This document shows, in pieces, positions 1 through 64,000 of a DNA stretch of 64,000 bases. The DNA comes from Tubulanus polymorphus (lineage: Eukaryota; Animalia; Nemertea). Under the pieces are notes generated by a model, which saw only the letters and a list, made by a program, of their open reading frames with translations, had not been told where the DNA came from and did not search any database. Every line of letters starts with the position of its first letter. Position 1 is the first letter of the stretch. The DNA lies in the NCBI RefSeq assembly GCF_964204645.1, contig NC_134027.1, positions 18,872,560-18,936,559 of the forward strand, given 5' to 3'. The position numbers and the translations under genes were made by a program.

Positions 1-2048
1 GCCAAAGACCAGAAATTCGTTTGGACGGAGGAACACGAGTCGGCGTTTCGCAATCTGAAACACAGGTTGACTAGCGCACCTATCCTAGCCTACCCGAATG
101 CTATTGACCCTAATGTCCTAGACTGCGACGCGAGTGCTTTTAATATTGGCGGCGTTTTGAGCCAAGTACAGGAGGGCGAGGAAAGACCAATTGCCTACGG
201 AAGTTGGACGCTAAATAGGGCCAAACAGAACTACTGCGTAACACGTAGGGAGTTGCTGGCCGTAGTATACTTCGTTAAGTACTACAAACACTTCCTGACC
301 GGCCAGACTTTCCTGAAACGAACCGACCATAGCGCCCTCCGGTGGCTGATGAGCCTCAAGGAGCCCGAAGGACAAATTGCTCGCTGGCTGGAGTCTTTAT
401 CGTCATTCCAATTACAAATCTAATACCGCAAGGGAACACAGCACGGAAACGCTGACGGACTGCCACGCATTCCCTGTCGTCAGTGCGACAAAATTGGCTA
501 CCTCACGTGGTCCAGCACACGGAGGACGCGGTTCGGACGACGAATCGATAGACACCGAACTACACGTTGCAGCTCGTTCGCCGCAACGTCGGCATATCCG
601 AGTGACTAACTCGACATTCGGCGAAATCCCCGAGCCTTGGGACCTGACAGAGCTGAAAACGACGAGGATCTGGGGTGGCTCATTGAACTTCAGCGCGAAT
701 GAAAACCAAGACCTCATTGGCAAGACGTATCACCAAAAAGCACTCAAGCGAAACGCTATTGGTCCGAGTGGGACTTACTTCAGATCAAGGATGACATACT
801 TTTCCGCGAGTGTAGACCTCACCGAGCTGGGTTTTCCCAACTAGTTGTCCCCCCACCATTCCGCCGGACCGTATTCAACCAACTTCATTCTGGCAGCGTC
901 GGGGGTCACCAAGGAATCGAGAAAACGCTGTCCAAGGTGCAGCAACGGTACTCCTGGCCAGAGATGCGTGACGACATCGATCTGTGGGTAAAACAATGCG
1001 AGGTGTGTCCCAGGAAGAAACCGCCACCGAAAAGATATCAGGCGGAATTGCAGTCGTACAATGTTGGATCCCCCATATGGAAAGAGTAGCGGTCGATATC
1101 ATGGGCCCTCTGCAGGAAACCACGGCAGGGAACCAATACATCATAGTCATAACTGACTACTTCACAAAATGGGTGGAATGTTACGCTGTACCGGACATCG
1201 AGGCCAAGACGGTAGCTGACAAGCTTGTGACCGAATTCTTTAGTCGTTTCGGAGTGCCGAGGGAGCAACACTCAGACCAAGGCTCGAACTTCCAGTCCCA
1301 CCTTTTCCGCGAAATTTGTACCCTGCTGGGGATGCATCAAACCAGGTGCAGCCCCTACCGTCCACAAAGCGACGGCATGGTGGAACGTTTCAATCAGAGC
1401 CTTAAAGCAATGTTGTCCCTAACAACGACTGACGACCTTTTTGATTGGGACTTACAACTTCCCTTCGTCTCGATGGCTTATCGTTCGGCCCGTCACACCA
1501 CTACGAAAGCGTCGCCGAACTACCTGATGCTTCTGAGAGAGATCGATCTACCCTTAGAGACTTGATCGTCGGACTCCCTCCGATCGGTATCCATCGATAA
1601 ACGACTACACTGCCAGCGTACGAACCCGAATGGAAACGGCACACAGAGATGCTCGGAAGGCGCTCCTGAAGAACACATCGCGACAGAAAGCACTTTACGA
1701 CCAAAAACGGCACGGGAAACCCTACAACGCTAGCGATCGGGTTTGGCTCTACCACCCCAATTGACGGACGGAAATCCAACCCGCAAACTCCAGTTGAACT
1801 GGACCGGGCCGTATACCGTAATGAAACGACTCAGACGCCCTGTATGAGGTCATGACAAGCTGTCCAGCGCTCCAAAGATCGTGCACTTTGATCGACTAAA
1901 ACCGTAGTTAGGAGTGCAATACCGATCTCTACTGACAGTCGTGCCCGAAACAGACGAAATGACGATGACAGACGATAGAGAGGCTAGACGTAAACTCAGC
2001 GGCCGTACCTGCCCAAAACGCCAACGCCCAGATTATCTCTACTTGTAG
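1..2048 (+). pseudogene. Decayed Ty3/Gypsy pol (RT connection/RNase H, integrase Zn-finger, DDE core, GPY/F C-terminus); 5' part outside window
   Basis: RNase H motifs LDCDAS..IGGVLSQ..ERPIAYGS..NYCVTRRELLAVV..RTDHSAL (67-423). Integrase core ERVAVDIMGP..TDYFTKW..HSDQGSNF..PQSDGMVERFN (about 1078-1565). C-terminal DRVWLY..KLQLNWTGPY..VHFDRLKP (about 1720-1905). Several stops and frameshifts. Confidence 0.93.
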
Positions 2049-2174
2049 GCGCTGTCCACTGGCTGAATAGCAAAGTACACGTCACTCAATCGCTCTTGTC
2101 TTTTTTTTTTATTTTGCAGGTCATGGAATTTTAAATGTCGTGGTTGTCGGGACAGTTTTCGGTCTGAAGAAAAC

Positions 2175-2903
2175 GGGTACTTCTAAAGTACGAAACTACG
2201 AAATTAAGAAATATGAAACGAAATTACGAAATGCTAAAGTACGAAACGAAATACTATACGAAATGCTAAACTACGAAACGAAATGGTCATTTTTTCGCGG
2301 GTCCTGCTAAAGTATAAAATGTAATACGAAACGAAAATTTTGTAATTTTTTGCGCTATAGCAGCGGATTCGTGGAGCTGGCTTAAACATGCTCACCCGGT
2401 CTAGTGTGGCAGGGTTCCGTGCCGCGACTGAGGTTAGCGATCCCATCAGGGAGAATGATCTGCGCATGCTCATATACAACTAGAAGGTAGCGATTAATAA
2501 TTTACGGGTTAGAGAATGAAGTGTGCCTTAAAATATATCCTCCAGTGTTTAGGCTAAAAAATTGATACCTCGTTTCTCCTCTGCTGAGGAGCTTAAAAGT
2601 TGAACCGACCGGCCGCTAATCTACCCTGTACATAAATTTTTTCTGAGCTAAATGATCGATACTAGACAGGTTCAGATATGTCGGCCCGTGTCCAAGAACG
2701 GGATAATCCTGTACAATGTAACTTTCTTGTGGTAGAGCACGATATAGCGTTATAACGAGCTTTGACCATAGTATGGGCGTGTGTTTGAAATGTGACTATT
2801 TTGTTTCGTATTTCGGTTCGTATTTTAGCACTACTGGCAAAAAATTTCCATTTCGTAATTTTGTAGTTTCGTAATTTCGTAATTTCGTACTTTAGCAGGA
2901 CCC
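2175..2903. mobile_element. Non-autonomous Mutator/foldback-type element with 9-bp TSD
   Basis: TSD GAAGAAAAC at 2166-2174 and 2904-2912. TIRs GGGTACTTCTAAAGTACGAAA / reverse complement GGGTCCTGCTAAAGTACGAAA, with tandem (T)ACGAAA subrepeats. An internal TIR-like copy starts at 2299. Confidence 0.88.
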
Positions 2904-3004
2904 GAAGAAAACCTCAAAGTCATGAGCAAAAGTGCGAAGCAGTGACGCACGATGGCGTTAAATACAAATGTAAGAAGTGCGGTCGAGTCAGCGACCGAGG
3001 CGAC

Positions 3005-5867
3005 CGGAACGGCCCACTAGTCCGGGTGTCCACTAGTCCGCGGGGCCACTAGTCCGCGGGTCCACTAGTCCGCGGGTCCATTAGTCCGCGGGTCCATTAG
3101 TCCGCGGGTCATTTATCCTTGTCAATATTTTCAATCCACGCCCGATAGGCCACGCAAAATTGATTTCTTGGTTCTCATTATTTATAAAATGTACCCTCCT
3201 CACTTTCCTGAAATTTAGATAAAAAAGTTTGAACTGGTTCATATTCAAATAAAAAGACTCCTCCCCGTGGTGTCAATGTCGAAAAGTGGAGTCTATACTA
3301 AAATATTAAAAAAGACTAGCCCTCCCTCGTCAACTTTTTTCAATGTCTCTGATGAGAACCAAGCAATTAATTTTGTATGGCTCAAGGCCATATTTTATAT
3401 AACTTATAAGGAAAGTCGCCTATTGGCCATACGGTGTCTCTGGATGTCTCGATCCTATCGTGGGAAAGTGGCCTGTAATAATTTCTCACTCAGTAGTATT
3501 GTAACACCCGGCATAAACTGATGAACAATGGCTCAGCGACCACGATTAATATGCGGAGCTCATGGAAGGGGCAAAGTCTTAATTTACGAGGGATTCAAAT
3601 ATCAGTACAATAAGAAACAGAGAGAAACTATGTTGTGGCGATGCTGGAGATCCGAGTGCCGGTCAAATATAAAAACCAATATATTTGATCGCCAGCAAGA
3701 TAATGCAAATATCCAAGTCATCGGACGGCCCGACGCTCATACCCACGGAACAGATGAATTAATAATCGAAAAAGGTGAATTTTCTAACGCAGTGAAAACT
3801 ACAATACGTAACGATCCAACAAAACCAGTCAAAAGGGTATATGACGAAGAAGCTGTACGTATACGCCGAGGCCAGGGTGGTGGAGACCGTGAGATTCCCT
3901 CATTTCCTTCATTGCGATCTGCTATGAAGCGCACAAAAACTCGAAATATGCCTCCCATACCGCATGACATTGAAGACGTTAACGTTGCTGGTGCATGGGC
4001 CACTGCCTGGAATGACCGTTTTCTACTGCACCAGGATAATGATTGGGGCATTTTAATGCTTGCATCTGACCGTAATTTGCGAGTACTGAGAGCGTGCAAA
4101 ACATTATACATGGATGGAACTTTTCGAACGGCACCACGACCATATGTACAAGTTTTTACTGTACTTGGCGATTACCATGGGCGAGTATTGCCCCTTGTTA
4201 TCGCACTAATGGTAAATCGGGAAATTGGCCATTATCGCCAGATTCTACAGGTTCTGAAGCGCGAAGTAAGAAGAATAAGGAACCATAGGTGGCGCCCAAG
4301 GTTGGTCGTTTGTGATTTCGAACTTGCACTGATTACAGCCGTGGAAACGGAACTACCCAGAGCTAATGTCGGCGGTTGTTACTTCCATTTCAACCAAGCT
4401 ATATGGCGCCGTATCAAGACTCTTGGTCTTGTCAGACCGTATAGAGAAAGAAACACATATCGGAAGATAGTGCGGAAGGTGATGTCAATCGGATTCTTGC
4501 CTGTTGCGTTAGTCCGAAATAACTTTCGTTTGCTTCAAAATAGAAATTCAACTGCAAGAATGATTAGACGGTATCCTGCATTAAATGACTTCTTGTTCTA
4601 TGTAGAGAATACGTACATACAGGGTCAATTTCCAATTCGACTGTGGAACGTTTACGAAAGAAACATGTCCTGTCGCACAAACAATAATGCTGAAGGTTTG
4701 TGGCTTTTTTTAAATAAAATTATGAAACTAAGCTACCCCAGGGTTCTCTGATAAAATAAATTTCCAGGATCGATTTCCAATCTTTTGGGAATGTACGATA
4801 GCTGGTCCCATAACTTCAATAATTATTCCGACTACCATATTCGCTGGGTAGGTAGTGCGGGGTGTGATCTTGGCTAGAAACTTATAGATTTTCTTTTTGT
4901 TGGCAGTCATGGCAAATTTCCTGAACCCATATAAAATATAGCTCAGCAAACGTGCCCAGTTTCAAAAACCATATATTCATTATCTATAGTATTTTCAGCG
5001 TTTCACAGGTCCTGGAATGACAGAGTAGAGGTGAGACACCCGAATTTATGGATTTTCATTCGACATTTGAAAGATCTGCAGGTCCAGATAACTGAAAGCA
5101 TTTCCCAGATGAATCGAGGCGGGCAACCGACTGTTCGCCGTCGTAAATGGCGTAACCTCGAAAATCGCCTGCGCCGCCTTAAAACGGAATACGAGAATGG
5201 AGACAGAGACGTAGATACTACCGGAGGGCTGTTTCTCATGCGGTTGTTGACTTCTGAAGTAATATTGATGTGACACTTTCATGTTGTTTGTTAGTTCTAT
5301 ACCGGTAGTTGATTTTTGTGAAAGACTTCGGAAGCAATCAAATTTGTCTCATGGTAGTTCTATACCAGTAATTGATTTTTGTGACAGACTTTGTCTCATA
5401 TAGTTTTTGTTTTGGTGTACATTTTGCACCGTTTTTTGTCTTTTTATTCAATTTATCTAAGATCGAAGACGTTTTTTATGCGAGAATTATCCATCCAAAT
5501 AATTTGTATGATAGGCAGACGTTTGTATAGGCAGACGTTTGTCTATCTTAACTTTTTAATTTTTATCATGGCTGAATCAGCAGTGTTTCTAATAAAAAAA
5601 ACTCATTCCTTAGAATATTTACTCGTCTACTTTGCATAAAGTGTCAAGTTCTACCTATAGACGATCTAATTTTCTATTAAATCACACTTTGCTAGAGGAG
5701 ATAATGGCTTCTATATACATTTTTCCGAATAAACGGAAATATAATATGAAATATGTAGAACCGTTGAGCTTGTCTACCTCTGATGTCTCTGGCCAGGCGG
5801 CGGACTAATGGACCCGCGGACTACTGGCCCCGCGGACTACTGGCCCCGCGGACTAGTGGACCGCTCC
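3005..5867 (+). mobile_element. Mutator-superfamily (Phantom-like) DNA transposon
   Basis: TSD CGAGGCGAC at 2996-3004 and 5868-5876. TIRs GGAACGGCCCACTAGTCC / GGAGCGGTCCACTAGTCC, built from tandem 16-bp CCACTAGTCCGCGGGT units. Encodes a MULE transposase. Confidence 0.93.
3528..5273 (+). CDS. FLYWCH-MULE transposase, 2 exons (3528-4695, 4999-5273), about 480 aa
   Basis: FLYWCH-like LIYEGFKY..WRC..C..HTH. DDE motifs YMDGTF, VVCDFE, TNNNAE, plus GCYFHFNQA. A GT..AG intron at 4696-4998 restores TNNNAEAFHRSWN..HPNLWIF. Confidence 0.9.
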
Positions 5868-6561
5868 CGAGGCGACACGCTACGACGCCACGCCAGACGT
5901 TACCACGGTACATCACAGTGTGTTGTTGAAATTACAGAGGAAGGGTGGGACACGCCACCAGAAGTTAGTGTCGAATACGCAGGGGATAAGAGGAAGGTGG
6001 AGTTTGTGGGAGCAGTACAGGAGGAGAAGAGAAGAAAGACGAAGGACGAGACGGAGAAAGAAGAGAAAATGAAAGAAGGAATGGTTGAGAACAGGAAAGA
6101 AGGGTAACGCGTGGGAAAGTCGAACGGCTCGACTACGGCAGCTGGTGGAACTACGGACACTACGCCAACTGCAACGGATGAAACAACCCCCAACGACGCA
6201 TCGTGCGACCCGGAGACTGAAAGAAAGGAGATGGTTGCCGTCAGCTCGGGAGAAGTCTGTTCGAGAAGAGTAGTAACGACAAGAAGCAAAAACAGTTAGT
6301 GGAGAGGAGTCTGGAGCTCAATCGGCGAGCACGAGAGAGAGACGAGTTTGAGATGAAAAAGAGAGCGGAGGAGGTGCGGAAGGCCGAGATTGAACAACGA
6401 AGGAAAACAGAAGAGGAAGCGAAGGAGAAGAGGGAGTTAGAGAGAAAGAAGTTGGAGGAGAAGCGGAGGGCAGAAATACAACGGTGGTTGTTGGTGAAGG
6501 GAGAGAATGAGCCGGAGAGCGCACCGGTGTACTCGCCGGAAATACTCGGAGTAATAGGGAA

Positions 6562-7795
6562 ACTCACACTTTTTAAATATTCATATTTAAAAAGTGTGAG
6601 TAAAGTGTTAGCATAATAATCTAGAATAATAAGATCAAATATAGATTTCGAATAATAAAAAATTAATTTTCAATATAAAAAGTGTGAGTAAAGTGTGAGT
6701 AAAGTGCGAGCATAAAATGTGTGAGAAAAAGTAACGAGTAATTAACGAGTTGTTGGAATTAAAATCAAATTCAAAATCGAAATAAAAGAAACCAATAAAC
6801 TATTTTCACAGTTTAACATTAAAAATTATATCTCAGCAACAAATTTAGTGTCCGCAAGACATTATAAAACTGATAACATTACTTTGATTAATCAAATATC
6901 ATCAAATGAAACATATTTAATTACTGAACTAATTGATACTTTTGATAATGGTGTTAAAAATCCTAAAGTATTCAATACAGTTTTAAATTTTAAAGAAACT
7001 TTAGATGAAAACATAATAAATATTCTTAAAACTCCTTTCAATGAAAGAAAAAGTTATATAATGCTCGCTAAAGATTACAATGATTTGATTAACTTAAGAA
7101 TTGAAAAAAGACAATAATTATATTATTTCAATTTTGATAATAAAAAAATCATCTATAATGAAAATTCATCAAATATTGGTATTCAATGTGAATTAGATAA
7201 TGAAAAATCATTCAAAGATGTTGCAGTTCAATGTAATTTAGATGATGAATTTAGAAAATTCAATCCTAATGAAAAAGTGTATTGTTATTGTGGTGGCAAA
7301 TATTTAGGATCACATAAATCAAAACATTATCAAACAGTTTAACATATCAATTATGAAAAGAATAATAATTCTATATTGAAATAAGATTAAGCTGTATGAG
7401 TAATTGGAAAATTTCAAATATCATCACTCAAAAATAATAATTCAACTCTAAATATTCATATTCAAAATAAGATATTTCAAATTACTTTTAATTTTTTTCT
7501 TTAAATAAATGGATGATTTCAGCATTCCAACTGGGAAAAGTGATTTGAAGCATTATTTAGTAGCAGGAGGATTAATTTTGGCTGCGCTTTTCTTTTACTA
7601 TGAAAATATTAGTAAGGATTTGATGAATGAAAATATAAAATTGAGCAAGAAATTAAAGAAGTTAAATGGAAACAATCACAGAAAGAATAACAATAAAAAA
7701 GTTAATGATTTAAAAGAATTAGAGGATTAAAACAGCACCTTTTAATTTAATTTATTCTATATATTTCAACTATCAATGTATTAAATACGTATTCA
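6562..7795 (+). other. Very AT-rich Polinton/Maverick- or DNA-virus-like fragment
   Basis: Abrupt switch from about 50% GC Gypsy DNA to extremely AT-rich DNA. Stop-interrupted N/K/I-rich frame 6848-7384 with EKVYCYCGGKYLGSHKSKHYQTV*H. Intronless small ORF behind TAAATAAATG. The origin is inferred, not demonstrated. Confidence 0.5.
7509..7730 (+). CDS. Small predicted single-pass membrane protein (73 aa) inside the AT-rich insert
   Basis: Hydrophobic YLVAGGLILAALFFYY followed by a K/N-rich coiled segment. ATG lies in a TAAATAAATG context. Confidence 0.4.
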   Translation: MDDFSIPTGKSDLKHYLVAGGLILAALFFYYENISKDLMNENIKLSKKLKKLNGNNHRKNNNKKVNDLKELED

Positions 7796-7796
7796 A

Positions 7797-8135
7797 TCCG
7801 TACAATTCCCAAGACCGAGTATGGCTATACCAGCCCAAGCTTTTGGACGGAAACCCCAGTCGCAAACTTCAACTGAATTGGACTGAACCTTTTACAGTGA
7901 CAAAACGCTTTTCAGACGCACTGTATGAGATTCAAGACCGACCTGGTCAAAACCGGCCAAGCTGGTGCACCTTGACCGTTTGAAACCGTACCTAGGCGTC
8001 ATCAGGCCCTTCGTATCGCTACGCCGGAAGAGGAGAGAACCGGCGACCAGGAGCCCGAGGCAACCTCTAGTACACTGAGACGACAGAGTAGACGGGCTCG
8101 CCCTAAAACCCGATGTCCTGAATTTCACTATGTAG
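7797..8135 (+). pseudogene. Second, diverged Gypsy integrase C-terminal fragment
   Basis: PYNSQDRVWLYQP..RKLQLNWTEPFTVTKRFSDALYEIQ..LVHLDRLKPYLGV, collinear with about 1720-1915 of copy 1. Confidence 0.85.
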
Positions 8136-8215
8136 ACGATACCAACCCGGGAACGACTATGTTATATCCTTACCATCCCATCATAATCGACACAAAATCT
8201 TATTTTGTCTTTTAG

Positions 8216-9450
8216 GTCTCTGCATAAATGTCGAGGTTGCCGTTACGAATACAAGAACCGAGACAGCCTCAGAAGACACGAGGAAGGGTGCGAATCGCTG
8301 GCGCACGATGGCATCGTGTTCCGATGCGAAGAATGCGGAACCTTTGGATCTTGTGGAGACACCGTCAAGCGTCACGCCAGGCGAGCCCACGGTTCCTCGA
8401 AATGCGTCTCCCGATTGGTAATGGAGAAATGGGACAACCCGCCGGACGTCACTATTCTAGATCCGATCCCGAAGCGGAGGTCAGTCGTCGGCGATGTGGA
8501 TGAGAAGCAGAGACGGAAAGTGGTTGTAAGGGATGACGAGAAAGAATAGAAGCCGGAAAAAGAAGAGAAGCCGCGTGTGGAGGAGGTCGAGTCGTCCTCG
8601 GGAGCGTCAGGAGACGGAAATCGAAGAAGACGAGCTGACGATAGTAGAAAAATTGGAAGAGAGAGCAGGAGACCAGGTGGTGAAACCAGCAGAGAAGGAA
8701 GAGAATGAGAAAGAAACGGATGCGGAGATCGGCTTAATGGGAAATACAAACGGGAAAAAAAGGTTCGAACAGAGAAGGAGAGTTCTTGCAAAGTAAAGCG
8801 AAGCTTGGAACTATCAAGATGTGCCCGCGAAAAAGATTCAGCCTAGGCCAAGGAAAAAGCTAAGGAGGCATCAAGGCAGTTAGGAGGTGGATTGAGGCAG
8901 AAGAGGAGGTAAAGAGAGGAAAGGAGAGGAAACGTTTAGAGGGGAAGAGGAAGCCGGAGTTGGACTAGCTGGAGAAAAAGAGAGAGGGAGAGGAGAAAGA
9001 GAACGATGTCACCCCATATTCACCCGAAGATCTGGGGGCGCAGTATCAGAATTGGTGGGAAAATTTAACACTAACATATGTACCTACCGCCTTACCGAAG
9101 GCGAGCCAACCAGAGATCGCACAGCCTAACGTTTTGGACTCAGACGAACCATGTCCAGTGAAAGAGGCCCGACGCCTTCCAACCTCGCGGCGGGTGTTAG
9201 CACATGTACATCCAACCATTCACCGTCGTCCAGCAACGTTCCGCGAAATTCCGCGAGTTCCAGCCGAATGTCCGTTCTGTGTAAAGATGGCACGCACTCT
9301 GCCGGAATAGTTTGGTCGCCGCCGGTCAGGAAGTCGTCAGAACCGTTCGGGGAAGTCCATGTACACCCACTGGAGACGGGTGACATGCGTGTATTTGGTT
9401 TTGATGATGCCCCTGTAGACTGCGTCGCCTGTTTGATCGCAGAACACTAA
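8216..9450 (+). pseudogene. Gypsy copy 2 accessory 3' ORF (2x zinc finger, coiled coil, PYSPE, 2x HVHP..CxxC)
   Basis: Acceptor TATTTTGTCTTTTAG|G at 8201-8215. HKCRGCRYEYKNRDSLRRHEEGC..FRCEECGTFGSCGDTVKRHARRAH..WDNPPDV, then an E/K-rich stretch with stops and frameshifts, TPYSPE, HVHP-x18-CPFC and HVHP-x17-CVAC. Confidence 0.8.
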
Positions 9451-9511
9451 GAAGATCGAAGATCGCGAGAAGACCGAAGATTTAAATTTCAGGCGGGGGT
9501 GCGTGAAAGCT

Positions 9512-9523
9512 GGGAGGGGGGGA
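9512..9523 (+). promoter_or_regulatory. Polypurine tract of the Gypsy element
   Basis: G-rich purine run immediately before TGTAGTG. Confidence 0.7.
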
Positions 9524-12041
9524 TGTAGTGAAAATTTCCGGTTTCGCAAAAATTTTCAATCACCTTTCTTCCGGATTTCACCGCCCCACTATTTCTATTA
9601 TCTATTTTTAAGACTGTTTGGAATATAGCTGTACATTTTATTAGATCCGGAGCGACCGGTTCTGCTGTTTAACCCGTTTTGGTTGATGTTCCGGCTGCGG
9701 CTCCATTATTTCCGGGTTTCCTGAATACTATTAACCCCTTTCTTAATTGTATTGAATATTATTTTATCATCCTTGTCACGCGCGTAGGGTTGGAATCCCC
9801 TATAACTCCATTACTTCGGGAATTCTTATATGTCTAATTTGTTTAGTATCGTCTACGTTACCTTAGTCGGTGATGTTATTATTTATCTCCATTCGCGTGT
9901 CCGTGGTGACCTTTTTAGCCGGCGTGCGGTTGCCCGGTCCCGCTCTCATTGTTGCTGGAATCAAGCCAACTGTGAAATCATGTGACACGCGCGGCCAATC
10001 ACGCGTGTTCGGACTTGTGTTCCAGCTAATGAAAGCGGTTCCCGGACAGCCGCGGGCTATTTAAGGTGCGCTGTGCGTGAGTTCGGGGAGAAAGCCCTTG
10101 CGCTCGTCCGCGGAACTTAAAAAGTCGCTCTGCAGTGCTAGCATGTAACCGCTCTAGACACGATCCAAGATTTAAAAATGTAAGAACCTAATCGTTTTGC
10201 CGGGTGTCCGTGCCAGGACAGTCGTTCGATTCACCAATAATCTTAGTGTCTGATGTACCACATTTTAATTATATGTTATATCGTCATTCCCGGGAAACAG
10301 TTGCGGTCGTTATTTCTCGGACCGCCGGTTTTTGTGTAACATGTTCGTTCCCAGACAGCAAGTGCCAGTTTATTGTATATGTTCATTCTCGAGCTCAAAA
10401 ATAATCATTAATACTCATTTCAAACGACTGTAGTTCTAACGTTGAGGTCAGCGGAGGTCCTGCCCGCTCTAGGAGGTCAGCTTGCGCATCGTATGAATTC
10501 CGGACGGTGGGGGGTTCAACATGCTACCAAGAATAAGACGATAAAGAGGAGAGGAACTTCGCCCAGCCGTATTACTCGCCTTCAAGTGAAGGACGAGCGG
10601 ACCCACTGACGAAGAAACCCGCGTAGACATGAGGACTCGCATCTTCACTCGTCAAGGGATTTGAACCCACTACGCTAAAGCTGTTCCCCGAACCCCTTGA
10701 CCTCACGAGTCGTTACTAGCTGACCAGAATCCGGTCGTACCAATCACAGCGCTTGTAACAAACCGTCAGTAGACTTCTGTTGGTTTTCCCGTTAAATTGA
10801 CCAATCAGCGAACGTTTTACCGAACAAGGAAGTATTTCGCAAATCGATATATGACGTCATGCGCAACAGCGCCAGTAATGAAATCACGCTTCGTGAGGCC
10901 AGGGGGCTGGTGGAAGCGAGTTCGGGAGTGATACCGGACCCCTGGCAAGCGAGGATGAAGAAATTAATGCATTAGGCCTACTCGCATGCCATAGTAGGAT
11001 TATCACTGTGCGCGCTAACTTAACCGTTAAGTGCTGCCCCCAATGCGTCGCGGTTGACGATAACATGCCACAGTACATCTTCACTCGTCAAGATTCGAAC
11101 CCACTACGCTAAAGCTGTTCCCCGAGCCCCTTGACCTCACGAGTCGTTGGAGTCGTTACTAGCCGACCAGAATCCGGTCGTACCAATCACAGCGCTTGTA
11201 ACAAACCGTCAGTAGACTTCTGTTGGTTTTCCCGTTAAATTGACCAATCAGCGAACGTTTTACCGAACAAGGAAGTATTTCGCAAATCGATATATGACGT
11301 CATGCGCAACAGCGCCAGTAATGAAATCACGCTTCGTGAGGCCAGGGGGCTGGTGGAAGCGAGTTCGGGAGTGATACCGGACCCCTGGCAAGCGAGGATG
11401 AAGAAATTAATGCATTCGGCCTACTCGCATGCCATAGTAGGATTATCACTGTGCGCGCTAACTTAACCGTTAAGTGCTGCCCCCAATGCGTCGCGGTTGA
11501 CGATAACATGCCACAGTACATCTTCACCCGTCAAGATTCGAACCCACTACGCTAAAGCTGTTCCCCGAACCCCTTGACCTCACGAGTCGTTGGAGTCGTT
11601 ACTAGCCGACCAGAATCCGGTCGTACCAATCACAGCGCTTGTAACAAACCGTCAGTAGACTTCTGTTGGTTTTCCCGTTAAATTGACCAATCAGCGAACG
11701 TTTTACCGAACAAGGAAGTATTTCGCAAATCGATATATGACGTCACGCGCAACAGCGCCAGTAATGAAATCACGCTTCGTGAGGCCAGGGGGCTGGTGGA
11801 AGCGAGCTCGGGAGTGATACCAGATCCCTGGCAAGCGAGGATGGAGGACTCGGTCCGGGACCGAGTGGTCGGAGCCTCCAAGACATGTTTGTTATTATTG
11901 AACGTCGTACCGTGACGCCGGGCGTACGGAGGCCTACCGGTGCAGACACAGCTGCAGGAGTTGTCTGTTCTGATGAGTATTTTATTAGCGATTTTGACCG
12001 GGGTGTCAAATGGTTACCCGGTGTCTGGGAAATCCGTTACA
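9524..12041 (+). mobile_element. Probable 3' LTR (TGT...ACA), enlarged by an internal tandem triplication
   Basis: Starts TGTAGTG after the PPT. TATA-like TATTTAAG at about 10058. Candidate end CCGTTACA at 12041. The right boundary is uncertain and no partner LTR is in the window. Confidence 0.55.
10640..11843 (+). repeat. Tandem repeat, about 2.7 copies of a 436-443 bp unit
   Basis: CATCTTCACTCGTCAAG-like unit starts at 10640, 11076 and 11519. Copies are nearly identical, giving identical spurious ORFs 10884-11084 and 11327-11527. Confidence 0.95.
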
Positions 12042-12379
12042 CTAGGACCTGCGTCACGGTACGTCGTCGCGTACTCGAGAACACTTTATCTTTCCATGTA
12101 GACTGGTTACCGGTCTCTATCTATTGAATGGGACAGGCAACCAGTCTATCTTTCGATCTTTCAACTGTATTGCGTACTGTAACGACCACGTCGAACGTGA
12201 TGATTGGACTGCGTGCAGTTATCTTGCCTCCTCAGTCAGGATATCGATCACGTATGTTTTACTAAAAGTAAAACTATGCCCCTGAACTTTCGGGTAGAAC
12301 CGAATCGACTGCGGCATGCGACTAAAGACTCACTTGTTAAGCGAGCTCTAATTGGTCGAAGAAGTGAAATACCACGTAT

Positions 12380-12527
12380 TTTGACCAATCACAAACGGTG
12401 TAACGTATTAAGCTATTGTTTAGGGAAGCAGTCTATATTATCTGCACAAAGCCTTCAATTCTTATCGTATAACATCAAAATAAATACTTATGCCGTCTAA
12501 TAATCAATAATTACTCATCAGGTATGT
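12380..12527 (+). promoter_or_regulatory. Putative promoter / non-coding first exon A of TDG
   Basis: CCAAT box (GACCAATCAC, about 12384) and strong donor CAG|GTATGT at 12521/12522. Assignment to TDG is inferred. Confidence 0.4.
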
Positions 12528-13328
12528 ATTAATGCACTTTTTATCGTTCGATTTGCAATGTTTAATTCAATGTTAAGCCTTCAATTCGGTTGTCGGCGAT
12601 CATTTTATAGATATCATTGTGTTGGCTGTTTTCGTTACTAAATAAGTTGTTGGTTGGTTTGTTGTGGTGTGGTGAGCACTACTGGCACTGCAGTGTGTGT
12701 TGAATGTGAGTTCTGAGTTGGCCTAGCTAGTCACTTGTCCTATTATTGCCTTCATTTCTGTATCAATAAATGTACTACTGTATCAAAACTTCCTGGGTTA
12801 AAGTGCAGATCCGTTCCTCACGTGAATATCTCTGGGCCTAGAAGTAGAGATCTAGTCTGAACACCAGTCGGTGTTACCAATACCAGTTCCCTACTACAAG
12901 GTCTGGCGCTAAAATAACATATAGGCCTAGAGGTTAACTCCTGTTCATTGTAATGTAACAACTGATTTTAGTGTCGAATTAAACCTTAGTACTCAAATAG
13001 ATTAATTAGTTACCTTGTTGATTTTGAAAACGAGTTTTATAATAATATTTTTGATGATTTGAATGGCGAACCGGATAATTTGTTGATTTGAATTGAATTG
13101 ATTGCCACAATCGGGATTTCCGATACGTACTAAATTAATAAAATGTGAAAATTCAATAGACCTATGTCTCTCTAAATTACTCTAAATGTTAATTTTTGTT
13201 GATAAAACGCATAAATTTTGGTCAATTGTAATATAAGAATTTGAAACAAGAATAAGATCTGCATTGGCATCAGTGTCAAAGTTGAAGTCCGAATCCGTAA
13301 TTTACACTCCCATCATGCAACTCGTAAA

Positions 13329-13492
13329 GCCGCCATATTTGTTATGTTGCTTCGCTTCAACTGTTTTTTGAGGCGACTAGTCAAAAGTTTTGGGTTACTA
13401 CGATATCGTCAAAAGCTACTTAGGATTACAAATTTATGCACAAACAATAGTTAACTTCCATCTGATTACAGAACAGTCAGTTTGAGGTAAGT
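13329..13492 (+). promoter_or_regulatory. Putative promoter / non-coding first exon B of TDG
   Basis: YY1-like GCCGCCATATTT at 13329 and consensus donor GAG|GTAAGT at 13486/13487. Confidence 0.45.
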
Positions 13493-15331
13493 TGATGGTG
13501 TTTTAAGAGGTGAAATAGACCTCTAAATGAGGGACGAAAATTTACCTTATATGAGCACTTTCGCCCTAGACATTGTTAGTACTAGACTAGGCCTAGATTC
13601 AGTTCAGTCAATGCAGTTTAAACTAGAAAATAGAGCAGGTGGATATTTTGTCGACTGGGCATCTTGTTAATCATCAATGTTATTTTGTCGATAACTCATT
13701 TGGATTGGCAAAGTCACATCGTGCCACTGAGGTATGCTATTAGAAGATTGGAGGAATGAATTTGAGGAAACGGAACCCCTAATCCTCAGGATCCTCTCGA
13801 AATAGGCTTAACCAAGGATGGTATAACCTTACAAACCTAGCCCTGAAATCTTTGCCAGGTCTGCAATTTAGAATTATCAAATCCAATATGTTCTCAGGTA
13901 TAGAAAATGTGACTAAGTCCATATGAAATAAATTATGATTCTCATGAGCGCCCGCTCCGAATTTAGCCGCCGCCTGGAATTTTATATTTTGAAAATATAT
14001 AAAACTACTGCATCAGATGAAAAGCCACACTAATATCATTTATACAAATAGACATTATGTGATGCCAAACATGTAAACACCTGAAACTTGATAGTCTAAA
14101 CGATTGCTACTCAAACGAGTTCACATAGTTTATTGATTATTGAGGCTAGTCCCCAACTAACGTTGACCCATTTTTATTCAGAGACAAGATAGAGGTGTTG
14201 CTAGTCAGAGCTTGAAGAATATAAGATATAGGCCTCCCTCTTCTATGATTTTTCTTTTCATAAATTCTGATCAGAATCAAGTAATTTATTAAACTCATAT
14301 TGTAGCTAACATAACCACTGCCCGGAATCCCTGGTGGAAACATTTTTTAGTCAAACTTTCAATTCAACAAACAAGCCCAAAGGCATTGGGGTTTGTCCAT
14401 TCGAACGAACAACCTTCAAACTACTACGGGCATATAGGCCATATGTGTAGCCTATCAGGGTCGATGGTCTATAGGCCTATATTGAAATAAACCCTTTGCG
14501 TTTGCTTGTTTTGCCCTTTTTGGCGATAAAAATCCTTTTTGAAAGCTGCCTTCGACGAGTTTGCAATAGGTCGCATCATTCATGAGAGGTGCCAATTAAA
14601 TCTGACATTACCAACTCCTGACATGACACTACACACCGCCAGGCTTTGATTCCTATTTCTTGCAAGCCTGTAGCGTGGGGGCAGAGGGTTATGACGAACT
14701 GACCAAAATCTGGATAAGGAATTTTCATAAATCTTGACTCCGGTGTTGCCTAATGTGCAGCCACCACCCCCGGTCCAATAGGCCTACAGGTACTTAACAA
14801 TGGCAATTAACAATCAGTTGCGCTATGGGCCTGTTTCGGACTTGAATTTCATCGCTTTCACTAAGTGGGTATGTGCATGAAATGAGAGTTCTGTAAAAGA
14901 TGCCTGTGGTCTTTGTCATAATGGAAGGGACAGGCTATAGTAATGCCGCTGTAAATGAACTAAACACCATTGCATGCGCACTGGTGCCCTCAAGAAAATT
15001 TGAGGAAAGAGCTACTTAAAACGGAGTAGTATTCGAATCCAGGTCCCACCGCTTTACTACCGAAGCTCGTTGCAAGAGGCTGAAAATTGAAGCATAACAT
15101 TTAGGCCTATCTCTAAACCTGAACCCTAAACCCTAATTTAGGAAGCCTTGATTCCTTGATAGCCATTTCTTAACAGAAAATGCTTATAAAGGTTGAAACT
15201 CCTTTGTTTTGAGCAAAATGCCGGAAACTCCTTCAATTTTGAGATATACAGTACTAATTTAGGATTTAACAGTAATTAGGATAATCCCCCAATTACTGTT
15301 GACTCCTAGATCAGTTCGAAAGTTACATATA

Positions 15332-15804
15332 CAGTCAACCTCGCTTAATTCGTCATTGGTGAATTCGTATAACTACCTAATTCGTATAAAAATGAAAGGT
15401 TCCAATTTTTTCCTTCAGTATTCCCTTTAATTTCCATCGGACAGGCCTAGTTCGTAAATTGTAGCCCTATCCCATTGTTCCGCGTTTACTGGTAGTGATT
15501 GGCAAGCTTATCAATTACTTGTCAGTCATTGGTACTGAGCGACCCGCGGCCATGCAACATTTTCCCGCCAGTTAAGTCTAAAATGATGTATGGCGGTGGC
15601 ACGCAGCGCTTGTTCCAACGCCAGTGACAGCAATTTTTAGCAGATTTTTATTTGTGGTTTATATGAATTAATTAAAAGATAAATCGTTAATTTTATGAAT
15701 TGTACATGATTCAATAAAAATACGAATTACGTATGATCCGTATAATGTCTAATTCGTAGAAAAAGCCACTGTCCCAAGAGATACAAATCAACTGAGGTTG
15801 ACTG
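15332..15804. mobile_element. pogo/Tc1-mariner-type MITE
   Basis: TA|CAGTCAACCTC ... GAGGTTGACTG terminal inverted repeats. Confidence 0.75.
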
Positions 15805-18800
15805 TTTGAAAGTGATGCTAAGACTTCCTTGAAATTTGAGATTTTCGCCTTTGAAACTCCTTGAAAGCTGATTATATCGAGGAATGACTGATCTGTAGGG
15901 ACCCTGTGATTAATGATATTAATATTATGATAAATGGATTTCTTGACGAAATCTCACAGACTGCTTCTTAGATTATTAGGTCCAATGTCATGGCTGCCGG
16001 GTCGTTTTTGCTTCTTAGGTCTTAAGTTTTCAAGAGTTCACGCTGTACTGTATCGTACCTCAGTTAATACCCAGAAGAGGTCATAATAGAAAAGGCCCAA
16101 TTCATCTAGGGCTAGGGCTATGCCTAAACTTATGTCGTCCATTTGATTCTGAATGAATGTAATTTTGTGGCCATTACTCTTGTCAATTTTGGGAATTTAT
16201 GGAGACCTGAAGAAAGTTATACTGATCAGAACAATTTGGAAGCCAAATTATAAGGCTTATCGATTGTCGATCCATTTTAACCGTATAGAAAAACTTTGTT
16301 GAAATCACATTCAAGACTACTACATTTGCTATTACATGAATGATTCTTTTTTCGAAATTATGGTCTCAAAGGTTCGTTAATTTGAAATAAAATGGATGCA
16401 CAGGACATGCTTAACAATCGATGTATGAAAGAATATTTCACCCACTAAATATTAAGGTTGGATAGCTATTCCAATATGCATATGCCTTGCAAGTGAAAAG
16501 ATATTTTCTTACATTCCATTATTCCTATCAAATGTACAATAGGTTTTGTAAGTACCAAGGTACTGTTTTCTCTATAATCCAGGCCCCTAGCCAGCCTGTC
16601 ACAAGGGCATTCAATATTCATGAAATCGGAACTTGCAAATTCTGAAAAGGCGTAGGCCTATAGTTTTAGTAAAGGGTCATAGGAGCACCAGTTGTTCTTC
16701 AAAAAACTAAATGCTCACTGCTTCTGAAATGTAACAGATGAGAGAGATCCTTTCTGTTCATCAAATCACCAGTCCCCAGAATAACGTTGCTTCATTTTCC
16801 GATTGAAATATGTCGAGAGGCTTTTTTTTTGAATGAGAACTAGAAGGGGTAACCAATCGGTGAATATTGAATTGATGCTAAAATTTTCTTTAAGCTGACA
16901 CCAGGCAAATGTGCATTGATAAACTGGGTTGGCCCTCCCCCTACAAGCCCGTAATCAGTGACTTGGCCTGATTGGCAAGAAATTTTCAGTATTGATAAAA
17001 TCCTCTCAGTAATCTGAAATTATTGAATATATTTATTGCCCGCATAGTATGATTGCACATATGTTAAGTTCCTAAGATAGAGAAACAAGATATTATATGA
17101 TGTGCAAAAATATGATTCTAGTTTGTGAATAAGGTTAACCTGTGAAATCGTCCCCCACCCGTCGGCTGCAGGGCTGGATGAGTTTAGAATCATAACTCTC
17201 TGTATGACAATAGAATGATTTATTCAACTTAAACAATTGAGAATTATAAAATACCCGTAGCCTGTCTCTCCTCCTCCGATGTTGGGAGAAGAGTTAATGA
17301 GATAATTTGATGTATCAATTTTGTCACATTGATTGATGTTGCAGAGAGAGAGATAGACGGATATAGATAGAACTCTCTGTTTGTGGATATATTGTAATTT
17401 GAAATGTGTATTAATGTTAACGGTGCAGCATGGCAATGCTGAGTGCTGTTTATGTTGATTGTGCAAATCTGTGTGTTATTATGGTGTCCTTGATAATCAA
17501 AATCCATCCTTTGAAATTCAGCGTGCGTTGTGTATATGATTTGATTGGTAGTCGTGCAGCGTTTTTTTTAAATCTTTAATTGTGTGGCAGATTTTATTGC
17601 ATCATCTTAAAACGAACCAAAATTTTTGAAATGAATTCACAACAGAGATGAAATTGTTTTATTATTTTTTTCCTCTTGAAATACGAGTCATTTTCCCTCA
17701 TTGATTTGATTTGATTTTATGCTCATTTAGCGTGTTCCATAGAAAAATCTACCACACCTGATAAAATGGGGGGGGGGTTGATTTTTAATACAGAGATCAA
17801 AAAGTAGACTCTGCCCGAGTTGGATCCGATCAAGTAGTATCCCTTCAACTCGGATGTTTGTTGAAATATTTTTTGTGTAACTATTCATAAAGAAAAAGAT
17901 GCCATCCGACTCAGATATCACTCAAATTGGATACATTTTTACGGTTCCAAAAGATCCGACTTGAGCGTAGTCTATTGTAATAGTAGTTGGTCTTTTTTCA
18001 AATCAAAGTAGGGCCTAAGGTAATTAGAAATTTTTGTTCTGGCTCATGTAAACAAGCTTATACATTTCAAAAACCGATGATCAAATGATGGATCTTTTTG
18101 CGTACCTGGATTCATGTCATGAATAAATTGATCAAAATGGGAAAAAAAGTTGGATTTAAAGATTTGAACACGTTGTTACTCCGACTAGATATTTTTCACA
18201 TGATTTTCAAAAGGTTTTTCATTCAAACTAGTCACAGTCTATATAGCGTCAACATGCTTAATTCAGATCAGCTCAATCCGGATTTTAATCTAATTCAAAT
18301 AATAATTTCGATCCATAAACGTTATTGTATGTGAAGTATGTGGGTTCCTCGAAACCGGACCCATGGCATTATATCAAAGATTAACTGCACATAAAAAATT
18401 TTCAAGTGAATTTCTGAAGATATATTGAAGGATTCTACACGAAATGTATGATAGTTAAATAATTGTTGTTAAGCGTTGATATCGTGGGTGCGGTTCCATT
18501 TGAAGTTTTTGTAAGTAATTTATTTCATGAAAATAAACATGAAATATTACATCTTTTTCTGTCGATCATTTTGGTGACTGCCAATGTCATCGGTGTGAAT
18601 GTTAGCTTTTTTGTCGGTTTTAAGCATTGGAGAGAATAGTCTTGAGCATAAATTGATTTGCTGAACGTACTTTAATTATCTACAGAAATTGGATGAGATC
18701 TAAGAGACACATAGATGATGATGAAAAACACAAGCTACACTTGAATTTTTCCATCAGTTCAAATCAGTAATTGACTGCTCTCTCATAAAGTATAGCAACA

Positions 18801-21800
18801 GATGAGTTGCCATGGCAACTTGTGTGATTTGTTAATAACAAATTTTGATGCCGTTTTTCATTTTGTTGTTCATTTCTGTGCCATTTATCTGTTATATAGA
18901 TTGCAATATAAAAGCTGGCTGCAGGATGAAGGCTGGTATGAGGGCTGATAGATTTGTAATAGAGACTTGATATAACATTTGATGTGCAGGGTTGAAATTA
19001 TAGTTTTTGCACTGTACCTTCTGCAAATAACATTATTCAAATTTCACATGAATCGTGTGTTGTCTGAAAAGTTAAATGGATTCGTACAAATGAATTGGTA
19101 AGAGAGAAATGAAACGTATAGTCTATTCAACATTTAATTGTGTAGAAATTATTTTTAGACTTCAGTGTCTACCTTTTTTTTCGAAGTTCCCTGAATGTAT
19201 ATTCTCCATCTATGCTCGTAAATAGTGTAGTAATCTAGTAAATGCTACGCTAACAAGAAATTGTTTTTGGTTGCTAAGCGCTGAGGTTTGGAAAAGAGAA
19301 ATATTGAGCTTGTCATATGTTCACGAGCGTTCCTAAATCAAATTTGGTGCGAATATTTTTGAAAGCTCTGTCCGATGCATTCACATCTTCAGTTGTACAC
19401 AGTAAATGAGAGAAGATCTATCCTGTTAATGTTACTATCAGCTCTGGATTCCTCATCAAATATTAAACATCACAACCGCACGAAATCTCTTTGATGTGAA
19501 AATTTATTTTTATCAAAAATGAATTTTTAGATCGTGACGCATCTTTTAAATCTTCTCCAATATTAATGGAAATTTTGATGTAGTTTTTGTATTCTTATTC
19601 GTCGCGGCCTTTTACATAAACTCAAATGGAGTGGAGGGGATTTTCAGATGGAAAATTGTAATTTATCTATCTGCAGATTCAGTAACTTGGCCTAAGATAA
19701 GTGGAACAATGCATTTTACCCCATATTGAACCGATTGGTCTATTGCAGATATAGATGATTTCATGACCAGAATATCCTTACAATTGAATAGGCCTATGAT
19801 ATTGTATTTGATAGAATCAGTCACATTCATAGATTGACCAACATGGAAAATAATCGAAATCTATTACATGTTGGCCAATTTCTGAATGTTACTGATTCTA
19901 TCTAATTCACACTGAAAAGAATTGCCATCAAAATTTGATGGCAAAGGTCTGAACTAAAAGAGATGAATTTTTATGCAATTTCAACCAATAGTTATATAAT
20001 GGTTATATAATGAATCTATATGAATCATTTACAATATTAGTATTTTGTTATAGAGTTTACGAAAAATTTATGCTTCTAATCCCGCGATGGATAACATATG
20101 TAGTATTTAGGAAAATATTACTGTGTTTGATCGTACTGTCAGTAAGTGAGAGAGCACCAATTCAATGAATGTATAATGAAAAATGTTTGATATAATTAGA
20201 AATGTAAATAGGAATTTGAATTGAATTGAGTCATTGATGGGAGCGGGAGAGAGAGAGGTGGTACAGGATGAGTCATTCTCTACAGAATCAATATACACTA
20301 ACTACTCAGCGTATCTCTATCATTCATTCTTATGGAATATTTCTACATCAGGATCAGGATTTTAACCTTGACAAAATCGCAATATTACAACGGTGCATAG
20401 TTAAATCATCCATGTACTTGTACAACCCTGAAATGTTTCTATTTGGTTAGATGTTGCCATGAAATACTGACGAAACCAATTCAGTCGACAATTTTGAAAT
20501 AAAGCAAAGGTCGGACATTATCCCTTCTAGAGTCACAGTTCATTTTCTTTTCCCATGCAGTTTATCGATATAGATTTTTCGTGGTAAATGAACTGCCAGT
20601 AAATTCTGATTCGTGCATTTAAATGGTCAGAAGCCAGCGTAGTTTTAGGTATCTTTTGGGAGGGTGCAGTGCTGTATTCATTGAGATGGTTTTCAGTAAT
20701 TTTTCCCATCACTGCTATCAGTGAGTACTGATGTGAAGTGTGGGTATAATCTAATGTTATCAGAAATTGGATGTCCCTTGATAATATCAGTCACAGCACT
20801 ATACTACAACCCTTTTACCAGTAAACTATCATTGACAACACACAATCCATTATAATACAACATAATCACGGTATCTGTTGGTTCTCTGAATGAAGCCCGG
20901 GTATGTTGAGATGGTTCTTTGTTTGAGGGTTCTTGAATCATTGTTCTTTGAAAGGGATGTTCTCTGATCAGGAATATTCCGCGTTCAGAGTGGAATTGAT
21001 GGCGGGTTTCCTGACTGAGGTTAGGGTGGTTAAATTGCATTGAAGGATATTGTTTTTCTTTTTTAAATTTTACTGAGTATAAATCAGTCGTTGGTATTCT
21101 GTTCTTTCAGAAGTGGATTAGGTTATAGTAATGTATCTGAAATGAGAGCATGTTGCTAGTTCGTCATTAGACTGATTAGGGTAAAAGCTGTTTACTCATT
21201 TTCAGTTGAGTCTTTGATATTTTATATGATGAATGAGATTTGCAATCATAAAATTTATACGCTGACTGCTGCTGATCTCTATTCCTATTATTACTATTTT
21301 TAGAATAAAATAGTTATACCTGGAGTAAAAAGCAAGAGACAAAGAGCACTGACTGTAGTCAATTTTTATCCGATATTAACGTTGGGGCAAACAGTTCGGA
21401 GGGTAACGTAGCCGTCGTACCTTTCAACAGTGTAAGAAAATTGTCTGAATTGGGTAATATCGTAGCATTTCATGCAGGCCTATAGAGTATAGAATCTCAA
21501 AAATATTTCAACAAACATCCGATTTAAACGGTCATCCACGTAGATCGGATTGCACTAGTGCAGTCTATCGTACGTACTTTTGGACAATTGTTGGTCTAAC
21601 ATTGGGCGAGGTATGATTGTAATGCGTATCTCTCGTTGATCCGGTATCACTATGATATTTCTCAAGTATCACATGAATTGTATCATAACAAAGCGGTATC
21701 AACAAACCCGAGGTAAAGCGAAGATATAACATGATGGAGTGTTCCAGTATGATCCCTTGTATTCTAAATAGTTTATTTAGTGAATTATGTTTTCTGTTTC

Positions 21801-21837
21801 TTGATTGCAGATTTACATCAGTTGGAATTTTACAGTT

Positions 21838-24800
21838 ATGATGGATTCAAGTCCATATTTGTAAGTATAAATACCGTCAATACAGTTTCTATACACGTCA
21901 ATAGATACAATGTTAATTGGTTTTGATTTTAGCTATGGAGCTGGTTTTTATATACACCAGTTTTCACTTCTCTCTTTCATTCTGAAATAGGGAGTTGTCC
22001 CTCTTATTTACTTGATTGATTGATTTGATTGGATTTGGGGCCCCTACAAACCCACAACGCCTGCTCGCATGTGGAAACAGTGGGTTTGACTTTAAAATAA
22101 GAAATTGAGGTACTGAATACCGGTATATGCAATTAACATCAAGCTGAATACTGGTTAGCTACCTCATGTACACCTGACTTTGGGCAGGGCAGTTACTTTT
22201 AGAATTTGAGTTTAGGTCATTTTAAGAATGATAGGCCTACTGCAAGTTTACTGTTACAGCTATGTGTGTGTCAGTACTGCTGCTGTGCTGCTGCTGCTGC
22301 TGCTGCTGCAGGCTGAATTATGAATTGATAGGATCAGGTGTATGGTATTCTCTGTGATGTTCTCTAATCATATTCATGAGATTGTAAATTGGGGGGTTGG
22401 TTGTGTGTAGAGTTATTGATACTGCCTTATACTCTGTTCTGTTGATTGCATAAATTACTTTTCAAATCGCTCTCGAAAACATCGCCATGTCTGATATGAA
22501 ATAACCTATAATCATAATTATCCCTGTACACATGCATATATTTCATTTCATGTCTTTGTACGTTCTTCAAATTGGCAATGCTTGGATTTCTGGAAAAGAA
22601 ATTAAATTACTGATTTTGTCTCAGAGGCCCAGTTGCACATGCCAATTTTAGATTCTTAAAACTCATCTCAAGTAGTTAGATTAGCTATACAACTAAAATA
22701 CCGGTAATCTTAATTGCTGGTCTTGCCCCAGAATCTACTGTTATGTGTACTCCGTAATCTGAGTTTTGGTTCCATATAAATGTGAAACAAACCGCCTTCA
22801 TGAAATTAAGGTTTCGGCTACTCCTAATGGTTTTGTGATCAGTAATTGAATCTGATTGAAGGTCATTCGATTGTCTGAGCTTGTGAAGGAGTGCATCCTT
22901 GGGCCCAGTTTTGAAAAAAATCTAAAAGGCTTCATGAAAACTGGTTTAGTTAGGTCTGCTGTTGGATACGTTATGACTCCCTACAGCCCCTACGCTGTTC
23001 CTCCGCAGTTTCTAGATCCTCGATTCTCTCAGTTAATATTATAGCATAGAAATGTAATTAATTATGCGAGGGATTTATTGATTATTCCGTCATTTTTCTT
23101 TTTCTCTCTCAGTCTGTATTGATTAAAAAGTTCAATTTTCATTTTCTCAATGGTTTCAGTACTCCACTGCCGCAGCTTGTTTCATTGTAAGATCGTTCAA
23201 TATGACACACAATACACACATGAAAGACTAAGAGAAATTGAATGATGTTCGAATTTTTTATGACAAGTCTTTAAGTGGTTTTCAGTTCATCATGCGTCGT
23301 CTTTGTTCGTAAGAAATGTTCTTTAAAAGGTTTTTCAGTCAATCGTTCCCTTAACAAAAAATAAAATCAAAATTGATTTAAACTGTCATTTCTAAATACG
23401 AGTTAAACATTTCTCGTGAATGAAATTTGAATTCTGTCCTGCACTAAAGTGACGGTTGTGAATGTCATTGTCATAGTTCTCTGCTATTGAAGATGAAGCT
23501 AAAGACCGGACCTCACATGTTTTTTATAGATTAAAGCTACAGTTATGCTAGCATATTTTCAACCAGAGTTGGAATATCCCAAGCCCTTGATTTTGAGCCA
23601 GGTCAAAACATTGAAGCATCTACACTATTTTCTTAAGCTTCTTGCTTTAGATGTTCGGCCATTTTGTCAGCAACTTGCAAAATACATTTTTGGCATCTTT
23701 TCAAGTATCGTGCCTGGAAATCAACCTGTTCCTGAATGTAGGTATACTCTCATTTTAACCCTGGTTTTGGTTGCAATTTTAAAGAGTTAGAAAATTAATC
23801 GTTTGTATACCCCCATTTAAAATCAAAGTGTGGAAATCTGTTTGTATGCTCATTTAAAATCAATGTGTAGAAACCTATTGTGGAGTTGAAAACTGGCACA
23901 AAAGCTCCATTGAAAAAAGATTGTATTTTCAATCATCTCGATGAGCCAAACCACTCACAGACCTGCTATATATTCTGTTTATCCCGGAATGGCTACGTAA
24001 ATTTAAGTGAAATTACGGTGTTACATTTTTCCAGAAATGTTACGTATTTCATTTAAATTCAAAATTCGGGAAATTTTTGTCCATAACATATAAGTAAAAT
24101 CATTTATTACACAAATAAAAGTCGTCATATTTTTCATCTACTTGCTTTTGCCGTAAATCACGCCAGAATAAGTTTTAACGATCTTTGGCGGAACACTGAC
24201 TGCTTTGTGACCCGCTGTTGTGAAGTTCCGTCAGCTACCGCCATCTATGTAGAATCGAAAATGGCTTCTGGTGTGGATGATTCGCTCATGTCTGATGCCG
24301 AGTTTTCTTCAGATCCATCATCTCAGTCTGAGCCTAGTGACACACACGATTCTGAACATGAGACAGAATGTACAGAAGGTCCCGCCAAAAAAACATTTGA
24401 TTTTGATGAAATTTGATTTTTGTGTATAGTTAAGGAAACTACTTATTTTTCATGAAAATTACCAGTTAAAAGGTTGGTTCCTTAGAAATTTCTGAAAATA
24501 CTTAAAATTTAGATATGTGTTACTTGGAAAAGAAATTCAGGGTTGGCAGGTCTGCACTCAATAGAATTGTAGAGACCCCTGTATAGGAGCATAGGCCCCC
24601 ACTATTTCATCGTTTTGAATTGGGGGTCGCTGTCAGTTTTATCATTTAGGTCATGGTTCTATTCTATTAATATTTTAATGGTCTTAGTTCTACCCGTCAC
24701 ACTTTTTTTATAGTCAAATCGCAGGACACAAAGTGGCACCAACAACTTCACTTGAGGAGGTTGCCATTTTTTGGAACCGCGCATGATTTTGATTTCGGTG

Positions 24801-27800
24801 CTGATTGGCTGTTTGTTCTAGCATTTGAAGAGACTTGTTGCTACCACACACTAGGCAACTGATAGCGATTTGCTGCCAATCTTGTCACTAAATATCTAGC
24901 ATGCTACGTACGAGTGATCTTGTTGTCAGCAAAGATTTTTAAGCTGCCAGTGACCACAAACTGGGCGATGTCGTTGTTTGAATTAGTTGCTTACGACAAA
25001 AAATCGGCGACAAAATGTCAAGTCACCGCCTAGGATGCAGAGGCCTATAGACAAGTGAATGTCTAATTCAATTGAAGAAGTCGACAATAAGAAATAAAAC
25101 TGATGGAGGATTTGACTCTTCAGCTCAAAAGCTATAAGCCGTTTCTCGTGTTTTATTCGTAGTATTCGTGGAGAAACTTCAAAATCCTCAGTTCTACTTC
25201 TTATTGTAGGTTTTTCTTCAGTCTTCAGTTCCTATGTGAATGTGAAGTTTCCTATCTGGTAGGATTGTTCTCGGTGAGAGATGGATATGGACTGATCAGT
25301 TAAAATGTGTCTGGGATATCAATTCACAAGAATATCCTCTGGTATCCTATAATTTCTTATCAACTCAATAGTATTTAAATCTTTGCATGCATTTGGGTTC
25401 AATTATATCATCCTATCCCGTTTTTCTCTCCCTTTTGATATTCCGTTCTCCATCTCCGGCTATCCCATTCTCACCCTCTTTTCAATTATCCACTTCTCTC
25501 CCTTCTGACTATCCAATTCAATTCCTCCATTCTCCATTCAGCTATACCATTCTCTACCTCTCGTCTGCTATCCCGTTATCTCCCTCCATTCTGCTATCCC
25601 ATTCTCTCCCTTCTGTCTATCCAGTTCATTTCCTCCATTCTACTATCCCATTCTCTCCCTCCATTAGGCTATCCCTTTCCCTCTCTTCTGCTATCTCTAC
25701 CTTTCTTCTCCTATCCCATTCTCTCCCTCCATTCTACTATCCACTTCTCTGCCTCCATTCTTTCCTTCCCATCTGCTATCCCTCTGATTAGCCTATTTCC
25801 TCTGTCCTTTGTCTTTCTCACTGGTGCTCACATTATTTCTCTTTCCTCTTCAATTTTATTCTGTAAGTTCACTCTGAAATTATCTCTCTCTTTCTCTCTC
25901 TTTCTCTATTTTTCTATCTATCCCAGTCTCTGACAACTAACTCATCAAAAGGCCATGACATTTCAGTGAACTGTTGCCATGGCAACAAGAAAAAAGCTTT
26001 CAATACAAATATTTGAATTGAAACTGAAAATTATGAGTGATCGGAGTCTGCAATATAGATGTTAGGGGGGTTCAATCACTATTAGCAACCAGCCAGAAGG
26101 GGGAGAAGGGGGTACGAGATCGGGTTTTATAATTAATGCTATATATTTTGAGTGATGTCAATACGATGATGATGCTGATGATTGAATAGATGGCATAAAC
26201 AAACATTCTACATGAGTATCCGGGTGGTATATTTTGTCCGCCTATGGGGTAACAATGAGCGTTGTGGGACTCATATTTTTTCTTCGTTGTAGTATTTCCG
26301 CGAAGGTCACCGTGCCGCTTGCTGCGAGGAATCAAACTTGTTCCCTCTGCATAGCAAATAAACCTAGTGTGTAATTTCATTGGATATTGTACGCAGGTCT
26401 TTTTCCTTCGAATTCATCTGCCTAATTATGCTGACGCGTTTCATTCCGAAAACGTTTTATATGTGCAGAAAAATTAGTTCTTTTTATTTTATTTCCAAAT
26501 GTGGTTAGTATCATTCCTATCTCAGTTTGGTTAGGTAGGGTTTACTGATAACAGATTGAATTGTTGTATTGTTAAGAAATGCCTTTCATTTGAGATGTGT
26601 GTGTATTTCATATGGATATTATGTTGTTTCTGTCAGCATTATTAAAACCCCTGTAGGCTCCAATCCATCCAGGCGTTTATTCATTGCTGTAATTGCCTTT
26701 GATTTCTATTTGTCTGCAGAAAAATCAATAATTCCAGATTTACAAGATAATGGAATAAGAGAATAGCTCTCTCATACAACCATATACAGTAGATACTATA
26801 CAACGCTAGTGCACATTTTAATTAGGAAATTGGTCCCATTTTTTTAGATATTGATGATACGAAATGTAATGAAATAAGGTGTATTTGATATTATGTAGAC
26901 TGACAGAGCAGAGAAGAAGCTTCTATCTTCTCGCTCCCACTAGAAAATATCATTATGATAAAAGCCATAAATATTCGACTGGCAATTTATTATAAAGCTG
27001 ATTATTCTGGAGTGGTTCTCTGCACTGCAAGCGGGTTCTCTCTGCTACAAAGTAACGTACCGGTCCTGCTACAACAACAAACTGTAGACACTTTATAGAC
27101 TGGTGACTGGTGGTTTTGAAACCTAATCAAAGTTGCTAAAATTTTACGAACCTGACTACTTTTAAAGAGTAGTTTCTACTCTTGTTAGAACCTACTACTA
27201 CCAAAAATGTCAAAATACCCTCATAAATCGGGGAGTTTGTTTGAGATTGCTAGATCGCGCGTAAAATCAAACAGTTTCCGTCTATGTCTTAGCCTGCCTA
27301 TTTGACTGTGTTAATTGATTTGATTCTGCGAATAGTCAGGGAAGAAGCTAGTCGAATAAAAGCGGCCACCCTGTACTATTTATTGTTGAAAGCTACTACA
27401 ATTTATGATATCAGGTAGTCTGGTCTGATTTCATGAAGATGGTATCTTGCTTCATTCGATGTCATTGTATTGTTCACTGTTTAGGGTTTATTTCATACTA
27501 CAAATGACCCCGAATCTCCTCTAAAATTGACTCATAAGCTAATTGAAACTACTTATATTTTGGAAAGATCTTTATGAATGTTTCAGTGGTCAATGTATAC
27601 GTTTGCATTCTATGGTTTTGGGCCTGCAAAATACCCATGAATTTTCAGAATGCTTTATATTACCATTGTAAAACAACTTTCGATATTTTCTCCTTTTGAA
27701 TGCTGTCCAGTACTCCTCAAATTCTGGAATGACCAGAGTACATATGAACCTTGTTGCTTATTGGCCGTAAGATGTCAGCTGTGGCTTAGGCTTGCGCTTG

Positions 27801-30800
27801 ATGGCCAATATGACGCGTGTCGATGTCATGTGAAATACTTCTCATGACTCTTGGTTGATGATTTCTGAATTCATATATGAATCATTTCGCTTTATGTCAC
27901 AAAAATACAAGGTGCCGTAGAGAATTCACAGAAATCTGTATCATGATAATGAATTGTAAGAATTGATCTAGATAATTTATAACAGAAAAGGGAGGTCTGG
28001 AAAAAGGAACTGGATAGAGTGATAGTCACTGATGGAAGCAGAGAGGAAGAGAGGTGAACTTGAAAGTGGGGAGGAAAGAGGATTGGAACATGGGAGGGGT
28101 AGGATTGAGGGTGATATGAGCATGAGAATGAGGAGAGAAAATGAATGTATATGAGAGGGGAGGTTCAAAAGCTGAATATGGGTAGGGGAGGTAATAAAGA
28201 TGTGAGAATGGAGGTTGAGAAATTAGATGAGATATTTCTACATACAGAATAGCAACCCCTGTAGTGTATACTTGAGAGTAAAAACTAGATAAATTGAAGC
28301 CATGTATAAATAGAAGGGAGAGAGAGACCAATAAACTATTCAATCAATCAATCACATTCTATTCAGTTTTATTACCAAGCCTTTTATTTGTATTATTACA
28401 TTTCCGTGAATTCACCGCAGAGAGGGAGATAGAGGGAGATACATGTAGTACAACGACTCTCGACACTCAGCTGCATGAGACTGCTGTCTAAAATTCATGT
28501 TTGATTATTTTGCAGTATGCCAACTAACTATATGAAACCGGAACCGCAGGATTTTTACCCGTGTGACACTCAACCATTAGGCACGTGTAATCCGGCAGTG
28601 CCATCTATATTAGCCCCAGATATTGGACAAACAGATAAACCCAACAGAAAAAGAGGCCGCAAAAAACCAACCATGTAAGTCAATGATATTGTAGGCCTTT
28701 AGGTCTTTGAGAATTTATTGATTGAATATTGTCCTTTTCTGCTAGTGCGAGAAATATGTGTAAATTGTAAATTATGCCATCAATTTGAACAGTAAGCGCC
28801 ACCTTTCTAACTGATATTTTGTCAATCACCTTTCGATATTGTTTCGATTGTTTCTTGTCCAAAAATATTTTTGGTATTGGTTGAAATTCCACTCACGAAT
28901 GGAACAATTAGGCCTATGTATGAAAGAGCTCTCTTTGTTTCACAAGATACAGCCGACCATGATGAAGTCGTCACTATTATTGAATAGGCCTATAACTGGT
29001 TCAATTTACTGAATATAAAGCCAAGTTCTCACGACCAAATTTTGGTGAGCGTTCACACAGCGTTTTGACAGGCGTTGATAAAATGGCTTGTCACCGGGCC
29101 CACAAGATGTCGCCATCTGCTAAATAATTCATTGGGCCTGGATGAAGTCTTGCTTCCAGAATCCAAGTATAGCAGGACATTCTTGATTCTTGACCATTCT
29201 TGACCAAGTCGATCCCCTGTCAGGTTTAGACGTTTTTGTGAATTCGATTTTGTTCTATCACGAGGAAAGTCTAGTGTCGTTTAAACACGATTCAAAACAC
29301 GGAAGAAAACATATGATGATCGTGACATACGAATTACACTCCAAACATTTCCATAGTATAGGAAGGATAGGGAGGAAAAACAGTAGTTAAAAATAATTAC
29401 ATAAACGGTAATAAAAGCATTTAAAAGTTGATAAACTGGACTCACACTCTACCGCAGAGGTTTCGACATCTACCATAGGGTAGCGTCCAAAAATTACGTA
29501 CCTCTTATTGGGAGGGGGGGTTACTGAATTTTGGTACAAAGTGGTACATGGGGGGAGGGGTCAGCAAAAAAGGTACGTACTTTGAGGAGGGCGTATTAGT
29601 CAATCTTGGTACGCACTTTATGCACCCAAACCCGAATGAAAATAGCCGATACTGGTGTTTTATCAGCTTTGAGTGACTTGTTCAAGTGACTTGTAGTAGA
29701 CTTCAACTGGGAATTCCCCATACCAGGTACCGGTATCGATCTTTCACACAGTTGGAATCAGGTATTTATGTTTTTTATATTTTGTTTTGATTTGTGTTCT
29801 TTGCATCAATATAATTGGGGGGGGTGGTGGTCATGGGTACCATGGTAAGTTCCTATGAAGGGGGTCAGTGAATTTGGTACAAAGGTGGTACAAGGGGGGA
29901 GGGGGAATCAGAACAACGGGAGATTTTGAGGTACGTAATAACTGGACGCTCCCTAGAGATTCAGAACTACGATTTAGACCGGACCCGGTACCAGTTTCTG
30001 TCCACACACATAGATTTAGACCAGTCCAAAATTTGGACCGGACCTGGTTCGCTCTTTTAGACCGTTAAACAGTATTTTTGTCCGTGTGAACGCTTGGTCC
30101 GGTCTAAATTGGACCGGACCAAATTTAGACCTGTCTTAATTCCGTTGTGTGAACGCGCCTTAAGTCATCGGATGGTCAACATGATCGTCCTAACTATGAT
30201 GACTTAAGCGAGTTTGACTTTCAATTTTTCTGTAGTCAGGGTTTGTATTAATGTATGTATGTATGAAATCTCTATCAAATGTATCCTCTCAAAACCTGTC
30301 GAATTCGAACCGATCAATATTGATGCATTGTTGATCGTTAATTAATTTTCTGTGTTTCATTACACAGAGATAATGGAATTGTCCCGGATACAAAAGTGCC
30401 AAAAATAAAACAGGAAAAAGTTACAAATACTCTACCTGTGCGAAAAAAGCGTGATCGATTCAATGGCATGCCTGAGGATGAGGTTGCGCGAAGAATACTC
30501 CCGGATCATCTTAAACCGGGATTAGATATAGTTATAGTAAGTATTGTTATACCGGGATTCCATGTTCAACTTCCTCACAAAGAACTAATATTGAATGACT
30601 TAAATATCCGACCTCATTATAAAATCGACTCTATTCACGACAATACCATTCATTCCTTGCCATCTCACTTTTCATTGAATTATTCTTACCGGAAGTACTT
30701 TCTCGTCATTTTGCTACCATACAAAAATCTACCCTATGTAAGCAATCGTTAAGTAAATGTCCCTTAGGTTAAACCTTGTAGTAATCATTGAACGATTAGT

Positions 30801-33800
30801 CCAAGATTAAACCTATTAATTCAATATCATCTCCACACATAATCATTCGCCTGAAAACCAAGTGTGAAATTTAAGACCTATTTCAATGAAATAACCCTGA
30901 TTGCTATAATTGTAGAATTTTTCGTTGAGGTTGCCATATCATATTGTAGTGTTGAATTTTTGTTTCTTTTGCTAATGTTGCGCAGCCTTTGGCCCTTGCA
31001 TGGCCTGTATATTGTTATATCATTAATTCTTTGTATGATATATTAATAATGTTCAATGCAAATAAGATTTATTGGATTTTATTGTATTGTTAAGGCAATG
31101 ATCATTATTATAGGCCTATGCCAATAGACCGCTATATTGTGCTGCACTGGACCAGAATTCTTAAATATTAGAATTCATTTATATGATATTTCGGTTAATA
31201 GGTATACAGTTACGTCACATTTACAACTGAAATTTTTGTCTCTTTATTTACTGGTTATCATGATTTACTTTTAGGTTGGTATTAATCCAGGTTTGATGGC
31301 AGCTTACGTCGGACACCATTACGCAGGTCCTGGTAATCATTTCTGTAAGTATCCGCTTTAGAATTATGACTTGACGACATATGGCCCTATTGTGAAGTCA
31401 TAATCATTATCATCCTCAAAAGATGTATTAAAGTGCCTTTTTCATCGGTAGCATCCTCCCTCAGTGGGAATTCAAATCTTGCATTCACAGCTTAGTTGAT
31501 GTCATTATGAGCCAATCAGAAATCACGTTTATCTTGGTCTGGGTTTTTCCAAGCTATAGTAATCCATGAAATTTGCCTCAACAGTTATTCAACAACAGGC
31601 AATCTGATTGGCGCCACATGGTAGTGTACTCGGGCTAGTCAGGCAGGGCTTCGTGCCGTGGCTGAGTCGAGCAATGCCATTGGTTCAAATCACTGCCGAG
31701 GGATGATGTACCGGTATTAATGGTAGGAACTATTTGCGAATAGTTTCTACTCATCTTGAGCAACCCCATGATAAATTTTGAAAATTCAGTGTGAAAAATG
31801 AGTAGTTGGCCATGCCTATGTATTTTGATAATCAACTATCAAATCGTTGTCTGACCTTTTTTCATCATATTTCTCTTGAAGGGAAATGCTTATATTTAAG
31901 TGGATTGATTCTGGAACCAATGACTGCGTATGATGATTATAAACTGTTAGATTATGGAATTGGTTTTACAAATATCGTCGCTCGGACAACCAGGGGTAGT
32001 GCTGATTTGACTCGGTAAGTGTGTGTGGGACAGGGTAAGGGGAGACACAGGGAACTGTATCCTACTGCGGCGAGTGAATGTCCCATCTATAGTTGCATTC
32101 AGTACAGTTTGTGTGATTTTATATTTGTAGAGATCAACATTACCGGCTGACCAGGTACGAAACGTCGCTGATGTTATTTCATTATCATATTGTTCTCTTG
32201 CTATGTTATTTACTCTTATCTCCGACAGCTGCTTTTTGTATTATTATTCACTCTTCGATTAATGAAAAATATATCGTAGTTTTATAACCCCAGTGGACGC
32301 ATGGCTAAGTGTTAAGCTTTAGTCTAGTACTGAATGCATCTGTAGGTGGAATTTGCAACAAAACACCAAAGAAAAATTCCTCCACACTCTATGTTCCTCT
32401 GCATAGACTTTGTCGTAGTATCCTCCCTTAATACTTTAAGAAAGACATATCAATGTTGATGATATACGCTAGTCCTGGATTGAGATTTAAATGGTTGGCT
32501 TAATTGAAAGAATAATCTGAATTTATGTACAAAAACTTAATCATCTTTCGATACATTATGTTTTAGGACCTGTGGTCGGCTTCATACTAATAATTTCAGG
32601 CAATTGCATTGAACAGTAGAAAAGTCTTAGGCCTAATTACCCAATAAACTCTCATTTCGAGCAAAATCGAGGCCATTCTATTTTTTTATCCTAGTCCTAC
32701 GTGGAATATCTTTTACCGGTATTTAGCTGTTTACTCCGGTAGTTGTATCTTTAATGAATGTTGTAAATGTCTGACAAGGCTTTACTCCCTGCTGACCCAA
32801 CTCTCGTGATAGTCTTCTAATTTTCAATGGTGTTCATGTTGTTTGTAGGAAAGAGATTAAAGAAGGTGCCGAAATTTTGCAGGAAAAAATCAAAACATAT
32901 CAACCAAAAATTGCTGTATTCAATGGCAAAGGTACGAATGGTGAACTAATGACTTAGGTTTATGGATAATGATCCGGTCTTGATACTGTAGTTTCTGAAT
33001 TTCTTTTCAGGCATTTATGAAGTATTTTGCGGACACAAGAACTTCTACATCGGAAAACAGCCAGAAAAACTCCCAGGAACTAATACTGTAAGTGTTTCCA
33101 AGATGGCAGCACCTCTTCATGAAAAGTAAACCATGAGTAATATTCCGTTTATTTAATGAAGTTACTTACGATGTAGATGCATCTCTCTGCTTAAAAGCCC
33201 TTACGTCTAATAAAAGCATCAGGATCTCCCACGTGACATCACTGAACAACAACAGATAATACAAGGATTTACAACATTCAATAGTCTGCCTTGTACAGAC
33301 ATAGCACATGGCTGAAAGACCTCTATATAAATCACAGTCATCCTATGTGTTTCCTATTTTTAAAAAGTAACCATTGATGTTGTAGGTTGTATATGTGATG
33401 CCGTCGTCGAGCGCCAGATGTTCACAATTACCGCGAGCCATTGATAAAGTTCCGTTTTATGCTTCTTTAAAAAAATTGCGCGATCATCTCCGTGGTGACT
33501 TGCCCGACCTTGACGACTCGGAGGTGTGCTTCCCTGATCTTGAACTTAAAGTGAAAGTGAAAACGGAGAAGACCGAACCAGCCGACCAGCAGCAACAGGC
33601 AGCTTCTATGAATCCTCAAATTGTTCCTTACATAAAATCTGAACCAAACTTTGATCAATCTCCATACGGTATGATACCACAAAACCAGATGCAACCATTC
33701 CCACCACCAGGTGGCGCTCAATGCTGGAACGGTTCGAGTAGTTCAGCATTTAATATGCCATCGACAACCGGATTATTCAACAATGGATCATCACATGGTT

Positions 33801-34546
33801 ACAATAACAGCGCAACGGGTAGTGCAGTGAGAATCAAACAAGAAATACCAGATCCCGGGTACCCCCAATTTAGTAGCAACCCCGCGTCATTTACGAGCAA
33901 TAATACCGACTCAAATACACCGGCGTCGTCTAACTTCAATAATCAACACTCTCCAACGCTTAACGGTCATTCACCATCCAATAACAGCAATATGACATCA
34001 GCTGCATTCAACGGGCGACAAAAAACTAGTCCGAAAACATCACATAATCCAACTACTTATAACGGTAATAGTAGTAAACATCAATCAACAGCCGTCTCCT
34101 CCTCCGCCGCATCCTCTTCTTCAGTGTCATCGTTGTCTTCATCACCATCTCCTAAATCTCCCAAAACGACAACAACTAACAGTACTGTTGTCCCGAGTAC
34201 GACTACATCACCTGTTATGATCAAAGCGGAACCGGGTACATTCTCGCAAGGCTGTTCCGGTAATTTTAACAAACCTGATTCGTCAATATCCGCCGCTTCG
34301 TTTCCTCCTCATTTCATACCATCCCAGTATCAGTGTGGTATCCCGGGTTACCCGTCCCCGTATGGACAATTTCCCAGCTTCCCTGCGCAGAGTTATATGG
34401 GACAGATGTATCCTCCAGGGGGCCTCGGCGTGCAAGGTCAGCAGTTTGCAACATCGAGTCAATCCTTTTTGAGTAGTAATCCGACACAAGCTGGATTTTC
34501 TCGATTCCCTACATATCCCGGATATCCTCAAGGACCTCCCATGTAA
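21838..34546 (+). CDS. TDG: G/T mismatch-specific thymine DNA glycosylase, about 624 aa; coding exons 21838-21860, 28516-28674, 30368-30536, 31275-31344, 31882-32014, 32849-32931, 33011-33087, 33386-34546
   Basis: All introns are GT-AG and phase-compatible (1875 nt). Motifs DRFNG, LPD..LDIVIVGINPGLMAAY.GHHY.GPGNHFWKCL, GIGFTN, QPKIAVFNGK and YVMPSSSARC.Q.PRA.DKV match the TDG/MUG family. The first two coding exons are less certain. Confidence 0.93.
22277..22310 (+). repeat. Imperfect (CTG)n microsatellite in TDG intron
   Basis: ctgctgctgtgctgctgctgctgctgctgctgca. Confidence 0.85.
23958..24554 (+). mobile_element. hAT-like non-autonomous element with 6-bp direct repeat
   Basis: CACTCA|CAGACCTGC ... 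GCAGGTCTG|CACTCA. Internal acidic ORF remnant MASGVDDS..EGPAKK. Confidence 0.65.
25410..25810 (+). repeat. Pyrimidine-rich degenerate minisatellite
   Basis: Repeated CTATCCCATTCTCTCCCTCCATT-like units. Confidence 0.75.
29478..29953. mobile_element. MITE with GGG..CCC termini and TA duplication, possibly nested in a Harbinger-like MITE (about 29047-30159)
   Basis: TA|GGGTAGCGTCCAAAAATTACGTACCTC ... GAGGTACGTAATAACTGGACGCTCCC|TA. Flanking inverted motifs GCGTTCACAC / GTGTGAACGC. Confidence 0.7.
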
Positions 34547-37440
34547 AAGACTGCTCCTACATCCTACACTGCCTAATAATCAACAAAGGTAATTTGAGAT
34601 GCCATCAAATTTTCTACCTGAAATTTTCAACAAGTATTCAAACCTTAAAGAAAAAAAATGAATATACAGTAGGCTCTGTTTATCCTGGATTCTATTGCCT
34701 TGGATCATCGTATAGTTTTTTCATTCCAAGTCATTGTAATTGTGAGCCATCCCTGCTCTGGCAATTTGCATACCTTGGAGAGAACTAATTGGTACCACGA
34801 GATCTGAGGCAAGCAGAGTATACTGTTATAATACTATGTGCTGTGTAACCATTCTACCAGACAGACTCTTCATCATTCTTAGCTTATAACTCGTGTAAGC
34901 TGTATCAAAGAGTTTATGCATGTGTATTCTGTACTTTTACATTTTAGTCTTACATTTTTGTTGTTTATTTTAAATCTTTGTTGGGATTTTAAATTTTTAG
35001 ATATGTTTTTTTGCTGGGCTATGTATTGAGTTTACTCAGTGTTCTGCGTATGTGATCGCATGTCTCTTGTTTTTATTATGGTAGCTGTTGTAAGCTAGCT
35101 AGCTAGCCATAATCCTGGCCTGATTTAATTCTTAGAGGGTATATTTATTCTTACTCCAAGCATTGTATTATTAAAAGTTTCTACCTTATTTTGTAAAGTT
35201 GCATACATTTGTAATGGTGACTTACGTTTATCTCAGGGTAACCTCTATGGTTTTTTTTTTTCATAATAAATTTGACATTGATTGATATGATCCATTAAAT
35301 TAGTTGATTTACTTGATCAACTAATTTCATTAGTTATTTTGAGTATTTAAGCTATAGATCGATAAAGTCAATTGGATTTTGACTATATGGGTCGAAGGTA
35401 AATTTTTGTATATAAGCATAACTTATATTCACTGGACTATGTCGTAATTACATGTATTTCTTAATTTATTCATTATGCTATTAATATTTGCAACTGCGTA
35501 GAATTGTATGACTATTCATTATCTGTCATTTTTAGCACATTTCTTCAACACTAATTTCGTGAATCTCTTTGATTTGCCAACACGGGTTAAAAACTTTACC
35601 ATCAAGAGATTAGAAATAAAATTAAAGAATAATTTTGTGCTGAATCAGGGACATTCATCATGAACCTACCTTCCTGTTCCTATCAGTTTCAGCAGATCTC
35701 CCTGTCAACAAATACATTCGTTTGGGACCATATCACAGATTTTATAGAATATCTTGGTATTCAAAACGCATCCAAATCTAGGCAAGATTTTAAGGTACAT
35801 GTATAAAGATATGTATGTGAACCTCAAAGGGTTGATTGACCTTACTATCAAACAACTCTCGTGTAGAATCTATCAACAAACTGTAATTAAATTCATGTAT
35901 GACAATAATCAATTGATATAAATGCTGTAATTTCTAGAGAAAATAATATATATTTTTCAATAGGTTTCAGTCAGATTTTAAACTTAACTTATTTATGATT
36001 GATATATATCTTATATATCTTTGATTCACACAAAATCAAAGATATATATGTCAAATATAACTTGTATAGATCTTCCTATGATATATATGTATATTGATGT
36101 ATGTGCCTTTGATACAAATTCTTTTTCTTTTATCTCCTGTTTTTGCCCCGATTTTACTCAAAAGCTCTACCAGTAACCAATAATCATGGAATATATTTGG
36201 TCAATATTATCATGCGATACAACGTGGATGTCACACAAATCATGTAATATGATTATGAATTGTGTGTTTTAATCAAATAATACTGCCGGTATTCAGTTTA
36301 TAGGTTATGTCTGTCCACCATTCGTAACTGGTAGTGAAGTGAGGGGCACAGGAGCAAATTTTTGCCTGATTGTGACAATTGAATTCGGCAGCAATTACGA
36401 ATCGGCAAATGTAGCGATCGATTATGATATTGTGACTGGGCAACCGTTTATAGCAGCCATACTAACTAATCACATTATATCAATAATGCATCCTATTGGT
36501 TGCTCAACAATATGCCAAGTATAGGCAGACAAGCTAATTGGCAAGCGAAACCAATTGCTGATGTAAATAAACAGGCAATATCAAATACGGTCGATACGCT
36601 GCCTGGCAAAAAAATTGTCATCCTTGTGATGAGCAGCACACTGGCGAATTTTTTGGGTGATTTAACAAAGGTCACGATCAGGTGAAAAATATGCTCAAGT
36701 GCCCCTAAACTTATATCTTTGTTAAGATATATTGTAAATAACGACGAAGATAGTTCTACGTAAAAGCAGATTCCTTCATCCCTTGATAACAAAATGTGAA
36801 GTCCTTTCTTTATATGCATACATTTGAACCCCTTTCTCTGATAAAACGATTTTTTTAGTTACTACAAACATACAATTTCATCCTAAATAAGATGACAATT
36901 TTAATGAATCTATACTGGATGAAATGGTTTTGCATCTTCAGTAAACTCCATCTCAAGTGGGGCCTTTTGGTACCCAACAAGTAGTCAGACTTGGATTGAT
37001 CTGAATATGAAGTCACATATTCCCACATACAGTGTCACAAAAATATTTCAACAAGCATCTGAGTTGGTTAAATCCAACTTGACCAGGGTCTACTGTAGTG
37101 TGTGGTGCTAACAATCATTATAGAATTAGTGCTGGGACCTTAAAATATATGACATTATGTTGAACGGTGGCTTATATTTCAATAGCCAGCGAGCCGTCGT
37201 ACCACCTCTCCATGTAGAACTGTTTTCAATATGTGTATGTAATGTATGTATTTTGTGCTGTATTTAAAGCTTTAAATGGTGTTTATCCGTGTTACACAAT
37301 CTCATACTGTATTGTATATACACAATGAATAAACAACCATATCAGAAAATATGATAACAATTATAGTAACTAACAATTATATAGAATATTCGTTTATGTG
37401 AAAAACGAGTAGCTAATTAGAAAATATGAATAAAGTGTTG
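34547..37440 (+). other. Probable TDG 3' UTR region with alternative AATAAA signals
   Basis: AT-rich sequence with AATAAA at about 35265, 37328 and 37429. Confidence 0.4.
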
Positions 37441-37962
37441 TAAAAAACAATATATTTTCGTTGAATGATTTAATGTTTCATCTACACTCCTCGATTTGGG
37501 CCCAAAAACATTTAAAAAAAAACAGAAAAAACATCAATTGTCTCTTTTATAAATATCTCTTGCCCGCATAGCTGTGCAATATGCGACTAGTTTTTTTTGC
37601 AGATCTTTCACATACTGGTAATCCACATTTTAGTGACAAAAACAGCAGCAGGTTCATTTCATTTACCTTATTTCAAGGAAGCATGAAAATAGCGAAAATG
37701 AAAAGTTTCAATTAAATGTGACAATATAATTTGATTTTATAGGTCTATGGAGTTTCCTAATTCTAAATGAAGTTTCTTTGCAGATGTTCTCCTTGCATAC
37801 ATATTTGTTCACGGCATTGGCAAAAAACCTCCCTCCCGCACCTCTTCCATAAGTCTCTGGTTGAGCTTTTTATTTCTATACTGATACTTCAGCGCCATCG
37901 GAACGGGGGCGGCCACACCCGTCCCAATTTTTTGCTGAACTAAAAATATTTTTTTCATGTTA

Positions 37963-38654
37963 CAGTAGATCCTCGTTCTAACGACCTCGGAACTAACGAA
38001 ACCATTGCTTGTTACGTACGAAAAAAATATCCCCGGCCAAATCCTTCTCATTTACAGTTAGATCTCATCGGAAACAACAACCCCTTTTCTAACGAACTTT
38101 CAGTTATAACAACCTTAGTTTTGGAGTCCTATTACATATTTTCATCGGTTCTAAAGATCGCCAAGATCGGTCACACTTGTTTATTTATTGTCAGTTTCAA
38201 ACCGAGAGACAATGTTGCTTTATTTATCTTAGATTAGTGATACAGATTAAAAATGCCTTGCTGGCTGCTACTATTTGTAGTACGGTAGTAAGTCGGTTAC
38301 AGCCTGTTTACAGTGATATGCTCATGTGCTTATGAAAACGATCATCAGAGCAATTGAAAAAGGGAAGTTTTATAATTATTCTGACGTTTTAACCGGCATA
38401 TCGCTGTTACATTCATTTCCTTGATCTCGTTCTCCATCGCACCCCTTACAGTTGTCAATTAGCGATTTATTAGCTGACAGTATTTATACTTAAATTATAG
38501 CAGGCCTACTCCAATGAAACCAGTTGGTTTGTGTTTCATCACACCAGGGATGTTTTCTTTTCATACATAAATGATGTGAAACGGATCTAACGAATATCGG
38601 ATATTACCAACTTTTTATTATCCCCCAGCAGTTCGTTAGAATGAGGTTCCACTG
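37963..38654. mobile_element. pogo/Tigger-type MITE
   Basis: TA|CAGTAGATCCTCGTTCTAACGA ... TCGTTAGAATGAGGTTCCACTG|TA. Confidence 0.8.
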
Positions 38655-38867
38655 TATTTACTCTCGTAATGAATATCATGATTTTCATAGCCAGATTCAT
38701 TCAGAACCAATCTCAGCTTGATTAATCTCAGCTCTTAAAAATAAAGGTCCAATGGCCCTGTGGCTGACCATTAAATCATTTAGTGCATATATTGTCAAAA
38801 ATGTTATACTAAATATAAATTAATTTGGATTGAAGATGTGAGGCTGACAATATATGCGCCTGGGGAA

Positions 38868-39844
38868 GGTCGTCATTAGTTCCAAGACGAGTTTGTCGAT
38901 GACGTCATTGGTAAATAATAACATAACCACGTGCGTGAGGAACAGATTTAAATACAAAGACTTTATTCAACCAATTCTTTCACCCAGTCCTGGCAGTGGC
39001 CGTCTCCACAGTGTATCTACGTTGCTCTACGATCCTGTGTAACCACATCAGACACTAAGGTTCTTGGTGAACCAATTCTGTGCGCCGAATTGTATGATCA
39101 TAAACAAATTGCCGCAATCCTTTCCTTCGTTATCATCTTTTGATGATTCTTTGTTCAACATTATTCAAAAACGAATAACCATTAGTTTGTAAATAAACAA
39201 AATGAATTATTTACTTGCGTAGAAGTAGTAATGTTTATTTTCTTGCAAGACTTAATGATAAAATCAAATAACTCTTGCTAGTAGACTATTGATGTGTTTT
39301 TAGATACCCATTCAACAATAGCCGGAATCATAGAATAGTTCAAAGTTTTTCAATTCATCTTAAATTTAGTATGATATGTGAAACTGGGTCTACTGAAAAT
39401 TCGAAACCCTGTCCTATTTCAGTAGTATGAACTAACTGATAGCTTATCATAAGAGATTTCAGAAAAAAACAACATAAAACACGAAACAAAACATTCTTTA
39501 TTTTTCTTCTCGATTAAGCCTTCTCAGTAGAGTTCGATTCAGACCGACATGTCTTTTGCAATCCTTCACAGTAAAGAATGGATTAAAAAACGATGTTTTA
39601 GGTCAACTGCCAGTCCTTTCTAGTCCTGATCAGACTTTTTATCAGGTATTTACTATCAAGGCCTACTGAGCTAGGCCACCGTCTGATGCTCTCTCTCAAG
39701 TCAAGTTGAAATAGACATTTCCAAAGTTGAAATAGACATTTCCATCTGCTCTAACAGATAAGAGCGCGTACCAGGACGCACGTGGTTATGTTATTATTTA
39801 TATATGACGTCATCGACAAATTCGTCTTGGAACTAATGACGACC
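38868..39844. mobile_element. MITE with about 70-bp TIRs (Merlin-like)
   Basis: GGTCGTCATTAGTTCCAAGACGA..ATAACATAACCACGTGCGT inverted at both ends. Degenerate 8-bp TSD CTGGGGAA / CTGCGGAT. Superfamily is inferred. Confidence 0.75.
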
Positions 39845-40286
39845 CTGCGGATGTGATAGAGTTCTGTGTATATTGCCAAGTCACTGTGCTATATATAGAC
39901 TCGCTCAGGTGATTACTAACACACACAGCCATACTGTAACCTATATTCGCACACATGCGGCTGACTGCTGACGCGCGTATATACAAATGTACTAGCGACG
40001 CAGTATTAGATTGGCCGTAATTTCACAAGTCAGAATACCTCCATCCACAAAATGTCAAAAATATAACAAACATACGGACTTTTTTTTCTAGAAATAAAAA
40101 AAATACCGGCTATGATTTTTTTCTTAAATGGCTTGGAAGACCCACTACGAACCCTGTCATTGGTATCGTCATACTTGCTAGTTCAGAATTGCAACTGAAT
40201 TGAATAGCGTACTCGCTTATATTCGTATCAACGAACAAATTATAAGCAAACGTACGATACCTTATCGAATAAAATGTTCGCCATTT

Positions 40287-40646
40287 TACGGAAGCCCCTA
40301 GGTGACATACGAGATAACTTTTTCACAATTTCGACTTATTAAGTCGAATTTCGACATAATAAGTCGAATTTCGTGTTAATTAAGTCGAATTTCGAGTTAA
40401 TTAAGTCGAATTTCGAGTTTTATTTTCATGTCGAAATTCGACTTAATTAACACGAAATTCGACTTATTAAGTCGAATTTCGAGATAATAAGTCGAATTTC
40501 GTGTTAATCAAGTCGAATTTCGAGTTTTATTTTCATGTCGAATTTCGACTTATTAAGTCGAAATTCGACTTATTATGTCGAAATTCGACTTAATAAGTCG
40601 AAATTATGAAAAAAATTATCTCTTATGTCACCTAGGGGCTTCCGTA
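40287..40646. mobile_element. IS3EU-like MITE with internal palindromic tandem array
   Basis: 6-bp TSD CCATTT (40281-40286, 40647-40652). TIR TACGGAAGCCCCTAGGTGACATA. Interior of GTCGAAWTTCGAC/TTATTAA units. Confidence 0.85.
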
Positions 40647-42294
40647 CCATTTTGTCTTGGGTTTCACATTAGGCTTTCCCAATGGGCTTTCCCAATTACA
40701 TCAGAGGCGCCGAAATTCCCGGAATTTCCCGTATATCCCACAAACAGCCAATCACATTCATTGTAGCTCAGGTTACAAGGTCAACTCAAATAAATAGAAG
40801 CGAGGAAATTAAGGGGGTTTATTAAGTGAGGGCCTGTAGGTCGAAAGGTACATTGAGATCAGTCGAACTAAAAACGGCGACACTTCCAGGAAGGATTGAA
40901 CTTTTATATATTTCAATTGCAAGCATGAAAATTGTCATATATAAAAACGTGCCATTACTTAGTGCAAAAAAGCTGGGTTTTTGCGTGTTTTTCAAGAATA
41001 AGTCCCCTAAAAAAAAAACTCGATCCCTATGAAATTTTTGTGGGCTCGAGAACTCATTAAGCCAAACCATGAAACCAAAAATCAACACAATCGGTTCAAC
41101 AGCCAATGTTTGTGCCTTGTTGACACACCGGTACTCTATTCATTTTCAATGAAAACTGCTTCATCAGACCATTTGCATAGGCAAACCTACGGTTCGCCAA
41201 AAATTTGGGGGAGGACCCTTAGACCCTTTTGAAATACAGCTGCCCGGCAATTAGTCAGTAACCTGACTGTGGTTTAGTTTCACGATCGGATATTTTCACA
41301 AACCACAAGCCCATCCGATTATAAAAAGCTTACCACCAACGATTAGGTAACTAACTACCCGGCAATCACATACTTTTATCAGATCATCAATAAAATCGAT
41401 AGCCGCCCCACTGAAATTTTTCTTCCGACGGCCCTGTACTTGGCAGGATAGGATTCAATGGACAAGGGACACTGCTTGAGTCATGGGTTCAACAAAATAG
41501 GGTTATTCAGTAGACTACCCAAGTCGGCTCTGATGAACTTGGATAACAGTTCATCTTTGATGTTTTCTGAAATATCTTATGTGACACTGTAATGAAATTA
41601 ACAGCATCCAACTCGCATATCAATCAAGTTGGACACATTTTTACCAAAAGATCCAATTTCAACGAAATCTACTGTACAATTATTCAGCATACATTAGGAT
41701 GGAACGGGGTGAGATGAGTTACAGTATTTCGGATGGCAGGACCGTAATTAGGGGGTTTGAATAAACATCCCCCGCTTATTGATGAGGCTCCACCCCGATT
41801 CAGCCTGGAAAAAATTGGAGCATCAAATTTTTGAAAAGATCCACTCAGTGAAATTCTTTTGTTAGTTCTCCAAAATGTGCTTCCTTTACTTACTTGAATC
41901 GAGTCCAAACTGCAGGAAAATGAAGCAATTTTTTTGGGACTAGTCATTTCATGACCTGAAAGCATCTCGTCCATTTTTTCCCCTATGATCATAAGCCGTG
42001 AAATTGCTCCTGGTTGCTTGTCTTTTTCCAAAATTTTCTTGAGAATTGTCTGGACCCGCAACTAACACTATGTGCTTTTAGTGAGTGTGCCTTATAAAAA
42101 GTTCCACTTTCATGAAAACCGAAAGCCCCCAAACACATGGCTGGCTGGCTTTGGGCCTGGACAGAACTGTGATACTGACAGTACCGGTATCTCAAATTGG
42201 AAAATTTCATACCATTGCAAACTTTTTCCACTTCAAAAGTAAAATATGAATTGACGTTCCTCATAGTCAGTTGATTCATTTTTATTTTAAACTT

Positions 42295-44771
42295 TTATTT
42301 ATAATCAGATTTGAAATCATAGTCTTCTCCTAACTCCATGGCACCCATTAATGCATCAGACAATTTATTTCCCAGTGCATCTGAAAAATAGAATTAAAAT
42401 CGTCAGCACCAGCACACAACCTAATTTCGTTAACCAACAATTTAACTGGTTTCCGTAGTGACCTACCAGCCTTTTTACGTTTTTTCTTCATTCTTTTGAG
42501 TTCTTCTTTTTTAGCTCGATTCAACTGTCCGCTGGCTTTCATCTCATCGATTACAGTTATCGATTGCTTAGCCGTCAATTTTTTGTTGCTTCGGTTACTA
42601 GCTATAGATTGAGCCTTTGCAGCAGGTTTCATGGCAACAGTCACACCTTCCAGCTTTCAATGATAAAAATAACATGTGAATGGAAATAAAAGGATGATTG
42701 TAATGAGGTACTGGCAACAATGCTGAGGCAAACGAGGATTCGCCTAGAAAATATTTTGCTCAAATCAAGCAGTGCTTGTTTCGAAAAAAGTAGTTTTTCC
42801 TGTGTGACATTTTCTTTATTGATTTTGATGAACACAGCAATAGCAAAAACATTTTTCTCGAGGAAAAAAAAAAACGTTTTTCCCGTGTGCATTTGTTTTT
42901 TTTTCAGTTCAGTTTGGAAAACTTAAACAAAGATTTCAATCATTTTACCTCCTTCGTTTCATCAGTGTCATCACCCATATCCTCATATTCACTCTCCTCT
43001 TCATCTTCTATCATTTCCTCATCATCATCATTTGGTTCATCAATAATACCATGTGTTATTCCCTCAGTTTCCAGAACAATGTCATTGGCACTTAATGTTT
43101 TCAAACCTGTACAAAAATATATGGAAACTTTAAAATTACCTCTAAAAACTAAATTGCAAAACAAAAACACATTAGACAGTTCAAATAGACACATGTTAAG
43201 AATTCCTCTCGGCCAGTGAGTCAGAGTAATGTAGAGAATGCAAAATTGCAATAGGGTACATATACCTGACACTAAGTTTCATGTCAAAAAATTGGTTTCA
43301 ATATGACTATGCTGGCTATCTTGGATATCATATGCATCAAAAAAACAAGGGTGTATCCTCTCCTGCCTTTGATACACATATCAAGTCAAACAAAAATCAG
43401 TAAAAAACCTATAGATTGTAGAGCAAGAACGCAGTCTATAATACCTATTTCACCTATATGACCTATACATGTCAAATATAATAGGGCTCATCTTCCTCAC
43501 ATCTAAAAACCACAATTCAAGTATGAAACTAGGGGTCCAGGGACACCATGCCCACTTGGGAAGTGGTTTCAAATGCTCAACAATCTAACAATTTCAAAAC
43601 ATAACGCCCCCCTAGTGACCATATACAACCAGAAAGAAACTTTCCATGATGGGTTTCTGTGTAATTGTTTCTGTTTCATTCACCGAACTCGCTGTCAAAA
43701 AGGCGATTCTAGATATAAATAGTAATGGGTTTTCCCCGCGGGATACTCGCTTTGGGAAAGGCACCTGAATCGATGCTACAAGTTCGAATCCCAATATTTA
43801 GACGTAATTTATTATTCTTTGAAATAAATTCTTAGAATTTCTATTTATGATAGGATGTGCAGGTTTTGATTTGGTAATGATGTTAATAAAAGTTAACCTC
43901 TTAAGGTATTGCTTTCTATCTATTATTTGTGACGGATTAGTTTCGATGCTCCTCACAACCCGCCCCACCACGTGTCACTTATTCACGGACACGCGGATTG
44001 TATCATTTGTAATAGGCCTACCACATGAAAGAGTCCATGGCCTACCGTAGAATAGTAGGGCCTACCGATCACGCTATGTGCGATGAAAGTAGTGTTTGAA
44101 TAAAACAAATTTTTAATGAAATAAACATTATTTATCATAATTAATGAATAGATCAGGTGCCGCCTAAATAATTGTTTGTTTCTTGAAATTTGTACAAAAC
44201 TTGGCGACTTCGTCATGTCTTGTGACCCTGAAAATACTAGAAGAATCATCGGTAAGCTTATAAAACGGCGAGGTCAACATAGTAACAACAACTTCGGGGA
44301 TTGAAAAAAAAAACTCGAAAGAATTATTTCTTATACTGATGAGTTATACTGATGGGGAGTAGCGACCGTTATTGACACCGGTTATTTATCCATTCACTAT
44401 CAAATGTGACGAGCTCATTAAATGATTGCGCATAGATTCGGCCTCTCAGCATTTAGCACAGCAGTTCCGAGAAGTGTTAAGACCGATCTAAAACCGGTGC
44501 TAGTACGATCAATATCTACAGGTATATACGTGTTCAGTATTACACAGCGAGTACCAGTATGTCGATCGAGCGTCGTCTTAGCAACGCGCTATACAGCGGC
44601 TTGAACTAGCGAGTAACGTTAATTATCTTTTAACCAAATTAGAGCACTTATAACCATCGGAATCAAATATAAACCAAGCTGCACCATCTACATCAAGTAG
44701 AGAATACCTGTGTGAAATTACAGAATTGTCGGTCCACACAAACAGCTTAAATCGTGTCATAAAGAAACATC

Positions 44772-44835
<64 letters not shown>

Positions 44836-47800
44836 TGACGACGATGCCATAGATGGGTTCGTCTGACGACGAAACCCATCAAAAACCAATGACCTTGAAA
44901 CCCACCACAATCATAGAACATGCCAGCAGCTATGATTTTGTAATTGATTGTGATAACAAAATATGCCTCGTTACCAATTTGATATGGAAATACTAAGTTA
45001 TTCTACTATCAATGCCCCCTGGTGACCATATGCAAAACTTAATGACCTTAAAAACTCACCACAATCGTAGTATATCATGAAATACAACTTTGCAATTGAT
45101 CATGGTAACAAAATATGCCTAGGTACCAATCTAATAAGGAAATACTAAGCTATTCTACTATTCAACGCCCCCTGGTGACTATATGGAATAACTAATTTCC
45201 TTAAAAACTCACCGCAATCATAGACGATGTCATGAACTACAACTTTGCAATTGATCATGGTAACAAAATATGCCTAGGTACCAATCTAATAAGGAAATAC
45301 TAAGTTATTCTACCATTCAACGCCCCCTGGTGACCATATAGAATAACTTATGTCCTTAAAACTCACCAAAATCAAGGAAGATGTCATGAGCTACAACTTT
45401 GCAATTGATTGTGGTAACAAAATATGCATAGGTACAAATAAAATATAGAAATACTAAGTTATTGTATTATTCAACGCCCCCTGGTGGCCACATACAAAAA
45501 CAAATGACCTTGAAACTCACCAAAATCATAGAACACGTTATGGGCTACAACTTTCCAATTGAATATAGTAACACAATATGCTTAGGTATCAATTTAATGT
45601 GGAAAAACTTTTTCCCACTTACGAATGAGTACTGATGACACCAAGATGGGCGCCAATTGCGTCATAATTGGCTGATCAAAAATACATCCCTTTCCAAAGA
45701 ATACCCATCACAAATTGCAATGAGAAATGGCAAACCAGTAGGAAGCTACAGGACCTAGAATTCTGGCTAAAATTGACATTTTTGGGCACTAAAAAGGTCA
45801 TAGGACGGCCATCTTGAGTCAGATCGACCCAATTTTTCTTAGGCTGATGGGCCCTTGGTAGATTCATATATAAATGAAAGATCAAGGTTATTAATCAAAG
45901 CGTCTTCAAAACTTCCCTCGTAAACTTCGAAAATGTGTAAAAAGTGCTGATTTTGGCGAACAACAATGGCTGCCAGTCGGCCATCTTGAATCTGACAGGG
46001 CCAGTTTTTGGGCTGAAGATGTGTCTAGGTTAGATACATGTATAAACCAAATATCAAGACATTACCTTGAAGCGTCTTCAAAACTTCCCAAAATAACTGG
46101 ATCCTGTCTACGGATGGACGGACGGACAAAAAGTGAACGGAATAGCCCGCTGGGACTAAAGTCCCAAGTGGACTAAAAAATCAATCTGAAATTTTACACC
46201 TTACTAATACAGCAGTAACAATCTCCAAATTGGCTTTTCAAGACACCGACATAACTGTGGCAGTCATCTTGGATGACCTACACACAACAAAAACAGTAGA
46301 GTTCATACTCCTTATGCCTTTAATCCACTTACCAAAAATCTGTATAAACCTGTAGACTATGAAACAGGAACAAGCTCCAAAATGGCTATTTCACATACCA
46401 ATATGTGGCCATCTTGGATGACCTAAGTTCTACTCGGATGATCTAAGTTCCAGCCATCTACTGTTTGATGCCAATAGTATATCTACTTGAAATACCATGC
46501 CAATAGTGAACTATAATGGCAGTCAATTGGCTAGATTGATCTAGATTCTGATCAATTATCAGGCTGCAAATGTTTCTAGGGTAGATATGTATATGTGCAA
46601 ACCAAATGTCAAGAGAATCCATCCGTATTAAAACATCCTTAAATAACTGGATTCCTTGAACAGATGAACCAATGGACAAAAAGTGAACGGAATAGCCCAC
46701 TGGGGCTATACCCCAAGTGGGTTGTAATACTCTACAATGCATGACATTGATGAGAAACAAGGCTATTTTCAAGTGACAGACCTCCTAATGTCATATCCTC
46801 TTGTTTTTCAATAACACTTAAATCAAACTGTTCCGCCATCGATTGAACTATTTCAGCACTGACGTGTGTTGGTAATGTGTGCTGCTCAGGTGGATGAGTA
46901 TAAAATGTGATCTTTCCTCTAAAAAAAATACAAAAAATCAAAGTTAATCACAACTGGCAGTTACATAAACGCGGGAATAGTCTATACTATGATGATGAAG
47001 TTATGTATTTGTAAAACTAGATAGTAAGCAAGCCCATATTTAACCAAGTTTGGGGCTGAAACTTTTCCCTACATTGCTTGTGAAAATTATGAAAAAATTT
47101 CATTGCAGTGTGGTTTCTAATGGACATATCGATCACTATATTGCATCTACTCCACAGTGCAGCATTAAACAAGACATACGTAGGGTTGAACTGCATCTAT
47201 CCCAAGGTGCGGTGTATTGTTAAAACCTAAAATTACACAACACCTGACTGGTGCTGCCATCTTCCAAATGAATACAAACTACCCGACAGGGACATATGCA
47301 ATATAGTCAGGTCGATAATACACTGCATAGCCAGGTGCATGTATTAAGCCAAGCCGATCCCTACATGAATCAACCGGCTAAATTGCTTAAAATGACCTTA
47401 TCTAAGACTGAAAACTCCAGGGATAAGTCACCATAAGCGGTAACTTCCATCAACCACTTTATCGAAACTCAATTTAAACATAAGATTCTTGCCAATTCCT
47501 CTCTCCAATGAGAATCAATAACCTGAGACTGAATTTGAACTTACGTGATCCAATCTTGTAATACTCGTTTAGCAGCTTTAACAGTGTCTGGAACGCCACC
47601 TTTACGCAGTAAACCGAACCGAATTGACATTAACTGTAAGAACTGAGTGACGTCGGTATAATCCTGTATTCTATAATGTAACATTATCTGTAAATATAAA
47701 CAGTAATTGAATAACCACTAGTTGTACGCCATTGGTCTTGCAAATCTGATGGTGGCTGAGTGTCTTTGACAATAGAGAAAGCTCAAGCCTACATACTTAA

Positions 47801-50800
47801 AATTATGCCCTCAATTGGTTGAATGATTAAAACAAGAGCACCAAGGGGCACTATGGCCAGCCGTCACATTCACTATTCATAAATGATGCAATATGTGGGT
47901 TTCATTTTTAAATATACACTCTCCGCTCAATATAATTTGCACCATAAAATTGGGTTTTACAAGTAGCAAGGACGGCAGAAAGGAACACTTCAGATCAATC
48001 TTCTCCCTTCGTCTATTGATTTGAATGTGGAATAAAATCGAATTGGATATGATGTAATTTTGTTCCAAAAATAAAATCTAATTGGATTTATCTTTGTTAC
48101 AGAAGTTTGAATTTCCGATTGGAGCAGATGGCTAATTAGCATATCAAGGTCATCCATCCAATTGGCAAAAAGCCGTTTTTCTTAAATGTTTCTTTTTTTA
48201 ACAAATCATAAAGGATGAATTTTGCGTAGTGCGAAGATTACTGCCAAAAACCAAATCAACTTAAGATTTCACTAAGATTTCATCCAAACTTGAAATTTTT
48301 GTCAGGAAAGAATGCTATAAATTTCTATAAAAGATAACGGATCATATCCAAGGCAACTGGGCACATTATGACTGTCCCTGTATTTATTGATTAATAATGA
48401 TAATAATAACTAAAACTACGCCTTGCGCCTACAATACCCCCCCCCCACAATTCTCTCCCCCACTTTGTAAGAATCAAAGTCGAACACAGACAAACCGGTC
48501 TTAACTGTCACATCAAGTTTCATGGATAATGATCAGATATTCCAGGCTGTATTGTGCTAAACAAGAAATCCAAGTTGGCTACCCCCCGGTGGCCATACTT
48601 GATGGCTGACCTCAATTTTCGATAGGGCTGAACATCTTACCCGACTCAGTCACTGAATTTTATAAAAATCCATCAAGAATTTTAGGCTGTATTGTGCAAA
48701 CTAGAAATTTAAGATGGCTGGCCTGGCAGCCATATTTGATGGCCAATAACCTTCATTTTCAATAGGGGAGGAAATCTCGAGTGCCCCAGTCCCCACCAGG
48801 GAGACATAATGAAATATGTTTCATTTACAAGTGATCTGAAGTTGTCACTTTTTCGTGTATGGAGCACCCCCTGTTGGCCACATGGAATATCATGTGACCT
48901 TGAAACTTTGCACAGGGGCTTAGCATTCCACTAACTACTTTAGAAGTTTATCTTTTTCATGTATTAAGTGTCCAAGAAAACAAATATCTTGGAATCCAAT
49001 TACAAAATAAAACGCACATGCACAACTACATATCCCGACAAACATATGTGTTACCGTAACGACGGATCACCTGACTCCAGTATACCCCCACTTCACTTCG
49101 TTGCGGGGGGAATTATAATTCCAATATAATCAAGGATGTTTGCATCCCATAAGTAGCTTAATTTTGGCAGGACCATTCCCTATTCCCCATTGAATTACTT
49201 TGTACTTATTTTGAAAACAAAGTAAGTAGCTATGTGTCATGGGCAAAACATAATCCAAATAATCACATGTAGGCTTTTTCGGTTGATTCCAAGAGGCATA
49301 TTTTTCGTACCTTTTCTTTTGAGCATCTCTTTAGTATTGCATCCACAGGAGTGGCTGGATCTTCTAAAGTTTCAATCTGTAATCAAAATGGTTTTTATAT
49401 AAAGTTTTGGTCTATAACTACTAGGGGTCCAGGGACAACATGGCCACTTGGGAAGTGGTTTTAAATGCTCAACAATCTAACAATTTCAATATTCAACACC
49501 CCGACCATATAGAAAAACCAATGACCTTCAAACCCACCACAATCATAGAACATGTCAGCAGCTATGATTTTGTTATTGATTATGTAAAATATGCCTCGTT
49601 ACCAATTCAATATGGAAATACCCCCTGGTGACCATATGCAAAACCCAATGACCTTGAAACTCTCCACAATCATAGAACATGTCATGAACTACAACTTTGC
49701 AATTGATCATGGTAACAAAATATGCCTAGGCACCAAGCCAATAAGGAAATACTAAGTTATTCTACTTTTCAACGCCCCCTGGTGACCATATAGAATAACA
49801 AATGTGCTTGAAACTCACAACTAGGGGTCCAGGGACACCATGCCCACTTGGGAAGTGGTTTCAAATGCTCAACAATCTAACAATTTCAACATTCAACGCC
49901 CCCTGGTGACCATTTACAAAAACCAATGACCTTGAAACTCACCACAATTATAGAACATGTCAGCAGCTACGATTTTGTAATCGATTGTGATAACAAAATA
50001 TGCCTCGTTACCAATTTAATATGGAAATACTAAGTCATTCTACTATTCAACGCCTCCTGGTGACCATATTCAAAACCCAATGACCTCGAAACTCACCACA
50101 ATCATAGAACATGTCATGAACTACAACTTTGCAATCGATCATGGTAAAAAAATATGCCAAGGTACCAATATAATAAGGAAATACTAAGTTATTCTACTAT
50201 TCAACACCCTCTGGTGACCATATAGAAAAACTTATGTCCTTAAAACTCGCAACAATCATAGATGATGTCATGAGCTACAACTTTCCAATGGATTGTGGTT
50301 ACAAAATATGCATAGGTACGAATATAATAAAGAAATGCTAAGATATTGTATTATTCAATGCCCCCTGGTGGCCATATACTAAATCCAATTACCTTGAAAC
50401 TCACCACAATCATAGAACATGTTATGAGCTACAACATTCTAATTGATTGTGGTAGCAAAATACGCTTAGGTATCAATATAATGTGGAAAAACTTTTTCCC
50501 ACTTACGAATGAGTACTGGTGACACCAAGATGGCCGCCAATTGCATTTTAATTGGCTGATGAAAAATACCTGTCTCAGGTATAAAACATCCCTTTCCAAA
50601 GAATACCTATCACAAATTGTAATGAGAAATGGCAAACCAATAGGAAGCTACAGGACTCAGAATTCGGGCCAAAATTAACATTTTTGGGCACTAAAAATGT
50701 CATAGGACGGCCATCTTGAGTCCGACGGACCCAATTTTTGTTATGTTGATGGGCCCTGGGGGGATTGACATATATCCAAAAGATCAAGGTACTTGATCGA

Positions 50801-53800
50801 AGCGTCTTCAAAATTTCCCTCAAAAAGTTCAAAAATGTGTAAAAAGAGCTGATTTTGGTGAACAACAATGGCTGCCAGTCGGCCATCTTGATTCTGACAG
50901 GGCCAGTTTTTGGGCTGAAGATGTGTCTAGGGTAGATACATGTGTAACCCAAATATCAAGACATTACCTTGAAGCGTCTTCAAAACTTCCCAAAATAACT
51001 GGATTCCGTCTACGGACGGACGAACGCTACGACGAACGCTACGACGAACGGACGGACGACGGATAATGGTGAACGCAATAGCCTGCTGGGACTTAAGTCC
51101 CAAGTGGGCTAAAAATAGACATGCATGAATTCAAAGATGAAGATGAATTCATATCCATATTTACCTTCACACAATTCCGTAATATTATCGAAGTATCTGA
51201 TGTACCAGTTACCATGACAACACCGGGACTATCCAACAATTTGATGTGTTTATCAAGCTGCACTTCTTGAACTTGTCTAAAAATAAAAGATAGTGATCAG
51301 TTCTGCAGTTCAGAATTGTAGATGAACTTTGGTCAATTCAACATGCACAAATTGTGTGATCCGAAAAAAGGTCCGACATTTCAATGACCCCATCGCTGAG
51401 TTAATCTATTTCATATTTCAATGTTATATGGCAAATCCTGGATATACAAGCAAGCCTATGTAGAGCAAACACATTTCAGTTAAACTAGGTTTTCATATAC
51501 TCACTTGGTAACCCCAGGGGTAGCTCCAACATTACACGCTTTAGAACGTTTTAAACTGTTTATTATACTACTTTTACCAGTATTTGGAAAACCTTTAATG
51601 AAATACAAAAGATAATTTGTAATTCCTTGAAAAAGGCAGGTATCGACAGAATTTTGTCTATCAAATGCAAGTGCCGCTTACCCACAATTCCAACAGATAT
51701 TGAAGTTTTTAGTTTTAGATTCCTTGCATAATTATTGAGTAATTTCATTAGGGAATCAGCTCCTAGACATCGACTAGATTTCATCATCTCTTCAGATATT
51801 CTATGCAAAGGCATCTTTGCCTGTGACTGAAATGAAAAAACTCTTGCATATTTGATATTTGTAAATATATCACATTTGAAAATAACTTTTACACAATATT
51901 CTATTTTGATGGAATTTGCCCTTTAGTATTGGTAGTCAAGTTAGTCCGAAATAAGAATCATTTGAAAACCTTCAAGTACGATTCAGCTACTACGAATGTA
52001 TAATAAACTGGGATAACAAGGCAGGCCAGGGGTTTGGGGGCTCTTTCCCAGAAATTGGCAGAAGCCATGTCTACACTCGCTCGTTGAACCCGGGTTATGA
52101 TATTCGCAGCACGCAGCGTCTACACTTTAACGCAGTTTCAAGTAAGAATCCACATCGGTAGTGCAAGTTCAAGGTCAATTGTGGCGCCCGAAAGCTGCAT
52201 TGATCACGGGTTATTATAATAGGAAACATGCAGTTTTAGGCGAACGCAGGTTCAAACCAAGAGGTCTGAAGATTGTCACCCACATACATTTTTGTCAGTG
52301 GGGTTTCAGTGTTCTCCATTAAGGGGTTTTTAAGGGGCGACCCGCCCATTTAATTTTCATGTCCACCCCTATGAAAGATTAGCCACCCCTGTAGCCAACA
52401 TTTGAAAACCCTTCAGTGGCGATCTAGATTTGATGTCACCAGCGATTACTCTCCTACACACAAACAAACATTACCGGTATGTCAATAATTATATAAATAG
52501 TGAGTCAGACAAACGCTTCATGCCATAAAAACTTATTACATACGTCAATAATTGTAGCAACGGCTCACACACGGAGCAACGCGGCCCCGCTCAGGTAGGT
52601 CTATAAATATCCTGGGATTTCCCGGCATGTTAAAAATAAAAATTTTTTTAAAAATCAATGCACGCGAAGGTCACGACAAGTTAAACACCGCTACACTCAG
52701 CCTCTGAATTAACGAAACCAGTGGCCTCAATTTTTCAAGTCTGATTGCCCGTAGAAAAACTTTTATTATCATTACCAAAATAGTTTTCAAACATTAGGTT
52801 ACCAAATAGAAATAAATAAATGCTTGCCGAGCTTTATTGACAAATCTAGTTAGGCTTATACGAATGGAAGAACATCGATTATGCACGTAGGACTACCTAT
52901 CTCCATCAGAAAAGTGTTTCAAGCAAACTGCCGACAATCACTTCTTTCTAGCCAAAGGCTATTAAAATTACCGAACTTAAACTAGTTGAATATGACCCCA
53001 AATGCTGGGAAAATGCATCTGAGCACCTACAAATAGAAAATTTTTCCGGGGAGGGCCTCGGAGCCCCGTTCCCGATAAGTGCTCGCACCTTCGGCGCTCG
53101 TTTTCTGAGTACGTACCGTCCCTACGAATTCATTTTTACAACGGAGAACACTGGGTTTGCAGAGTGGAAGTCAAAATCTTTTTTATGCAATATTTTCATC
53201 TTTTGGAATTCACACGTGTACCTAGTTAAATGATACGCTCGCCATTTTGTGGTTTTCCCATAATTATGTCAGTAGTGCCAGAATTCCCAGAATTTCCGGA
53301 ATATCCCAAAAACAGCCAATCACATTCGCTTGTAAAGAGAACGCCCCCAATCAAGGTCAGTGCAATCGTATATGCAAGAGCCAAGAATCTTCCCGACAAA
53401 AACACTGAATCACATGCTCACATAAACTAGGGGTCCAGGGACACTGTAACCGGCTAGTTTGTTGTATCGGCAGGCTGGCAGGGGAACTAGCATTTACACC
53501 AGCGGTACAGGATTCCATCCATCGGGAACAACAAGGCAGTTAAACCTTATATGTACAATCTTTATTGCATCCCGGAATGAGAATGATTTTCATAACTTTA
53601 CATAGTCTTTATATACAGAATCATGAGTATGATGTGAGAACTAGGTGTCAGACAAGTTGTAGACATCAGGACTCACAAACTAACACCTAGAGACATGTTT
53701 GAGAGACGTTAATCAATTAATGAGGAGCACTGACTAGAGCTAATTACTTTGAATACATATTGAGTAGCGTGACATGTTGATTATGATAAAGCACATATTG

Positions 53801-56800
53801 ATACTATATTCATAAGTTATATTACATTATTAATACTTTTATTATCATTATTAAGCATTTCATATCAAGATCAAAGTAATTGATTAAAGCATCTTCAAAA
53901 TTTCCCTCAAAAACTTCAATAAAGGACCAATGGTCCCGTGGCTCGCCAAACTGGTGTGAAGTAAAAATCTGTCATGTAGGCTACTGGTATGCAAAAATTC
54001 ATTTCATCGATAATAAAACAAGAAAAAAATATATAAACAAGAGCCCCAAGGGGCACAATGGCCAGCCTGTCAGCTTTTCATAAAATGGCAAATGATGCAT
54101 TCCGTGGGGTAAATTTGTCCAAATACACTACCAGCTCAATGTAGCACAGACAGCGACTGGAGCTGGCCTCTTTCCTTTTTCCTTTGGTCTTATTGATTTG
54201 AATGCGGAATAGAATTGAATTTTCTGAAATTTGCTCAATAAAATAAAATTGAATTGGATTTGCTGTTTACCTTGTTCAATAAGGTTAAATTTAATTGGAT
54301 TTGATATTTTTTGTTGAATAAAATTTGATTGAATTTGCAGTTTGAGCACATGGCTAATTAGCATATCAAGGTCATCCATCCGATTTGAGAAAAAGCTATT
54401 TTTCCCGGACTTTGCACAATTGTCAATGATATTTTCTGTAGTGCAAATAAAAATATTCCTCCTAAAAACCAAATCAACTAAAGATTTCACAGAAATCGAT
54501 ATTGAAATACAATTTTAGATCTTAAAATAAAACCCGGAAATAAAACGGTAGACAATACCGCGCAGATTATCGTGAACACCTGCTCATCTCTGCAGCTAAG
54601 CCAATCATAGAGGAGTCTTTGCTTTCTGATTGGCTTTTTAAAACAGATATTTTTGCAACCAGATTTTCGCGAAAAAGCTCATATAAATTTTAACGAGGCC
54701 CTTTTTCAAAATTCAGCTTCATAGGGGATGGAGAATGGACAATGCTCTAATGAATGATTTGTATGAATATATGCTCAGTTGCACAGACAAAGAGCCTTTA
54801 CTCTGGAAACCATGTCATTTAAATTCGCTCCATTTGTATAGTAATAGGCTCAGCCTACGGCTGGCCTAAAAAGGACTCATGATTATCGATCGGCCAGACA
54901 GTTGACATAGGCTCGCTAACACGAGCTAAAAATGTATAAAAAGCGCTGATTTTGGCGAACAACAAAGGCTGCCAGACTGCCAGACTGCCATCTTGATTCT
55001 GACAAGGCCAGTTTTTGGGCTGAAGATGTGTCTAGGGTGGATACATGTGTAACCCAAATATCAAGACATTACATTGAAGCGTCTTCAAAACTTCCCAAAA
55101 TAAATGGATTCCGTCTACGGACGGACGACGGACGAAAGTAAACGCAATAGCCCGCTGGGACTTAAGTCCCAAGTGGGCTATAAATCAACTACTGCATATT
55201 ATAGAAAAGAGATTTGGAAGAAATTCATAAATAAGATGTATTGTAAATAGATGAATGAATGAAGAGGTATATATAGAAAATTTGAATTAATTCTTTTTGC
55301 TTAGAAGAAAATAAATGCCCCTGTTAGTCTACACACTAATTTGTGTTGACAGTTGTAATGAGGAAGTGTATCATATATCAACTAGACCGCCGGTTCACTT
55401 TGAGTAGGAGGTGCTACACTGAAGAATCTCAAGTACCAACTGGTGGGTTTTTGGAGCCTCATTTAAGTCGGCCTTTAAAACAAAATATTGAGGATATATA
55501 ACGTACATTTAGGTATGCAATATAGTAGAGATTAGGATCAGTCAGGTCCAATGAACTGAATTATTTCCAGGATACCATTGCGGGCTCGATTTGAAATAAG
55601 TTAGCGCATGTAATACAATTGATAGACGTAACTAAATAAGTTCTTAAACTCACTAGATTTTCCTTCTGATCCTGCGTCGAAGCCTTAAATGCAACGGTTG
55701 GGAATTCATTCCTCAAATATTTCAACCACTTCTCAACAATTTCACGCGGTACCAAATCTATAATACAGAAGTAGAACATTAAACAAATTCCTAAAACAAG
55801 TTTAAGCAAAGGAATTCTGTCAATATTCAAAACAGTTTATTCTCTTTTAAAATAGAAACACTGAATACTACTGAATGCATTATATCAATCAAGGCAATGA
55901 AGAGATCAATGCGTAGAACCTCACTGCTTTATGTAATCTAGTTGATAAAATTGATACACACTTAACAATCAACCCTTTCAGTAAGCACCCCCATCCGGGA
56001 AGCCAGTAAAACATATACAGAATATACGCACCCCATTCCCCGAAGGGGGTCTCTTTACGCTAGATAATTACGTCGGGACTCGAATCCTATAGTATTTGAA
56101 CGCGTCCTGGTGGCAGCAAACATCTACCAAGTGGTGCTCCGGTAGATTTTATGAGAGATTTTAAAAGTTTTAGATTTCTAGATTTTTAGCCTCCCTCGTC
56201 AGAAATTAGGCAAATCACTCATTTTGATAAACTCAGATGATCTTAAGGATCATATTTAAGGTGGTTTTTACTGATCACCATTCAAAGAATTTGAGAAATT
56301 ATGGATAGACTTTAATCGAATATGAGAAGAATCCAGAGGTTGATGTCTGAGTGCACACTAGCGAACCTGGTGGATCCTCGCTGCATCCTCGCTTGCCACA
56401 AGTGGAACCCTCTATTGCCACAGTCGAACGTAGAGTCCTCATTGAATTTCAACGGCGAGAATTACTCTGATATGGACTGAGGAGAGGGATAATCTGTTTA
56501 TGAAGGTATTGATGAATACAGATAGCAATCTTTTTTTTTTGATTCAGTAGGTCTAGGGGGTACCTTAGGTCTAGTGACCTAGATACATATATGATAAGCA
56601 ATTAGGATTTCATTTTAAGAAAATAACGCAAAAAATGTTTCTCAATCTTTACATAGACTGATTCTGAAGAAGTGGAGAATACATATGACAGATTATATCA
56701 TCATCAGTGCAGTCTGAGGTGCCCAGGGGTTACTCAGATCAAACAATACCCCACCGATACGATATTGTTCACAGTCGAGTGCTATATTTCCGTACCATAT

Positions 56801-59800
56801 TTCTATGCAACATTTTGTTCAAATAAATTTCTTTTGTTATCATATTATAGGGAAGAAGTGTAGTTATCTATTTCTATATGGAATATGGCTCTATTTTGAG
56901 GATTACTATTTTTCCAGGCTGCGATTCCATGGTAATTTCAAATCCAAGATGGCTGACATTGGTCACATGACCTCAATGCACCAATCTGAACCATGGGAAA
57001 TTATTCTGAAATGTAGCCCTGATTCATATCTCAAATTTGGTGTATAGTTTGTTTATTTAGGTTGAGTAGTTTCTGAGTAATGCTAAGTTAACTGGAGACA
57101 CTACTTTCACCCAAAAATCATATCAGTATTATAACATATAAAATGGCCAGTACTGAAAGGGTTAATGCTAATGCTAAATATCAAATTTTTGGCCCAACAA
57201 TATTCTTGACACATACAAGAAACATGAACACCCTAATACCTACTAGAGGTTTGATTTTTTATAATTTTGTCCTTGATAAAGTACGGTTCTAAGTAATTTG
57301 ATTATAGGATACCAATTTATTTCAAATATCTTATATGTTCAACAGTACCAGTCATTATATCGGGTTCAAACTTTTGATGCCTAATATGAACCATCCAAAA
57401 GCCTGGCCATTGTATAATGAAAATCCTATCTACGAAACCAAGCATTATATTTGTACCGATTTTATTGAGAACTAGAACAAGTCGCTTTTTAGCTCCGGCA
57501 TTAATAACAGCTTCTTCAACCTCCTGACATCTGCTGCCATTAGGATCGCGGGCATCTAACACCTGTAAAATCACATCTGATGCGGATATCACCTGCAAAA
57601 TAAAAACAACCATCAATTGTGTGTAATATTCCAAGTAAGGCCTAGTGCAACCACAACATGTTAACCCGAAATAATAACAAGAGGCTCACAGGCCTTATAC
57701 CTTCATGACGCAGTAGAAGAAGATTCAGTATTCAAAGTTTTACAGAAATATTGACATTGTAACGATGTAACAAGTTTAAAAATAGTTAAGTAGTATAGGC
57801 TATGTGGCGATAATGTTCATTTTCTGTTAATATATCCTTACATGAAAAGACAAGCCCATTTTAGCCGCCCCAAAGATCACACTACATGAAACTAGGGGTC
57901 CAGGGACACCATGCCCACTTGGGAAGTGGTTCCAAATGCTCAACAATCTAACATTTTCAATATTCAAAGCCCCCTGGCAACCATATACAAAACCAATGAC
58001 CTTGAAACTCACCACAATCATAGAACATGTCAGCAGCTACCATTTTGTAATTGATTGTGATAACAAAATATGCCTCGTTACCAATTTGATATGGAAATAC
58101 TAAGTTATTCTACTATTCAACGCCCCCTGGAGACCATATTCAAAACCCAATGACCTCAAAACTTACCACAATCATAGAACATGTCATGAACTACAACTTT
58201 GCAATTGATCATGGTAACAAAATATGCCTAGGTACCAATATAATAAGGAAATACTAAGTTATTCTACTATTCAACGCCCCCTGGTGACCTTATAGAAAAA
58301 CTAATGTCCTTAAAACTCACAACAATCATAGATGATGTCATGAGCTACAACTTTCCAATTGATTGTGGTTACAAAATATGCATAGGTACGAATATAATAG
58401 AGAAATGCTAAGATATTGTATTATTCAACGCCCCCTGGTGGCCATATACGAAATCTAATTACCTTGAAACACACCACAATCATAGAACATGTTATGAGCT
58501 ACAACTTTCTAATTGATTGTGGTATCAAAATACGCTTAGGTATCAATATAATGTGGAAAAACTTTTTCCCATTTACGAATGAGTACTGGTGACACCAAGA
58601 TGGCCGCCAATTGCGTCATATTTGGCTGATGAAAAATACCTGTCTCAGGTATAAAACAACCCTTTCCAAAGAATACCCATCACAAATTGCAATGAGAAAT
58701 GGCAAACCAGTAGGAAGCTACAGGACTCAGAATTCGGGCAAAAATTAACATTTTTGGGCACTAAAAAGGTCATAGGACGGCCATCTTGAGTCCGACGGAC
58801 CCAATTTTTGTTATGTTGATGGGCCCTGGGGGGATTCACATATATCCGAAAGATCAAGGTAATTGATCGAAGCGTCTTCAAAATTTCCCTCAAAAAGTTC
58901 AAAAATGTGTAAAAAGTGCTGATTTTGGCGAACAACAATGGCTGCTAGTCGGCCATCTTGATTCTGACAGGGCCAGTTTTTGGGCTGAAGATGTGTCTAG
59001 GGTAGATACATGTGTAACCCAAATATCAAGACGTTACATTGAAGCGTCTTCAAAACTTCCCAAAATAACTGGATTCCGTCTACGGACGGACGACGGACGA
59101 AAAGTGAACGCAATAGCCCGCTGGGACTAAAGTCCCAAGTGGGCTAAAAATGCATCAAGAATTGGTGTAGGCATCGTGCTGAAAAGAAATCCAAGATGGA
59201 TGGCAACCCTGGTGGCCATAATTGAACTCAATTTTTCAATAAGGGGTAGACATTTCACCTACCAAAATTCTTACACCTAGTATCATGAAAATGCATCAAG
59301 AATTGCAGGCCGTTTCGTGCTAGAAATTCAAGATGGCTGACCTGGCGGCCATATTTGAAAGCCGATGACTGCCAAATACTAAAGGCATGAAGAGCTTACC
59401 TACCCTGATCCTCACACTAAATTTTGTGATAATCCATCAAGAATTGCAGGCTGCATCGTGCAAACAAGAAATTCAAGATGGCCACCCCAATGGCAGCCAT
59501 ACTTGATCATTGATGACATTTCTTTACAATAGGATTGGACATCTCGCCAGACCCAATCTTCAAGCTTATTTTCAAAAAGATTCATCACAAATTACAGGCG
59601 AATTACTGTGTCGAATTCAATTCAATTCCGGAGGGCCAGGCTTAGGCCTATACAATAGGAGTCAATTAAGATCGGACTTTTTGAAAAACCAGCACAGATG
59701 CCTATTCAAATCACATGTAATTAAAAAATTCAGTGCTTCTTAGGTTGATGTCCCTATTTTCATCGCGCACGTGGTTAAAATTATTGTTCACATCGAACGT

Positions 59801-62343
59801 CTTCAACAGCCGATAGAACCGCACCCGCGTCTGTCAATCATCTTAATTAATTCATATACTAAAATGCCCGCTATGAAAAAACTATGCGGTGAATCAATCC
59901 AGAATTTTTCAGTAGAATGTCAAACACTAGGTACCTTTCTTTAAAGGTTACTGTAATTTGTTGTATGTCATTACCAATCAGTTATATAATACTTTATTCA
60001 TAACTTTGAAGCGGCGCGCCGGCAGTGAATGCTCAAGCAAGGTCAGTCACGTAGGTCAAAGATAACACGAAACAGACCATGGTTTTGCCGGTTAAGAGCG
60101 TCTCTTTTAAGAGCGTCAAATCTTCCTCTGAACTCCCACCAACAAGTTATAAGTGGCGACGCGAAAATGATGTCATCGACTCGCTACCATCTTATAACCT
60201 TCATGACTACGTCATGAAGGTAAAAAATTGGGATGATTGTGCTCTTGACAGTTACATTGTTACATAATAACTATTTTGTTGGACATGACTTACTGATTGT
60301 CCTGTAGCCATGAACTAACACAATTACAAGGCCTTAGGAAATTACAACTATGCACTAAACATTATGAACCTTTTTAAATTCTCTGTAATATGCTTTTCTG
60401 GAAGTTTCTACTGATTTGCCGCTATTAAAATCATCTAATCCAGCAGGTGTTTTTTGGTTTTGTTTTTTCTCGAATGCTGAAGCCCGTTTCTGAGCATCAC
60501 TGACTAAACTTGTCAAATTTCGTTTTTTATCTATGAGGTTTTGACGTTCTTGTTTTCGTTTCAATTTTGCTTGTTCCCTTTCCTCTTCAAGCTGAAAAAA
60601 TATATAATATAAATTTACTAATGGAAAACTTCTATGGTGAGTACATTCTTAATACGAAATACTGAAAGTGCTAATTTCATCCAAAGCAAAGTAATGACGT
60701 TTAATTCATCAGGGCCCGGATGTAGGGGCTAGCTTTGACAGGATCACTAAGAAATGAAAAAGGGCATAGGCTGTAAACACGTTCGATGCCGCCAATATCT
60801 TCATGGTGGGTGCACCGCAGTTTGCCATGACGAGTTATATCGTCATCGATTCAATGTCATTTTATAGAGTTATGAATGACCTGGCAGAGGCGAGAAAACA
60901 GCTAACAATTGTCTGGCAGTATGGAGAGACTAAGATATTATTAATGGGGGTAACTCAAGTCTGGTGCACACTTGAAATTTTTTCATTAAACTCTTCAGAA
61001 GGCAATGAATTTTAGCTTCTATTCTGGCTAATATTTCAAAAGAATATAATGACTAAAATCATTCTATATCACTTTTACAATGAAACTTTTATTCTTATAG
61101 ATTTCTATTTGATTTTCCACACTTTTCACTGGCAATGAGGAAAAGATAAAATTGAGAATCTCTTCACCATTGCCAGTGACGAGTTAGCTCGTTGTTGGTT
61201 TTTTACACTAACATAGATCAGTGTATTGATTTAGCAATGTACAAATAAAACTGGCAGCATATAAATTGTATAATGTCAAAAATTAGCGTTGGCAATGGCG
61301 ACAGGACCTTAACCGCTAGGTGGCAGCTAACGTGTTAACAAGCAACCCATCGCCAGATAATAGCATAGCTCTATTTTGTTGACTTCATTAATCTAATGGC
61401 CCCATTGCAAAGGGTTGGTTCCCTTGAGGGATCAAATCTAACTTGGGTGAGTACTGGCCCATAAACATCCCTACTAAATTTGGTAAGGATCTGTTAAATA
61501 CTATTTGACTAGTGGCAATTTGGCACCATCCCTAGGGCACTCTTTGGGAGTCAAATTGAAAAACTGCTCAACGTTGTAGAAGCCCTTCGCCTATAGAATA
61601 TCCATACCAAATTTGATATGCTGGGACTAGATGGGCTAAAAAGGCTCTACCCTTTATAATGCCACTGTTGGGGGGCTAATGAAAAGCTTGGCATCATAAC
61701 AATTTTGGCGATATAAAGAATGGCCTCTACATTGAATTTCAGTTACCGGGTAGATTGTTCAAATTTGCTTTCAGAGATAAGGTGGCGTTAATCAAATAAG
61801 CAGTGGCATTAAAAAAGGTTGATGTTAAACAGACATTGACCGCACTTGCTTGTATAGCCTGGATGGACAGACAACGACAACAGCCTCACCGCCCCTTCCC
61901 CCGCAATTTCTACATCAAATTTACATTAATCTCAAGAGACCAGTCAGACTAAAATCAGAGGTTTTTAAAAGCATTCAGCACTCCCACTCTTCACCAGAAG
62001 GTGTTTCATATGGAAGGTTTTCAGAAAATCCGTTTACTTGAACAGTTGCTAGAAGTTACTAGTTAACTGATCATCCGAAAGGGCCAAAATTTTCCTTAGT
62101 TGTCCCCCACAAGTTACGTTATGAAACCTACGCGGATTCTTCTATCTTCTGCTTCTTTGAGAATATCTTCTTTAAATGGGCATTTGTTTGGAACGCCAGG
62201 ATCCTTCTTTCCTAGAATATAAATATATACCTTTTAGATATGAAAAATGCTATAGGCATATCTGACATACCGCATGACAACTTACTTATTTTAGTGGTTT
62301 TTTTAGCAGCAAGTTTCTTGACTTTTTTATTGTGTTGGCGAAT
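42295..62343 (-). CDS. GNL3L: GNL3/GNL3L nucleostemin-family circularly permuted GTPase (5'-partial, 573 aa seen); exons 62286-62343, 62132-62211, 60370-60591, 57457-57592, 55654-55757, 51682-51826, 51505-51592, 51165-51276, 49311-49376, 47545-47687, 46782-46918, 42949-43106, 42467-42653, 42295-42380
   Basis: [34 protein letters not shown] (G5), LVLNKIDLVP (G4), GFPNTGKSS (G1), GATPGVT (G2), LLDSPG (G3), [22 protein letters not shown]-terminal DYDF. All introns are GT-AG and phase-compatible. Start codon not found in the window. Confidence 0.93.
43528..46175 (-). mobile_element. Helentron-derived non-autonomous element (HINE family A), copy 1, with five ~154-bp internal repeats
   Basis: On the - strand: 5' subTIR/hairpin CCACTTGGGACTTTAGTCCCAGCGGG, (GTCC)n microsatellite, tandem repeats, 3' subTIR CCCAAGTGGGC, short hairpin and CTAGT end, in a T-rich site. 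This is the DINE-1/HINE architecture. Confidence 0.85.
43628..44881 (-). mobile_element. HINE of a second family nested in HINE-A copy 1
   Basis: subTIRs GATGGGTTTC / GAAACCCATC, terminal hairpin and (GACA)14 at 44780-44835. Host sequence CATATACAA|AAACCAATG resumes after it. Confidence 0.8.
47832..48290 (-). mobile_element. HINE family B fragment (paralog of 54037-54868)
   Basis: ACAAGAGC.CCAAGGGGCAC.ATGGCCAGCC start and shared ATGGCTAATTAGCATATCAAGGTCATCCATCC block. Confidence 0.65.
49420..51111 (-). mobile_element. HINE-A copy 2 (a truncated copy 49420-49819 joined to a full copy from 49820)
   Basis: ACTAGGGGTCCAGGGAC at 49420 and 49820, 154-bp repeats, end GCTGGGACTTAAGTCCCAAGTGGGCTA. 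Confidence 0.88.
52307..53153. mobile_element. hAT-like MITE with 5-bp direct repeat
   Basis: GGTTT|CAGTGTTCTCC ... GGAGAACACTG|GGTTT. Confidence 0.7.
53426..55180 (-). mobile_element. HINE-A copy with nested LTR-like fragment (from 53445), HINE-C (about 53919-54928) and HINE-B (about 54037-54868)
   Basis: The HINE-A start is interrupted by TGTAAC. HINE-A sequence resumes at about 53860 and again at about 54930. Two successive HINE-type hairpin ends lie at 54868 and 54928. Confidence 0.7.
55973..57161. mobile_element. piggyBac-like non-autonomous element
   Basis: TCAA|CCCTTTCAGTA ... TACTGAAAGGG|TTAA. Confidence 0.65.
57891..59146 (-). mobile_element. HINE-A, complete copy with four 153-154 bp repeats
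   Basis: Both termini intact. GCCCCCTGG-containing motifs start at 57968, 58121, 58275 and 58429. Confidence 0.9.
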
Positions 62344-63137
62344 CTAAAAGAAAATCATAAATGTTCGCATGATTTCTTTTTCTTGGTTTCCAATCAGGGC
62401 TAATGTATCTGGGATTGGACCTGGAAATGGAACTAGGAATCCTAGTGAGATCACTTTGTAGACTTACTTCAAACTAGGGGAACATAGATGATGAGTCAAG
62501 TATCCATATCTCTAACTCTGATCTAGGCTACCATGTACAGTAGGGTACGCATAGGTCGGATCACAAAAAGACCGTAACTTTTGGTCCAACCTGTGCATAC
62601 CGAGTGACGCGTATCCAAATTAAATTTTGCCATTTTTCGGTAAGAGAAGTTATGCACATGTAAAGGAATGCCTTTAAAGATACGATAAATAGCCTACCTT
62701 ATAATTTTCATCTTTAGGAATAAAAGGACATTTTCTATTTTTTAAGAATTATGATTTATAGCCTGGCCTGACAAAAATCCTATTCATACAATGCATGTGT
62801 GACTTGTATTGTGTGCGCACCAATCTATCAGCCAAAATCGCAAGTCAGCTACAAGCCAATCAGTGTAATGGCAAGCCATGACAACGGCATGTAGAACCCA
62901 CGTGTTATACAGCCAATTCATTTACATTGGAAGGTCACATGGGATGATCGAAAAGTTTTTTTGTCTCTGATCTAAGCATATTGTATATAAACGTTTCGTC
63001 TATACATGCACGACAACATGACTTCTACCACCGCGTGTTAATTTCGTGGCAATAACTTGAATCAAATCAGTATAAAGTTACTTCTTTTTCAAGTTCTGCT
63101 AACACTAATGATTAATGAAGCTGAGCTGCTTATGTGT

Positions 63138-63685
63138 TAATGTCCATTTATTAATGGATGAGACATGTTTCTCAGGGATAGTTCACTTACTTTTTGGGGT
63201 ACATACCTCATAACGGTCTTAACAGATTGCCGAAAAATCGCGGACAACAACTGAATATCCGCTATTATTCCAGTTCTGTACCAATTAGATAGATTGGCAA
63301 GAAGACTCATTTAGTCCAGTTGAATAGGAGAGACAATCCTCCATTTTATGAAATTTCTTGAATTTGAACATTGTCACCATGCCTACGAAATGAAGTTATT
63401 TTTCTTGTGGGGTATCAACAACTAAATCAGGGTGGCATAGGCATGGTAACAATGTTCAAATTCAAGAAATTTCACAAAATGAGGGATTTACTCTCCTATT
63501 CAACTGGACTAAAGGAGTCTTTTTGCCAATCTATCTAATTGGTGCAGAACTGGAATAATATCGGATATTCAGTTGTTGTCCGCAATTTTTGGCTTTCCGT
63601 TAAGACCTAAATGAGGTATGTACCCCATAAGGTAAGCAAACTATCCCAGAAAAAACAGGTCTCATCCATTAATAAATGGACATTA
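63138..63685. repeat. Long inverted repeat (about 248-bp arms, 52-nt spacer), probably a foldback/MITE core
   Basis: 63138-63385 is the imperfect reverse complement of 63438-63685, e.g. TCCGC..TATTATTCCAGTTCTG.ACCAATTAGATAGATTGGCAA. Confidence 0.9.
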
Positions 63686-64000
63686 GACATTTGAAGCCAG
63701 ATCTTGAAATTTTGATCGAGACATATGAAAATTTACAACAATCTCACAATTGGACCGAGATATTTCATCCAAGTCCCACTTATGAAATTCGACTGATGCG
63801 TTTGGTACTGGCCAAAAGGCCATAGTTTTTTTGGCCAACAGGCCACTTTTCTAGCCTCAGATTTTTACCCGTATAACCCAGGATTGGCCTCATTCAATGG
63901 ATACGATCTTACTAACCAAAAAAAATCAGGATTAGTTACATTTTCCGGTCAAGGGGGAGTGAGACATAGGAATTTTATGCATAGGGCTATGTAATGAATA

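Follow-up and report, generated by a model that had tools for sequence, protein, structure and literature searches.

A candidate zinc-finger third gene in the env position of Gypsy retrotransposons of Tubulanus polymorphus

Two diverged Gypsy retrotransposons in a 64,000-nt stretch of the Tubulanus polymorphus genome (the window) carry a third open reading frame (ORF3) between pol and the 3′ LTR, the slot of env. In both copies it follows a 3′ splice site and encodes a pair of zinc fingers with further conserved motifs; it was under purifying selection in the past, and similar genes are found in related elements. The sequence comparisons support a genuine third gene, other than env, that sits between integrase and the polypurine tract and was once under selection. 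The favoured reading, to which we give a probability of about 0.4, is that of a third gene of a Gypsy lineage, whose finger and charged-helix protein would be made from a spliced RNA and would act as a nuclear, dimeric, DNA-binding regulator of its own LTR.

Organization of the two copies

Both copies run on the + strand. Copy 1 starts with the decayed 3′ part of pol (1–2048; Pfam RT_RNaseH, Integrase_H2C2 and rve), in which RNase H is followed by the H2C2 finger, core and GPY/F-type C-terminal module of integrase, a hallmark of the Ty3/Gypsy elements (Metaviridae). The reading frames place the pol stop at 2046–2048. After a T tract ending in CAG|G (2095–2120) ORF3 begins with piece 1 (2121–2174), comprising the start of finger 1 (CxxC). 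This is interrupted by a nested non-autonomous DNA element (2175–2903, no strand assigned) with terminal inverted repeats, flanked by a 9-bp target duplication (2166–2174 and 2904–2912). Piece 2 (2904–3004) holds the end of finger 1, the HDG linker and the start of finger 2. A MULE transposon on the + strand follows (3005–5867), containing FLYWCH and MULE transposase domains and flanked by a second 9-bp duplication (2996–3004 and 5868–5876). Piece 3 (5868–6560) completes finger 2 and continues through WDTPPEV, a helix rich in E, K and R, and PVYSPE before it is truncated by AT-rich DNA. Stops or frameshifts interrupt the frame directly after the first insertion and at 6105. The splitting of copy 1 by two nested transposons, as claimed in the first-pass annotation, is confirmed; the ranges given there (2175–2912 and 3005–5876) each take in one target duplicate.

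Copy 2 begins with an integrase C-terminal remnant and spacer (7790–8215; Pfam Integrase_p58_C, below its cut-off), a region in which 187 nt are 70% identical to copy 1 at the DNA level. The splice site TAG|G (8195–8216) leads into ORF3 (8217–9450), which encodes C2HC and C2H2 fingers, WDNPPDV, a charged helix, TPYSPE and, near its 3′ end, two HVHP...CxxC motifs that the first-pass annotation overlooked. The frame is open to 8546, with stops and frameshifts at 8547 and beyond. A polypurine tract (9512–9523) and a TG...CA 3′ LTR (9524 to about 10521, the right end being tentative) complete the Ty3/Gypsy hallmarks. The LTR from 9524 had also been overlooked; read depth is continuous across it. 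It contains a TATA-like box (10058–10064), the sole such match in 9500–10660, and a candidate 5′ splice donor, aaaAT|GTAAGA (10175–10185), the best of 44 GT sites. No Rfam match was found in 5800–12000.

The encoded protein and past selection

The motifs reported earlier are present in both copies: a C2HC and C2H2 finger pair, WDxPP[DE]V, E/K/R stretches and P[VT]YSPE or TPYSPE. Finger 2 fits the classical pattern C-x2-C-x12-H-x3-5-H, while finger 1 ends in cysteine; the Pfam zf-C2H2_4 match (E 8e-4) is under the Pfam cut-off. The E/K/R content is 42–49% in three pieces, and there are Arg/Lys-rich stretches. AlphaFold models contain two strand-strand-helix fingers (mean pLDDT 77.9) and otherwise show disorder. 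Foldseek returned nothing at E 0.001, and the structure model of one relative weakly resembles DNA-binding C2H2 arrays. In copy 1, finger 2 has R(−1), D(2), T(3) and R(6), a contact pattern of the Zif268 type; D, T and R are retained in copy 2. Fingers of the C2H2 and C2HC kinds can bind RNA or protein as well. It is plausible that the product would bind nucleic acid in the nucleus.

An env remnant was excluded because there is no hydrophobic segment. In agreement with the original claim that membrane segments are lacking, the highest 19-residue hydropathy is 1.15 in six pieces from the window and ≤0.95 in 16 relatives.

A word-based protein search with the finger piece matched none of 77 candidates, and a full HMMER scan gave 75 generic finger proteins, all of which lack the W motif; neither search found a close cellular homologue of ORF3. 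An alignment search of proteins found only three, and ESM Atlas matches were generic C2H2 proteins or unnamed clusters. Viral contigs gave no match for the fingers or integrase, an alignment query yielding one distant locus. The C-terminal HVHP...CxxC piece had no match in Pfam or PDB, and the charged helix did not align significantly with the related locus L017. The HDG linker, noted earlier as conserved, was dropped as a family marker: H[DE]G-xx-[FY]-x-C occurs in 49 of the 75 generic multi-finger matches, so it is not specific.

The frequency of this linker in host-type multi-finger proteins makes a host origin of the fingers plausible, and hence bears on the reading of ORF3 as a captured host exon that was carried neutrally. 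We hold that reading to be highly improbable. Between the copies the protein identity is 43–44% with pS of 0.60–0.80, so that synonymous sites are at or near saturation. Among siblings of copy 2, the 21 variants in 8217–8330 comprise 12 synonymous, 6 non-synonymous and 3 stops, against an expected synonymous share of 22–29% (p 0.0005–0.006); in the other two frames just 2/21 and 3/21 are synonymous. The dN/dS-type check proposed in the first-pass annotation gives a synonymous excess, and the past purifying selection suggested there is upheld. This selection, within as well as between families, counts against a recent capture, as do the absence of a close cellular homologue from the searches above and the recurrence of finger genes across integrase lineages. 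Given the synonymous excess, the neutral reading is largely refuted.

Splice signals and finger genes in relatives

The acceptor AG (2118–2119 in copy 1 and 8214–8215 in copy 2) follows a pyrimidine tract in each case. On a pyrimidine-count score just 5 (copy 1, a top-5 site) and 37 (copy 2) of 1718 YAG sites on the + strand of the window equal or beat it. The finger frame starts one base past the acceptor G, at 2121 and 8217, and both sites (2119/2120 and 8215/8216) are therefore in phase 2, as first noted. Their position 70–80 nt beyond pol holds for copy 1 (70 nt); in copy 2 one pol frame reaches the acceptor TAG itself. Since the pol and ORF3 frames differ, read-through from pol was ruled out within the window.

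No in-frame ATG precedes the fingers in either copy, in keeping with the earlier observation. The donor at 10180 scores highest downstream of the TATA box in the copy 2 LTR, and the GT is preceded by AT. Joining AT|GTAAGA to AG|G would create the ATG of ORF3. The donor motif is not rare, since ATGTRAG arises in 6.4% of shuffles (1.6% with A at −3), and the one LTR in which it is seen is a 3′ LTR; the window includes no 5′ LTR, PBS or gag, nor the protease and RT parts of the element. In the proposed scheme transcription would start in the 5′ LTR, and a donor ~120 nt past the TATA box would be joined to the acceptor, deleting gag-pol and making the ATG; unspliced RNA would read the same donor bases as ATG-TAA. 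The two fingers might then recognize a short DNA site, with the charged helix dimerizing or spacing them, and the protein may, like the transactivators of retroviruses, promote or protect expression of full-length RNA.

A search of 105 integrase-related loci revealed a finger pair after integrase in 11 and a single finger in 7 more, compared with 0 and 3 respectively in a reverse-strand control. The finger ORFs are free or fused to Pol and mostly lie behind an acceptor, and the W motif is common to several. Of 16 ORF starts picked by eye, 13 have an acceptor 2–11 nt from their ATG, whereas only 10.6% of 1858 ATGs in the background do; among six more starts the figure is 4/6. RefSeq XP_033729814.1 (Pecten maximus) begins at such a post-acceptor ATG, which in a near-identical locus is in frame with Pol. 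Counting from the TATA box, 4/7 LTRs of relatives have a donor between +74 and +79 and 3/7 have none, on a threshold set after the data were seen; two more LTRs that lack a usable TATA box stand outside this count. Among the sequencing runs examined, X6 and X7 gave 0 contigs over the acceptor and X1–X3 behave like DNA, so these runs speak neither for nor against expression. The matching AT|GT donor in the LTR and the acceptors before the relatives' ORFs lend indirect support to splicing, and the ORF3 protein is likely translated from spliced RNA.

The ATGs that relatives carry 2–11 nt after the acceptor could instead mean that ORF3 is a real gene which had its own ATG just past the acceptor, the shared phase and the AT donor being coincidences of decay. 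An out-of-frame ATG at 2123 in copy 1, 3 nt after the acceptor, would fit. However, both copies open with G and then a Ser codon, and the siblings of copy 2 keep a non-ATG codon after the acceptor with synonymous variation; no sibling has an ATG between acceptor and fingers. This makes a lost ATG quite unlikely. In one sibling the G of the acceptor is missing, and in a second the acceptor is weaker.

With the finger-pair family of L001, L006, L019 and L084 the window copies share a C2HC finger, a C2H2 finger after it and, further on, W-[DE]-x-x-P-[DE]-[IV]; among the generic finger proteins the W motif is found in 0/75 and the C2HC-C2H2 order in 3/75. The post-acceptor ATG, RKPTxP and LC8-type xQT motif of that family are absent from the window copies. 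With the profile of the relatives the window reaches 25 bits, less than generic finger proteins, which score up to 39.7; homology to the relatives therefore rests on position and the W motif. The first-pass annotation proposed tblastn of both reconstructed proteins; ORF3 pieces gave no match among the integrase-related loci at E 0.05, and none better than 0.2 in a further run. In quick trees, one dropping loci with an integrase match below 125 residues and the other using 47 of the 105 loci chosen by hand, the window falls outside the 98%-supported integrase clade of the relatives, and joining the two is not rejected (AU p 0.37). L036 and L084 are too close to inform dN/dS. Relatives have added parts of dimerization type: LC8-type xQT motifs number 9 in 3328 aa, where controls have 0.06–0.18 per 1000 aa, and L088 contains a BTB domain.

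The finger module is in frame at the integrase C-terminus in L006, L019, L027 and L084, and in 10/91 Pol proteins. In L015, L068 and L098 the same place is taken by a chromodomain-like tail. Both arrangements would suit a module that tethers integration, equivalent to a chromodomain and either fused to integrase or bound in trans. Against this, ORF3 in the window is separate from pol and has no ATG of its own, and the fused versions retain the acceptor and an internal ATG, an indication that selection acted on the free protein; a tether is considered unlikely. The chromodomain of chromoviruses is a chromatin-type module at the same C-terminus as the fused fingers, but according to the available text its fold differs, and the finger module in most cases remains a gene behind an acceptor of its own (PMC2774666). 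Chromodomain identity for ORF3 was set aside, no Pfam chromo match being found in the pieces scanned.

Known third genes and implications

The comparisons below follow the accessible portions of the cited papers. In the springer subclade of errantiviruses env is likewise a third ORF after pol, spliced as a subgenomic RNA from an upstream exon that gives just the AU dinucleotide, as predicted here; errantivirus env has a signal peptide, furin site and membrane anchor, in contrast to the fingers, charged helix and lack of hydrophobic segment in ORF3 (PMC12992720). Bdelloid LTR elements also have lineage-specific non-env ORF3s where env would sit, and these are reported to be expressed through spliced messages, but they are GDSL esterases, DEDDy exonucleases, coiled-coil or membrane proteins, and the words 'zinc' and 'finger' do not occur in the available text (PMC5408684). 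The sORF1 and sORF2 of the MDG1 group are accessory ORFs of env-less Metaviridae, sORF1 having a predicted helix-turn-helix; unlike ORF3 they are short, mostly upstream of gag and unspliced, and sORF2 is a membrane fusogen (PMC11952523).

Cer1 of Caenorhabditis elegans exports its unspliced RNA via CERV, a spliced, multimeric, Cys-finger protein (PMC10309623). This precedent raises the reading that the spliced ORF3 product resembles Rev or CERV in function, binding the unspliced genomic RNA and exporting it from the nucleus. With gag-pol flanked by a strong donor and a strong acceptor, the element would be obliged to export intron-containing RNA, and the Arg/Lys-rich stretches are also in favour. 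CERV is, like ORF3, a Gypsy accessory protein with a finger (a Cys finger in CERV) and coiled coil, and it is nuclear and made from a spliced RNA, as predicted for ORF3; it differs in its demonstrated RNA export and in having three exons common with gag, H/M/G domains and a C4 loop, against a single 3′ exon and C2HC and C2H2 fingers (PMC10309623). Identity with CERV was rejected on the basis of the models, which show two classical strand-strand-helix fingers plus disorder with no resemblance to the H/M/G architecture. An export factor has a real but minor chance of being correct, and regulation of the LTR is preferred.

The claim that this is not a described family stands for the published literature searched, but the general kind, an accessory ORF3, has precedents (PMC5408684, PMC10309623, as far as their available text goes). 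Term look-up gave no description in the accessible text of PMC6238403, PMC8556966, PMC6431247, PMC6338049, PMC2836005, PMC13228809 and PMC4276936; the main text of PMC13524379, as available, lacks the word 'zinc' and describes no finger third gene. Prior annotation in Repbase, GyDB, supplements or subscription literature is possible. Beyond the first-pass annotation, the analysis adds the candidate start-codon-making donor, the post-integrase finger genes of the relatives and the two HxH...CxxC motifs of copy 2; the papers searched gave no account of this gene or of its counterparts in relatives.

Animal LTR retrotransposons are usually viewed as gag-pol with or without env. Few regulatory proteins of such elements are known, CERV being the experimentally tested case in the text available (PMC10309623). 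We tentatively suggest, with somewhat less assurance than for the reading of ORF3 itself, an old and broad marine-invertebrate group of 'complex' Gypsy elements with a zinc-finger transcription factor in the env slot, switched on by splicing, its start codon here made by the splice, and sometimes fused to integrase. If true, this factor would be to retrotransposons what transactivators are to retroviruses, and the job of the chromodomain would have been solved a second time. A recurring finger gene with its own splice signals would make self-encoded nuclear regulators common in one branch of Gypsy, would account for some of the orphan 'uncharacterized zinc-finger' models, XP_033729814.1 among them, as genes of elements, and would make it possible to test directly how elements maintain expression of unspliced RNA in the face of host silencing.

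Organization of the two Gypsy copies

Copy 1 begins with the decayed 3′ part of pol (1–2048), encoding RNase H and the finger, core and C-terminal module of integrase. As the first-pass annotation had described, a T-rich acceptor (CAG|G at 2119/2120) lies 70 bases past the pol stop; the ORF3 frame opens one base beyond it, with the CxxC finger. ORF3 is split, also as proposed, by two nested elements (2175–2903 and a MULE at 3005–5867), each having inverted termini and flanked by a 9-bp duplication of its target, and extends to ~6560, with AT-rich DNA beyond. Copy 2 is shorter, starting in the integrase C-terminus (from ~7790). Its acceptor (TAG|G at 8215/8216) is identical in phase to that of copy 1, and is followed by the same ORF3 gene (to 9450), the polypurine tract (9512–9523) and an LTR (9524 to ~10521). 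Both copies of ORF3 are broken by additional stops and frameshifts.

The MULE has 16-bp repeats within its termini and an open frame of 408 codons; a second coding piece at 4935–5273 suggests an intron. The AT-rich stretch that truncates copy 1 (6560–7790, 22% GC) opens with a 40-nt palindrome (6562–6601) and contains three short ORFs, one bearing a finger-like CxC...HKSKH motif. Its best Pfam match is no better than E 0.08, and it is possibly a fragment of another mobile or viral element. Elsewhere, a 443-bp unit is repeated in tandem about three times across 10640–11900, with very high read depth at its start, and 154-bp tandem units form repeated blocks at 44900–59500. By motif, we take the exons at 30342–34546 (+) to be thymine-DNA glycosylase-like and those at 51563–57685 (−) to be nucleostemin-type GTPase-like.

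Selection and probable splicing of ORF3

The conservation noted at the protein level was borne out, the two ORF3 copies sharing 43–44% protein identity (three pieces) with synonymous sites 60–80% different. Genomic reads run uninterrupted from the integrase end through ORF3 into the LTR, and thus ORF3 moves with the element in several copies. Among the further copies of copy 2 seen in reads (siblings), 32 substitutions are listed across 8150–8330. The 21 that are coding comprise 12 synonymous, 6 non-synonymous and 3 stops (synonymous expected 22–29%). This synonymous excess in the ORF3 frame gives p = 0.0005–0.006, values that are rough because sibling variants are linked within a copy and some reflect decay that followed insertion; the other two frames give 2/21 and 3/21 synonymous. 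ORF3 is very probably a real accessory gene.

In agreement with the initial observation, neither copy has an in-frame ATG from the acceptor to the fingers, nor does any sibling read show one. The acceptor is in phase 2, so the upstream exon would contribute two bases. The 3′ LTR of copy 2, duplicate of the missing 5′ LTR, contains a single TATA-like box (10058), and the top-scoring donor among 44 downstream GT sites is aaaAT|GTAAGA (10180). On splicing, the AT of the donor and the G of the acceptor would create an ATG start codon; in unspliced RNA the donor bases would read ATG-TAA. ATGTRAG is present by chance in 6.4% of shuffles (1.6% with A at −3), and the acceptor G is lost in one sibling copy. 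Another ATGTAA, weaker than the candidate donor, is located 35 nt 5′ of it (10143–10148). Judged from these sequence signals, ORF3 is probably expressed by splicing, and a start codon split across the junction is marginally favoured.

Relatives found through integrase

Direct searches with the finger piece returned generic finger proteins only. With integrase as query we obtained 105 loci (32–62% identity), of which 53 extend 1200 bases or more downstream. A finger pair follows integrase in 11 of the 105 (9 among the 53, two with shorter tails) and at least one finger in seven additional loci, compared with no pairs and three loci with a finger on the reverse strand; near-duplicates such as L036 and L084 are among those counted. 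L008, L023 and L031 are examples with a separate ORF, whereas in L006, L019, L027 and L084, and in 10/91 Pol proteins, it continues the Pol frame. Taking separate and fused forms together, 13 of 16 starts, chosen by eye, have an acceptor 2–11 nt upstream of the ATG, against 10.6% of background ATGs; so do four of six further ORF starts, both misses being fingerless. Of the seven LTRs whose TATA could be used, four have a donor at +74 to +79 from it; the background rate is 8.5% of windows, and the threshold was set after the data were seen. In Pecten maximus, RefSeq annotates one such ORF as a gene of its own, 278 residues long and beginning with the same ATG. Named integrase neighbours are mainly from bivalves, a brittle star and a coral, the top scorer being from a pseudoscorpion. 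L081–L104 are animal-type Gypsy elements within contigs filed as bacterial genomes, likely host contamination.

Four relatives (L001, L019, L024 and L084) encode W-[DQ]-x-x-P-[DE]-I downstream of the fingers, matching WDxPP[DE]V of the window; the W motif occurs in 0/75 generic finger proteins. The relatives' profile scores the window at 25 bits, lower than generic finger arrays, and window ORF3 is without the relatives' own ATG, RKPTxP and xQT motifs. Integrase trees place the window outside the relatives' clade (98% support), with a weak affinity to L017 and L029, loci that have other finger ORFs; constraining it to join that clade gives a tree that the AU test does not reject (p 0.37). A shared origin of window ORF3 and the relatives' finger ORFs is likely.

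Across the group the post-pol slot holds finger pairs, finger-BTB, chromodomain-like or env-like products, or is empty. The post-pol ORF of L088 (7326–9089) has N-terminal fingers, with no ATG upstream of them, and a C-terminal BTB (Pfam BTB_2, E 7e-13). L017 (6818–9395) has two post-pol ORFs with an acceptor before each; the second encodes a long E/K/R helix and, in addition, a pair of C2H2 fingers, two xQT motifs and the sequence YSPTKPS, taken here to be similar to the RNA polymerase II repeat. Putative LC8-type xQT motifs occur in the ORF3 products of the relatives L006, L008, L017, L023, L027, L031, L051 and P0198.

The ORF3 product and its possible role

Both ORF3 copies encode the features originally listed: a CxxC-x12-HxxxC and a CxxC-x12-HxxxxH finger, WDxPP[DE]V, long E/K/R-rich stretches and PxYSPE. 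HDG, listed earlier among the conserved protein motifs, proved to be a linker type common in multi-finger proteins (49/75 matches); this is compatible with the fingers having a cellular source, but HDG does not serve to mark the family. AlphaFold predicts two strand-strand-helix units in the first open piece of copy 2 (mean pLDDT 77.9). Near its 3′ end, copy 2 has two extra HVHP...CxxC motifs, with no match in Pfam or PDB. The product has no hydrophobic segment, hydropathy being at most 1.15 in every 19-residue window, and is therefore not env.

The literature searched (Repbase, GyDB and supplements being outside its scope) did not describe any ORF3 with zinc fingers among animal Gypsy elements. 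Our tentatively favoured reading, with a probability of about 0.4, is that spliced RNA yields a protein that binds DNA as a dimer and regulates the LTR of its own element. DNA binding would be conferred by the classical fingers, finger 2 presumably having a Zif268-type contact pattern, and the long charged helix would dimerize or space them. In the relatives, dimerization may be provided by the LC8-type or BTB modules; LC8 acts as a dimerizer of Panoramix, a piRNA silencing factor, via xQT-type motifs (PMC7919418). Less likely roles for the product are those of an export factor like Rev or CERV, the accessory protein of the Cer1 Gypsy element (PMC10309623), and of an integration tether.
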